Numbered from the stretch's first letter, positions 1 through 64,000 are shown. The stretch: 64,000 nt of DNA from Pocillopora damicornis (GCF_003704095.1 NW_020847187.1:372001-436000); one strand, 5' to 3'. Numbers and translations are program-made. Notes: a model not told the origin generated them from the letters alone.

Positions 1-473
1 TTGCCGATACCTCAGGCAATTTATGCAGAATGGTGTAGAGAATATGCATATTGATGTTAGGGTGTTAAAAGGAAATGTTTAGACTTTAGGTTTAATTTCT
101 CTTTTACAAAGTGGTGATCAACTTCAAGATAACATGGTAAAAAAATGAGACGCCTTTCATATATGGAAATCCTTAAAGTATACTTTAGGATTTTTGGCAT
201 ATTTTGCATGATGGACAAAATTTGCCAGTATTTACCATTTACCACATTTTAAAACTGCTGTTAGAATGTTCAAACTGAAATAGATAGAGCAACTTTCCTC
301 CCAAATAAATTAAACCTCACCCTAGGAATACAGGTCACAGAGTCACTTGGCCTTCATTTGATCATGGTGAAAGGAGACTAAAATTTATGGACATAAACAA
401 GTTTATGATCCCAGTTTAGGCAAACTATTCCAAACAATCTGTCAGTACAATAGATGTGTTAATATGTTAGTTT

Positions 474-632
474 GGTATCCAGTCGTTTCGTATCCAAATT
501 CGGTCGATTTATGCTCAGTTTGAGTCGGTCTGTGCGCCAACCGCCGGTCGACCCGTATCCGTCCCAATATACATTCGAAATATCTCGCGCGTGGGCGAAT
601 CAGCCAAGCTGGGTACGAAACGACAGGGAACC
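474..632. mobile_element. Short non-autonomous element (MITE) with terminal inverted repeats
   Basis: Left end ggtatccagtcgtttcgtatcca (474-496) is an imperfect inverted repeat (19/23) of right end tgggtacgaaacgacagggaacc (610-632); no coding capacity. Confidence 0.6.
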
Positions 633-656
633 GATAGTTCCTATCCTGTTTTAGTT

Positions 657-865
657 TTACCTTTTACACCTTAACATCGCGATGCACATTCTCTATACCT
701 CTCCACTCATTCCCAAAGGTGCTGAAAAGGAGAGTTTGTTCTACAATTAAGAGCTCTTAAAGTTGGTGATCATTTGCTTTATTCTCGTGACCTTATTGTT
801 TGATTCAGGAATGATGTTGTAAGGAGAAATAAGATGCTAATCACTCATTGGGGTCAAAGGGCCAA
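657..865 (+). mobile_element. ~210-bp MITE of the ttaacccttt...aaagggttaa type, degenerate copy
   Basis: Ends ttaccttttacacc / ggggtcaaagggccaa. Internal aaggtgctgaaaaggagagtttgtt recurs at 13695-13790 (ggtgctgacaaggagaatttgttt). An inverted 5' fragment is at ~20-72. Confidence 0.6.
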
Positions 866-3800
866 TCATTGGTATGTAACTCAATCGTAATTATTAAAGC
901 TAACTTATAACTATTTACAAGATGAATGGTTTCCGTGACTGATTAAAAAGGTCCCCGAAAGAATTCAGTCACGGAGAGAGCAGATAAAATTTGGCTCGAA
1001 GAGACGAATGTGTTACGATCCCCAAATTCTTAATATGAGCAGAACCACGCGATAAAACCGTTCACAGAATTTTGCTAGGGCTAGGATCAGTGACGGTGTG
1101 AACCTTTCAGAAGATAAGGCAGCCTTTTCCTCAAGAAGACCTATTATTCACTTTGATTGCTGAATCCTTAAAATATCGCGACGAGAGGTAGAAAGGAGGG
1201 GGTAGGGTAGGGATTTCAGGACCGCAGACCACCTCGGCTGGTACTTAATTTACCCAAGCAGAACACTGCCCTGACTGAAATGAAAATTTTTTCACAGTTG
1301 TGAACTTTCAGCAATAAATGTTCACTAAAACGATGTGGACCCTTATCCTCTAACCCAATGTAAGCAGTAACAATTCCTCCACCTTTTTAAGTGTTGTTAG
1401 GCAGTGTTTCCAATAAATCACGGCTGCCGCAGACCAGACTGAAGCATAGCCCCGGCATATCATCATGGATAAGGGAATCGAAGAGCACGGCTACTAGTAT
1501 AGGATGTATTTGCTAACAGCAAGGAGGTTGGAGGAGATTTCATCAGTAGCCAGTACTTTATTCTGGAATGAATTTCTCGTGGCATTGGAGGATGATCTCT
1601 GGTCAGGTCTGTTAATCACTCCCCAGTAACACCCCTTTGGGCGTCGGTGTCCCTAATACTTACATATGCTGATTACAGGACCTTAGTTGACTTGCAACAG
1701 AGTTTACAGTTATCAGGAATTTCGACTAAGTTTCGTTTTAAGATGTCTTTAAACCAAAACCAAAACGATTACAACGGCAAACCAGAGAGTGGGATGGAAC
1801 AACTCCAAGTGAAAAAAGGCAAACTTGTGAGAGATGCGGATAAAACGTAAATGAACAAATCTCAATTGGGTTGATTTTTTTTACTGAAGGGTACAACTCA
1901 CGCATCCCAGAGTACTACTTTTTAAGCATCACTTGTGTCACTTTAAATAAATTTTCACCCTAATTTCTTGAACACAAATCTTTGTCGTTCTTTTTTTTAG
2001 AAGATAAGCTATTGCTACAGTTAGCTCAAATACCAAACGAATCAGTTCATTATGGATTCGAATTCGAACGTTAATGAAGTTCGTGGTCAGATATCGATTC
2101 AAATGTACACTTAAGAAAGCGAACATCTTAATTTTTTTTTTTGTTGTCGTTCGTTTAGTACAATATAAATAAAATCAGTTGGGTTTTTATGTCGGACCAC
2201 CTTGAAAGGAGTTAAACAGCGACAAAGAATTTCTAAACATATTGTTTGTTTTCCAGCGCCCCAGAAGAATTACGTAACGCTCTTTGTTAACTTGACTTAG
2301 TAAAGTAATGTGTTGTGACATTTCACAAAGACTCGAACGACGATTGTGATCTCAGGTGACACTGATCTTGCATTTCAGGTTTTGGGGAAGTTATGAATAA
2401 TGATAACAATATTTCTGACGCTAAAAGTTTTTCCTTTGAAATAATGTCTGAGCCGTTTAACTGTGAACTCTGTTTAAAGAGCCTTTATGAACTCATGCTA
2501 GTGACTTGTAAATTTTGGTCCTCGTTTATGTTCATCAACTTATAATCACGCTTTGAACTGCTTAAATTAATTTTCCTGCGAAGACTTTGACATTGCGTAT
2601 TTCAGATTTTTTGGAGGTAATTAGTCGTGTAGCAGAACAAAAATCAGACAGATGTTTCATTAAATATTAATAAGAATTTTGTGGATTCCGGTGTTACTTA
2701 AAGTAATGGACAGTCCATGTCTTTGTTCCAAGTTTTTTGCGAAAAATGTAAATATTAACACACAAAGGCAATTCGTGTCAGTTGGGCGATCAAGCGTGAC
2801 TCCAGAACACTCACCGTTAACAATTAAAAATTTTAATATGTATTTAAAAATTTGACCGAGATGAACAGTTGACGCTCAGCATTAAACGTTCGTGGTCTGA
2901 GCCGCGAGTAAAGTTGCATAAAAGGGGGCAAAAGATTATAGAAAGAAATTGGAAGAAGTTCATGTCATCAAATTATTCAAGGAGAAAGTCGACCTTCTCA
3001 AGTAAGTGCATGAACTAATGTCTTCCTTACCAACTTTGTTTTGATTTGTTAGGATGGTTTTTACAATTATGCTCTTACGCAGTTTCGCGTGCAGAATTTT
3101 ATTCTCTTTCGTTTAGAAACATGCTACTTTATTATGAAATACTCTTTCCTATTCTCAATTTTATTAAACTTTCAAAGTTTTGCCTGAGTTAATGAGTTTC
3201 ATTCTGAAATATTTCTGCACACAATTTCGCTGGGAGTTCATACCTTGAACAAACATTGTTAACTCAAGTCGCTCGTGTACATGGAAGTGAACCAGTTTCT
3301 AACCGCTTAGGAAAAGATTTGAAATTTAGTGTTTCCGTTAAGCATTTGAACGCTTCAGTTAACGGCCACATGCATGGTAGAACAATCATTTACTAGGCTA
3401 GACATCCAGACTTAATGGTCCGAAGAATCCATAATCTTATAACAATAGCGTGCATGGGTCGCCGAGCAGTCTCTGAAAGACGAGCTAAATCGTTCTATTA
3501 TACGGTATGATTTGAGGATGTTGCTCACTTTCTCGGCTATTTTCAACCATACTGAGGTGATTATTCCACAGGAGTCTATTTTTTGTCGAGCAAAACTGGA
3601 TCAGTTATTTGTATAATTGTTAATTTTGAACCTTCTATCATCGTCAAATACATGCTTCGGATAACAACCATTCACGCGCAAAAACGGGGAATAGTTTTCA
3701 TTGGCATTTCTCTCTGATCTTTTAAATTCACTGAGTCCCTGTTTGGCGAAAATTACCGAACTAAACTATCAGAAGTAATATTCTCTTCATGGCATGTAGT

Positions 3801-4930
3801 CGATATTAAATATCTGGTAACATTTTCGAGCTCAAGTTAATGATAACGTTTTTAATAAGGTGCCAATATTTGCAACCAAAAACGACATAATATTTCCTTT
3901 GCATTCAATTATGTCTTCGATGCAAGTTAAATCAGATCAGCTAAACCTCGATTATACACGCAACTAGAAAGCTTTGGTTACAAATTTATCGACATGAGAA
4001 AAAATCGCCGTTATTTTTTGTTCGCCAGAACTCGAAAGGAAACTCGAAACAAACAACCACATATCATTACTTTATATTAGCTTTTTTTATTCATTTAACA
4101 AACACAAAAAATCTGTGTAAAATTATAGACCAGTTCTGCATGCACGGACGTAAAATGGAACTGCACGGGTTGGAATTATTTCTAAGGATTAACATTGTTG
4201 CCGATCACAATCTTTTATTGGGAAACTTTCATCACATCACTGTGGTTTTCAGGAAAGGTCCTAACTTAGGTTCAAAGTAGTAAATTAGACTATGTTCAGT
4301 AAAATAAAAGATACCTAGAAATAAAAAATATTTATAAAAACTATATCAAGAATTGATAAAAAGCTGCAATTGAAACGCAAGAAGAATTGTTCTTGGTGCC
4401 TTTCCGCAATAGTCTTGATGTAATTGTCTCCTGTCGCGAAGTCATTGGTCAAGAATCATCTTTAATGTTCAGTCTTTAGAAAAAGAGAATTTTAAAAAAG
4501 TTTTACAACATTGCCTAAATCTCAATCTCAGATTTCTCCCGCTTAGTTGTGCTCTTTTGTTATGTTTGACGGGGAGTATTTTGCAAGAGTTTCTCAAATC
4601 TACGATCAGCAGAGTGCAAAGCCAAGGTCTCCGTAAAATATCCTGGGTTCTTAGTCATCATTATGAAACTCAAAAATAGATGGTGCAGGAACACTGTAAT
4701 TTTTTCTAGTAAAGATACAAACAAGCTGATAACCCAACAGTCTCTCGCAACCGTTTCACAAAGATTAAAATTGTTTGAAATGAGATTTCCCAAACTAGTC
4801 TTACACTGAACCGAAGGATTAAAAGATTTTCTATTAACGACAACCCTAGCTCTTAGAAAACAACTCTTTGTTGTGATCATTGTGCGACAGTCATTGTTTT
4901 TTTCCAAAGCCGAGCGGAAGTGACATTCCC

Positions 4931-6019
4931 CTATGTATCTATTTGATCGCGTAGGAACTGGATTTCAAGAGCAAGTTTTTCTTTCTCCATCATCAATTTA
5001 TCCTTTTCCAAAGCCAGCTTTTCCTTCTCTAGTAAGAGTTTTTCCTTCTTGAGTTTTTCTATTTCATCTCTCACGTGCGAGCCGGGTGACTCATTCCCAT
5101 ATTCGAAATTTCTTTTCCTTTTGATCACGTGCGCCAGCGGAGAGGAAAGCATACGTTTCTGTTGCGGGATAAGAATGCGATGTCTACCTCCTCCGCTTAT
5201 AGAAGCGTTCGCTGCGATCACAGTATGTTGACTCGGAAACTTCCCGACTTCCTGAAAAGAGGAGACAATGTTCATGGGAACGGGAGCACAACCATGAATT
5301 CCGCTACTGTTTGGAAAAACCTGACATGGGGTCTTCTCCTGATCTTTCGAACTCGGAGTAAGTGAGTTGAAAGCCGAGAAACAGGCTGTTTCTCCGTTGG
5401 TATTTTCCTGGTGGGTGTTTTCTACGGTCTGCTCATTGTTTGAGGTTGGGGAAACTATTTCTCCGGTTTTTGCCACGACATGCACGATTCGTTGCTCTTC
5501 ATTTTGCTCGGCAACCTCCCCCTCCTCTTGTTCTCCGTCCTCCAATAAAGCTTGCTCTAACTGATCGGTTGTGGCCAAACTGCGATCGATACTCATCCCT
5601 GCTCCCTCCCCGATTCTACAATTAGAGGCCGTTATGCGTAATATCTCTATAATCTTTTCACTCACTGGTGACAATTTCCTTGGCGTTACCTGTTCGCCAC
5701 TTTCTGAATCTGCGGTAGATTCCAGGAGTTCTTTCTTTGCTGCGCGAACCATGTTTTTCCATTTTCTCTTTAAATCGTTAGCAGTACGTAGGACGATCGG
5801 ATTCTTGCTGTTATAATCTCTGCAAATGCGCTTCCACACCTCGACCTTTTGTTTGTTGGTAGTCGCATCGTTCAACTTCGAGGTGAGTATTTCCGAGTTT
5901 CGCTCAAACTGAGAGATTAAGAACAAGCTTTCTCCTTCCGTGAAGTTAGGCTTTCGTTTGTTAGCGACGAGGACTACATCTAGACTATCAGCGCTGCGTG
6001 TGTCGCCGGCGTAAGTCAT
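4931..6019 (-). CDS. Myb/SANT-like DNA-binding protein (MSANTD/NAIF1 type, Harbinger-derived Myb) with C-terminal leucine heptad coiled coil; 362 aa, single coding exon
   Basis: N-terminal KRKPNFTEGE...KQKVEVWKRI...RTANDLKRKWKNM is the Myb_DNA-bind_5 signature. C-terminal LEKEKLA-type heptads resemble MSANTD4. The ORF-track start at 6061 is GTG; the first ATG is at 6019. Confidence 0.85.
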   Translation of the reverse strand: MTYAGDTRSADSLDVVLVANKRKPNFTEGESLFLISQFERNSEILTSKLNDATTNKQKVEVWKRICRDYNSKNPIVLRTANDLKRKWKNMVRAAKKELLESTADSESGEQVTPRKLSPVSEKIIEILRITASNCRIGEGAGMSIDRSLATTDQLEQALLEDGEQEEGEVAEQNEEQRIVHVVAKTGEIVSPTSNNEQTVENTHQENTNGETACFSAFNSLTPSSKDQEKTPCQVFPNSSGIHGCAPVPMNIVSSFQEVGKFPSQHTVIAANASISGGGRHRILIPQQKRMLSSPLAHVIKRKRNFEYGNESPGSHVRDEIEKLKKEKLLLEKEKLALEKDKLMMEKEKLALEIQFLRDQIDT

Positions 6020-6593
6020 CGCTGCGAAGGAACAACACTGCCTCGACTGAACCAAATTCACACAGATTTAAGTCACTGATTTGAATGAAATTAAAATTAC
6101 AGCTTGTGCTTGGCTCTGAATGAAGATCGTGCTAAAATCAACGTGTGACATACATCACTCACTTACGGTGCCTATATCGAGGTGACCTTTGCTGATATTG
6201 GCGCTAAGTCAAAGACCTAAGTTAGCCCCGTTGTTCGAAGAGACACGCTTTAATTTAATACGGGTCTTAAAATAGAAATGGCAGACGAACAATGTGGCTT
6301 TACCGCACGCATTATGTTAATCCACCACGTCACTGGCTGATTATGTAAAGTTGATACTGACAATAGAATCTCTATATCAAGTTAACACAAGATGGCTTGA
6401 AAGCCAAAATAATCCTTAGATTTTTTTTACCTTCGAATATCTCATTTCGCTGTATTTTCGTGAACGTTTCATTCAGTTGTTTTTGTTATGGATGACATAC
6501 GCTGCGGTTAAGTAACAATTTAGTGCCAGAGGTTGTTTTCGCAATTTAATGAAAAAAAAATGGTATTTTGACCTGCGGATGAAACAAAAAAAT

Positions 6594-6750
6594 GATCCAC
6601 GCAGGTGGGCTTTGACTAAAACAATTTGAAGAAAAGGAGACTGAAAAATATTAAGGTATTTTCGGGATATGAACTCGTGCCTCCCAGAAACCAGTTGGCA
6701 TTACCGCAATCTGAGGTACGAAGTCACATGTTGAGAGCGAGGCGAATTTA
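6594..6750 (-). mobile_element. Degenerate tRNA-derived SINE fragment
   Basis: Minus strand has a B-box-like gagttcatatcccg followed by a T-rich tract, the same layout as the copy at 25473-25543. Confidence 0.4.
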
Positions 6751-9700
6751 AGTGAGTCATCCTTCCCCGGAAGCATTTTGATCGGTACTGCAAAGTTCCA
6801 GTCTCGTCGAAGTGTGAACATCTTTACTGCAATTTATTTGATTGCAGCTTACCAGCAAGGATTATTTCAGATCTTGTGGCAATTATTTGCAGTCTTTGAG
6901 ACAACCTGTTTTGTCGTTGGCCGGTCAGCTTTACTTTGTCTGTGAGAAACCCTGTTCTCTTACTCTGTCCTTTTGGTAACCTGTTTTACTGTCTGTTTGG
7001 CTAGCCTGACTCGCTGTCATTTAGGAACTGCTTTGGACAGCGTCTGGCCGTCAGTATTGAAGCGACACCTACCAGTCGGATGTCTAAATGTTTCAGTAGC
7101 CGCTCACGGCTATACAATTTGGAAAAATGTTAGCCGGATCAACAACACTTCCTTGAAATCACGTATCATTGGCGCTAATTTGCACTTGAACTGTATTATA
7201 TTTTGAATTAAGATTATGAATTCAAGTTAGGAAACAACAACGCATTTTTAATGTTCAAAGCCTAACAAGGGGTCAGTTAGCGATAAGCCGTATGACCTCA
7301 GTCAAACATCTTGTAGCGAACTCTTTTATCAACGAAAAACCATTAGGTTACTACTCAAAACTAGACAGCGACGCGAGAAGCACTGAAAAAAAAAAGGAAA
7401 ATAAAACAGACCAGACTGGCAGCAGTACAGTGGACAAAAATAGGTTCACGCGATCACCAGACCCAGAGTATTTCTAGAAACAATGCAGGAGGAGTAGCAG
7501 ACTAGACAGGATCCTAAATTACGAACAACTTGCTTCAAGTCAGTAGCTCCCCATCACTTAAGTTCAAGGCCGAAAAAAGTACAAACTACTGGGCGACAGC
7601 GACATTTCAACACCCACTGAAGTAGGACGAATCTTACTCTGTTTTTTGGGCGACATCGGCAAATAAAAAGGTGTGACACGGCGGCGTGGCCAGCCGACAT
7701 AACAGGCCTCAATCAGCACTCATTTCACCGCGGGCGGTTCCTGGATTTTTTTCCCCATACATGAATTTCTGTGAATCGAACGGTGGGTGAACTGTTTTCG
7801 AAATTTCATGATTGCCACTCTACAAACACTACTGTAAAGTCGAGCTGAAAATTGTAGAAGTGATAAATATCAGAAATTAAGTTTGTTATTTTCGTAATTT
7901 TCGTGAGTTAAAAAAAACTGATCTCTAATATTCCTGATCTTACGACGAAATATTCATATTGTTACAGTATTGTTTAAATCGATGTTTTTATCTTCAGGAT
8001 CATTTACTTTACCAAATGACCTTACGAATTTAAGAGAATGGCAGACGGACGGCGGCAATATCATTAAACACCAAAACTATTTTAAAATCTGCCGTTAGTC
8101 TCGGCATCATGCCCATGAAGCTTCGATTACTTATGGGTATCGTCGTTCCTCTCGTCACGAAACCTTGCACTCTTTTAAAAAAAACTGGAATTCTGACAAA
8201 AAGAGAAAAAAAGTAAGACATCAGAGCTGATTCACATTTCTTCCTGACTGGTCTTAAAGTCATTTCACAAAACGCAAGTATGACGCCCTATTTTCCGTAG
8301 TTGCAATTAAATCTTTATTTTTATAGGAAAAAGTCTCGACATCACTCTTTTCTGTCGTTAGTCTAAACAGACAAACACATCTGCAAGTCAACAGTAAATT
8401 TTTTTATATTTCCTTTCTTCTTCAATTGGAGGAGGAAGGAGGCGGGGAAGGGGAAGAGGGGCCGTTGTGCCGCTTAAATTTTCTTGGCGCTCTGATCTCA
8501 TCCTCTATTAATTGCATATTTCATGTCGTTTAGAGGGCTCACTTCTCCATTTTTCAAATTTACGGGCCAGTGTGAAATTTTCCGAATTTCTAATTAACTC
8601 AAACTCTATAAGTGTGATCGACAGCACAACAGTCCAAAACTGGATCCAATTTAACCTTCACTCTGCTGACAAAGCATCAGTTATGTTGCTAATTGAATCT
8701 GGCTAACTAAATGATCCCTAACCATCCTACGAAAGACCTAGGTACCCACATGGGTATTCCTTTCGAAAATAAGGTGCCACAGAGGGAGAGGGCGCTTATT
8801 TAATGTTTCAGGCGCAAACCCGAGTTTCTGATCTTTCGTATCACCGTACTTTTTTGTTGTATCTTTGGATACAACATCTTTGTATCTTGTATCTGAATTC
8901 CTCTTCCTTTATTAAAAAACTCGTATATTCGCTCACATTTTCTCAACCCAAACTACGGCAACAGTTGTAGCTTCTACGCTCAAGATGCCCTACAGTAAGC
9001 GGAAATAACTCAGAACGGAATATTTAGTAGTTAGGGGAATTCACTTTCATGCCAAGTATTAAAGGATCTCATTTCAATTGAACTGACATTCCTGTCAGTT
9101 AATCCGTTGTACCATAAGCAAAATTTGCATGATTTATGATTACACTCCGTTGGCGACGGACGGAAATACGTGTTTCATCGAGGCAATTCACCGCTATCGC
9201 CGGGAGCCATAATCGGGAAATTGTGGTAAACACTCATCTGATTGTTGAACTTAGAATAGTAGGTGTTGTTGAGTAGCAGCCCCTGCAGCAACTTGGAATT
9301 TGAATTGCAATTCAGTTCCAACAAACAGGCAAGCGGTTCGACTTTCGCCCTTATGAGAAAGCAGCAGATTAAAAGACCTATTACCACTTCAATTTTTCAC
9401 GCTACAGTTTTACACAAAACTTGTTTCCGCGCATTTTTAGAGGAAATTTGTTCTTTGCGACCTTTGTGGATTTTGCTGTTAAATTCAAGCTGAATTTATT
9501 ATAAAGATAACTGCTCCATGTCAAAAATTCCGGCTTCAAGAAGACTCTTTGGTTTTCGCCCGTTAAGTCATATCTTTGGCCAAGTTTTCCTCAGTCTTTC
9601 AGATCTTGAGAGTGTTCACAGATTGTATTGAAATAGATCTATACAAGTTGAAACAAAAGGAGAAAGTAGCTAAAATAGTGTATTTTCCTTGCTTATGACT

Positions 9701-10128
9701 TAGGTATTGTGGTTCACAGGCCAGGTTTCGGCACGAATATTACGTCGAAGAAAAAAAAAGACTTGTTCAGTGGATATGAACAAACAACAAGACACACCAA
9801 AACAACAGTTGGAATTTCCTTTGTTAAAATTCACCCACTATCGGCCTTTTTTCAGTAAGTCAGTTTCCAAGGTTGTGGTAAATGATGAATGAGTCGTCAA
9901 TTCTCTACGTATTGCTTTCACCCTGAGATTGTTTCTCTCTCTAAGATCTCATGAGAAGAACCAGTTTCTTTGATTATGATTAAATGTTCCTTTTCCTGTT
10001 TTATCTCGTTTTTCAGCAATACAGGCCTTCGCAGGAAGGTAATAGAACATAAAGGATGACTTCTTTAAACGTCACGCTCTCCTTGCGTTACGCCCCATTT
10101 CTACGACATCCGTGTGAATGATAAGAAA

Positions 10129-12849
10129 ATGCCCAGAATTTCAGATGTGCACCGTGACAGTTACACTGACTCGATCTTGAGTCTGAGTGAAGGACTGATT
10201 ATCTTATTTGTGGCATCGAGTGTTCTTGTCCTTGGTGCCCTTTGTAAATATCTCGGGAAATTATGCCGTAAGCTTTGGAAAAAACCGCGATGGAAGAGGA
10301 AATCAAAAAAGAGACATTCAAAACGCGCAGAACAAAGGAAAGGAAGCGCGCCTGTCAAACGCTCCGGATCCTTTAGATCAGGAGAGGGCGTAGTTATGTC
10401 ACCGCAGTTTACTATTCCATCGTCCCGCAGCTGTATGATACAGCAGCCATACCCAGATCTCTCACAAGGCAGGACTGGAAAGACTACTGCGGATAAACGC
10501 CTCTCGTAAGTGATAAATTCAGCTTTTTACTGCTAAGTCACTGGTTTACTAAAAGATAAATCATAAATTTACTAAGTAGCAGACTAGCTGTCTGATCGAC
10601 TAGTTAACTAGCTGACCGCCTGAATAAGTGATCGACAGGTAGCTCGATTGCCTAACTGATTGACTGACTGACTAACCTGACTGACGAGTGGTGCTGATTA
10701 ATTGACTGACAAGAATGACCAACTGGCTGACTGGCTCACTGAATGAGTTACCGGCTGACTGACTGGTTAGTCGCTCGACTAACCGATTGGATGACCAACG
10801 GGCTCACTGATTGGGTTGCAAGCTGACAGATCAATTAATTGACTGTCAACTGATCAACTTATTGCCTCAGTGACTGACTGAATGTTCAACTGACTGATTG
10901 ACTCGTTCACCTGAATCAACCTCTCGTCCACGTTATTCCAATAAAGTGTGGTCAAAATAACACCTATTCTGTTCTTGTGTATAGGTTGGTATCTTTTTAT
11001 CTCAAAGAAAAAGAAATTGGCAAACTGAATCCTCAATTGTACCAGAACTATGAGAGAACGGTGCGGATAGGCATGGACAAAGAACTTGGGCAACTAAATC
11101 TAATCCTCAAATACAAAGGGAAAACCAGAAACCTCTCTGTTACGCTTGTCAACGGTAAAGACTTTCCACCGCGTGACTTCTCTGGTACTATCGACACTTG
11201 CGTGACAGTTTGTGTACTCCCACACCGTGAACGACGGAAGCGAACTGCAATTCATAGGCGATCTATGAACCCTCAGTACAACGAAAATTTTGTTTTCAAT
11301 ATTCAACTTGGTGAAGACACTCATGCACATAGCCTTCTTCTTATCACGTACTTTTACGATAGTTTTTCGCACGCCCATGTTTTAGGGCAGTGTTACGTGC
11401 CTCTCATATATTGTGACTTTTCAAGTGAAACCATTGTTTGGTGCTATCTAGACCATCCTTATGGTTCGGTGAGTGTTGTTATTCTGACGTATCAGTTTTT
11501 TTTTCTTTTTTTTTAATGCCAGCTTAAATACTTTGTTTTATTTTGGGGTGGAAGTTTGTAACTCCAAGTTCACTTTTTACGCTTCCGTATTTGTCTGGCC
11601 TGTTTTGGAAAAACAGAGTTACATGCAGGTCGAGAACAATAATGTTTTTTCATTTTCTCCTTTGTTTGTCTCTATCTTCGAGTTCGTGCAAACATGGCCA
11701 AAGATCCTGTATCTCCTTGAACGACTTATTATCTGTTTGCATTCAGCCTAGATTACTGTTAAAAGTCAATTTTAATCACTAGTGTTAGCTCTAAGCAAGA
11801 TTTGTACAGATCCATATTCAACGGAATGGGAGCGTGAGCACCTTTTCCGAAAATCGATAGGTTACTTGCCCTCTTCATGACAACAACAGGACAGAATAGT
11901 GGTTTTACCTTCATGTGTTTCCATGTTTCTTTTTTTTAGTACACCACCTTAGTGGGGGCATTACAGAGTCTTGTGACTTCAGAGTGTGGTGATCTGCTGC
12001 TGTCTTTGTGTTACGTCTCCAAGAGCCAGACTCTCACGGTTGCCATAATGAAGGGTATGAACCTAGCAGAAGGACGGCTGTCTTCTGTTGGTAAGTTTTC
12101 ACCCTGTTATCATTCGGAATGAAATGCAACTCTGATGGTGATGTAAAAAAGTAGCACAAAAGAACGAAAATCGTATGGGACCAATCCTCTAAACCTCCCC
12201 CCCCCCTCCCCCCCCTCTCAGGTGTTCTGGATAATTATAAACGAAACGTTACTAAAAGCTAACGAAAATTGTTGTAAAACGATTTCAAAGTTATATACCT
12301 AGATGAAGTAAAGTGGGAGAACTATTTCTCATCCTTTTTTTAAGTTATTTTTTCGGTATTACTGCACTCTGAAGATTATTTAGTAATTAAGATTGTTAGG
12401 GTGCAAGCTTGCATATACAAATGGTCTTCGGAGGTTTTTATTGTTTCAACGTCATATAACACTGCTCTCTCTTTAATTTTTTTTCAGAGAAGCTATACAC
12501 AAAAGCAACTCTACTTCACGATAATCAAAAAATTGGTAAGAGGAAAACGAGTTTGCAGGAAATCGGTGATATTTACACGGTTTTTAACGAAGCTCTGTTG
12601 TTCCGTATCCCTGGAGAGAAGCTTATCAGTTGCACATTGAAAATCTCTGTCAATCATTACAACGTTATGGGTAAAAGTTCCAGTCTTGGCGAAGTCACCT
12701 TCAGCGCAGAGTCGACTGGACTCGAAGATGCGCATTGGTCAAGCGTGACCACAAAACGCGACAAACCGGTTACGATGTGGCACACCCTTCGAGGATTCAA
12801 ATTTATGGAGACTTCCAGAGAGGAAAGAGAGCCTCTCTCGCCGAATTAA
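10129..12849 (+). CDS. Synaptotagmin-like protein 1 (N-terminal TM, tandem C2A/C2B), ~457 aa; exons 10129-10505, 10985-11468, 11940-12090, 12488-12849
   Basis: TM GLIILFVASSVLVLGAL followed by a basic stretch; IGKLNPQLY linker; C2A LGQLNLILKY...NPQYNENFVF; C2B GDLLLSLCY...VFNEALLF...PVTMWHTL. All introns are GT-AG and phases join in frame (2,0,1). Confidence 0.88.
10580..10915. repeat. Degenerate (GACT/ACTG)n tetranucleotide repeat in synaptotagmin-like gene 1 intron
   Basis: Runs such as tgactgactgactaacctgactgac and ctgactgactgaatg over ~330 bp. Confidence 0.8.
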
Positions 12850-13914
12850 ACAACAGAGAAAAGATATTTAAGTTAGCTCGATTTTTGATCTCACTTCCAG
12901 TGGAAAAATTGTTTACTAAAAGCAGTTTAGAGTCTGCATATGGCTGAAAACTTTCAAGTAATGGAAATGATATTGTACCATTAAATCATGAAACAACTAC
13001 TTGTTCAGAAACTGATATAGATCTCATTGTGTAAAAGCTTCGTAGGACAGAAAGAGAAGATTTCGCCAGATTATAGGGTCCTTATTATATAGGCGGAAAT
13101 AATTATTTCGAACGAGGAATCTACTTCAGGTGTTAAAGCAATTTTAACCTAGTATCATCGTTAAAAAATATGTTATAAAAAAGTTAGAAGAAAATACGAA
13201 GGGGCCGTGGATTAGAAGTTGTTTATGAAATGCAAAATTATGTTTTCAAAGGATCATGCTAGACTTTCATAGGAATCCCTTCTGTTACACAACTTCAACT
13301 CGCGGATGTTTTCAAAGGGCGATTCACCTAAATACATCAACCTAGCTCAGCACTGAAAAAGCTGATTTTGATATAATGCACTCTGACGCATTGCTTTGAG
13401 TCAAGTTGAGATTAAAAAAAAATAGACTCGTTCTGTCAAAGGGAGGACTACAGTTTTGATGAGGAGGTAATAGCCTAGTCTGAAAATAGAATTGAGCTTT
13501 CGCATGTGATGTACGCTGCATGTAGAATAAACAAAAAATCAGCTTCATGGAGTGTAAAATATTTACTTCAGCCTTCCCATTTTATACGGTCACGCCAGTT
13601 TGAATTGTTTTTCGAATAAACTTCTGTTTTTTCAAATGTTCCTTTGCTTTATTATGCGATCCACATGCCTAGCATTAGTCGTTTTATCGACACATTACAC
13701 CCTACTACCTGCATGCACATTCACCATACTGTTCTATTTACACTTCCTACGGTGCTGACAAGGAGAATTTGTTTAAAAGTCGAGGGCTTACCTAATGTCT
13801 TATTCAGAGGTGGTGTCGTAAAGAGAAAGTAGAAGCTTATCACTCCTTGAGTTGATGGGGGAGGATTATGAATGAGTGCGTTACACTTTTGAAACCTATA
13901 ACAAAGCGGGTTTT

Positions 13915-14050
13915 CCCCTGCACGTGACAAACTTTCTGGTGACTCACGCACGACGGTGCCTGGAAACGAATTTTTGACGTAAAAAAATTCTAATATGGCG
14001 CGCGAGAAAGCGAAACGTGCACCATTCCGGAAGTTAGATTTAATTAAAAC
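13915..14050 (+). promoter_or_regulatory. CpG-rich putative housekeeping promoter of the SLC46-like gene
   Basis: E-box CACGTG (13921), YY1-like aatatggcg (~13992) and ETS CCGGAAGT (14027-14034). A donor gag|gttagt follows at ~14146, then a CpG-poor gene body. Confidence 0.45.
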
Positions 14051-15908
14051 TGTTGAATACGACAATTCAAACAGGTCATTTACGATTTTCATCGGAGATA
14101 TAACAGTGTTCTTTTCATTTATCTCTCGTTACAAGAGGGACAGAGGTTAGTATAATTATCTTAAGTCATGTGATGTGTAATCTACCTGTGAAACTCACTG
14201 TCGATCTCATGACGACCGCAAGATTTCCTCTATCACTCCTCAGTTCTGTAGTTGTGGTCGGGCCCAGGCATAGTGTAGTTCAAAGGCTGTGTTGTACGAT
14301 ATCGTAAAAACCTGACGTTACTGCATTGCCAATTCCTCATCGTAGTATCTCAAATTATTCCTCAACGCCATGAGTTTTATTCCACATAATATGCTGTATG
14401 TATGGTATCCTAAGAGATCCCACATGATCAACTAATCACAAGATACCCACACAATATCACATGGCCTCTTGCAGTATCAGAGGATCGTAAAAATTCACTG
14501 CTGACTATAAATCATACATATCGCCATTTGGGGATTTGAAAAGGAAACACTGTAGTGGATCGGAAGGTTACTCAACCATTTACAGAGGTAAACAACAACT
14601 TTTTTGTGGGAGGAGTTAGCTTAAGGCCTAGTGGACATACTCTACTCATGAGTCACAAATACTGAATTTATCTCTTGTCATTAAGAGAGAAAGTGAGAGA
14701 ATCTCATGGCAGATGATTGTGATATAATTTAAATTTCATTTTCTGTTACAGTGCTAGGCAAGTCGTTTGCCTTCGTTCAGTCAGACTCCAAAGCATGCTA
14801 TTCAATGTCCTTTTAAGATAAGGATGAGTTTTAGAATTTGACCTATTAGACTAAAAATCTGAAGATTTCATACTAGATACAAATTGCTCTGATGTAGGCA
14901 CAAGTTAGAGTTTTACTTAAAACTACCCTTTTGTAAAGGAGACGTCAAATCTGGTTAATTTTGTTGCAACTCAGTGAGGGTCATTTGGTGCAGCAACATA
15001 TTAGTAATGAGATTTAACTTTGGGGTCATAATTGTCTTCCTGCAATTTCTTTTGATTCCATGGACATTTGTACCTCAGCATTGCAGAGACAGAATCAACC
15101 AAAATGAACTTATTTAAGAAAATGGCTGAGAAAGGGGGTCCTGTGCATGTTTCACACCTGTCAAAAAGTAGTAATAATGCATCACCAAAAATTGGGTAAA
15201 CAAGTTTAAAGTTCACATATTGTGAAAAGCAAAAAAAAAAACAGTTCACTGGGGTTTTAATTTCATATTTTCACTGGTCATGAAAATTAAAACACTTGAT
15301 CCTACAACAGGCAATGACCCCTTTCCCCCATTCTAAAAACGATCTACTTTGTCCAACATAAAGAACACGCTGTGAAAGAAAAAATCTGCTAAGGGGGATC
15401 AGGGGAATCCAACCAATTATCATTTTACATCCTTTGGAAAATCTTTTACAATTGGTTGGTAACTCTTCCCATCTGTCAGTTATCAAAACAGTTACTAAAA
15501 CAGTTACAGTAATACACAATTTGCTTGAGATTTTAATCAGTTGGGATGAAGCTGGGAGTAAAGCTACACAGAATGTCCTTAAGTGGGATTGATATACTTA
15601 TGTATTCTCTTGGTCATGTCATCTGATTGTCCAGGTGAGAGTAGTCCTGAAAAGGAATGTTATTGGAAGCATTCACTGATGTTTCAACAACCTGACTCTG
15701 ATGACAACTTTGGACCCATGCCACTCTCACTTGGACAATTAGACTACATTACATGTACTAACTATTATATGTGGGGTCACACTAGTTCCTACATTATCTT
15801 TTCTTTACACACATTTTCTATCTTTTTTTCCTGCAATTGACACTGCTTTTCTTTCAAATTTATCTTTTTTTACAGGGTTAAGTGACTAATCTGCTGTAAG
15901 TAAAGAAA

Positions 15909-18900
15909 ATGGTGAGGTATTGGCCTGTTATAGAGCTTCTTTCATTTCTGAACTTTTTTGGAACAACTCTGTTGGACATTATCACTCAAAAATACATCTA
16001 TGGCAGTTCAGTGAAAGATCATGCAGATTTTGAGAGACCCAATTGTTGTAAAACATTGAATAATGCTACCTGTGGTGGTTTAGAAAACCCTGGCCTCATT
16101 TCAGCTGATAATGATCATTGGTTACTTTATATAAATTTAGTGTCATTTTTGGTAGCAATGCCATCAACAATAATTCTTGGAATCTGGAGTGAGACTGAAG
16201 GACGCAGAAATGTGTTGGTTGCTACCTTGATAGGCATTGCCTTACGTGCAGCTTTGTTTACCATCATTATAAAGTTTCAAGCACCGTTGTACTTTTTTGT
16301 GATTGCTAGTCTGATGACAAGTGCGGTGGGATACAACACTAGCTTCATGGCATCATGTATGGCATATACTGCCGATATTACGAGTAATGAACAAAGAACT
16401 TTGAAAATTATGTGCTTAGATTGTGCAGCAGGGATTGGAATTGGCTTGGCTTATTTTATTAGTGGGTTCTATTTGGAAAGTCAATCTTTCTATGATATCC
16501 TCTGGCTTATCATGGCTATTATGGTATTTAACATTTTATGCGTGATCTTCCTACTGGAAACAAATGTCTTTACCCACGAACTTACTCCAATCTGCAGATG
16601 CAGTGATTTTGTGGGCATTTGGAAAATTTTCAGTCATGATCCAGGAAATGGTCGAAGATGGCGCCTAGTTACATATAGTGCTGCACTATTTGTTGGTGGA
16701 GTGGTTTTTTATGGGACAAATGATCTGATTCTTTTTCATGCCCAAACATATCTTTGTTTTACTCTGATCCTGTTGGGTTTCTTATCTGGTGCTCTAGCTC
16801 TGCGATATATTGTAAGCCTGGTCTTTGTTAAGTTGTTTCAGACCATCTTAAAAATGGCCAATAACCTGATCATTGAATCTGGTTTACTGTCCCTTTTTGC
16901 TGGTCTTATTGTGGCAGTATTTAGCAGGACAACACGTTTTTTGTTTATTGGTAAGTGTTATAGCACTATCTATTGAATTATAAATGCATTCTGATTGGTT
17001 CTTACTTAACCTTTTAACTCCCAAGATCTGATTGCGAATCTCCCCTCTAGCTGCTACATATTTCCTTGTCTATTGGTTATGAGAACTTGGTGCTATATCA
17101 AGATAACAGCTTCTACATGATCAGTTTGAATATTCTCATTACCTGTTTGTTGAATAATGCATGAATGTTATAGGGAGAAGTTTTATGTTGATCACTTCTG
17201 GAAGTTAAAAGGTTAATATCATTAATATGATAATAAATAAATATAGTTATAATAATGTTTATATGATAATAATATGATACACACTCAACTGCACCTTGTG
17301 TGTCACTTTTTTGTTCTTACCACAAATTGATGCACAGCTGTGATCTATTACTATTACTATTTGTGAGATACATAATGGTATCAATTGTGGCTAGTCTAAC
17401 CTTCTAGAAAATTCTGAGTTTCTATTATGGATTCATATGCCTGGTATTGAAGAAATGTCCAATTGTTGTGTTGAATACATTACAATCCTCTTCTTGCTTT
17501 GCTTTATGTTTAAAAGATGTTGGTTGTAACTGGTTAAAAAAATGTCATTTTTCCTTCAGTTCCTACTACATTTGATTTTTTTTTATCAAAAAAATTGTAA
17601 TTTGAATTTATTTATATGCATTCTCCAAATAATGATTTAAAAAGCACAATCATCAAAGGCTTAAAGTGGATTCTGGTCAGTCTTGTGCTTGATATGGTCA
17701 TGACTGTACATCATTCTATAAATATTTGTATTCACAACCTTTGGAAATAATATTCTAAAAAAAATCAAATATGAGACAAGCTATTATTTCTAAGATATAG
17801 CTCAGCGCTCCAAGCTGGGACACATAACAAGCTGTAGTGTTTTATGACTGGGTGTTTATAAACCTATAAATTTAAAGTGGGATAAACAATTGTACAAATG
17901 CTATGTAATACTGTTCAAAATATTGTTACGACAGCTGGAATCTTATTTCTGGGGACCATTTTAACAATTTAAGGTTGCCAATGGCAAGTTGGGCAGAAGC
18001 CCAATGTATATATACTAGGTATGTAGTATGTGGTATAGTAGCCCAATGTATGTATTAGGTATGTCTCAGAAAGACATACCTAATTGATAATAGGGCTCAC
18101 TTATGATTCAGTAGTTTCTACTGGTATACTTATTAATAAACTTTTCCTTTTTTTTATCAGTTCCAGCATTTCAGTTTTTAGGTGGCATGCCATTATCAGT
18201 GATGAAAGCCAGTTTGTCTAGGCTGGTAGAACCTCAGGAACAGGGTAAGATGGAATAGAACATTTTTTGAACATGCCACATTTTTTTTTCTTAAAATGCA
18301 AAAAAAAAAAAACACGTGACAAACACTTGGTATGCAATACAATATATATAGCATTAACATATAATAACAACTTCAACATAATAATACTTTTCACCAGTTA
18401 TAATGTGTTACTTTAACCAAAGTTATGTGGCACATGTTACTCCTTACCACATCTATTTTGAATTCTTACAGTGTTATATTTATAAATTAATATCCTGGTA
18501 TATTTATTATTTACTTACTCAGTTACTCATTTCTCTACTGTTCAATATCACTACTCACTTCAATTTTTATGAATATATAATTAGTACTCTTTTCTAATGG
18601 TTAGAGCTTTGGTTAAAAGTTTTGAAGATTATTCTCTTGTAGAGACTGAAAAGTGAACATGTACCCTTCCCTCTCTGGTAAGGGATGTAAAGACAGAACT
18701 AGAGAGAGTGGTGAAAAATACCCCACTTTTGCTGCCCAATTTAATCAAAATTAAAGCCAATAGTGTTGACCTAGTTAAAATCTTTAGGTTGTAATAAAAC
18801 TTATTCTCTGTCCACCATTTGTTAACTTTAGTTTGAGAAAGGGACTTTCCCTCTTCAATAACCACAGCCACAATTTGCTATAACTTTTATTTCTAAAGAA

Positions 18901-20086
18901 ACAACTCATGTTTTTATAGGAACATTGTTTGCGGTTGCCTCATGTTTGGAGGCCTCAGCAGCCTTTCTTGGAGTTATTCTATTCAGTGAAGTTTATGATG
19001 ACACAAGCAAGATATTAACTGGACTACCCTTTGTGATAGGAGCCTTGTTACTGATTGTTCCAGCTGGTCTTGTTGGGTTTGTAACACTTACCTATTTCCT
19101 CAGTTTACCTCTTGTCATTAGAAATATGATTAATTGATGAACTGATCTGTTGATTATTTTATTTGATGAAACAATAAACAGACATGCATCTGTTCAGTAA
19201 TAGGCTGCAGATTATGTCAATATGTGAGAAGATCAAAAAGTGATGTCTTATGTACTTTTTTTGTGATGATGACACAAAGAGTAGTTAATGGTGACATCAT
19301 CTATGTGTCTGTTCTTCAATAGACTGAGAGTAAGGACCATTTAAAAGGTGTTCATTTTTCTGCCTATTTTGTCTCATTCAGATGGACACATGGGTAGATA
19401 GATGGTCAGATGAGGGAATTAATATTAGATAAAAATATGGTCATAATGATATGGAAAAGAGAAATGTGCAAAATTGTACATTTTTAAGATCTAGCAATAT
19501 TCATGTTCAGTTGAATAAAGTTAGAATAGTTAAAAAAAAACTTGCAAAAATTCATAACTTCAAACAAAAAAGCATACAATAGCATTTTAAAACAAAAACA
19601 ACAGTACTTCTTGTTAACTAAATTTGAAAGATTTAAATGCAGTTCAGTTTTCTACCCACACACATTTAAGGCTAAGTGGTCCAAAGATTAGCAGCCATGT
19701 GAAAGTTTTGAGCTAAAAAAATGGAATGAGCCTTTAAGTGATGACAGAATTGACGAAGAATGTGAGAGTAACAGGAGAGTTCTTTGGAGTTGTTCTATCA
19801 GTTCCTTGGTTCTAGGTGAACAAGACAGCTTACTCATTTGTGTAATCCCTCTTTTGTCCATAGATTTTTGCACAAAAATGAAGATCCTACTTCAAGATAT
19901 TTGTTTTTCCCAGAGGAATCAGAGTGTGACTTTGGTCACCAGTGTACAATCAGTGTCCGGTCAAAATCTGCTCCAAAAACTGTCAGTGTGCCCGTGGTAT
20001 CTAATGAAGACTTTGTTGTTGTGCATCATCAAAATGAATGCCAGACCAGCAATGTGGCTACTAATGGTCGCCTAATGCCTGTATAA
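15909..20086 (+). CDS. MFS transporter, SLC46 family (PCFT/SLC46A3-like), ~501 aa; exons 15909-16950, 18161-18244, 18920-19076, 19864-20086
   Basis: Many hydrophobic helices; MFS motif-A-like GIWSETEGRR; AYTADIT...RT; KASLSRLVEPQEQGTLFA typical of SLC46. GT-AG introns are in phase; total 1506 nt. Confidence 0.85.
17006..17216. mobile_element. TTAA-flanked MITE (piggyBac-like ends) in SLC46-like intron
   Basis: ttaa-ccttttaactccca ... tggaagttaaaagg-ttaa terminal inverted repeats. Confidence 0.8.
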
Positions 20087-21042
20087 ATTTGTGCAACTGA
20101 TAAACTATTTGCACTCTGCCAAACTAACAATTTTTCTAATGGCATTGTTCATTGCTTATCCAATAACTACAGCCATGAACAAGTGGTGTGAGAAATTTTT
20201 GTCTTAGCTTTGCAGATGGTGAAAAGGTCATCTGCTTCATAGACTGTCACGTTAAACCTGATTTGAGTTGTCATTATAAATGTTATCATCTCCATTATTA
20301 TTACTATTATTATCATCACTAGTATTCATATAGACCAGTCAGTATTATATCATTAGTAATATTTTATAAATACAGCATTTCGTTCCCTTGATGTGATATA
20401 TTCTTTCTTTCAAGAACATGTTGTGAGTAATTATGAGATAGAAATTAACTTAAATTGAATTAAGTTATATTGTGTTCTGGGTGGCATTAGAAAGAGGCTT
20501 TGGAATAAAGTTATTTTTAGTGCTTAAATCTAAAATTTAAAATAATTTCTTGAAATAATTGAACAAATGCTGAATAAAGAAAATACCAGGTATAGTATTA
20601 TGTTACATTGAAAATTTAAATTATGCTTGTTACAAATGATTGAGTTTGTATCTAAATGTTCAAATCTTATTGGTGCTTAAGGGCCTCCAAACTGTCCAAT
20701 TAGACCTTCCAATTAGAAACATTTGCAATTAAAAAGACTAAATCCAATATCTCAGTAGCCAATGAAATGCAACCGCAGCCTATCAAAACCAAGGAAAATT
20801 TCTCAAAGGAGCAGGTTGATAGATCCACACCGACAACAAACATGGGCAAAATTACCTGGTTCAACAATAAAATTTTAATTTGGATGTTTTCCTTAGATAA
20901 AGCAAAACTTTGAATTAAAGAAAGCTTTAGAATGATAGGAAATAGTTGTCGAGATTGAAAATACGACGAATCAAATGGAAAAGCAAGTTGTCGTGAGAGA
21001 GATACCACCAAAAAGACGAAACAAATATCTTCTGCTTTTATT

Positions 21043-22437
21043 CTACCACGCCCCAGCGTATTTTTCTCTGGCTTCTTGAACCTTAGCTGAATGTGTAATT
21101 TTGTGAGGTTCTATTTGCTTTCGCTCAACTGGCTTGGGCCGAAGTTTTGGAAAATATGAAAAGGTAAAAGATCTTGTGAAGGAATTGTCTAGAACTACTT
21201 TGTTGTAACTATCCCATAGAATTCGATTACGTTCCCGCTGAATCTTAGCTTCCTCGATTCTCCTTTGTCTATCCCTGGCTTCTTTTTCTTTCCGTTCTGC
21301 TTCCATTTTTCTTATTTCTTCGAGGCGTTTCCTCTTCTCCTCTCGCTTTTGATTCCACCTCTCAGCAATTTTCCTCCTCCTCGTGTTTTCCCGTTCTTCT
21401 TGCAACTGAATGTCCATCTCTCTTTCCTTTTCTTCGGTAAAAGTCAACGCGCGCTTGACATTCGCAGCGTGTTCGTTCAAATTCCAAAATGCCAACTCTG
21501 TTATCAAATGTTTAACTTGAATTTTTTCAATTTCTAAACCACGCTTCTCTAAAATATTGTCACTTCTGGAAACAACCCGTACGCGTTTTCGTTGAGCAAC
21601 ACCCTTCATCTTCGCCTCTTTATGAGAAAGATCTTTCTTCTTTGAATTTATCGAAGTGTTATTTATTTTTCCCCTTTCTTGTTGCTTTTTAATTGTACCT
21701 TTATTGCACTGTGGATTTATTTCGTGAAGTCGTCGATTTTCACGTGTCTGTCTCAAAGTTTTCCTTGCATCCTTGACGATTTCTCTAAAATTGTTTCTCA
21801 AAGCGCGTTTCTTTTCTGTAATTTCTTTTTCGGTCTCTTGCGGTTTATCAGTCATACTTACTAACTCATTTTCATCTACTGATAAATCACTCAGCATGTA
21901 TGGACTCGAACAGAATTTGGAATCTTCTTCACAGTCAGTGTGATCACAGAGAATGGCGAAAGGAGTTTCCACAGATGCTATGCTCGAATTGAAAAGCATA
22001 GTCGATAAACTATCCACAATAACATTTCCGCTGTTACAAATGGAACCGTCAGCACTTTTGCAACCCTCTGTACTTTTTGATTCCTCTTCTGATTCAACAA
22101 ATTCGTCCTCTCGTCGGTTCACGCGCTTGAACTCACTGTCCGTGTAGTTGTGAGTACTAGAGTAGGAAGTCGAGGTTTCAGTTTCAGTTCCGGATTCAAA
22201 CAATATTGATTGCCGTGATGTTCTATCGAGATTACAAGTAGCATCGCCGCAAATTGTTGGCTCGTTAAGCAACATTTCCGGTAACGTAAGAGAAGCAAGT
22301 GAACTGTTACGACTAAGGTCGATGTTTAAACTTTCCAGTCGTGATCTAGAGTGAGTCATACTTTCCGTATCTCCGTCATAATATTCTGTTAAAGCTGAAA
22401 GTTTTCTGCTAGAAGATGTCGATGCTGAACTGGACAT
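21043..22437 (-). CDS. Uncharacterised intronless coiled-coil protein, array member 1 (464 aa; Ser/acidic disordered N-terminus, E/R/K helix, C-terminal FTRSFTFSYFP)
   Basis: Long ORF; 22497 is GTG and the first ATG is 22437. AATAAA follows the stop immediately. Shares motif blocks with the three paralogues. Confidence 0.85.
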   Translation of the reverse strand: MSSSASTSSSRKLSALTEYYDGDTESMTHSRSRLESLNIDLSRNSSLASLTLPEMLLNEPTICGDATCNLDRTSRQSILFESGTETETSTSYSSTHNYTDSEFKRVNRREDEFVESEEESKSTEGCKSADGSICNSGNVIVDSLSTMLFNSSIASVETPFAILCDHTDCEEDSKFCSSPYMLSDLSVDENELVSMTDKPQETEKEITEKKRALRNNFREIVKDARKTLRQTRENRRLHEINPQCNKGTIKKQQERGKINNTSINSKKKDLSHKEAKMKGVAQRKRVRVVSRSDNILEKRGLEIEKIQVKHLITELAFWNLNEHAANVKRALTFTEEKEREMDIQLQEERENTRRRKIAERWNQKREEKRKRLEEIRKMEAERKEKEARDRQRRIEEAKIQRERNRILWDSYNKVVLDNSFTRSFTFSYFPKLRPKPVERKQIEPHKITHSAKVQEAREKYAGAW

Positions 22438-22579
22438 ATCGACTAAAGCCGGCTGGCGACTCAACTCCGAAGAGGTAAACTGCGACCAGTTTCCCACTGA
22501 TTTGTTTTTATACTGAGCTTGAACATTTCCTAACGGCCACAGATGTTGGCATCAAAAGCAAAATTACAAAATTACAACT

Positions 22580-23930
22580 TTATCGCAGCCGGATCACAGG
22601 TGTAATTTCGCTGTGACAAAGGAACAGTTTCATTTTAAGAATAGGAAGGACTCACGTGTGTTGTTGAGGTTTTGTGAAAGAAGTTTGTAGGCTCCATAGC
22701 CTTGCTTGTGCTTTCGTTCAATATATTTTTTTTCTTATCCTCAAACCTTTACTGGTAGTAGTGTAGGATAAATTGATTGCTTTTATCGGTGCTGTGAACG
22801 TAACAAAGTACCCCTTTGTAATGTGAAACTTCTCTTTTGCTCAGATTCTTTATTCACTTTATAGAAGACGTGTCGATCAGTCGATGATCGCGCAAAGCTG
22901 TTCATAATTGATCAGCAAAAGCAAAACAAAACAAGATAATAAAAAGCAACCTTCTTATTTTATCCGTTTGTTATGTTTACGAGACCTGCGGTTTTTTTGG
23001 GTTTTTCTTGACAACTGCTGAGAAAATGTCGATAACTACTTAGATATCCATTATATACGAACATGTTTGATTATGATTTGAAAACAAACTTTTAGAATGA
23101 ATCAACATTTTTTTTTTGTTTTTATTTTTTTTCCTCGGAGACTGAATCAGAATTTTCAGTTGAAGAACGTTATCGTAAAAATCTTATCACTTTAGGCATT
23201 GCTTGATTGCTGGACAGGCTTTATCTATATTCACGCTTACAGAATGAAGACTCCGCAACTTGGGTTATAATTTGCGCGCAGTTATGCCTTTTAATTTATT
23301 AATGAAACCGAGAACTATAAAAAAGAAAAGACAATTCAGTTGAATTATCTGTAACCCTTAGAGAAGATAAAGGAAACAAGAAATGGATAAAAAACCTCAC
23401 TGGATAAATGAATGAAATGGATAAAAAAACCTCGCCTCATTGGTTCTATCTTGGATATCACTTAACCATGTGAGTGATAATGTAACACAGTCAGACTATG
23501 ATAGCACAACCTGTCTCATTTATCTCATTAGGTATTGATAAAGGGTTGTAAGATTCAACGGAACGCTCACAACAGAAAACAATTTGGCTGTTTTTGAAGG
23601 AAAGGACTCAGTAATAACCCTCTTCCCCATTCCCCCATTTTCCTTTTCCTGAAAATAATTGGTCAGGTATCAACATTCAGTTTGTATCATCATATCATCA
23701 TATCATCATATCATCAAAATAGAACAATTTTTTGCCATCGCTTTTAAAAATGCTTTCTGCAATCTTTGGGCTAGATTATGATTTTGAATTAAAAAATGAT
23801 AACGTAAAAAAAATTTAAGCTTTCAACTTTTAGTCATTTTCATTCAATTATCATCACAGTTTTCTAGACACTTTCTATCTCATCCAAGTTCAATTTTATA
23901 ATTGATAGCACTACGCATTTCTTTATCGGC
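22580..23930. promoter_or_regulatory. Dense GATA-motif cluster in the divergent intergenic region
   Basis: About 21 GATAA/TTATC pentamers counted by eye in 1.35 kb, plus (TATCATCA)4 at 23685-23716 and a duplicated gaaatggataaaaaa..cctc at 23380/23414. Confidence 0.45.
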
Positions 23931-24201
23931 TGACCCATGGCGGTTGAATGTTAAATGAATGCAGCAGCTGCTGGCAACTGATTTTCTTTAGGGAAAACAT
24001 CCCAGTGTGAAAACTGAGAAGCGAGGCCCTCTATTATTGCGCCTCGCCATGAGCAAGACGGCTGCGTAGCCCTGCACAGTCGGACTGTCCTTCCCAGTCT
24101 CCCCGCCGAAAATACTTGTTGCTGAGAGAGAAGTCGCTCTTATGAGGTTTATGTCTTAAACAACAGAACTAAAACATTCCTTCCAGAAAATCGCTTCCAG
24201 A

Positions 24202-24636
24202 ATGAATCAGATGGAACATAACTACAAGATCAAAGACTACAAGCGTTATGAAGCTCCAGGGCCGTTCATTCGAACCGGCTATCGCCTGAACTATCCGCAA
24301 AACTACCCAAACTCACAAGAAACGCGGAGAATGGAAGAACGATTCCAAACAATACAATGGCCTCGAAACAAGACGCTCGTCGGTTTGACCGACCAAGGAG
24401 ATAGAATGAAGTTCACAAGAGATCAACAGATAAGCGTATTGACAAATCAAAGCGAAATGATTGCTGATGTGCAACATCAAAGACAGGTTCTTCTCGATAC
24501 AGTCAAACGAAACATTCATGTTGCTAGGGACGAATTTGCTCGTGATGTTTACGTTGGCAGACCCGGTGTTCGCGATATGTTACGAGGCACTCAGCCGCTC
24601 TACAAGGTGATCAACAATGGGACACTCTATGGCTAA
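24202..24636 (+). CDS. Uncharacterised 144-aa protein (Y/P/R-rich ends, central helix), single coding exon
   Basis: ATG-initiated ORF with coding-like composition, preceded by pyrimidine-rich acceptors (ttccttccag, cttccag) and followed by an AT-rich 3' region; no family recognised. Confidence 0.7.
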   Translation: MNQMEHNYKIKDYKRYEAPGPFIRTGYRLNYPQNYPNSQETRRMEERFQTIQWPRNKTLVGLTDQGDRMKFTRDQQISVLTNQSEMIADVQHQRQVLLDTVKRNIHVARDEFARDVYVGRPGVRDMLRGTQPLYKVINNGTLYG

Positions 24637-25472
24637 GGATTTATTTGTGAATTTTATGCTTTATTCTTAATTTTGACATCTTATGGCATTTTTTCTTTTA
24701 TATTTAAGTATCGCATCGAACAATGCGAATTTTTAAGAATTTTTACAGTTTGTCTATTATTTGTTTCGGTGAGGATACATGGGGTAGACTCGTTCTGTTG
24801 TTTAAAACGCCTTTTTGATATACGATGAAAATGTAGAAAGCTAGTTTAGATATCAACTTTTAAGCTTGAATTAAAATTCTGAATATTTGAACTCGCTATT
24901 TCCATGAAATATTATTGACTGAAAATATTGTGTGGATAATGATACTTTATTACAATTTTGGTGGCATTTTGTATTTTTTTTCTTCCACAAAATCAGCCGT
25001 TAGATTTTTATGTGTTAAAGATATAGTTTTATTTTGCCTCAGTTTCCATTTCAGTGAGAAGGTTTTTCCCACTTACCAAGAAATTATTTTGTATTTTTAA
25101 TCTACCACATACATGCAAATGTGGTTGGTGTGGTGAACATTAAAGCAAGATTTTTCACCTTATAATTATCGTCAATATGGTGTTGCCCATAATGTACTTA
25201 AGTTGCAAACCAGTAGCGGCCAAATCATCCCTCTAAGGGATGACTCACCTGAAGCAAGCATCCCATTTACGTATGAAATATAGCCATTTATCACATGTCT
25301 CTCTGCCAGACTGCAGAGTAAGGCAGAACTCAATGAGATCTCCTGCCTGTAAATGGGAAACTTAAAGTAAGAAAGGGAAAATTGAGTGAAAATCTGCCAT
25401 ACTCTGCAGAAAGGTCTCTGAATGATAGCAATCTTCGCAATTAACACTACTTAAAAAGAAGTGAAAATAAGA

Positions 25473-25543
25473 CCTGAAAAAAACTCAGGCCTGTACGGGA
25501 TTTGAACCCATGACCTCTGCAATACCCATGCAGTGCTCTACCA
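25473..25543 (-). mobile_element. tRNA-derived SINE head (pseudo-tRNA)
   Basis: Minus strand tggtagagca (A box)...ggttcaaatcccg (B box) then caggcctgagttttttt; no intact cloverleaf acceptor stem. Confidence 0.7.
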
Positions 25544-27406
25544 GACAGGTCTCTGTTGATTAATTATCATGGGCAACACATCATATTTATCATGAAACAT
25601 ATTCTTTGCAGTTAGTGTTGGTCATTAATCTTTTTACTGGTAGATCACTGATGGGTACAGAGCATTCAGTGTTTTGCCATAACAAATAGCTGCTTTGTGG
25701 GAAATGAACCATGGCCTTCCCTCACTCAAGAAGAGAGCACTTCTCCTTTGGAAGGAACCAAAAGCACAATCTAAAAAGAAGTGGGATCAAACATAATAAA
25801 AATTCGGAGGATTTTTAAAATCTGACCCAGCAAATGCTAGAAGCTAGGTGTTAAGCGTTTAGCACCTGGTATTTATTTATAAACTTCTTTGAGTCAGGGA
25901 ATGTTGGCTTATAATTATTTTTTGGGTGTGTGTTAGAAACTCCCACTTCTTTTCACTGCTCTGCTGCCTCCTGCACCCTTGACTCCAGTTTAAACCTACC
26001 CTTAAAGTAAAGGATATATGGGTGATTGCAATTAAGGATTTCTCTCCCAATTTCTGCTGTCATCAAGTTGTAACTTCTTGCCCCTTCATCTCTACTCAGC
26101 TTTTTACCATATCTGTATGCCATTTGTGATTTATTAATGAACAGAGCAATGCAACATGGAATCTGTTAAGTGGAGGATATGGATTTAAATTCCCAAACCT
26201 CATCTATGATTATAGACCCAGCATGCCATTTTGAAAATGTTTTTTTTGTATCACTTTTGAATTATTACTTATTATTTTTGAAAACATGAAAGGAGATTGT
26301 CTTGTAAATCTTTTTTTTTTTTTTTTAACACCGATTTTTAACATGCCGACCACAGCACTTGTCATGTTCCATCCCTGAGCAAGGTGCTTGTTGACCATCA
26401 ACCCGAGCCATCGTTTAAACGCGTCAGCGGTCCCCTGCTCCCGATTTCCAAGATGGCTGATTGTTCAAGTCCTTAGCATACTGCAGCTACTCCATAAAGC
26501 ACAGTTTTAAATATTCACCAATACTACTGAAAATATGATTGGCACTTGATTTTCATTGTCAATGCAAGGGTAAAATCTCCTTAAAATGAACACAGGAGTA
26601 TCACTCAGGAACTTTGGACAACAACATTCTCCCTGACGCGTATCAAAATGTAAGTTTATGTAATATACCGTGTAATTAATACAGCCGTTAAATATGCACC
26701 ATGTGCTTACGTAGTAAGTTTGTATTCCTCTTTTGTTGCTTCCTGACTGCTGATACTCGAACTTAACTTCAAGGGAGGGTGGGGTCAGGATTGATCCAGA
26801 GACAAAAGATGGATCATCAGTAAACATGAAATGATGTTATGGGTGTGTTGTGGTGGTTTACTGAAACACATTCCTGAGTCTGAAAGTTAGCGACGAAGCA
26901 GTCAACTTGAGCATTTTCCCCAATCCCTTTGAGTTATACAGTTGTTTTTTGTTGATGTGCCTGCACGTTCTCTTTACCAACAGACATTATGTTATTTAAT
27001 CTTTAATGAATAGAAATGAGGCGAGAAAGTGTTGTAGCCATAATACTCCATTGACTATTGTCCTATGTGCTTACAGCTGGTTTTCAGTCGATAGCGTTAT
27101 GGAGCGTCATGCAGTACTTACATTTTGATAATTTTAATTACTCCTATTGATATGATTTTTTAAAAATACTGCTGTTGCGAAAATTTACCCTTTTCGACAT
27201 GCAACTAATCAAATTACTAAGCTGGAGGATGATTTTACTCCTGGCTGTCGCTACAATACAATGCAAACGTAATACACAGATTTTCTTTACACATTCGGTG
27301 AAGTTGGTAACGTTTTCTGTACTTTCTTTCTCTTCTATATCATTACATAAACTATCTATTTTTTTTAATTACTTATAAACATGCATGAATTATCATTTAA
27401 AGCCAT

Positions 27407-27672
27407 TTTCAATAGACTGTCGAAAGTCATCGGTCGAGAATGCTGTGGTTTCTCTTCCTTTGGTCCAAAAAACTCGCGTTACCCTCTCAACAAATTAGAT
27501 ACAAGCCTATTACCGATCACGACTTAGTCACCCTCATTTTCCCGCGCTTTGGGAAGTTTGCTTGGTTTTAGTTGGAGTTATCATTGATTCCTAAGGGAAT
27601 TTTCGTTTCTTCTGAGAGTCATTTTGATAACATTGGTTTTCGTTTTACGACTCGCAATCGAAAAGTACTCTG
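27407..27672 (+). mobile_element. Non-autonomous interspersed repeat; related inverted copy at 46565-46790 and fragment at ~1720-1870
   Basis: ttttcaatagactgtcgaaa...cgcaatcgaaaagtactct ends; internal actcgcg/ttttcccgcgc segments are mirrored at 46565-46790 (ttttcgacagtcatttagaaatg). Confidence 0.5.
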
Positions 27673-27908
27673 AGGTATGAGTGTAACGGTATCTTCGTAA
27701 TATCAATAAGGAAGAACTCTGGTCTTCCCACAAGCGATTGACCACCAAATCTGTCTGTACATTAAAGCCTTAACTCATAGTCTAATATGACTAAATGAGC
27801 TACTTATTTTAGAAGAAAAACAGCTGGCGAAACGACGAGGCTATGGAATGCATATCCCACTCGCTTGTCTTATGTTGCCTGTTAAGCTGAGATAAAAATG
27901 AATTTAAT

Positions 27909-29072
27909 TCATTTCTTCAAGGAAGGAAAGTATGAAAAGCTAAATGGTCTTGATACGCTCGTGTTAAACATTGATTCTTTGAACATCTTTTTCATAGCCA
28001 TATCACGTGCCATTTTCTTTAATTTGGCCATCTCCCGTTCTCTCCGTTCCTTTTCCTCTCTTTCTTTCTCCAGCCTTTCCTTTTCTAATCGTTCCAATTC
28101 TTTTCGTTCCATTTCGGCCATGCATTCTTTCCGAACTTTCTCTATTTCGCTTTCCACGAGCATAGAGACTTTTTTCTTAGCCTTCATTTGATCAGCGTGT
28201 AACTGGTTACGGAACTCCATTTCCGAGTCTTCCTTTCCTTGGAGGGCGTGTGTGAGATCAATGGCCGCTTGGGTTAATCCCAAAGAGTGAAGTTCCACAA
28301 TAATCTTCTGTACTTCCTCAGCTCTCTCCAATCTTTTCACCTCATGCTGCAGAAGGTTCGCCACTTTCGCTTTACCGTTTACCGTTGTCAACACAGCAGC
28401 GAGACTATGTTTCCTTCTTGCACGCGCTCGATCCAGTTCGGCTTGAATCTTCCGGAGAGAAGCGAGTTCTTCAGAATGCGCCTTGCTTCTATCGCCATAC
28501 TCAACTTCTTTACCTTTCTCTTCTTTTTTGCGCTGTGCTCGCTCTTGCATTATTCTAGCCTGCTGCTTACCTGCTCTTTCTTCCAGCCTGTCGATAGAAA
28601 CTTTCTCAGCTTCAATCCGTGTTGCAATAAGTTGTGACCTCGTATCTTCAATTACGACTTTAAATTTTCTTCTCGTTTCATTTCTTTTTGCGGCAGCTTC
28701 GTATCGTAGCCTCGTCAGTTCTTTTTTCAACGTTTGTTTAGCCCTTTGGCGAATTTCCTTTTCAGCAGTCGCAGAAAGTTTTATCAGATGATATTCGTCA
28801 TCAACGTTTTGTTTGGGCTCATCTTCGCCATCTTTTCTCCCGTTTCGTTCTTCGTCCTCGTCTTCTTCTTGAAGCGCCATCTCGTCAAGGTCACTGTCGT
28901 CGTCCATCTCGGGGGTGATTGAGCTAGCGCTTGTGATGAGAGAATGAGTTTCTGATCCCGTAAGACTTGAATTTCTCTTAGTCCCTTCAATTTTTGGTAA
29001 AACAATGCGAACATTGTTGTGGAATCCTGTGACCGCATCGTCTTTGAATCTCTTTTTGTTGTGTGGTTCCAT
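27909..29072 (-). CDS. Uncharacterised intronless coiled-coil protein, array member 2 (387 aa; ends VSRPFSFSYFPSLKK)
   Basis: ATG-to-stop ORF; clear paralogue of 31012-32211 (LRKIQxxLDRARARRK shared). Confidence 0.88.
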   Translation of the reverse strand: MEPHNKKRFKDDAVTGFHNNVRIVLPKIEGTKRNSSLTGSETHSLITSASSITPEMDDDSDLDEMALQEEDEDEERNGRKDGEDEPKQNVDDEYHLIKLSATAEKEIRQRAKQTLKKELTRLRYEAAAKRNETRRKFKVVIEDTRSQLIATRIEAEKVSIDRLEERAGKQQARIMQERAQRKKEEKGKEVEYGDRSKAHSEELASLRKIQAELDRARARRKHSLAAVLTTVNGKAKVANLLQHEVKRLERAEEVQKIIVELHSLGLTQAAIDLTHALQGKEDSEMEFRNQLHADQMKAKKKVSMLVESEIEKVRKECMAEMERKELERLEKERLEKEREEKERREREMAKLKKMARDMAMKKMFKESMFNTSVSRPFSFSYFPSLKK

Positions 29073-30821
29073 TTATACGACAAAAATGTCGCTTCGAGTT
29101 TTTGTCAACTATTGTGTTGTATTACCTCAGCGCAAAACAACTAGGGAATTCCAAAATGGTACAATCCGTTTCTTTGATGGCCAAAAGAAATCTTTTTAAG
29201 GTGGGTACATCTAGTAAAGCTTCAATAGTACTTCCTTGTTTATCAAGTTTTTTCGTGTGGTCGCATTTCTTTCTCTAGAACAGTCCGTTTCCTAGATAAA
29301 GCAACTTCCAATTAAGATAACATCATGGCTCTGAAGTAGCCTATCAGAAACTTCTTTTATCTGGTATTAGCACGTCACAGCGATATCGACAGAACTGCAA
29401 GGCCCATTGATAGAAGATTTGGAAATTATTAAAGCGAATGACTAATTTCTTGCCGCGTGTTTTTATTGTTATTGTTTCGTGTTTGGATTAATAATTCATA
29501 AATTCTGTACGAAGAATTTATTAATTTATAAGCTCACTTTATATGATAAAATCTTAAAAATGATTATCAATGTTACCAGAAGCTTACAACCTGATGTTAC
29601 CTAACTATTGGGCATCACCTGTACTTCTTACCCATCTTAATAAGTTAGAAGAAATAGGGGGGAAATTATTTTACACGTGAAATCTAAACTTTTCCAGCAG
29701 GAGGCATAAGTTTTTAGCTAGGGTTTAGAGCTCACGCATAACATCATAGTACTGCGAGCTACTTTGATTGCAGGAGCATCGGGTGAGGATTTCAGTGATG
29801 TTTTTTACTACCCGAATTCGAGTCATCAGTAATGATAGATTGCAAAGATTGCGGCTATAGTCAAATACTATAGGTATTCATTCTAGGTAGCAGCAGTAGA
29901 GCCATATCTACAGATCAGAATGATGATGGGGATGAAGACGAGGAGAAGAAGTTTATTAGAATGGCACTCATCAAAACCTGTCAGTGTGGCGTTTGCGTCG
30001 AATTTCTTAAGTTGTGCTGACATATTTGCTTTCCAATAGGCGTTTCTGGATATTTGCCCCCTGAATTCGCGTTCAGAACGTTCGGCATGCACAGGTGAAC
30101 TGTAAATGAATGGATATCACGATTTTACAACTGAGTAAAATTGTCACCTTGCGATCTCATTGTGTTGTTGTTAGCTTTGTCACCTTTTTTGTGACAACAC
30201 TTTCGGCTGTACTGGTTGTTGAATATCTTTGCGAGAAAGTTTTTTACTATAAACTGGCCTTAAAATAGAGTGTTAGGTGATAATATATCGAGTATTTTCT
30301 TTCGACGTCAAAAACTTACCTTCAACATGATTGATAAGATTAAAAGAAAAAGAAAATAAAATATAAAGGAGGTGCTGTACAAAAACAGGGATAGTAGACT
30401 GGTCTGGATGTGTTTCAAATGACCAACGTGATGCGGCGTGCCTTCACTTTTTTACTTCTTCCTTGCTTCTGCCTCTTCTTTGTTTCAACAACTCCATTTT
30501 ATCACGACTCTTGTGTTTCTATCATGATCAGGGACTCGCGTGTTTAATTATAAAAAAGTTGACTTTTTTCTCTCTAAACTAGAGAGAGAGAAACGGCATG
30601 AATAATATCGTTCAGTATTTAAACTAACCTCTATTTCATTTTTATCGAAATGTTTGGTCGTGTTTTGTGAAAAACTATTTTTAAATGAAACGCGGTTTTT
30701 ATCATCGTTTTGATAATAAGTTATCAATATGATCTCGAGGTATATAGGTGGTTTAAATACTCTGACACTTTTTTTGTCATGATTCACAACACACAATCTG
30801 CTCTCAGCGTTTTGTAAAGTC

Positions 30822-30862
30822 TGTCACGCAGCGCTGGAGGCGGGACTGCTGCGTTGCGTGAC
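30822..30862. repeat. Short hairpin-type interspersed repeat
   Basis: tgtcacgcagcgc ... gcgttgcgtgaca inverted arms. Confidence 0.55.
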
Positions 30863-31011
30863 AGCTTTTGTACCGGTTGTTACCATAGTGAACTCCTTCG
30901 TGTGGTAAAGAAGATTCTGGTACTCGAAGTTTTTCCACTGATGTTTACCGATCAACGAATCATTCCGTAATTTATTCATTATCAGACGGCTCATGGTAAC
31001 TCATGTAGTTA

Positions 31012-32211
31012 CTATTTTCGTATGGGAGGAGGAAAAAAAGAGAAAGTGTGCGCTCTTGAAATTCGTGAGGTCAGTTTAGTTTGATCAAAACTTCGCCTGA
31101 GCGCTTGATTATGAGCTTTTCTTGCCAGTGCCGCCATCACTCGCCTACGTCTTTCTCGCTCTTCTCTCGCCTCTCTTTCTTGTTCCAGTCTCTCCACCTC
31201 AGCGATCCTTTTTTTGCGTAACTTCTCCACCTCCTCTTCCTTTGTCTTTAAAGCCTCAACGCGTGCTTTATTTCTTTCTTCCTTGAGCTGATGGCGTAGT
31301 GTAATGTCAGCTTTTTCTTTCGACTGAATTGACCCACGTAAAGAATCAGCCTGCTCATTTAACCCAAGATCAACCAGGTCTTGAATCAGGTTCTGGATTT
31401 CGTCGATCCTCTCAAGTTTACGCATCTCTGTTTGCATCATCTGCTTTATTTTTCCTGCTTTCTTTGCCTTCAGGATAGAGATGAGTCCAGTCGAACTCTT
31501 TCGTCTTGCCCGAGCTCGATCTAAATCTGATTGGATTTTTCTCAAGGCAGCCATTTCCTCGACTTGTTGTCTCACCCATTCATCACCACCTCCAAAGTTG
31601 TGCTCTGGAATTTCATTCCCCTCTTTTTTGTTCTTTTTGTTCAAGATTTGCCATTTCCTCAAAGATCTATTCTTCATTATCTCGCTCTGTTTTTCTTCTG
31701 CTCTTTCTTCCAACTTGTTAACAGCCTCTTTCTCTGCGTGCACTCGAGCTTCTATCAGCATGTCGCGAGCATTGTCAATAACCTTAGTGAATTTCTTTTT
31801 TATTTGTAACTCTTTTAACCTGGCATTGTGCCAAATCTTTTTGAAATCTTCTCTTAGATTTTCTTCGACTCGATCCTCAATTTCTTGCATGTCTTTTTTA
31901 GAAAGCATATAATTGTCTGCCCGTTTATTAGAAGACAGTTTTGCATCGCTGCGAAATTCATCCAAGTCGTCGAACGAAAATTCCGAAGTCGAAACACTTT
32001 TTTCGTCTTCATGACTGTTACTGTTAGAAACAGGGGACAAACTATCCGAGTCGCCGTAAGCAGAATCAATACTTGGCAGCCCCAAGCTGCTGGTTTTCCT
32101 TGTATTTCCTCGATAAGTCTCCTGGATTGTATCCAATCTTTCGAAAGGATTTCCTCTTGCATCTGACTTAAAAATATCGACCAGAAACGGTTTATCGCGT
32201 GGAAACGACAT
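31012..32211 (-). CDS. Uncharacterised intronless coiled-coil protein, array member 3 (399 aa; ends ISRAHTFSFFPPPIRK)
   Basis: ATG-to-stop ORF; aligns along most of its length with member 2. Confidence 0.88.
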   Translation of the reverse strand: MSFPRDKPFLVDIFKSDARGNPFERLDTIQETYRGNTRKTSSLGLPSIDSAYGDSDSLSPVSNSNSHEDEKSVSTSEFSFDDLDEFRSDAKLSSNKRADNYMLSKKDMQEIEDRVEENLREDFKKIWHNARLKELQIKKKFTKVIDNARDMLIEARVHAEKEAVNKLEERAEEKQSEIMKNRSLRKWQILNKKNKKEGNEIPEHNFGGGDEWVRQQVEEMAALRKIQSDLDRARARRKSSTGLISILKAKKAGKIKQMMQTEMRKLERIDEIQNLIQDLVDLGLNEQADSLRGSIQSKEKADITLRHQLKEERNKARVEALKTKEEEVEKLRKKRIAEVERLEQEREAREERERRRRVMAALARKAHNQALRRSFDQTKLTSRISRAHTFSFFPPPIRK

Positions 32212-33880
32212 CGAGTTCTTTCAATTGATAGTGCTTGCTGATCGTCAGTTCTCACCCGGCTTTCGACACGAAATCAATAAAAAGAAATTTGTTCCCTAAT
32301 TACATGCGGTTACTATGTTATATGTTATAGGGACCTCGCACGGCGCTCTCATTCTTTGAAGTATAACCACACGAAACTGAGAGACGTGCTTGATGTTCTG
32401 CGATGATAAACACTACCTTCAGTGCTATCATTGCCTTTGGCTTATAACTATTTTTGGCCTTGTTTTTCGTGTCTGAGCAATCAAGGACTTGATAGGAAAC
32501 TCGCGATTGGAATCGTATCCCAGAGTCCAAGTTCCAGAAAAGTAAGTATATCGACGGATGTTTTTAAAAACTTTTATTTCATTAGTGTCTTCGTCTGAAA
32601 TATCTTATCAATGTTTTCAGCCGTATTTACTTTAAGAGCACAAAGAACCTCATAACTTAATAATAAAGCGGTTGACGATTCGCTTGTTTGAAGTATTTTT
32701 ACAGCGACCAAACGAAAAACAATAAGATCAATAAAATTCTACAAATAGAGAGAATCTACGCTGTCAAAGTTAACAATAGAACCTAGACTAGTATGTGTCA
32801 TTTCCTCTTTATGAATCCGTTTCTGCCGTTCAAGTTGTTTTGTGAGTCAAAATGATTTGGAACTGATTTAATTTTTTTTCTTTCCGCTTTCTTTTCTTTC
32901 GGAGGTAAGTAAGAAAAAGCGAAAGCAAGTCGTGTAGATGGTAACAAACATGGTGGGAAAAAAGGGAACCCACAACGGCACTTGTAGCACGAAGTGATCT
33001 ACAACCGTGACTTTGTAGTCCGGATGATGACTCTACCTCGCTTAAAGATTTGCGTCGAAAGAGATCACCTAAGGATGAAGTCAGTGAAAATCCTTCAATG
33101 GTGGTCTTAAATTGTTTATTTTTCTTTGTATTTTCTTCACTTATTTTCCTAACCCTTTCGTTTTGAGCTCTGTATACAAAAATGTTCAGTCTTATATGAC
33201 TTTCGTGAGTAGGAATGCATTGTTCACTTTTTACCTAAGCTCATGCTCCAATTGTTCAAAGCGCAGATGCTTGTATTTAGTCCGCAAAAATTAGGGTACA
33301 GTGAAATAAAACTAACTGAAGTGCGATGTACAGTTTTATACTCCTTGTACTCGACTCTTGGGTTATCAATGTAATTGCCGAACTTGCTGAACATTTCCTG
33401 TTTACCGCGGTTATCGCGCGAAACAGGATCATGTTTCTTCTTTCCTGCGCTTGTCGTTGGATACAGATTTTCCAGCGCTATGATAGGCCTATTTTTACTC
33501 GCACTGCTACTGACTTACGTGTTTCCCGCAGCACTACCAGGAGTTTTAATAAAACCCGGTTATCAGCAGTCTAGCACCCCCCCTAGAAGACTTCATACCG
33601 CCATCTGTTTAGCCTGTGAGCTTGCCCTCGTATTTAGGATGCGCTGTGCGACTCCTTTTCTAGGCACAACCGCCTATTACACCATCGGCAGCTGCCTGTG
33701 GAAAAAGTTATTGAAAACCCTGTACTACTGTTTAGTTTTCCTTTCTCTTCAGTGTTGTCTTCCTATTTTCCCGCTCAGTTCCTTGAGCGTTATTCTAGAT
33801 ATCATTGCTAAAATCAATGCTTGCTCTGATTGGAACCGGTTGTACTGTCAGTTTTTTTTTTTTTCAACAAACGAACTGGT

Positions 33881-35362
33881 TCAAGCTGATTTACTTAACT
33901 TTCGGCTCTGCTCAGAATGTGAGGAGCAGATGGCCCGATTTTTGCCCTTCTTCTTCGTTGACACACAAGAACATGTCGAATTTTGGCGGGAAAGACTTCT
34001 GTCGCTACTGTCGCTGTCCTCACTGCTTGACTGCTCATAGTCAGGACAAGCAGACCCTGATTCGGGTATATACAAAGGGAAATACGAGAATTTAAAAGCC
34101 CGTGATATCTTTGCGGATAGTAAAGCCTTTTGCTTTTCATACAAAAACGCAGTGTTTTTCTCTCGTCGTCGTAGAGCCTCTGCCCGTCTTTTCTCTCTTT
34201 CACGCAGTCTACTCTCTCTCATCTCCTCCTCCAACCTCTCCAGCTCCTCCATTCTCTGAAAGAAAGTCTCTCGTCTGTTTCTCTCGATATTTCTCGCCTT
34301 TTGACGGTTTTTCTCGTCTCTTTCTTCTTGAAGTTCCCGCTTGATTGCTTTGTTCAACTCTTTTTCTGTCATAACTTTAGATTCCAGAAGGTCAGTCAAG
34401 TTCTCCGCCTCTGTTTGTTTGTTCAGTTTGTAGAGTTTTCGTATGGTTTTTTTGACAGCTTTAGTCGAATTTGCCGGCTGCGAGGTATCGCTCTTACGCT
34501 GTTTTAGGATGCCTTTTGGTGGTAACCCATAACCTTTGAGAGTATCAACAGGCTTTACATCTCCATCAGAAAACCTGACATCTTTCTGTTCCTGAGTCGA
34601 CTGTTCACTCATCTCTAGGCTAGACACTCCATGGTTCTCTTTAGTTTCTGTTGCCAACAAGTCGTCTTGCTTCTTGTTTGCATCTTGACAAGTTTGGTTT
34701 TCAGCGGAAGATCGACGGAATTCGGCGGATTCACTTATGGAGGACTCACTATTTGGTTTCTGCAGTCGCTTTCCAGTAAACTCTCGTGATTTTATCTCGT
34801 AATCTTTACGCTGAACGGAACGTTTTTGTCTTTCAGTTCCTTGTCTATGAGTTGCTGAATCTTTATCGCGCCTTTTTTTCCCACTTCGCGATGTAGTGGT
34901 TTCTTGTTTTTGTACGATTTCTGCTTGATGAATGGTTTCTTTAACAGCTGTTAATTGTTTCTGTAACTCGTTCTCAAGCACACGAATGCGATCTTGCAGA
35001 AGCTTTGAAACCTTTAAGGATCTTTCGCGAAAATCCAAGTTCCTTGTTGTGTCAGTTTTCTCAAGCTGTCTTAAGTCTGAAAACGACACCAAATATTTAG
35101 ATCCTTGGACGTCGGGTAGTTCTAAACCGTCCCCACTTTTTCTCGTTTGTTTACCAAGTTCAGGAAACTCTGAGAAGCTTTTACTCGGTTCCTGTTGGTT
35201 TGGAAGATGAAGTTCGGCGTTTATTCGAGGCAGAGCCGAGTCAAAGCTGCTGGCTCTTGTGTAGACATAACTTCCGCTGTGCTCACTGTCTGAAGGGAGC
35301 ATACTGCCCACAGGAATCTCAACTGGCTGAGTTTTAGACGCGGAATGAACTGAAAACTCCAT
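33881..35362 (-). CDS. Uncharacterised intronless coiled-coil protein, array member 4 (493 aa; ISRAFKFSYFP plus Ser/Cys-rich tail)
   Basis: ATG-to-stop ORF; shares VKKTIRKLYKLNKQTEAENL, ELQEER and the aromatic motif with the paralogues. Confidence 0.87.
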   Translation of the reverse strand: MEFSVHSASKTQPVEIPVGSMLPSDSEHSGSYVYTRASSFDSALPRINAELHLPNQQEPSKSFSEFPELGKQTRKSGDGLELPDVQGSKYLVSFSDLRQLEKTDTTRNLDFRERSLKVSKLLQDRIRVLENELQKQLTAVKETIHQAEIVQKQETTTSRSGKKRRDKDSATHRQGTERQKRSVQRKDYEIKSREFTGKRLQKPNSESSISESAEFRRSSAENQTCQDANKKQDDLLATETKENHGVSSLEMSEQSTQEQKDVRFSDGDVKPVDTLKGYGLPPKGILKQRKSDTSQPANSTKAVKKTIRKLYKLNKQTEAENLTDLLESKVMTEKELNKAIKRELQEERDEKNRQKARNIERNRRETFFQRMEELERLEEEMRESRLREREKRRAEALRRREKNTAFLYEKQKALLSAKISRAFKFSYFPLYIPESGSACPDYEQSSSEDSDSSDRSLSRQNSTCSCVSTKKKGKNRAICSSHSEQSRKLSKSA

Positions 35363-37527
35363 GATGGATGACTCAAGGATGCTCTATCAACTACACCGGA
35401 GATGTTTGTTTTCAGTCCACTCGTTATGAAATTATTCCTTTGTTGGCATTTTACAGCTCTTTAGCGCCGCGAGTCCACCACTCAGGTCTCTAATTCTCAT
35501 CCACTCAGGTGTAAATTATACTGTTTGCAAAATAGGTGTTGATACCAGCGACAAAAGTGAAAAATTTTTGCGGTAATTTTTACTCTTTAAATTCTCGTTT
35601 TCGTCTTAATTCGTTTCCGCACACTGTGTCAAAGACTTAAAATTTAGTGTTAACGACGTGGAACGTTTGTTTTTGTCCTTAATTATAGGGCGTGTTCGAA
35701 GGTACTACAGCAACTAACTCTGTTTGTTTCATAGACCCAACGTTCGGAATGGTTCGCGCTCAATTCATTAAGACGCTAGTCATTCATATCGGGTCGAGTT
35801 GTATACTTTTGTCGGTGCTTGCCCATTTTAGATCCCAGAATTCTCGTGACTTAAGTCAACTGGTAGGAAAGACCCATAAAGGTAAATGAAAACGTGTAAC
35901 TGTAGGGAAGAAAACGGCGCCTGTCGGTAATGATGTGAGCTCTCTAAAATCGATGATGACGAGTTTCAATGTTCCTCTTGTTAAGCTGGGTTAAAAATAT
36001 ATTTTCAATTCTGCGCCATCTTTGTCACAATTCCTCCGCTTTTAGATTTTTAACGGTGTTTATTTTAAGGCTGTAAATCGCAGCATGTCTTGAGACATTT
36101 GACATCAAATAAACTTTTACATGAAGGTAATGGAAAAAAAGATGTGAGCGACAGTTGACTGATCAGTTTACACTTTTGATTTACTCTGAACTCTCCAACC
36201 GTCACAATTGGTTAGACTCAGGGTCATTAGCTTACAATTCCGTTCCTTAATGCTTCAGTTTGCGTTTGCGCCGTAAGAAACGCTTTCTTTGTATCATTCA
36301 AAGTTGATTGTTTGCTCTACTTAACCTTTTACGTCCTTTTACAATATTTCATGTTCGAATTTACTCCAAATACACTAAGTTTGCCCTAGAGTTTTGCTTA
36401 AGCATTGTTTTTAAAACAACAACAGCAACATTCTTTACCTATGTCCTCTTCAGATTTTACAAAATGTGGGAAAAATCAAGATAAACGAAAGGAATAATGT
36501 TAATAAATACATCGACCATATAATACCTATTTGCAAGAGGGATAAGTACCGCCTCGTAGAAGAAGCGAATACTAGTCGTGCTAAGTGAAAGTCAGTATTG
36601 TGTTTGTAGACGTAAATTTCCTTTGATCGCATTGAGGATTATAACATAAAAGAAAGCACGTTTTTACACCACTGTCAACCTGAATATTTATCATGCCTCA
36701 AAAATACCTCTATTTGTCGCATATTTTCAGTTTAAGCACCTTCTTGATTTAGAGAATGAAAAGGCATTATGTCGGGAAACTCTATGTAATCCCTGTGCAA
36801 AAGTTACGTAGATCATTTTGTATTGTCAAATTTGCTAAATTATTTTTTTCGCAGCTTTGTTTCCTTAACTACAAGTATTTTTTTGGTTTCCATTGTTCAT
36901 GAAGAAAGTTTGAGAAAAGTGGAGGAGTTCTCGAAATTTCCGTGTATTGCCCTACCGAATAAACAGTTGTGACCCACCCCTGTTCACGTTTATTCAATCC
37001 TTTGGTTTGCTAAATTTTTGTCCTTGCCCTTTGCATTATAAAAGGTTGTTCCTTCCCCAACTTTTATCAAGTTTGCGAAGAAGAAGTTGCAAGATTTTCT
37101 TTCGTACAGGTTTGTTCCATTAGGACCAATTTTTTTTGTGAGCCATTCAACCGAGCAGGTAGTTGTTGTTTGAGATAATGTATTTGAAACCACAATCAGA
37201 GCACATGTTTATTCATATCGCGACGGTTCTGAAAGGATTCGAAAAATGTATTGTTCCCTTCACCTCATGCACGACAAAGCGGGATTTAGACCTGTCGGAG
37301 TGATGAATACAAATCTATGAGGAGGAATTGCACCTCGGCCTTTCCTTTGCTTCTGCTCCTCAGCGTTTTCCGAATAGTGTGTGGCATGTTTACACACTCT
37401 TTACCCTTAGGTTAGAACATGAAACAGATGATCGAGCTTTTATTTGGCCCGCATTAAACGGCTATAGCGAACTTCGACGAATGAGGAACAAAACCTCCCA
37501 AGATTTGCATTTACGTGAGGAGACTCG

Positions 37528-40500
37528 ATGACTGAAGCCGACGAGAGCGAAAAAATTCGCCAAATAGTGGATTATTACGTGAATGATGAAGGTTCCAATG
37601 GACAAGATACCGTTTCAGGTTAGTATACGTGTGATAAAGCCACACATGCAAATAAATTTGTTTAAGGTAGAGGAACTTCAAACTCTTAAACGTACGTCAC
37701 ACGATTAAGTCTCTTTTAAGTGTAATCGTGAAGTATTCTCAGAGGTATAATTTTATCCCTAGTGGTTCTTTTTCGCCTTTCGTTTCGAGTTTGTCGCTAT
37801 TCAATGTTTTCGCTTACCTTTTGAAGTATCTATCCGGTTTGAAACCCAAAGAAGATAACTTATTTAAAGCACAGTGAATTAATAAGTCGCCGACAAATGA
37901 TGTGATCGATTAAACTTTATCACTTTAAAAACTTTCTTTTATTTATATCATGGGGTAATTGTTGGATTTACCGCTCAGAGCAGAAAGTACCTCACTTGGT
38001 TAAACTTCAAAAGTTATCGTGAGCAGTATCTTATCAACAGGTCGACTGCTAAGTGTTGAAACTTCGAATCGATTAAGATAGCAAATGGCACGTCCGAAAT
38101 TTAACCAAACCATCAATACTGTCTAACTCGATTCTGCAAGACTTCGATCCTTTTCAACATAGATTATGGTAAGAGTTGTTCAATAAACCAGGAACATAAC
38201 ACATTATGAACCTTTTCGGGTTTGCACGTTAAGTTAATTATTCATTTAAGCAGGTCCCCATAATGCATACGTAATTTTGTTGTTTGTGAACAATCCCCAT
38301 CAGGATTCGCTCCATCGGCTTAATTAAAACATCACTCCTGCATGCTATGGTTTATGTCTGAAGTGGTTTGAAAAGGTTGGAGGTCAGTAGAAATAATGGG
38401 ACTTCGGCTAAAATTTTAAGAATGATTCCATCAGGGGAATAACTTTTAGATTTCTTTGAGATATTTCAAAGATGATGCACTTCTTTGTGCTTTGTTTCGA
38501 AAGGACAAAGGACAAAAGCTTTTGAAGGGCGGCCAGATGTATAAGTGGGAATAACAGGGTAATTTAGAATTATCAACTGAGTTAATAACGTAAATTGGCC
38601 ACCGTAAAGAATTTAGAAAGCAGACGTTTCGAGCGTTAGCCTTTCGTCAATCGCTCTGTCATTAAAGCAGCCGACTGCGAGATCGAAAAGTCGAAGTTCG
38701 AATTCTTTTGGGCGTTACGTGATTTTATTGATTTGTCTCACGTTTGAAAAGGGTTAAACGCTTCTCCTTGTTTACTGACCACTCCTGGAAATCAGCGTAA
38801 AGCATAGTTCTCACTTCCATGTAGAACGATGTTCGAAAAGGTTACCAGCACTTAACAATAGATCAATGTCCTGCTGCTCAACTTGGAAGAAAATAAAAGA
38901 AATGAATTCCTCCAAGAATCAAAAATTCCTTATTATTTTGTTCCCCAGTTTGACTTCATTTGCATAGATCTGAAATGTTTTGATGAAAAATCTCGTGCTT
39001 CTTGCCCAAATTGCAAGATAATGAGAAACAGCTCTTTGGTAAAATTTCCGCTCAGCCCCATACTTCATAATGCATTCAGTTCTTGGATAGAGAAAACAAT
39101 AACAAAAACCATACATTGCCATTGGGAAAACAGATTTGTTGTAAAATAGTATGGGGCTGTGCGGAAATTTCACCTAGCTCTGTTATATTTTCCTAAGAAC
39201 ATCAATTTCTGTGATGGACCTAAAGTAAAGTAGTAATGTGGAAATAAGCCTCGTTTTTCGATGAATTGTGCGGTTTTCGTCTTGACCCGAAGGAATTAAC
39301 GAAAAGTTGTCATTGTAGAATCCTTTTTGAAGTTGTCCTGCGCGCGCTCTTCTCTAGTTTGTAACCGCGCCATATCTTTAGGTTCAAACATAAAGGTCAG
39401 TGGTCATAAGGAATACTTATAGACTGAATTTGATCAAGCCGGACGGGAAATTATGCGGCTTTTGGTCATAACTCACTCTTGGTCAGTACGTCATGACCTC
39501 GAACTAAATGTTTTTTCTTTCGGTGCTCATACTCAGTCACTCTGTAGATAATGTGGATTTTATTTTTATACTTTGGCCCTCCGCCTCTTAATAAATTTCT
39601 TCCCAAACACGGAAGTCGAAACAAAGTATTAATGTCATGTTCAGAAATGTAATTTGTTTCAGAACAAATTTTGTTGAATAGTATAAATTTAGAATAGTCG
39701 TCAAAAATCGAACCTGAACTGTTTCGAAAAAAGCAAGCCATTTTTAACTCATACAAACGAGTTTTTGTGGGGATTCTAATGTGCAAATGAGTCATTCCCT
39801 CATTCTGTTTATACTGTGGTAACTAGCCGGCGTCATGAACTCTCTCGAGCACGAAACCATTTTGGTGTTGCAACCTAGTATAAAAGGATAGAGGCTTTGT
39901 TACAGTTTATACCACACATCGTTGCTTTAAACATCACTTTCCAAATGAACAAAAATTTCTCGAGTTCAGACACAAAAAACTACTGTGAATCGCCTCGAAT
40001 GTTCATGATCTGATGTACAACAAGAACTGTGATTAAATTCGATTATCTCATGAAAATATTAGCGGCCGGACAATCAGGCGAACAGAAATAATCTTGTGCT
40101 TTGTGACAAAAGAAAACCTGTGGAATTCATTGCTGCATATCTCAAATTTCAATCAATCAAGAAAAATTGCGGTCACATGCAATTCTAAAGTATTTTTGTT
40201 CCGAGGCAGAAAACTTAAAGCTTTGTTATCAGATGCAAGAAGGAGAAAACTTGTAAACAAAGATCATTGCGTTACAATGCCAATATTTATTGAGCGACTG
40301 TGAGGCGAAACGTGACATAAAAATAGAATAGAGGAATTTGGCTGGCGCAGGCAAAGAAAGATTTGGATTGCAGCGCCTAAATTTGACGTTGCGCAAAACG
40401 GGAATTCGATAAACGCAAGATACTATGTTGTGCTGTTTTGTTGATTTTTTATGCATTTATTATTCTGCGGAGTTGAATGGTAAATATAATTGTGGAACTC

Positions 40501-43500
40501 CGTGGTTTCTTCAGAAGCTTGGCTTTTGAGATGAGAGCAACTTTGCATTCCTGTAAGGCCAATAATTACAAGATCACAGCCATGTTTCATCTCTAGACCA
40601 AGTACTTTAACTGAAGCACGAGTTGGCCAGAGGTATTCTTTGATGTAGAATTGAAGCGATTTTTCCATGTTAAAGTTTTTTCAGTATACTGAATAGTGGA
40701 GATTATTATTGGTTTGTCGGAGTTCACGAATGCTTCTTCAGCCATAGTCGTAAGTATATTTGCTTCGGAATTGTCAGTTCACCACGTACTGTAATTATCT
40801 TGTACTTGATCTCTTTTTTAAGTTCGGGCCTTCGAATTCGTAGACGAATTGTTTGTCAATGCATATCAGTATTTTGACAATTTTAGTGAAATGCAGTTCT
40901 TTTTTATGTATGTATTTGGCCAAACTAGGAAATAATAGCCCCGCGAATATGCTCGTTCCAACTTGAGAGGTTATAAGTTCCCGCCAAGATAAGTAACAAT
41001 GCCTCTTAATGTAAATTAGGAATGAATGTGAACAATCGAACTTTTGTTTTAAAAGACAAGAAGACATAGAAATGTGACATCATAAAGGGCGTGCAATTTA
41101 GCCTGTCATTTCAGAGAAAAAAAGAGGCGAAATTTTAGACTGTTAGATGTTAACATGTTTTGGTATCTAAAGACAGATGAATAAATTTTAGTACCGGTTT
41201 GTCACGGTTCACAAAAGTCCGTTAAAACGATTTTTTGTGCGAGTACATAGCATTTGTAACGGCTGAATCGTAGGGACTACCTGTATTGTTCAACTTTATT
41301 TTGTTCCTACACAATAGTTAAAATTCCCTCTGCTGACTGTTTGTTCTACACCACGCTTTGCGTAGTTTTGATAGTTTTAGCCAGCATTGTAAATGCCTGT
41401 GAAATTTAGATTTCTGAACGTCTTCGCTTCAAAAGTGCCGGAATGTAATGTTCCTGATATCAATGATCGAACGATCATCAATTAACTCAGTTCCAAATGA
41501 AAATTCCGCTCACGTTCATAATGACGAAGCCTCGGTATCTTGTATTCAACTGCAGCAGAAATTGACTGTCTTCGAGAATGGTAGCTTGAGTGATAAACTT
41601 AGTTCTTTCTGATTTGCAATTATGAAGAGGCAACCAAACAACTGTTTTATTTTGCAGGGGAGAGAGTCAAGATCAGGATTGCTATTGGATTCGCTGCCAC
41701 CTGTGCTGTGCTTTTATTAGCAATATTTATAATATTGTTGTATAAGGTGCTATGGTTCCGATCCAAGACCGGAACTAAGACCGACGTCGCCAGAAAACCG
41801 TCGTCAAATGGTGTACCAGTGCGACGTGCGCCAAGCCCTGACGACCAAGACTTTAAAAAAGGTCGCCGACAACGTCGGCATCAACCTCTGATGAGATCCG
41901 ACAGCTCTGTGTCCGAAATCGACCTCGATTCGTGGTTGCATAAAAACAACAACCGAATGTCTGCTAATGAATCAGACAGCAGCGAAGAAAGTCTTAAACT
42001 TGGAAAGTTGGAGTTTAACATAAACTACGATACTAATAAGGAATGTTTACGAGTGTTGGTGTTAGCGGCGTACGGTTTGCCGACTATTCACAGTACGAGC
42101 TACGTGGAATTGTACTTGCTACCCGACAGAGTTGAAAAGCACCAGACTAAAGTACACTACTCTAATAGCAATCCTTTTTTCAATGAAGAATTCGTGTTTG
42201 ATATCGCCTTTTCGGAACTTGCTGAGCGCACCTTACAGTGCTGTGTGTTTAGTTACGATGGATTTTCGCGACATCAATCCCTAGGGGAAGTTTTTTATTC
42301 GTTTGGCGAGAATGATCATTTGAGTGAGCACGGAGGAGTAGCATTATGCAAAGAGATCATGAGAGATGCGTCTCTGTTAAAGGTGAGATGTTCATTTTGT
42401 TAGCTCATTTTTATGGCCAGTCTTGAAGCTAATATCTAAAGCAAACAAACTGAATTGAGGCGCCTACGTACTGACAGCCCCACCCTTCTGATAATAATAG
42501 GACCAATTTTCTGTGTGGATGTTGGCTTCATTAGTCTAATTCATAATAACACCTCCATGGTAAAAACCCGGGAGCGATATGTTTTTTTTTAATCGTGTTA
42601 TCACTGAGTTGGGACGAAAAGTGTCCGAGTTGTGGTTTGTTTGTGGTTCGCACCATAATACGAGAAGAAATTTTCGAGAACTGAAGTTTCTGTAACTCCA
42701 TTAACTATGCTTTTTTCTTCGCAGTATCGAACTTTTCTTCTTTTTCATTGAAAAAAAAGTCTGTTCAAGTGTTGCTCATTCTCGTTACACTGATTTTATT
42801 CTTCTTTCCATACCAAGGAGGATAGTCCATCCCGTGCAGGGGAGGTGCTAGTGTCACTTTGTTACCTTCCCACCACCAACAGACTCACATTTGTTGTCCT
42901 AAAAGCGAGGCTTTCGAAAACTTCATTTCCAAATGATTTGCCACGTGAGTACAATTTGTATTTCAGTTGGAAAAAGATTAGTGTTTGATTTAAAAGAGTA
43001 GTCTTCTCTGCTGTTCGAGCACGCTAGAATTTGAATTGAAAACTGACTATATTTATTGAAGTGCAAGGCTGTCACAAAAATGCAATTATTCACACAGGAC
43101 AACGCACCGTGCGCGAATGCATTCATGGAGCTTAAACTCGTTTCCACAGTTTCCCTTCAGCTCGGGAGCGAGGTGGTTCAGACTCCAGTTAAGACAGAAC
43201 GCGAAGGAAACCTTGGTAAAGTTTCCGTAGAGCCCCATACAATTGTAAAACAAATCTGTTTTCCCAATGGAAACGTATTGTTTCTGTCACTGTTTTCTCT
43301 ATTCAAGAACTGAATGTATAATGTAGTATCGGGCTGTGCGGAAATTTTACCGAAACCTTTTTTCTTCGATTATAGGAAAGTCTTTGGCTATTTTAGCATA
43401 TAATTGAAAATAAAATGGTATTCTCCGTGCAAAGTTAATGGATTGTTAAAAGGTAGAGACAGTAATTTAAATTTTAATTAGTGTCTTATCAGATCTATAC

Positions 43501-46500
43501 AGGTATTAATTCTTCGCCACAGGTCTTTTGTTCGACGGAATTCATGCGTGCTTCGCTGGTTCAAACAAATTTAACGATTTCGTTCTCCGTTCGAGCTGTT
43601 TGTTAACCTGCTTGCAATTATCTTACAAAGTCAGGGAACTGCCTTTGTATGCAGAATTAAGTACTAATGGAACTCCGCTCAGCTGGAGTGTTCAATTTGT
43701 GAAGTGACTTTTTTTTTTTATTTTTTGTAACCCCTAAAGCTTTCCCCAAAGCCAATAAGCCTCTGTTTACAAGAAATTTATTCGAGTTTCAAATCATTAC
43801 CACGAATTTACACCTGCAAATTAAGTAAAGAAAAAAAAACCAGCTGTGGACTTGCAAAAGAGGCTTTGAGCTTAACTGTTTCCGTGCAAGATTCTCCATT
43901 TATACAGGTCTTCATTATGTCCTGTCTTCATCAATATACAACACCTTCAGGGAAAATAATAGCAAACAAAATCCACATCACGTAGACATCTCAAATTTTA
44001 TTTTTCTAGTCTACTGATTTCTTTATGAGCTGAATATTTGCATTAAAGAATAATTAGTCTCTTTTTATTTGGCATTTGTGGATGCTGTGGCCATAAAAGA
44101 ATCTATAATTTTACACTTCAAATAGCAGCCACTTTCAGGAACCGTTCTGAACCGTGTAGAACTTTCAGTATTATAATCTTTAAATTAATGTAATTGATCT
44201 CTTTACACCGTATTACGTATTGAAATCTCCATATCTTAAAAATAACTTCTGCGGTTTCTCCTCACTGTCGGTCATGTTAATACTTTGTTGTGTTCTATGA
44301 AAATTGAGTAATATCCGAAATAATTATTTTATTGGCCAGTCGTACTGGATTCTTTTTCCTTAAATTTCTTAAATAAGGATTTCAAAAAAGATTCTCTCTC
44401 TGCATCAAATGTTTCGCTTTTCAGCACAACATGAACTGGAACTGAAAATTGCTTTCAGTTCATTTGTTAGTTGCGGCAGTAGATTCGGTGTTCTCCGTTG
44501 GCCCTAATTTCTGTCGAACACTGTCCCTTATAAACTGCAATGCGTCTGTGCTTTGTGTCATGAATTTGTCTAACAAAGTCAAATTGCCACGACTGCCTGA
44601 TTTCGAAGGCAAATGTGACACGTTTCGCTTTCTGTAATTTTGTGAATGTGTTAAATCTGAAGTAGATTGGGTTCGCCTGCCCGTAAAAGGCGATGTTCGC
44701 TTTGCCAACCCTTCGGTGGTTTCAACTCGAATGTCCCACTGACTTGCTGCTGTTGAAGTTGGAAACCGGCTTGATCTCAAACGATTCGTTTGCTGCCTTG
44801 AGTGTTCTCCGTTAACTCTCGAGCTACTCCTCGAAAAGAGTTTAAAGTCAAGTTGTGCCACCTCCGGCAGCCGTGAATATTCCGACAACAATTGCGCATC
44901 GTCGTCATCATGTGATGGCTTTCCGTTCAAAACGCGTTCGGAGCGCAAAGCTATCAACAAGGCTTGTTTTTGAGCCTGAGACTGGCGAAGCTGTGACTTG
45001 ACCAGCTTAATCTCCGATTGTAGTTCACTTTGCCTGGTTCTCATATCGGTTACTGTGTCTTCCAACGTTTCAATGAATGCTCGGCTCTCCTCAAGACTGT
45101 CATAAGGTCCGGGCGGATCGTCGAAGCAGAAGAACTCCGCCGCCGGTTGCGAGGTAATAACTTCCTGCCTTATTAACACATTATCGATGTACTCTTGCAA
45201 ACCTTGTTTTCTCATTTCTATGAAAGAAGGGTCAAAATTATCGCCCCAATATTTTTTAGGCGGAAGGGTAGCGTGAAAATCTGTGAATAACTTTCTTAAT
45301 GCTTCGTCCATACGGACAAAATCGGAATATCTTCGGAAAACATGCCAATTTCGCTCGCCTCCAAGTTGGACAAAGATCTGATAAACTGTGAATCTTTTTC
45401 TCGCTTCCACCACTTCATAACCAACAATCGGCGCGTGAATATCAATTTCCTCGATCGGTTGGAAAGACTCAAATGTATTTCTGTTGTCCTCTGAATCGTT
45501 GGATGTTTTTTCAGCCATATGCGCTGTACAGATATTTAACACTCCATCTGTACTTTGAACCAAATACAAATTTCAAAACCTTAATATTTCGGTTTCCATC
45601 GGTATTTAAAAAACTTACTGTACTTCGTGTGTTGCGTTACCTTTGAATAAACACCTCTTTAAATTACGAAAGGAAAATAATCGGATGTGTTTTCATTCTG
45701 AATTCAGAATATTTACTCATCGACAGCCCAATTTCCAATTCAAATTAGATTTGGATGTGCTTGGATACGCCTCGCGAAACAGCAAACAATACGCACTCGT
45801 GGTAGTTGTTATGTCAAGCCGTTCATAATGTTTTCATAGTTTTCGATAGAAAACTAGAAAATTCTGAATGAATGACAAAAGCAGATTTCACAATTTCTCC
45901 GTTAGCAGAATTTTACAATATATTCTTTATTACAAGAGCAAATTGTTTTAGTGCAAAGTGTATGGATTTTATTATCAGTGTTATATTTAACTTATTGGCC
46001 AAATCCCATGCAAAAGCTCTTGGCGACATTTGCTTTTAAAGTAAAACTTTTTTTTACAATTTTTTTAGCGTAAGGGCTAAATACAGAGAAACAACAATAA
46101 AAATGGTCTCGACAATTTTAAAAAATGTTATTTGCCAAATAACGATCTGCTTCTGACGATGCCAAAAGAATAACCACTCTAAATAATTTTTAACCTTAAC
46201 ATAAATCGCCCTTTGTCAATATTTACTCAGAATTTAAATTGCTATGGACACAATATGAGCCAAAGGCCAATACAATGCATTGCAATGCGCCAAGAAGAAC
46301 AAGAAATAAAAACTTTTACAAAAATATGTAGCTGCTTAAAGACCTTGAAAGAGTTTGCTGAAGCTGCTCAAGTGATCTTTTTTAATGTTCGCTAATTCTG
46401 ACAAATTAAAATAATCAGTCGAGGAACAGATTTTTAGATGTAAACGACAACAAACCAAGCAAGTTGATTCTCGAGCGTTGTGAATGACACTTATATCAGT

Positions 46501-47473
46501 TGGAGCAAACTTGAATTGGGTCGGCCTATGATTTTCAAGTTTAATTTTCCAATGGCATTGATGAGAGAGCGTTCTCCAAAACGAAAATAATCGCCAGAAA
46601 CATCCAGTTATAACAAAGGCCAGTTTCACAAGGGCCAATGAGAACTGAAAACGCGAGTGACCAGGTCGTACTTTAGTTTTAAATGTGATTGGTTGAGAAT
46701 GTGACACGAGTATTCTAGACCAATCAGAGAGAACAATGAAGCAAAAGTCAACCAATATCAACAATTTTCGACAGTCATTTAGAAATGCTATAAAGATGTT
46801 AGATTACAGCTGCTGACTGCGCACCAAGTCTCTTGCTTAGTTAGAGAGAGAGAAAAGACTAACCGATTCTTTAATTACCGTCCTGCAATACTATGAGTCA
46901 GGTTGAGATGTTAGCACATCGTCAAGTGTCTCAAGGGAGTTATGGCATTTTCAGCTAACATTTTCAGCTAAAGATTAACATTAACTTTTTTTAACGACTA
47001 ACGGTAAAAATTTGACAATTTTAACGCCAAACGGCTAAATTCTTTTGGCTGTTTTACGTCTAACGGTTAACCCCATCGAGATTTGGCCATTTTCATATGA
47101 TGACATATGAAATATTTGTTTCCATCCTTTATCTTCTTTTTTTGCTTTAGATCCATTTGTCAAAGTTTCATTGATGTTGAGCGGTCGACAATTAAAGAAA
47201 ACAAAGACCTCTGTGGCCAAAAACACCTTAGCTCCGGTGTACAACGAGGCATTTGTATTCGACGTCCCAATCGATCGCCTGAGTGATGTTAGCTTGCTAG
47301 TGCGCATGCTCGACACTAACACAGAGGACGGGAGGCGACCGCAAACCAAAACCATTGGCAAGGCGATCGTGGGACCGGATGCACAGACAAGTATTGGCTT
47401 ACATCATTGGAACTGTATGATGACAACTCCGAGGAAACCCATCGCTCAGTGGCATCCACTGGTTAAGACTTGA
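37528..47473 (+). CDS. Synaptotagmin-like protein 2 (TM + C2A + C2B), ~421 aa; exons 37528-37618, 41658-42382, 42818-42944, 47151-47473
   Basis: TM IAIGFAATCAVLLLAIFIILLY; C2A LGKLEFNINY...NPFFNEEFVF; C2B GEVLVSLCYLPTTNRLT / PFVKVSL...KKTKT...PVYNEAFVF...PRKPIAQWHPL. GT-AG introns are in phase (1,0,1). The first exon is the least certain. Confidence 0.85.
39414..39546. mobile_element. Degenerate palindromic MITE
   Basis: atacttatagactga ... actcagtcactctgta ends, with internal inverted ggtcata/catgacc segments. Confidence 0.45.
44460..45518 (-). CDS. SNX16: Sorting nexin 16-like (PX domain + coiled coil), 352 aa, single coding exon, nested antisense in the last intron of synaptotagmin-like gene 2
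   Basis: PX motifs FTVY, WHVFRRYSDF, LPPKK, RKQGLQEY; SNX16-type DDPPGPYDSLEESRAF followed by a coiled coil. First ATG is 45518; a probable 5'UTR intron lies just upstream (to ~45640). Confidence 0.9.
   Translation of the reverse strand: MAEKTSNDSEDNRNTFESFQPIEEIDIHAPIVGYEVVEARKRFTVYQIFVQLGGERNWHVFRRYSDFVRMDEALRKLFTDFHATLPPKKYWGDNFDPSFIEMRKQGLQEYIDNVLIRQEVITSQPAAEFFCFDDPPGPYDSLEESRAFIETLEDTVTDMRTRQSELQSEIKLVKSQLRQSQAQKQALLIALRSERVLNGKPSHDDDDAQLLSEYSRLPEVAQLDFKLFSRSSSRVNGEHSRQQTNRLRSSRFPTSTAASQWDIRVETTEGLAKRTSPFTGRRTQSTSDLTHSQNYRKRNVSHLPSKSGSRGNLTLLDKFMTQSTDALQFIRDSVRQKLGPTENTESTAATNK
46929..47081. mobile_element. Short MITE with inverted ends
   Basis: tctcaagggagtta ... taaccccatcgaga; internal taacg subrepeats. 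Confidence 0.45.
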
Positions 47474-48924
47474 GATGGATGACTTTTAACGGATCGGTGA
47501 TGTAGCTCTCGAGGTCGACACTGAACGGAGGGATCCATTCTAAGATATTCCTATATCTCAATTAATTCGGTTGAATTTCGTCAGAGATATAACAACACCT
47601 ATAGCAAAGGTATTTAACCTTATCAATTTCAAGGGTCATCCGTCGTAGACATACAAGATTCTATATTTTACAGTAATGTTTTGTTCACACAGTAACGATA
47701 CGATAAAGGGTTTAAAATATAAATGAAATTAAAATTAAGTTCAGGAGAATTTTTTTTTAATCAATCCAAGTACTATTCAACTGCACTACGTAGAGAGCAA
47801 ATAACGTGCGGATCGGGTACAAGTATCACACGATATTTGAACAGTTGGTTACTTTGTACTGTTAAAAAAAAAAACTCGTTTAACTAGTCGGCTGCGCGTG
47901 CTTCGCTTCTCTGTCTGCTTTGCCTTTTCTTGACATGTAAGAATTGCATGTCGAATAAAGCAGTACCTTTTTAAATCGAGTATTTAAGTAAGAAGTTTTA
48001 TATTCATTAGACGAACACCAAGGTTTTCGTAAACTTGAAGTAGTAACTTGTTCAAAAAGTCATGGTAAAAAACAATATTGCTGAGCTTTTGCCGAGGAAG
48101 GTGAAACAGAAAGTGGATTATTAACGTAATATTTGTTTGCTTTATATGAACCGCTTCACGCTAAAAATTAACCCTTTCATTCCCAATTGTGACCAATAAG
48201 TGATTTTTCCCCTCAAAATCAAAAAGGTGACGAGATGAAAGAATGTGTTCAAACACAAAACTCTCTGAGTTAAAATTATGAGAAATCTATGGCAAAGAGT
48301 GTAGAGATTGAGATTGGTTTACGAATTACTGCAACAATTATGAGAAGTGTGACATGATTAGGAATCGGTCAAGTATGTAGTGAAGTCTACGGTTATGGTT
48401 TTATTTCACCCGTTTGGTATTTTTTTTGTATGGAAATTTTATTTTGGGTTTAAGATATTTTGATGTTCAACTTTGTATTACAAAGAAATTACATTTTTTC
48501 CTCAATAAAAATGATTTAAATAAAAGTTCATAATAATATCTTTGCTATGTTTTTACAACAAAACAAAAAGGTTGTGTAGGTCCTGTTCGCGTAACTTAAT
48601 CGAAGATTCTTCCGTTTGCGGAGAGAATCAGCTCGCTATCGACCTCCTCCCCGGCAGTTTTCTCTGAAAGCTTTATAGCTAAAATATGACTTTGTACTTG
48701 GCTCTGTGCCCATAGGTTATTTATCAGCAATTCTTTTTCGCATCCGCCTTTTCCAGGTCAAAACCATAAAATTCCTTCACGTTCTGCTTCCATTACGATG
48801 TCTTCCTGTTATTAAAGCCACTTGGTAAGATTCAGCCGTTAGGGAAACCTTGCATTCATCTTCCGGTCTTCAAATAAAATTTTCCAGACTTCTGTACTTG
48901 CAAGCCGGAAAAAGAGTTTTTGTT

Positions 48925-50930
48925 TCAGTCCAGTTGTAACGCTAACCACATAAAGTTCTGTCCCAGTATTCTTCGATTAATCTCCTGCAGAGCAGCAGGA
49001 AGCCTTGACAAAAGTTCCGGTGGTACACTGCTTTTGCCATCATTCCGCTTAGTTGCGGACTGCCCTGTTTGCAATCGAGATGTTCCCCTCTTCACTCGTC
49101 TTTTCTTATTTGTTTTCCTTGCTGCTAATGGCTTTCTTTTCACGGGAGGTTTGAATCCTGGTTGTTCTGACACTGATCCTGCCATGATATTCTGCGAAAA
49201 GACGATTAAAGTTAATTTACATTTTTGAAAAGCGTGACCTGCGGTTTAGGGAAATGGATTTGAAGTGGAGAGGTCATTCTGGCGCTCAGATGAATTTGTT
49301 CCTCGGAAGCGAACTCTTCAAGTCCACTGCACTTTTCAAATAACACAACGGCGCTCCTCCTAGCGATTGTAAAATGTTCAACAAGTTATTTACACCACGC
49401 AATTACTACTAAATCTATGTATTTACTGTACTTTGTCCTCGATTAGCATAAAAGACACAAAATACATCACCTATCGATCATCCATCTAACTCTCGTTCAT
49501 TCGTTTGGCTCACAAGACTTTAAAACCTTAAAATCTAAATCTTTCAGCTGTAAATTACCTGTGGTTGGTTTTTTCAGTCCTTTGTTTCTTGGAAACAGTT
49601 AGCGATACACAATGTAAGATGCTTATGTTCGAAAAAGCGCCAAAGTTTACTCTGTAAGCTGCAATGCTGTCTGACACCAAATGAACTCGCAACAACTTGC
49701 CTTTAACTTATTTGCCAGTTGCGAGAGATTTTATGCCCACATTGCTGGAGCAGTGTTTGGTTGTTTACTAATTCCGTGATAATATTCCTTAAAAGGAAGA
49801 AGGAAGTAGAAACGTGACCTCCTAACAGAGCTCACCTCACGTCTCCGGTGACTGTCACGTCTTCCGAGATTCGAAATTTCGAGAAAATAGATCCGGAAAA
49901 TGAACAATACTGTAGTTTACATAATTCCTCATGTCGCATATTTAGAAATAATACCTTTCTTCCAAGCTGGAGTTTTGCTTGCTCTTTGATCTCACGTTCT
50001 TCTCTCTTCCTGTTTTTGCTCTCCAGACGAGAGTAAAGTTCTGCTCGATATTCTGAACAAATTGATGGAGAGAAATAAGAATTTTCCAGATTATTAAACA
50101 AAAACGAAACCTCCCTGAGCTTTTGATTTATCCGATGGCTATTCGTAAGTCCTATCTCGCACTTTATAAGAATGTTATTCAGTTGTACCTGAAAAACGTT
50201 TGCCTCCGATAAAGCGATGCGCATCTTCTAGTACGTGGCCACACACACATGATCTTGATGTTTCTGTAATCTGAGGAATAGAGACTTGTTCGTGAGAATA
50301 GATCGAGTAGACTGCTTCGCTAAAACAGTCGTATCCCTGCATCAGATACTCGGTCGAACGTAAAATCACCATAACCGTGATCATCAATTGATTACATGCA
50401 ATAATCCTATCCTTATTCAAAATTTGACTTAAACGCATTGGTCGCTTTTAAACGGAAGTTTGAAAGAATTTCTCTGAAATTATTTGGTCTATTCCGACCT
50501 CTACAGTTAACTGGAATAACAATTCCAGAATCTTGTCGGCTTCCGCATAGTTCTTGGGAGCTTCTGACCCGGTATCATTTTAACAGGCAATATCCGTACG
50601 GAAATCAATGTTATTATTTTGCGGCTTGTACCTAGTTGGTAGTGTTACTGTTTAGTACGCACCTTGGGCAAAGAAAATATATATCGATTAAAGGATTTAA
50701 GCGAATTATAAGACTGCTTTGGAAAATTTCGTAAGCCTGACGTTAAATCTTGCGAAATTTCCAGTTTGTTTATTTAATCGACCAAAGAAATGAATTAATG
50801 TTCACATCACCGACTTCCACACTAATTCAAAAGCAACGACCGAAAATTCGATTTTGCAAAACCAGAATCACGGCGAGAATGTGACGGGACTTACCAAACT
50901 ATTACAAGCGAGGCACTGTTGAAGAACCAT
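48925..50930 (-). CDS. C16orf87-like: UPF0547/C16orf87-like zinc-ribbon protein, paralogue A (160 aa); exons 50930-50895, 50270-50189, 50052-49955, 49191-48925
   Basis: Spliced product MVLQQCLACNSL-ITETSRSCVCGHVLE...-basic linker-ALQEINRRILGQ. CxxC...SCxCG and ALxEINR match the two conserved ends of C16orf87. All introns are GT-AG and in phase (0,1,0). Confidence 0.85.
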
Positions 50931-51065
50931 AATGAATCAAGTTTTCAAGCCTTCTCCTCCGTCGCTCTTTATTCACTGCTTGGAAACGTTCAAGTCGTAA
51001 ATATTTTGGTTATCCTATTATATTTAACCTTATGCAAAGCCGCGTGAAAACTGGGTAACCATTCA

Positions 51066-51073
51066 TGACGTCA
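51066..51073. promoter_or_regulatory. CRE palindrome TGACGTCA upstream of paralogue A
   Basis: Exact match 136 bp upstream of the ATG; equivalent sites precede paralogues B and C. Confidence 0.6.
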
Positions 51074-51510
51074 GTGTCACAAATAGCAGTACTTTGACTG
51101 ACCTGTGATGACACATCATGACGCGTGACTAATTATCTGGAAGCAAACATGCATCGGCGGTTGAGACCAGTTTAGCCCGACGTGGGTTTTTACCCCTGTC
51201 ACTGTGGCCCACTATTAAATAAGGCCGGTGTTAAAATAGTAAAGCTAAGACGAACTCTAAAACGGAACTGTGGCCTTGTTGTGGTTAATGTGCTTATAAC
51301 GCGAAATTTTTTTGTTTTGCATTTCTGGTTGATAGCAGTAATTAAAATTAGAAATAATCGACCTCAGCGCCTAGCGAGTTCTCGTTGACCATTTTTTTGT
51401 GCATTGAAATTAAGATTTGGCGCCCAAAAAGTGTCGCCATTAAGCGCGCGGTTAAAATGATCGTGCAACATAGCTGTGACGATGAAAACTATGAAGACAC
51501 GTCGGCAACT

Positions 51511-51836
51511 ATGGTGGAGAAAGGAGGAATCTACTGAGAAGAAAGGATGAACGTATTGCGTGGCTGGAGCGTCAAATTATGTTCGTTACAAGAATAAAAC
51601 ACACATATCAGGTATTTTTATATACTGCTTTCCAAAGAATGTAGCTGTATGGCCAAAATGGACGCGTTTCGATCATCGACATCGAGGAGATCTTACTCTT
51701 CAATGTCGTCTGCCTTATGCTCCGTACCGGCTTCGAAGACGGCTGTTAAGAACACATACCAATAGCCAAATCAGGGGGGGAAGATAACCAATGGATTCAG
51801 CTAAAAAGAATGCTGATTAAGGGGCCTGTTCCCACA
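51511..51836 (+). pseudogene. Frameshifted THAP-domain transposase N-terminus (transposon relic)
   Basis: Across frames: YCVAGASN...GIFIYCFPKNVAVWPKWTRF...SSALCSVxFEDGC*...LKRMLIKGPVPT, i.e. the THAP C, FP, W, CSxHF and AVPT-box pattern, with stops and frameshifts. Confidence 0.7.
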
Positions 51837-52246
51837 CCGTACTCGATTGTTCAACATTCTTTTCGGCTGACATTTCGCAAGCGAGGAATGGTGCATGAGC
51901 ATCTTATAGCTGTTTATTTCACTCGCTCAAGATGTACTCATACTCCTTGTCTTTCCACATGACTACATTTGCGCTTTTCTTATCGTCTGAAAATCCTACC
52001 AATTGTAGTTTCCATCATATTTTAATAACAGAAATACTTTATTTGTAGATAGAGTAGATAACAGCACTGCAACGAAATAAATAAAGAAACACAAATGTTA
52101 TTGGATGGTTGCGAATCCAAGTGCTGTGTGAAAGTTGATGCAAACGAAATATTCATACTGATGATCTTAAACTTAAACTAATTATTTTTTCTCCATTAAA
52201 ATCCCTATTTGAGATTGTGTTTTGAATCAGATGACTATAAACTCAC

Positions 52247-52693
52247 TCGTTTTCCGTTTGACCGGATCGACGACGATCTCCTCTGCCTTGGCAATCTATG
52301 AGGAAAGGAGCAACTTGCAGTGAAATTGACCGATGACTTCTCGGCGAAAAATTATCGTGCCTCGTGATACAGCTGATTCTTTCGTTCGCCGCATTTAGTG
52401 CGATGGAATAAGATGTTATGGCAACGGAAACGAACACAGCTACCCAATCTTAAAGATATTTCGTCATAGAAAACAAAACACAAATGCGACAAACTAAACA
52501 TTCAGTAACGGGAGTTTTTTGTTCTAATCTTGACCTGAACACCGCAGGCGATAAACCGTGTTTGTCAGTCTTCGTCGAAATCTTCGTTTGATGCACGCGG
52601 TTCTCCTTCGTAGGGCTGAACCGTACTCGCAACTTCCATTTCTTCTCTACAACTTGAGTACGATGTATCGCAACTCTCGGTAGAGCTTGCTGA
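52247..52693 (-). pseudogene. Degenerate P2X7-C-terminal-like (KolX-type) gene, convergent with the THAP relic
   Basis: Ser/acidic leader, then VQPYEGEPRAS...D..GLSPAVFRSRLEQKTPVTE, then ISCITRHDNF...LQVAPFLID..GRGDRRRSGQTENE followed by a gtgagt donor; frameshifted. Family recognised from memory. Confidence 0.55.
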
Positions 52694-54401
52694 AGGTAAG
52701 TATACAACGCTATCGGACATTATTTCAAAAGTATTTCAATGCTGACTAATACAAAATTACAACAGACGTAAGCGATCGCCCAAGCGATCCGTTCATACAG
52801 GTTTGCATTTCGCTCCTGGGGTAATAGGTTTAGTACAAGGAATCTAGGCTTGCAAAACACATGGTAGCTAGATTGCAGAGTGTTAAGTAATGGTCCCTGA
52901 TTTTCATTAATGTTTTTGTCATTGTTTCCTAAGATCTTAATATTTTCAAACAAGATATCATTTAATTTAATGACTTGTCCTTTTTCCTATATTTATGCTG
53001 TCGGTGCTACAGAACTTACAGCCTGTTCCAAAAACTTAACGCCATCATAGCCGGGTAATTTTTGTAACTTCTTTTAGGCATAGCTTTTTGATGACGTCAT
53101 CATCATCTCATTATCTCAATTAGGTCGGTGAAAGCCGGTTAGGCAACACACCAACCACTTACAAAATGCAAAAGAAAAATTGCACGCTACAATAAGTACA
53201 GTACAGAATAAAAAAATTAACTGTACAACTTGGCACGTTTTTTTTAAGCTTATGAACTAAGGTAATTCTTAAATTCGGCAAGCGACCCAATATCGGCGAT
53301 GACATCAAGTTTTCCCTACTCTGCTGTTGTTTTAACCGCCAACAGATTTAGCTCAGTGAACACTTAAAAAAATGATCGCTCAAAATAAACACAACAGTAT
53401 TACATCCAATCTGTAGGAGGTAGTCGGGTCTCGCCTACTGATTTTCTTTAGCCAAACAATACAAAATTTACGACCGGTGAATCTGGCTCTGACGTAAACA
53501 TGCAGAAACATGTTTAAATCCGCAACGCTGCATAGCAACGCAGGGGAGTTAATGCTTCGATAGATGCACAAAAAATAGGCTTTGACAAACAAAATATTGG
53601 ACTAACATGCGTTTCTTAGAGATGACGAATGGACGAGAATTTCACGGCTTCTTTTGTTGGAACAAATCTCCGAGAAATGTCTCTCAGAATTCGTATTATC
53701 CAGTGTATAATAATGAACTTGTTACTTTATAAATAGTAATCAAGTGCGCCGATGACGTTTTGAAATTGACTTGGCGAATATCTCATAAGGGTCTCGTTTC
53801 CTGGGTGAGTAACTAGTAACTATGAAATGTTTCATCTTACTTCGCGATGCTCGCTTCGATGTTAGTCAAAATTTTTGAAGCGGATAGGCGAAATGTAAAA
53901 TCTGCGAAGCGACTCAAGTATTCTCAAAGCTAAATCTCTTATGCAAATTATTATGCCGCGTCTTGATAAACTGGGCATTGTAAGTACATGTCGCGAAAGA
54001 CAATAGCATTGTGCGCGATGTTCAAAGTATACCTAAGTATTTCAAAGTAGATGTCAGCGCCTGAAAGGAAGAACCAACTTTAGTTGGACCACAGACATTA
54101 TTTTAAAAGAATTCTTAAACGGATTGTTTTGATGTTTCAACTGCAAGATTGTCCTTTTATAGCTTTTTTTCTCCATCAAACGTCTGTAGTATTTTTATAT
54201 TAGTTCACATCTGATAAACTTAGTTCAGTTCCCAATATCGTTCTATTTTGAGAAAAGAGGAGCCGCTCAGGAAGGAGACAGAGCTTGACGGCGGAAAAAG
54301 TGGAGAGTAACTTGGTTTAGAAAGAGAGAGAAGGAATAACGACAGAAAGATGTTTTGGTAGTGAAAAGAATTAGAAGAAATCTCCGATTACTTATTGCTC
54401 C

Positions 54402-54800
54402 TCAATCAATCAATCAATCAATCAATCATTTTATTTAGTGATGCAGGTTACAAAAGTGGCAGCCAGCCATGAGGCTGATGTGGACCTACAATTAACTAAT
54501 AAAATGTGAAATAATAAACAAGATAATTTGTAAAATCAACCTATGGTATTTGAATTCAGTTCAAGTCAATAAAATGAGGTTCATTGACAAATAAAAGTTA
54601 CAAACTAATCGAGAAATTTACGTACAGTATAATAATACTTAAGATATATATATCTCAGTCTAGTGTTGCTTTTCTCGTATCATTTGTTACGCTGTTTTTC
54701 CAATAAATAACTTGTAAAGATGACTAACTTTCCGTAAAAGAGTTAGTTGTGGTTATGGTCTTGCGATATTGCGAAATAGTTGGAATCCAGTCAGATTTTA
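54402..54800 (-). mobile_element. 5'-truncated LINE (L2/CR1-like) 3' end with (TTGA)n tail
   Basis: Minus strand: GC-richer stem-loop-like aggtccacatcagcctcatggctggctgccac, then AATAAA and ~6 copies of TTGA (54402-54428). Confidence 0.45.
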
Positions 54801-55270
54801 ACAATAACACATTTCATTTTCCACTTTCTCTGAGGAATAACCCAGCACGAAACCATAAGCAATTATGGTGATATTGATACCAACTCGTCATTTACGAAAA
54901 AAAAAAAAAAACCAGAATAAAAAAAACAACACACACATATTAAATTCACGAAGTCAATTCAGCTTCAATTTTATCGGAAACCAATGTGGAAAGAGAATGA
55001 AAAGATCGGCTATAAAAGAGTGAACAGAAATATAAGTTGACTCTTTCACACCCCAAATCTACAGATCTATTCTCGTTTTTGTCTGTAAGACAGTTCTGAT
55101 AATTTTACTTTCGAGAAAAGATTACGAGTGCTGCATCAAACGGTACCCTGCTTAACTGATACTTTGCTTTCTCGTCATTACTTTTTGCATAACAATGTTT
55201 TGATATGGGCCTCTGTTGAATGATATTAGTTTTACTGATAAAACACTTCAAAATTCTATTTGATTACTTT

Positions 55271-55337
55271 ATCACATTTTCCGAAAATGTGATGAAGGCA
55301 TATCACTTCCAGAGAGTCTCTGGAAGTGATATACCTT
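55271..55337. repeat. Two adjacent perfect palindromes
   Basis: atcacattttc-c-gaaaatgtgat (55271-55293) and atatcacttccagaga-g-tctctggaagtgatat (55300-55332). Confidence 0.85.
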
Positions 55338-55732
55338 TAAAGAAATCCTTGAGTTGTTGGGCACATATTGGTTTTAGGTATTCACCTATATGAAGCCATT
55401 TTTGGATGAAATACAATATTATAAAAATGGAAATTTACAAATTCTAAAATAGCCCTGAAAAGATAAGAGAAGTCTTTAACCAAAATAGCTTCACGTTTTG
55501 TTACAGAGAGGAATTTCTGATGTTCCCTTTCCTGTTAATAACTTTGCCCAATAACGTGAATCTTGTCATACAGTTTTGGACTTCCTGTTTTCAAAGCGCT
55601 TTTATTTTCATATCCTTGCCACGCGTTCCAAACGGTAGGTTTCGGGAGGTCTTCTTGCATCACTGAAGACTGTTTTCCTTCGCGTGAATTTTAGTTCGCT
55701 TTCGTGCCAGTGCCTCAAACAGTTTGGACTCT

Positions 55733-58352
55733 TCAACTGCACAATGCTATCCATACCATGTTTTGTCCCAGAAGTCTTCGATTTATTTCTTTGAGAGCAA
55801 CAGGAAATCTTGACAACAGTTCTTTTGGAACTTCCGTGCTCTTGACCGGATGTTGTTTCACTATCGATGATGATCTCCTTCCAATTTTCCCTTTCGCTGA
55901 ATTTCTTTTTCTTATTGTTCGTCGCCTTGCAGGTTTAAAGTGGGATTTTTTCGTTGTTACAGCCTTTTGTTCCTGTAGAAAGAAATTTCAAAAAGCGGCC
56001 TTGCAACTAAAACCGGGAATTTCTTTATCCTTTAAAATTGACGAATCATTAATTAAACGCAATATACTCCGTCACAACGTCAATAAATTACCCAGAAAAC
56101 AGGTGATAACAGCAGCCAAACTTGTCAGTCAGAAAGTTTAACCTTTTTATTATTATTTTAAACTCTTTAAACTAATTCAAAGCAAGTGATATGTACACTG
56201 AGCAAATAGAGAGGAGAATTTCAAACTATGTCTTGGAAGTAGGACTGACTTGCTCGAAATTCACGAGTGACTGTAGCTCACCGAGAGCCCATCGTTTTGA
56301 TATATCGCCTCAGAGTCATTTTGCTGCAACCTATCATCGGGGAATTTCATTTACGTTTACGCTGGTGACTTCTCAGTCTCGAAAAAAATAATTTTGTTAT
56401 AAAAGCCAATCAGAATTTTTGTCAATCAGTTACCTTGTGTTTCATTGATGGTTCCTGTTGATATGCCTTCGCCTTTTTGCTTTCCCTGGCTTCTCTTTTC
56501 TGTCTCTTAAATTCCAGTCGAGAATACAACATGGCTCGGTATTCTAGTAAAACCAAAATATGAGAAAGAAAACCAGAGAAATCGAATTATTATTAAAAGA
56601 GACGACCTAAGGGCATCCAAGACATTTTAAATAAACTGCCTTATGGCGGTGTCACAAACACGGGATATTTTTTCATAAATGATCCGCAATCACTGTTAGA
56701 GAAATTTTAGAATCTTTTTGAACACAAGATAGTCAAGATTTTGGTTACCAACTGAAGACCTGGAACAAGTTAAATTTTTTCGCAGGCTTAACCACACATC
56801 CAAGTCATTTCGGAAAAGAACAATCTGGAATAGGGAATACATTGTTTTAATACCTGAATATCGTTTTCCTCCAATGTGACGAGATGTGTCCTCAAAGACG
56901 TGACCACACACGCATGATTTTGATGATCCAGTTATCTACCGATCAAGTCAGTTGTAGCTCAAGTAAGTTCTAATTAATAAGTTGTGTATATATTATATCA
57001 CTTTTTAAAATCGCTTAATGCGATCTTTTCAAGCTCAAACTCAATACACGTAAGACTCCGATCACACGCTTCAACTGAATACAGGCCTTCAAAGAATTGC
57101 GGCCCTTTGCAGACCAAAAATTAAAAGTGCGATATATGTTATAAGTAATGAAAATTGGTGAAAAGCATCAATCAGATCGACTTTTAGCAAGAAATGTGCA
57201 CGTAAAACGTGAATTGGAGCCACTTTAAATATGTAAGTTGCTGTAACCCTAAGAGGTTAGTCGGCCCTTAAGATTCTTGAGCTCTGTCGAGTAGAAAAGA
57301 TTAGTACCCAAGAAAATCAGAATCAAGGCACATTGATATTTTACGGCAAAAAATGATGATTCAAAACACGGTGTTTGATATTTCTTCAATTTGAGAGATG
57401 GAAAGACCTCTGAAACTAATCCTCAATAAGGAAGGATCATAAAACGTTTTCTTTCGAAATAGCTACATGGAGGAAGTCACGATCAGAAGATTTCCCATCA
57501 AAATACGCAAGGGATCGTAATATTATAATCTCTTGTGTTACGTTATTTTACTGATGTATATATAACTATCCTTGAGAGATCTAAAAAAATTCTAAATACA
57601 CCTAAATAAGTTAGTTTCATTGGTAAGACATAACAAAGACAGCACTGATTTAAGGGGAACTAGAGATGACTGTACGAAGATAATTGTGACTCCTAAGAAG
57701 CTGAGTATATGATGCATTATTGTTTAAGACATTACGTGGATCCTCGATATTGACACCTATCAGTAAAAATTTACTGCTTCTATCTATTTTACCCCGTGAC
57801 ATGTCTTCTTCAGAGTCAATTCATCATAACAACCTCACTCTAGCTCCTTTTTTTATTCCATTAATTTTTGTACTTTTGTTTTTCAAATATGACGTTTTCT
57901 TGGCGAATAGAGTTTGATCGCAGTCTGGGAAGGTTCAAAGTATTTCTCTAGTAAACAGCTGTTAAGAACATTTCATAAAAAAAATATTCAAAAACACACT
58001 CATCTTAATGATGTCTGACATTGGACTCACTTGAAGCTAGCTGTGGCAAGCAATTCCCTTAAGAAATTATTTTCAACGAAGCAACGAAACTGTACTGTAG
58101 AAAACTAAAGCAGAATTTTTTTTTTCTTGTTGGCTAACTCCGAGACAAAAAGTAAACGTCATCATTTCGCGCTTGTTTTCAATGATTCTGGAATCGGTTT
58201 ACCCAGTTAAAATGTTCAAGATCGAAAAATAGAGAGAAAGAGGTTTCAAACTATATAGCTATATTTAGCATAGTGATGAAAAACATCGATCATTCACTAC
58301 TAATCTCGTCACTTACCAATAAATTACAAGCAAGACACCGTTGAAGAACCAT
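55733..58352 (-). CDS. C16orf87-like: UPF0547/C16orf87-like zinc-ribbon protein, paralogue B (155 aa); exons 58352-58317, 56935-56854, 56543-56434, 55972-55733
   Basis: MVLQRCLACNLL-ITGSSKSCVCGHVFEDTSRHIGGKRYS-EYRAMLYSRLE...VPKELLSRFPVALKEINRRLLGQNMVWIAL. Exon 1 and 2 lengths (36, 82 nt) and intron phases are identical to paralogue A. Confidence 0.85.
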
Positions 58353-58470
58353 GTCTTTAAGGCTGACTAGTACGTTTTCTTATTGTATCAGCTTCCTACA
58401 GCTCTCACTTCTCAATAAAGACGTCAGAGCTGTCTAGCGTTTCATTTATAGGTGTTGAGTGTTCACTGCG

Positions 58471-58478
58471 TGACGTCA
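58471..58478. promoter_or_regulatory. CRE palindrome TGACGTCA upstream of paralogue B
   Basis: Exact match 119 bp upstream of the ATG; variant TGACGTAA at 58515; minus-strand TATAAA at 58445-58450. Confidence 0.6.
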
Positions 58479-61400
58479 ATTCTAAAAAAGGTATCTTGTT
58501 CGTTTACCGCTTGGTGACGTAATAATTACAGATATTTTGGGAGTTTGATGAACCTTGCATAAGACAAACAATAACCAGATAACTTATCTAGATGTTTCTT
58601 GATTTGTGTCTTTTTTTTTTTTCGAATTTTCTAACAGCGAAATTGTTGCATATATAGAGCATTGTGCCTTTTCGTCTTGTATCATCATAGCTGAGATTAT
58701 CCTCCCTTACAATTACACAATCTTATAAAAGGAAGACCGCCGTAATTATAACCGCGGACTTCCGCTGAATTCTGTAGCAAGCAACGAACATGAATTTACT
58801 CCATCTCTCTGGTAATTCCCTTCAGGGTCATGAACTCGTGTTTAGACAAAAGGTAGTTATCATAACTAATGAAGATGCCTGTAATTTTTTTTTTCGAATT
58901 CACTCGCGCTCGTTTCAGGGTGGTTGACATTTCACCCAAAAGCGGTGGACCTCAAACGCACACAGATAACATTTTGATAATTTATACAGTATTTAAAAAA
59001 ATATTCGGAGCGAACAGAATATGTCAAAACAACAAATCGAGAAATGCTCGTTAAGTAGATTTCTGAAGACAATACGACGAAACATGCTCAATCGGCAGTT
59101 TAAGGCGGCAAGCGAAAGAGAAATGAACGGGGAAACCTATGGTTACTTGGAAAAAGATTGTCAATAAAATGTGATTAAGGTTTCGAAATCTATTCGAACA
59201 AAGAGTTCGAGCTTTTCAGAAAACAAAAAAACACAGCAAAGAAATCTCAATGGCCGGTGATGCTAACTAGTCCCTATTTATTTTATTTACAAGCTACAGA
59301 GAATTCGCTCTTTCACAGTTAGTCGCATTTAAGGTTTATGGTTTTTCAAGAGGAATCAATAACTGTTTGACCATTTTAGCATTGAATTTATTCTCTGGCG
59401 CTTTCAACGACAGCTTGGGTACACACCAGTTTCGTTACAGGAATCAGTGTAAAGGGAAAGCAAGATGTTTTAAAATGAATATTTATAGACCATATACGAC
59501 TCAAGATAAAGGGAAAGCAAACAACTTGTATGTATTTTAATATTAAATCGAGCGAATCACAGCCCTCAGTTGAACCTTATCAGTCGCTCAGCCGGACCTA
59601 CGTGGCTTATTATCTTATTCAGCGACACTAATAATATAATGGACAGGAAGATTTTGTGATTATTTTGGAGCAAACAAAGTTATTTTGGGATTCACACGAA
59701 AATGTTTCCCACTGGAACGGTGTGTTGCCACACAGCTGAAAATTTTGTGTAAAAAGAATATTCTCTGACAAGATACCATATAATTCTTGACAAATTGGAA
59801 ATGAACCCCAGCCTAAGTGAGTTTCTTGATAGGCGTTTTATCACGTTTTGTGGTTTCTTCTAATTTTATCAAACAAAAACTTATTTGTCTCTCGGTTTCC
59901 AAGGCCATAATGCAAGCCCTTATTATAACAGTGGAAGTATTGCGTCCGTAAATTGTGGCATTAAGAAATATAGAGGTTCAAAATGATTAATATCTGGTTT
60001 TTTTTTGTTATGCTTTAAGACACTTCAACACCTCCCAGTTTTTTACAGACTGACTTTTAATAAAAGAATATTTTCAATTACACAGCGACAATTTGGTCGA
60101 GCGGCGGAGCTTCCCGTCATCATTACTTAATGGAATCCGGGGCTATAGCAGTTCCACTGTATTCTGAAACCTCTCGCAACTCCGGAGACGTTATTCACAC
60201 CCTGTGGGAATAGGCCTTGGTATATCAGAAAGCAAAGGTGTGGCTTGTATGCTACACAATCCCTTTACTATAATTGGAACTGAATTCGCCCACCAACAAG
60301 ATCTCTAATATAACCATAATAACCATGAAGAAACAAATGATTCCTTTGCTCTAAAGTTGATTTTCGACCTTGTCTGTGATAAGAGCTGTTCGTTTCCACA
60401 TAGATTCTGTTCTACTACGAATGATGAAGCCGGATTACTTCGTATAGCCGCTCAGAAATCCCAGTAAAGATGAAAAAGTGGGGTGAAAGTGATATCAAAG
60501 CTAGGATATTAGAACAAATATCGTGATCATATTAGGGTTTATCATGTTCCCGAACTTTCCACATCTCTGTTTATTCTCGCCAAAGGCGGCCTTACCCTGA
60601 GCTCAGGAAATATTAATTATGCCGTAACAAAACGGACATGACGTTAAATGGAGCTATGTCACAATAAATGCCAACTGAATTCTAGAACCATCCAACATTC
60701 TGGAGTAAAAGGGAAAAACGAGGTTAATTTTGAATACCACTTCCACTAAACTAAGTTTTACTTCGCAAAGGACATATTACGAAACTGTGTATTTTCACTC
60801 TTTTTTTAGAGTTGTGACTGATTGGTATCACAGATGTTTGACTATGTTTGATATTTGTGGTTGCGAGCTTCAAGAATAGGTGTGGTTCTGAAGCCTTGAG
60901 GCCTTCAATGAACACAAACCTACAGTTTCTAGAACGATTAATTAAAGTTGGACCCCTCAGTCTGCGGATGAAACTGTTTCGCCTCAGTTCCTCCTTTCAT
61001 TATCTTCTAGTTCTCTACTTACATACTTAAGATAAATGCAATTTCGCGCATACTTAAGATTAACGCAATTTGGCAAAAATTCCGTTCTTTACAGTATGTC
61101 CTTTACAGGTTTTTCTTACACCAGAGTGAAAGCTGTTAGTCAGTCCGTGAAGGTTACCTTGACCCGTCACAAATAACTGCTTCATTGGTGTCGTGCATGA
61201 TGTCGTTGGCCTCAAGACCGAAATAATGCTGCGCTTGTCATGCAGCTATGAAGTTAATCTGAATTCACACAATCTGCACTCTTAATCATCATATCGCAAA
61301 TAATTTTCATCCGGAACAAATTTTTCCACGCAATTCAACAGAGTGATTCGTTTCTTCCGCGAAAATTGCGAAAAAAGTTGACTCTCATTTCCTTCATCTG

Positions 61401-62723
61401 GTTCTTTTTATCCTTTACAATTTTTTTTGTGTATTTATTTAGTTTTTTATTTCACACCTGCACATCTAAAGTTTCATAATTACTCACTTGTTTTAATTTT
61501 TCTCGTATTAATAATACTGTAATTAATTTGTGATTATCTTACAGCACTGCAGCTATTTCTCGCCCTAAGTTTATTTAAAAAATAAAAAAAAATTATAGTA
61601 TATTACTAAACATATTTTGGGAAATTTTTCGATACTGTTTCTAGATGTTTCGGCCGGGTCTACCATTCCAAACGTGTATAGAAAGTACAGGGTTAAAATT
61701 TGAAAAAAGAGAAGTTATTCAGACCATGTTTTCTCTTTTACAAAGCTGAAACTGTTAATTAAATTCAACTCTAGTCTGATTGAGTTGGTAATATGGTCTA
61801 TCATTTAATAACCTTTGGTTTAATTTAGATCAAGAGACTATAACTATAATCTCCTGTATAGACTCTGACTCCTCTGGTTCAATGAGCACTCTTCCATGCA
61901 ATTATGGATCAATGTCAGTGTATGAGCATTGTGTGGACGAGAATTACTTAAACCTCAAGGCAAGTTACTGACAATGACGGTTTCAATTCACGCTTGCTTG
62001 CAGCGCATAAATATTCTTAGAAGGATCTAGGCCTTCATATCTGAAGATGGTTAACCTCATAGTGAAATTGAGAGATAAGTAAATCCAATTAAGTGTATTC
62101 TTATTAGTGACCTGGGTCGGGGAAGGTACGTCTTAAGGGTATTCGTGTTTAAAAGCGTCTTAAAATATGCCGCTAAAGAGCGCTATGCTCGGCAAATTAC
62201 TACTAATGAGTTAGTACCTCTTCAAAGGTTAAATAATAAGAATTCTATGTGACAGAAAAGAGAGAAATTGAGAATCAAAGTTTTAGCAAATAGTTTGTGG
62301 AAAAAGCCGAAAGCTGACGGTTTCGTTAAATTTGAAAAGAGACCTCTCCAGCAAAAACTTCTTAAGACATCCCCTAACGTAATTAACCATTATCTTTTCT
62401 TTTAAATAAAAATCCCTTATTTTTGATTAGTTGGGTAGACGCATGCTACCGTGGCAACAAAATATCTGCTAATGTGTAATGTGCAATAACATTACACAAC
62501 TCACAGATCGTTTATGCACGTGAGGCTCTGCGAGGAGAGAAAACTTAAGTTCAAACGTGACATAAGATATAATGAGTATTTAATGCAGAAGCAAACACGT
62601 CTCTTGTCTCTTGGATTTCATGAATATCAACCACTCGCGTCTAACAGAGCTATCCGCAATTAGATTTCCATTTACATGCAATAAAAAGATCGTACTAATT
62701 CCGTGCGTTGTTTTTCAATTCAG

Positions 62724-62731
62724 TGACGTCA
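62724..62731. promoter_or_regulatory. CRE palindrome TGACGTCA upstream of paralogue C
   Basis: Exact match ending 148 bp upstream of ATG 62879. Confidence 0.6.
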
Positions 62732-62878
62732 CACGTTGTGTTACCATCCGCTCCACGCAAGGACGAAGTCAGGTCAAAACATTCACGAATTGAAATACCC
62801 ACTGAGCGACTCGGGTCCGCTACAATCGCGAAAGTAAGCAGTGGTTTCGACTGCAAGCGAGTTGAAGATAACCTCGCT

Positions 62879-62914
62879 ATGTCTGTTCAACAATGTTTAG
62901 CCTGTAATGCTGTG
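62879..62914 (+). CDS. First coding exon of a third UPF0547/C16orf87-like paralogue (C); remainder presumably beyond the window
   Basis: 36-nt exon MSVQQCLACNAV followed by a gtgagt donor; same length and phase as exon 1 of A (MVLQQCLACNSL) and B (MVLQRCLACNLL). Confidence 0.7.
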
Positions 62915-64000
62915 GTGAGTAGACTGTGTCTTAAAGATCGTTCATATTATTTATTTCGAACGTTATCCTCTGTCGACCGATTTTGAATACACATGTGCTT
63001 CAACTTGTCTGGCGAAAATTAATAACTTCACATCGCCTTAGATTCGTGCTTTTTGAAAGCATCAGACACAGCATGTAATTCTTTATTGACATCGTATAGT
63101 TTTACAACAAAAAGAAGAGCTGAATTCATAAGAAAGCACGTTACACCACGCCAAACCAAAATTTTCGCTGGCAGTTAAGATATTGATTTTGCCATGCCAG
63201 TAACACGTAGCAATTCTTGTATATCAGACGACGTAATTTATGCCGCTTTTAGCCTCGGCACTTCGAAACTAAAGAGGAATAAAAGCGTGTTTGACCATAA
63301 AAGTATAGGAGACTGAAACCAGCAGCTGTTGTACGTTGTCTCTGACAAGAGACGAATTTAGTCTGAGAGTGCATCAGATCAGTTATGGCGGTTTTGGCGT
63401 CAGCTGTGAAGGAAGAAAATACCTCTTGCAAAATTCCCTCTGACAGCAAATAATCTAACCTGTAAATCAACTAATGTCACGTTCGTGTATTTTTAATTAC
63501 ATGGGTAAAAAATCGAAGCATTCTTGTCACGTTAAAATAGGCTTGCGTAACTTGAAAGCTTTTGTGAGATCTCGAGTCAGAGTTAAGATTCAATTTTTGC
63601 TTTCCACAACAAGTTAAACCTCATACATTCTTCCAAGACTCTAATTTGTTCAAAATCCTGGTTCACTGTTATCTCCTTAAGCCACCAAATAAAGTCATCC
63701 CCTCTCTCTATTTATTTATATATTTTTATTCACTATATTTTATACCTTGGAAGACTTGACTTTCGAAAGTAATTATCAGCGCATGGTTTGAACGTGTGTT
63801 GTCAAGTGTCTCCAACGCTGAATATTTCGTTCGGCTACTTAAATAAATTATTTGGTTTTCTCATGATAAGTAGCTATAACCTTTCTTTCCCGTCCTTGAA
63901 AATCAATTATGAAATGCTGCCCGAAAAAGTAATTGTCATAAACTTATGCCCCAGAGAAAAAGGTGTTTCTTAATCATTGCTGAAAAGTCAATAAGAGTTA

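Follow-up and report, generated by a model that had tools for sequence, protein, structure and literature searches.

A group of four paralogous coral genes sharing a conserved C-terminal module, a candidate portable docking element

We identified four genes (M1–M4) in a 64,000-nt stretch of the Pocillopora damicornis genome (the whole stretch is referred to below as the window) that, as judged by sequence comparison, are paralogues by common descent and not proteins of merely similar composition. They belong to a cnidarian family that is unnamed, absent by name from databases and hundreds of millions of years old. On balance, we lean towards the view that these ancient paralogues are built of a disordered head, a charged helical rod and an end module that may act as a portable docking element.

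The four co-oriented ORFs described in the original prediction were confirmed in length and position (Table 1). The genes had also been called a tandem array and intronless. The first description holds for the genes themselves, all on the minus strand, but an unrelated gene sits inside the array on the opposite strand. Absence of introns is backed by RNA contigs for M2 and M3, whereas for M1 and M4 the basis is the unbroken ORF, which is unbroken in two further coral genera as well. The start Met of M1 is found at the same position in its orthologues. M4 is the most divergent of the four and carries a Ser/Asp-rich tail C-terminal to the shared motif.

Table 1. Positions of the array genes, their C-terminal modules and transcripts, counted from the first nucleotide of the window.
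Feature	Position	Strand	Details
M1 CDS	21043-22437	minus	464 aa from ATG, uninterrupted ORF
M1 C-terminal module (blocks B-E)	21118-21540	minus	motif TRSFTFSYFP at 21148-21177
Unrelated gene	24202-24636	opposite to array	144 aa, very conserved
M2 CDS	27909-29072	minus	387 aa, uninterrupted ORF
M2 C-terminal module	27912-28331	minus	motif SRPFSFSYFP at 27924-27953
M2 transcript	27500-29281	minus	poly(A) RNA contigs; 5' edge near 29257-29281
M3 CDS	31012-32211	minus	399 aa, uninterrupted ORF
M3 C-terminal module	31015-31416	minus	motif SRAHTFSFFP at 31030-31059
M3 transcript	29533-32255	minus	RNA contigs; 5' edge near 32255, ~1.5 kb 3' UTR
M4 CDS	33881-35362	minus	493 aa, uninterrupted ORF
M4 C-terminal module	34043-34471	minus	motif SRAFKFSYFP at 34076-34105

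Common descent of M1–M4 is deduced from pairwise BLASTP alignments. M2 and M3 matched over their full length (E 3e-43), and alignments of M1 with M3 (E 3e-8), M4 with M3 (E 1e-4) and M1 with M4 (E 1e-4) spanned the last ~130 aa, each ending on the motif. The N-termini had been considered unalignable; however, M2 and M3 can be aligned along their entire length (32% identity), and all four proteins carry a small N-terminal LPx[IM] site. Full matches to the family profile (A2) in the 234-Mb genome were exactly the four array genes (E 1e-89 to 1e-127). All four are rows of A2, but their membership in the array type is supported independently of this profile by the pairwise BLASTP results and by a separate orthologue set for each gene.

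The ordered blocks A–E reported for all four ORFs were present, with sequences as quoted. Common to M1–M4 is a C-terminal module of ~135 aa that terminates in [ST]Rx[FH]xFS[YF]FP, and the M2/M3 type has an additional LRKIQ-DLDRARARR block. An end module of ~35 aa is conserved and comprises a helix with an invariant Asn, followed by [ST][RK]-x-aromatic-x-[FY]-[ST]-[FY]-F and then usually by Pro and basic residues; the motif is trailed by such residues in most carriers (for example, ..PSLKK and ..PPPIRK).

The rod-like shape suggested earlier agrees with an AlphaFold model of M3, in which long helices are predicted behind a disordered head (residues 1–97). The helices cover residues 105–196, 207–249, 268–281 and 285–386, two of them being ~100 residues long, and the module appears as a short helix, a turn, the 102-residue helix 285–386 and a non-helical tail; the confidence of the modelled tail is low (pLDDT 54–61). 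The proteins contain 31–37% E/R/K overall and 68–75% in 40-aa windows, and the charged helices have many i/i+4 opposite-charge pairs. For the 110 aa that precede the motif, a crude Fourier analysis gave no hydrophobic periodicity peak at 3.5 residues. In its composition the charged helix appears closer to ER/K-type single helices, and the coiled coil of the original prediction is no more than a possibility. Like ER/K-type single alpha-helix spacers and the helices called trichohyalin-like, it combines high E/R/K content with predicted ~100-residue helices and, in this crude analysis, no heptad signal. However, such spacers are a structural style and not a family, and the array proteins add blocks A and B and the invariant aromatic end. 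A Foldseek search of the PDB with the M3 model returned generic long-helix proteins only; the best, SH3BP5 (E 6e-3, TM 0.2–0.3), is another generic long helix and was rejected as meaningless.

An old family under purifying selection had been proposed, and both parts of this proposal were borne out. M1, M2, M3 and M4 each have a separate orthologue set in other stony corals, located on shared contigs (for example, Oculina ACROYT_G007246 for M1), and the order M4>M3>M2>M1 is preserved in two other coral genera. A word search yielded 55 relatives of M3. Nematostella has a tandem pair, sea anemone members are clustered, and a jellyfish member is 988 aa long. The Nematostella genes include XP_032232938.2 and XP_001628862.1, with neighbours of 377 and 418 aa. 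A family-profile search of 1.84 billion proteins recovered cnidarian members, with just 70 proteins at E<=1e-3, including those from Nematostella and Actinia and an Aurelia-type model. In a tree of the module, anemone genes nest within the M1-type and M2/M3-type clades, with a jellyfish clade outside them, and these clades are therefore older than the coral–anemone split. Compared with L014, a reference from another genus at unsaturated dS (0.56–0.84), dN/dS of the full genes was 0.22 (M1), 0.14 (M2), 0.13 (M3) and 0.35 (M4), far from neutral, and within the module it was 0.07–0.19, with M4 at 0.19. The strict motif is kept in 109 of 114 full-length relatives. These values indicate that purifying selection on the sequence is strongest in the module. 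With order and sequence kept since before the divergence of corals and anemones, the family offers a clear example of constraint that is strong and unexplained.

The genes had been thought probably unannotated. NCBI models do exist, under the names "hypothetical protein", "trichohyalin" and "calponin homology domain-containing protein DDB_G0272472", but no Pfam family covers them: hmmscan at E<=1 detected none in M1–M4, including TPH (PF13868), MAP7 (PF05672) and TPX2 (PF06886), and Pfam gave none in 20 relatives or in extra motif-bearing exons. A PDB sequence search with the family profile gave no match, and weak PDB matches of one of these exons (C2137, described below; best E 0.039) were taken for chance. 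In the ESM Atlas, M3 and the C2137 exon had sub-threshold neighbours at 0.75–0.81, the level of shuffled sequences. No known family was matched in Pfam, PDB or structure searches. Literature searches did not find six Nematostella accession numbers in any paper of the collection searched, and a search on trichohyalin in Nematostella gave nothing specific to the family.

We further found the same tail on genes with unrelated bodies, which is new here. A genome-wide search with the module profile detected it in three additional P. damicornis genes: C2137 (E 2e-24, a circular value, the C2137 exon being already in the profile), C2193 (E 3e-6) and C1562 (E 0.004), the last two being independent of the profile and having K/R-rich tails. 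A degenerate DNA pattern of the motif was uninformative, with 447 matches in the whole genome versus ~500 in a reversed control. Other examples involved a sturgeon gene, LOC131737653, which is spliced and flanked by MYRF-like and CNOT2-like genes, and unnamed short Lys-rich proteins (P0170/P0185, P0172, P0175 and P0176). Against the family profile they reached hhalign probabilities of 93–95%; for the carriers outside the array, hhalign alignments span only 22–76 columns and lie partly in biased sequence. In these sturgeon and short proteins the conserved Asn sits in a short stretch of E/R helix, and they end in ..LNKPWVFSFF or ..ISRPWTFSYF, then Pro and basic residues, as in the family; the sturgeon tail resembles that of coral C2137 and the tails of the short proteins that of C2193. 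Equally uncharacterised, they differ from the array proteins in their length (80–241 aa) and in lacking blocks A and B. Since the tail occurs on three further coral genes, the sturgeon gene and short proteins with unrelated bodies, it behaves as a portable module, and the earlier view of the motif as a docking element gains support.

In the proposed arrangement, a disordered Ser/Asp/Glu-rich head would carry the small LPx[IM] site, long E/R/K-rich alpha-helices would serve as a rod or spacer, and the end module may tether the rod, at one of its ends, to a partner that the paralogues have in common. The divergent heads could provide different cargo or regulation for each paralogue. Our leading guess for the partner, though one of low probability, is a microtubule or a cilium-associated structure; its whole basis is the KIAA2012 lead discussed below, which is unproven, and the aromatic-plus-basic tail. 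In the microtubule-binding end of TPX2/WVD2 type (PF06886), contact with microtubules is made by a short Ser/aromatic/Pro motif that follows a charged helix. This could hint at the tail's mode of action, although M1–M4 have no Pfam match at E<=1. A scan of the window for RFX X-boxes gave 19 matches versus 14 expected, with none at the four promoters. A broader proposal, which we regard as unlikely, is that the ~35-aa end module represents an ancient, unrecognised animal docking module found in the cnidarian rods, a KIAA2012-like gene and Lys-rich proteins up to vertebrates, and that through this module they all reach a single conserved structure, for instance the axoneme or the microtubule lattice. 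If true, the tandem array would supply that structure with adaptors that can replace one another. The constraint is centred on one short aromatic tail that is also present on unrelated proteins, one of which is from a vertebrate. Should the tail serve in docking, knowledge of its partner would for the first time assign a function to a number of genes now called "hypothetical" or "trichohyalin-like", and possibly to human KIAA2012; should no link to other animals hold, a well-documented cnidarian-specific family still stands.

In an alternative that we consider unlikely, the array would consist of diverged and shortened KIAA2012/DUF4670 family members that work in the axoneme like KIAA2012. Human KIAA2012 has 1181 aa, and the vertebrate protein would end in an E/R-rich coil followed by ISRPWVYSYF. 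Like the array proteins, KIAA2012 is an E/R/K-rich helical protein with uncharacterised function, and the putative ISRPW-YSYF-type motif at its end would be similar to theirs. The suggested link to DUF4670 (PF15709) was not upheld for the array: hmmscan matched none of M1–M4 at E<=1, none of 10 longer relatives at E<=0.1 and none of 10 short relatives at E<=1. A six-frame scan of the genome left the array window without a DUF4670 match, and its sole match was C2137. This match lies in an exon 4.3 kb upstream of the C2137 terminal exon on the same strand, and scored 29.7 bits in the six-frame scan (cut-off 27) but just 18.1 bits by hmmscan, below the cut-off and in a strongly biased stretch; the two exons were searched one by one, never as a joined protein. 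The terminal exon, in which hmmscan found no DUF4670 at E<=10, encodes an E/R helix followed by ..RLTKAFTFSYF and aligned with the family profile at 92.8% (hhalign, E 3.8e-7). The two exons are compatible in donor and acceptor phase, and their junction gives a continuous E/R/K helix. Among 1.84 billion proteins, the family profile matched none longer than 1000 aa, hence none as large as human KIAA2012. In addition, the array proteins are encoded by single-exon ORFs and are 387–493 aa long, whereas the C2137 gene is spliced. The weak DUF4670-like exon of C2137 keeps the KIAA2012 lead alive, though unproven, and homology of the array to KIAA2012, if any, would be confined to the terminal module. 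In favor of the KIAA2012 reading, a study of human tissue localised KIAA2012 to the cilium compartment in motile ciliated cells (bioRxiv 10.1101/2025.03.18.643967). The literature search also returned a hair-follicle proteome, with the bare name only.

The same features could describe nuclear or nucleolar scaffolds, a decidedly unlikely reading in our estimate, in which the helices and basic tails bind nucleic acid or act as an NLS, the acidic Ser-rich heads are CK2-type phospho-regions and the aromatic tail docks to a nuclear partner. Consistent with this are the E/R/K content of up to 75% in 40-aa windows, the basic residues after the motif together with the K/R-rich ends of C2193 and C1562, and the Ser/Asp/Glu-rich heads and M4 tail. 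However, composition is weak evidence, and Pfam detects neither a nucleic-acid-binding nor a nuclear domain. The basic tails and the acidic heads rich in Ser are equally compatible with nuclear proteins, and the present evidence does not separate this reading from the cytoskeletal one.

Trichohyalin is a protein of the mammalian hair follicle, and NCBI applies the names "trichohyalin" and "trichohyalin-like" to members from Nematostella and Actinia. That the array encodes structural cross-bridging proteins of this kind is very improbable: the E/R-rich helices are alike in composition, which is what the name reflects, but an S100/EF-hand head is absent, Pfam matches nothing (E<=1), and the N-terminus is predicted to be disordered. 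Membership in the trichohyalin family is contradicted by the lack of the S100/EF-hand domain.

Finally, lack of introns and much low-complexity sequence might suggest chance ORFs or decaying retrocopies with a leftover motif, an explanation refuted by dN/dS far below 1 at unsaturated dS, intact-frame orthologues in many corals and anemones, and poly(A) RNA contigs on M2 and M3. M2 and M3 are transcribed. Contigs from three studies are collinear with these two genes, including a 1692-nt contig on M3 (30564–32255), and are separated by a silent gap (29282–29532) with no contig coverage in any of four runs. The 3' UTR of M2 continues past 27500, the edge of the region compared with RNA, and an AATAAA sequence at ~29512–29517 is located close to the edge of the M3 transcript at 29533.

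We identified a family that is real, old, constrained and undescribed, four members of which (M1–M4) form an array in the window. All four co-oriented long ORFs of the original prediction (21043–35362) were found, and blocks A–E and the four terminal motif strings read as had been described. The Met taken as the M1 start is the same in its orthologues. BLASTP aligned M2 and M3 over their full length (E 3e-43, 32% identity), so the proposed unalignable N-termini do not hold for the heads of this pair. The M1/M3 (E 3e-8), M4/M3 and M1/M4 (E 1e-4 each) alignments covered the last ~130 residues and ended at the motif. Judged from these sequences, M1–M4 are related by descent, beyond mere compositional likeness. 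A small LPx[IM] site is common to all four heads, and the array is broken by an unrelated gene on the opposite strand. A search of the 234.35-Mb P. damicornis assembly (4393 contigs) with a profile of 26 family members matched M1–M4 and no other gene; the nearest relatives of the array proteins are stony-coral sequences. No Pfam match was found for M1–M4 at E≤1, including DUF4670, so membership in the DUF4670 family is not supported; overall, the interpretation given with the original prediction holds in part. Pfam gave no relevant match for 20 relatives, and a PDB sequence search gave none. Neighbours from the ESM Atlas scored at noise level and were rejected.

Coordinates and predicted segments of the array genes, other carriers of the tail and other genes in the window
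Feature	Position	Strand	Description
M1 ORF	21043–22437	-	464 aa from ATG; 484 from GTG 20 codons upstream; uninterrupted
M2 ORF	27909–29072	-	387 aa; uninterrupted
M3 ORF	31012–32211	-	399 aa; uninterrupted
M4 ORF	33881–35362	-	493 aa; uninterrupted
144-aa ORF	24202–24636	+	between M2 and M1, opposite strand to array
Myb/SANT-like DNA-binding protein	4931–6061	-	
MFS transporter	15909–16976	+	
C2-domain exon	41708–42403	+	
PX-domain protein	44460–45569	-	
C2137 spliced gene	C2137 ~11136–17012	-	includes the two exons listed below (L010, L005)
C2137 DUF4670-like exon	L010:4836–5414		open frame up to 5468; Lys/Ser/Pro-rich, E/R helix at end
C2137 terminal exon	L005:1501–2466		E/R helix, then ..RLTKAFTFSYF
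C2193 carrier	C2193:682239–682394 (L020:781–1743)	+	module-profile match
C1562 carrier	C1562:64135–64239 (L021)	-	module-profile match
M3 head	residues 1–97		predicted disordered
M3 block A	residues 105–196		predicted helix
M3 LRKIQ-DLDRARARR block	residues 207–249		predicted helix
M3 segment	residues 268–281		predicted helix, then turn
M3 segment	residues 285–386		predicted helix
M3 aromatic tail	residues 387–399		predicted non-helical; pLDDT 54–61

Each of M1–M4 has a separate set of orthologues. Identity to M3 falls from 73% in Oculina to 40% in Nematostella; M1 is 51% identical to its Oculina orthologue, and M4 shares 63% over 45% of its length with a partial Oculina model, 50% with Desmophyllum and 41% with Porites. 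Oculina models ACROYT_G007246, G007249 and G007250 are on one chromosome, suggesting conserved linkage, and the order M4>M3>M2>M1 is kept, with single ORFs intact, on contigs of two other coral genera. In Nematostella, a single-exon 377-aa gene lies 5 kb from a 418-aa member with one intron, and 709- and 406-aa members share a chromosome and have near-consecutive accession numbers; our literature search found no paper naming the Nematostella accessions. Among 1.84 billion representatives, searched exhaustively with an HMM, only 70 proteins reached E≤1e-3, Actinia included. A 988-aa match, whose identifier (Seg2052.3 ... GoldUCD) we take to denote an Aurelia gene model, and three relatives (633–685 aa) retain block A, a DR-RARK block, block B and the terminal motif, arranged around an extended insert. 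The module tree (maximum likelihood, quick method, rooted only at the midpoint) contained an M4 clade, an M1 clade adjoining long anemone proteins, an M2/M3 clade with two Nematostella genes inside, and a separate jellyfish clade. These clades place the origin of the paralogue types before the coral–anemone split, in agreement with the predicted old age of the family.

Purifying selection, also predicted, was evident in all four genes. Compared with the nearest other genus (NG86, dS 0.56–0.84), dN/dS was 0.22, 0.14, 0.13 and 0.35 for whole M1, M2, M3 and M4, and 0.13, 0.07, 0.11 and 0.19 for their modules; synonymous sites were saturated against a more distant genus. In word searches, the strict motif [ST][RK]x[FYWH]x[FY][ST][FY]F was present in 109 of 114 full-length relatives. 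Four of the five exceptions were one residue off, and the fifth, P0055, had an entirely different end.

The same tail was detected on other genes. A whole-genome search with DUF4670 gave a single match, which covers profile positions 328–390 at 29.7 bits and lies in contig C2137; hmmscan scored it at 18.1 bits (E 0.0019), still the best Pfam match of this exon. Downstream on the same strand is a terminal exon for an E/R helix with the end ..SLSQRLTKAFTFSYF, and it aligned with the family profile in hhalign (92.8%, E 3.8e-7, 22 columns). The donor and acceptor phases appear to match and would yield an unbroken charged helix, although all searches took the two exons one by one; this gene is a possible coral equivalent of KIAA2012. 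A profile of the module alone recovered M1–M4, the C2137 exon (a circular result, as the profile already contained it) and, independently of its rows, genes on contigs C2193 and C1562. The former is a 321-aa Lys-rich open frame ending ..ISRSYSFSYFNIIPPYKRRK.. (E 3e-6), and the latter a short terminal exon ending ..VTRPFTFSYFPEIHIKKKKK.. (E 0.004); both have Lys/Arg-rich tails after the aromatic motif and no Pfam match. Outside cnidarians, matches among the 1.84 billion representatives were weak (E 2e-4 to 6e-4). Sturgeon LOC131737653 (146 or 241 aa), a spliced gene flanked by MYRF-like and CNOT2-like genes, ends ..TLSQRLNKPWVFSFFTNIP and resembles the C2137 tail, and unnamed short Lys-rich proteins ending ..ISRPWTFSYF-YVPP-K resemble the C2193 gene (hhalign against the family profile, 92.6% and 94.6%). 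The tails of these carriers fit the similar end given for KIAA2012 in the original prediction, whereas the array genes have at most the module in common with such non-array proteins. This occurrence on other genes is the best support for the suggested docking element. The data support purifying selection and a terminal module of docking type that would be portable.

The AlphaFold2 model of M3, computed with the family alignment, had a mean pLDDT of 72.6, and Foldseek against PDB returned generic long-helix matches only. In the sequence preceding the motif, a crude Fourier test found no hydrophobic periodicity of 3.5 residues, and E/R/K content reached 68–75% in 40-aa windows, suggesting that a coiled coil is no more likely than a single helix of ER/K type. 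In our working model, the head is disordered and probably phospho-regulated, the middle would be a stiff charged helical spacer, and the conserved aromatic-plus-basic end would anchor this rod to a partner common to the family. The leading candidate for this partner, though a weak one, is a structure associated with microtubules or cilia. Human KIAA2012 was localised to motile cilia by tissue imaging (bioRxiv 10.1101/2025.03.18.643967), a finding that bears on the array only if the link to KIAA2012 is true. X-box-like sites were not enriched in the window and were absent from the four array promoters. The main alternative is a nuclear role of the array proteins. The new family and its motif are solid, and the question of the partner is directly testable.

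In four libraries from three studies, poly(A)-selected or RNA, contigs were collinear on M2 (27500–29281) and M3 (30564–32255, with more pieces down to ~29533), and contained no joints in either coding sequence. The M2–M3 gap (29282–29532, 250 bases) had no or nearly no RNA in all four runs, which argues against DNA carry-over and places the start of M2 ~190–210 nt 5' of its ATG. The M3 transcript ends near an AATAAA at ~29512–29517. M3 and M2 are very compact head-to-tail transcription units. Only ~250 bases separate the apparent M3 poly(A) site from the apparent M2 transcript start, and this gap contains TGACGTG, a CRE-like site. Contigs at 32849–33268 may represent the M4 3' UTR. Between M3 and M4, one contig (run X2, depth 3.4, 30-nt side) jumps 363 bases (32541–32905) with GT..AG on the plus strand, opposite to the array genes; it may be an antisense/non-coding spliced transcript or an artefact.

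The 144-aa ORF within the array had no match in Pfam or PDB. Its protein is 97% identical to that of an ORF at the same place in another coral genus (L014:3775–4209; dN 0.022, dS 0.50, dN/dS 0.045), a conservation far above that of the surrounding array genes, and by these comparisons it appears to be a genuine small gene, as yet unnamed. The window's further long open frames encode a Myb/SANT-like DNA-binding protein, an MFS transporter, a C2-domain exon and a PX-domain protein; the MFS gene adjoins the M1 orthologue in the other genus as well.
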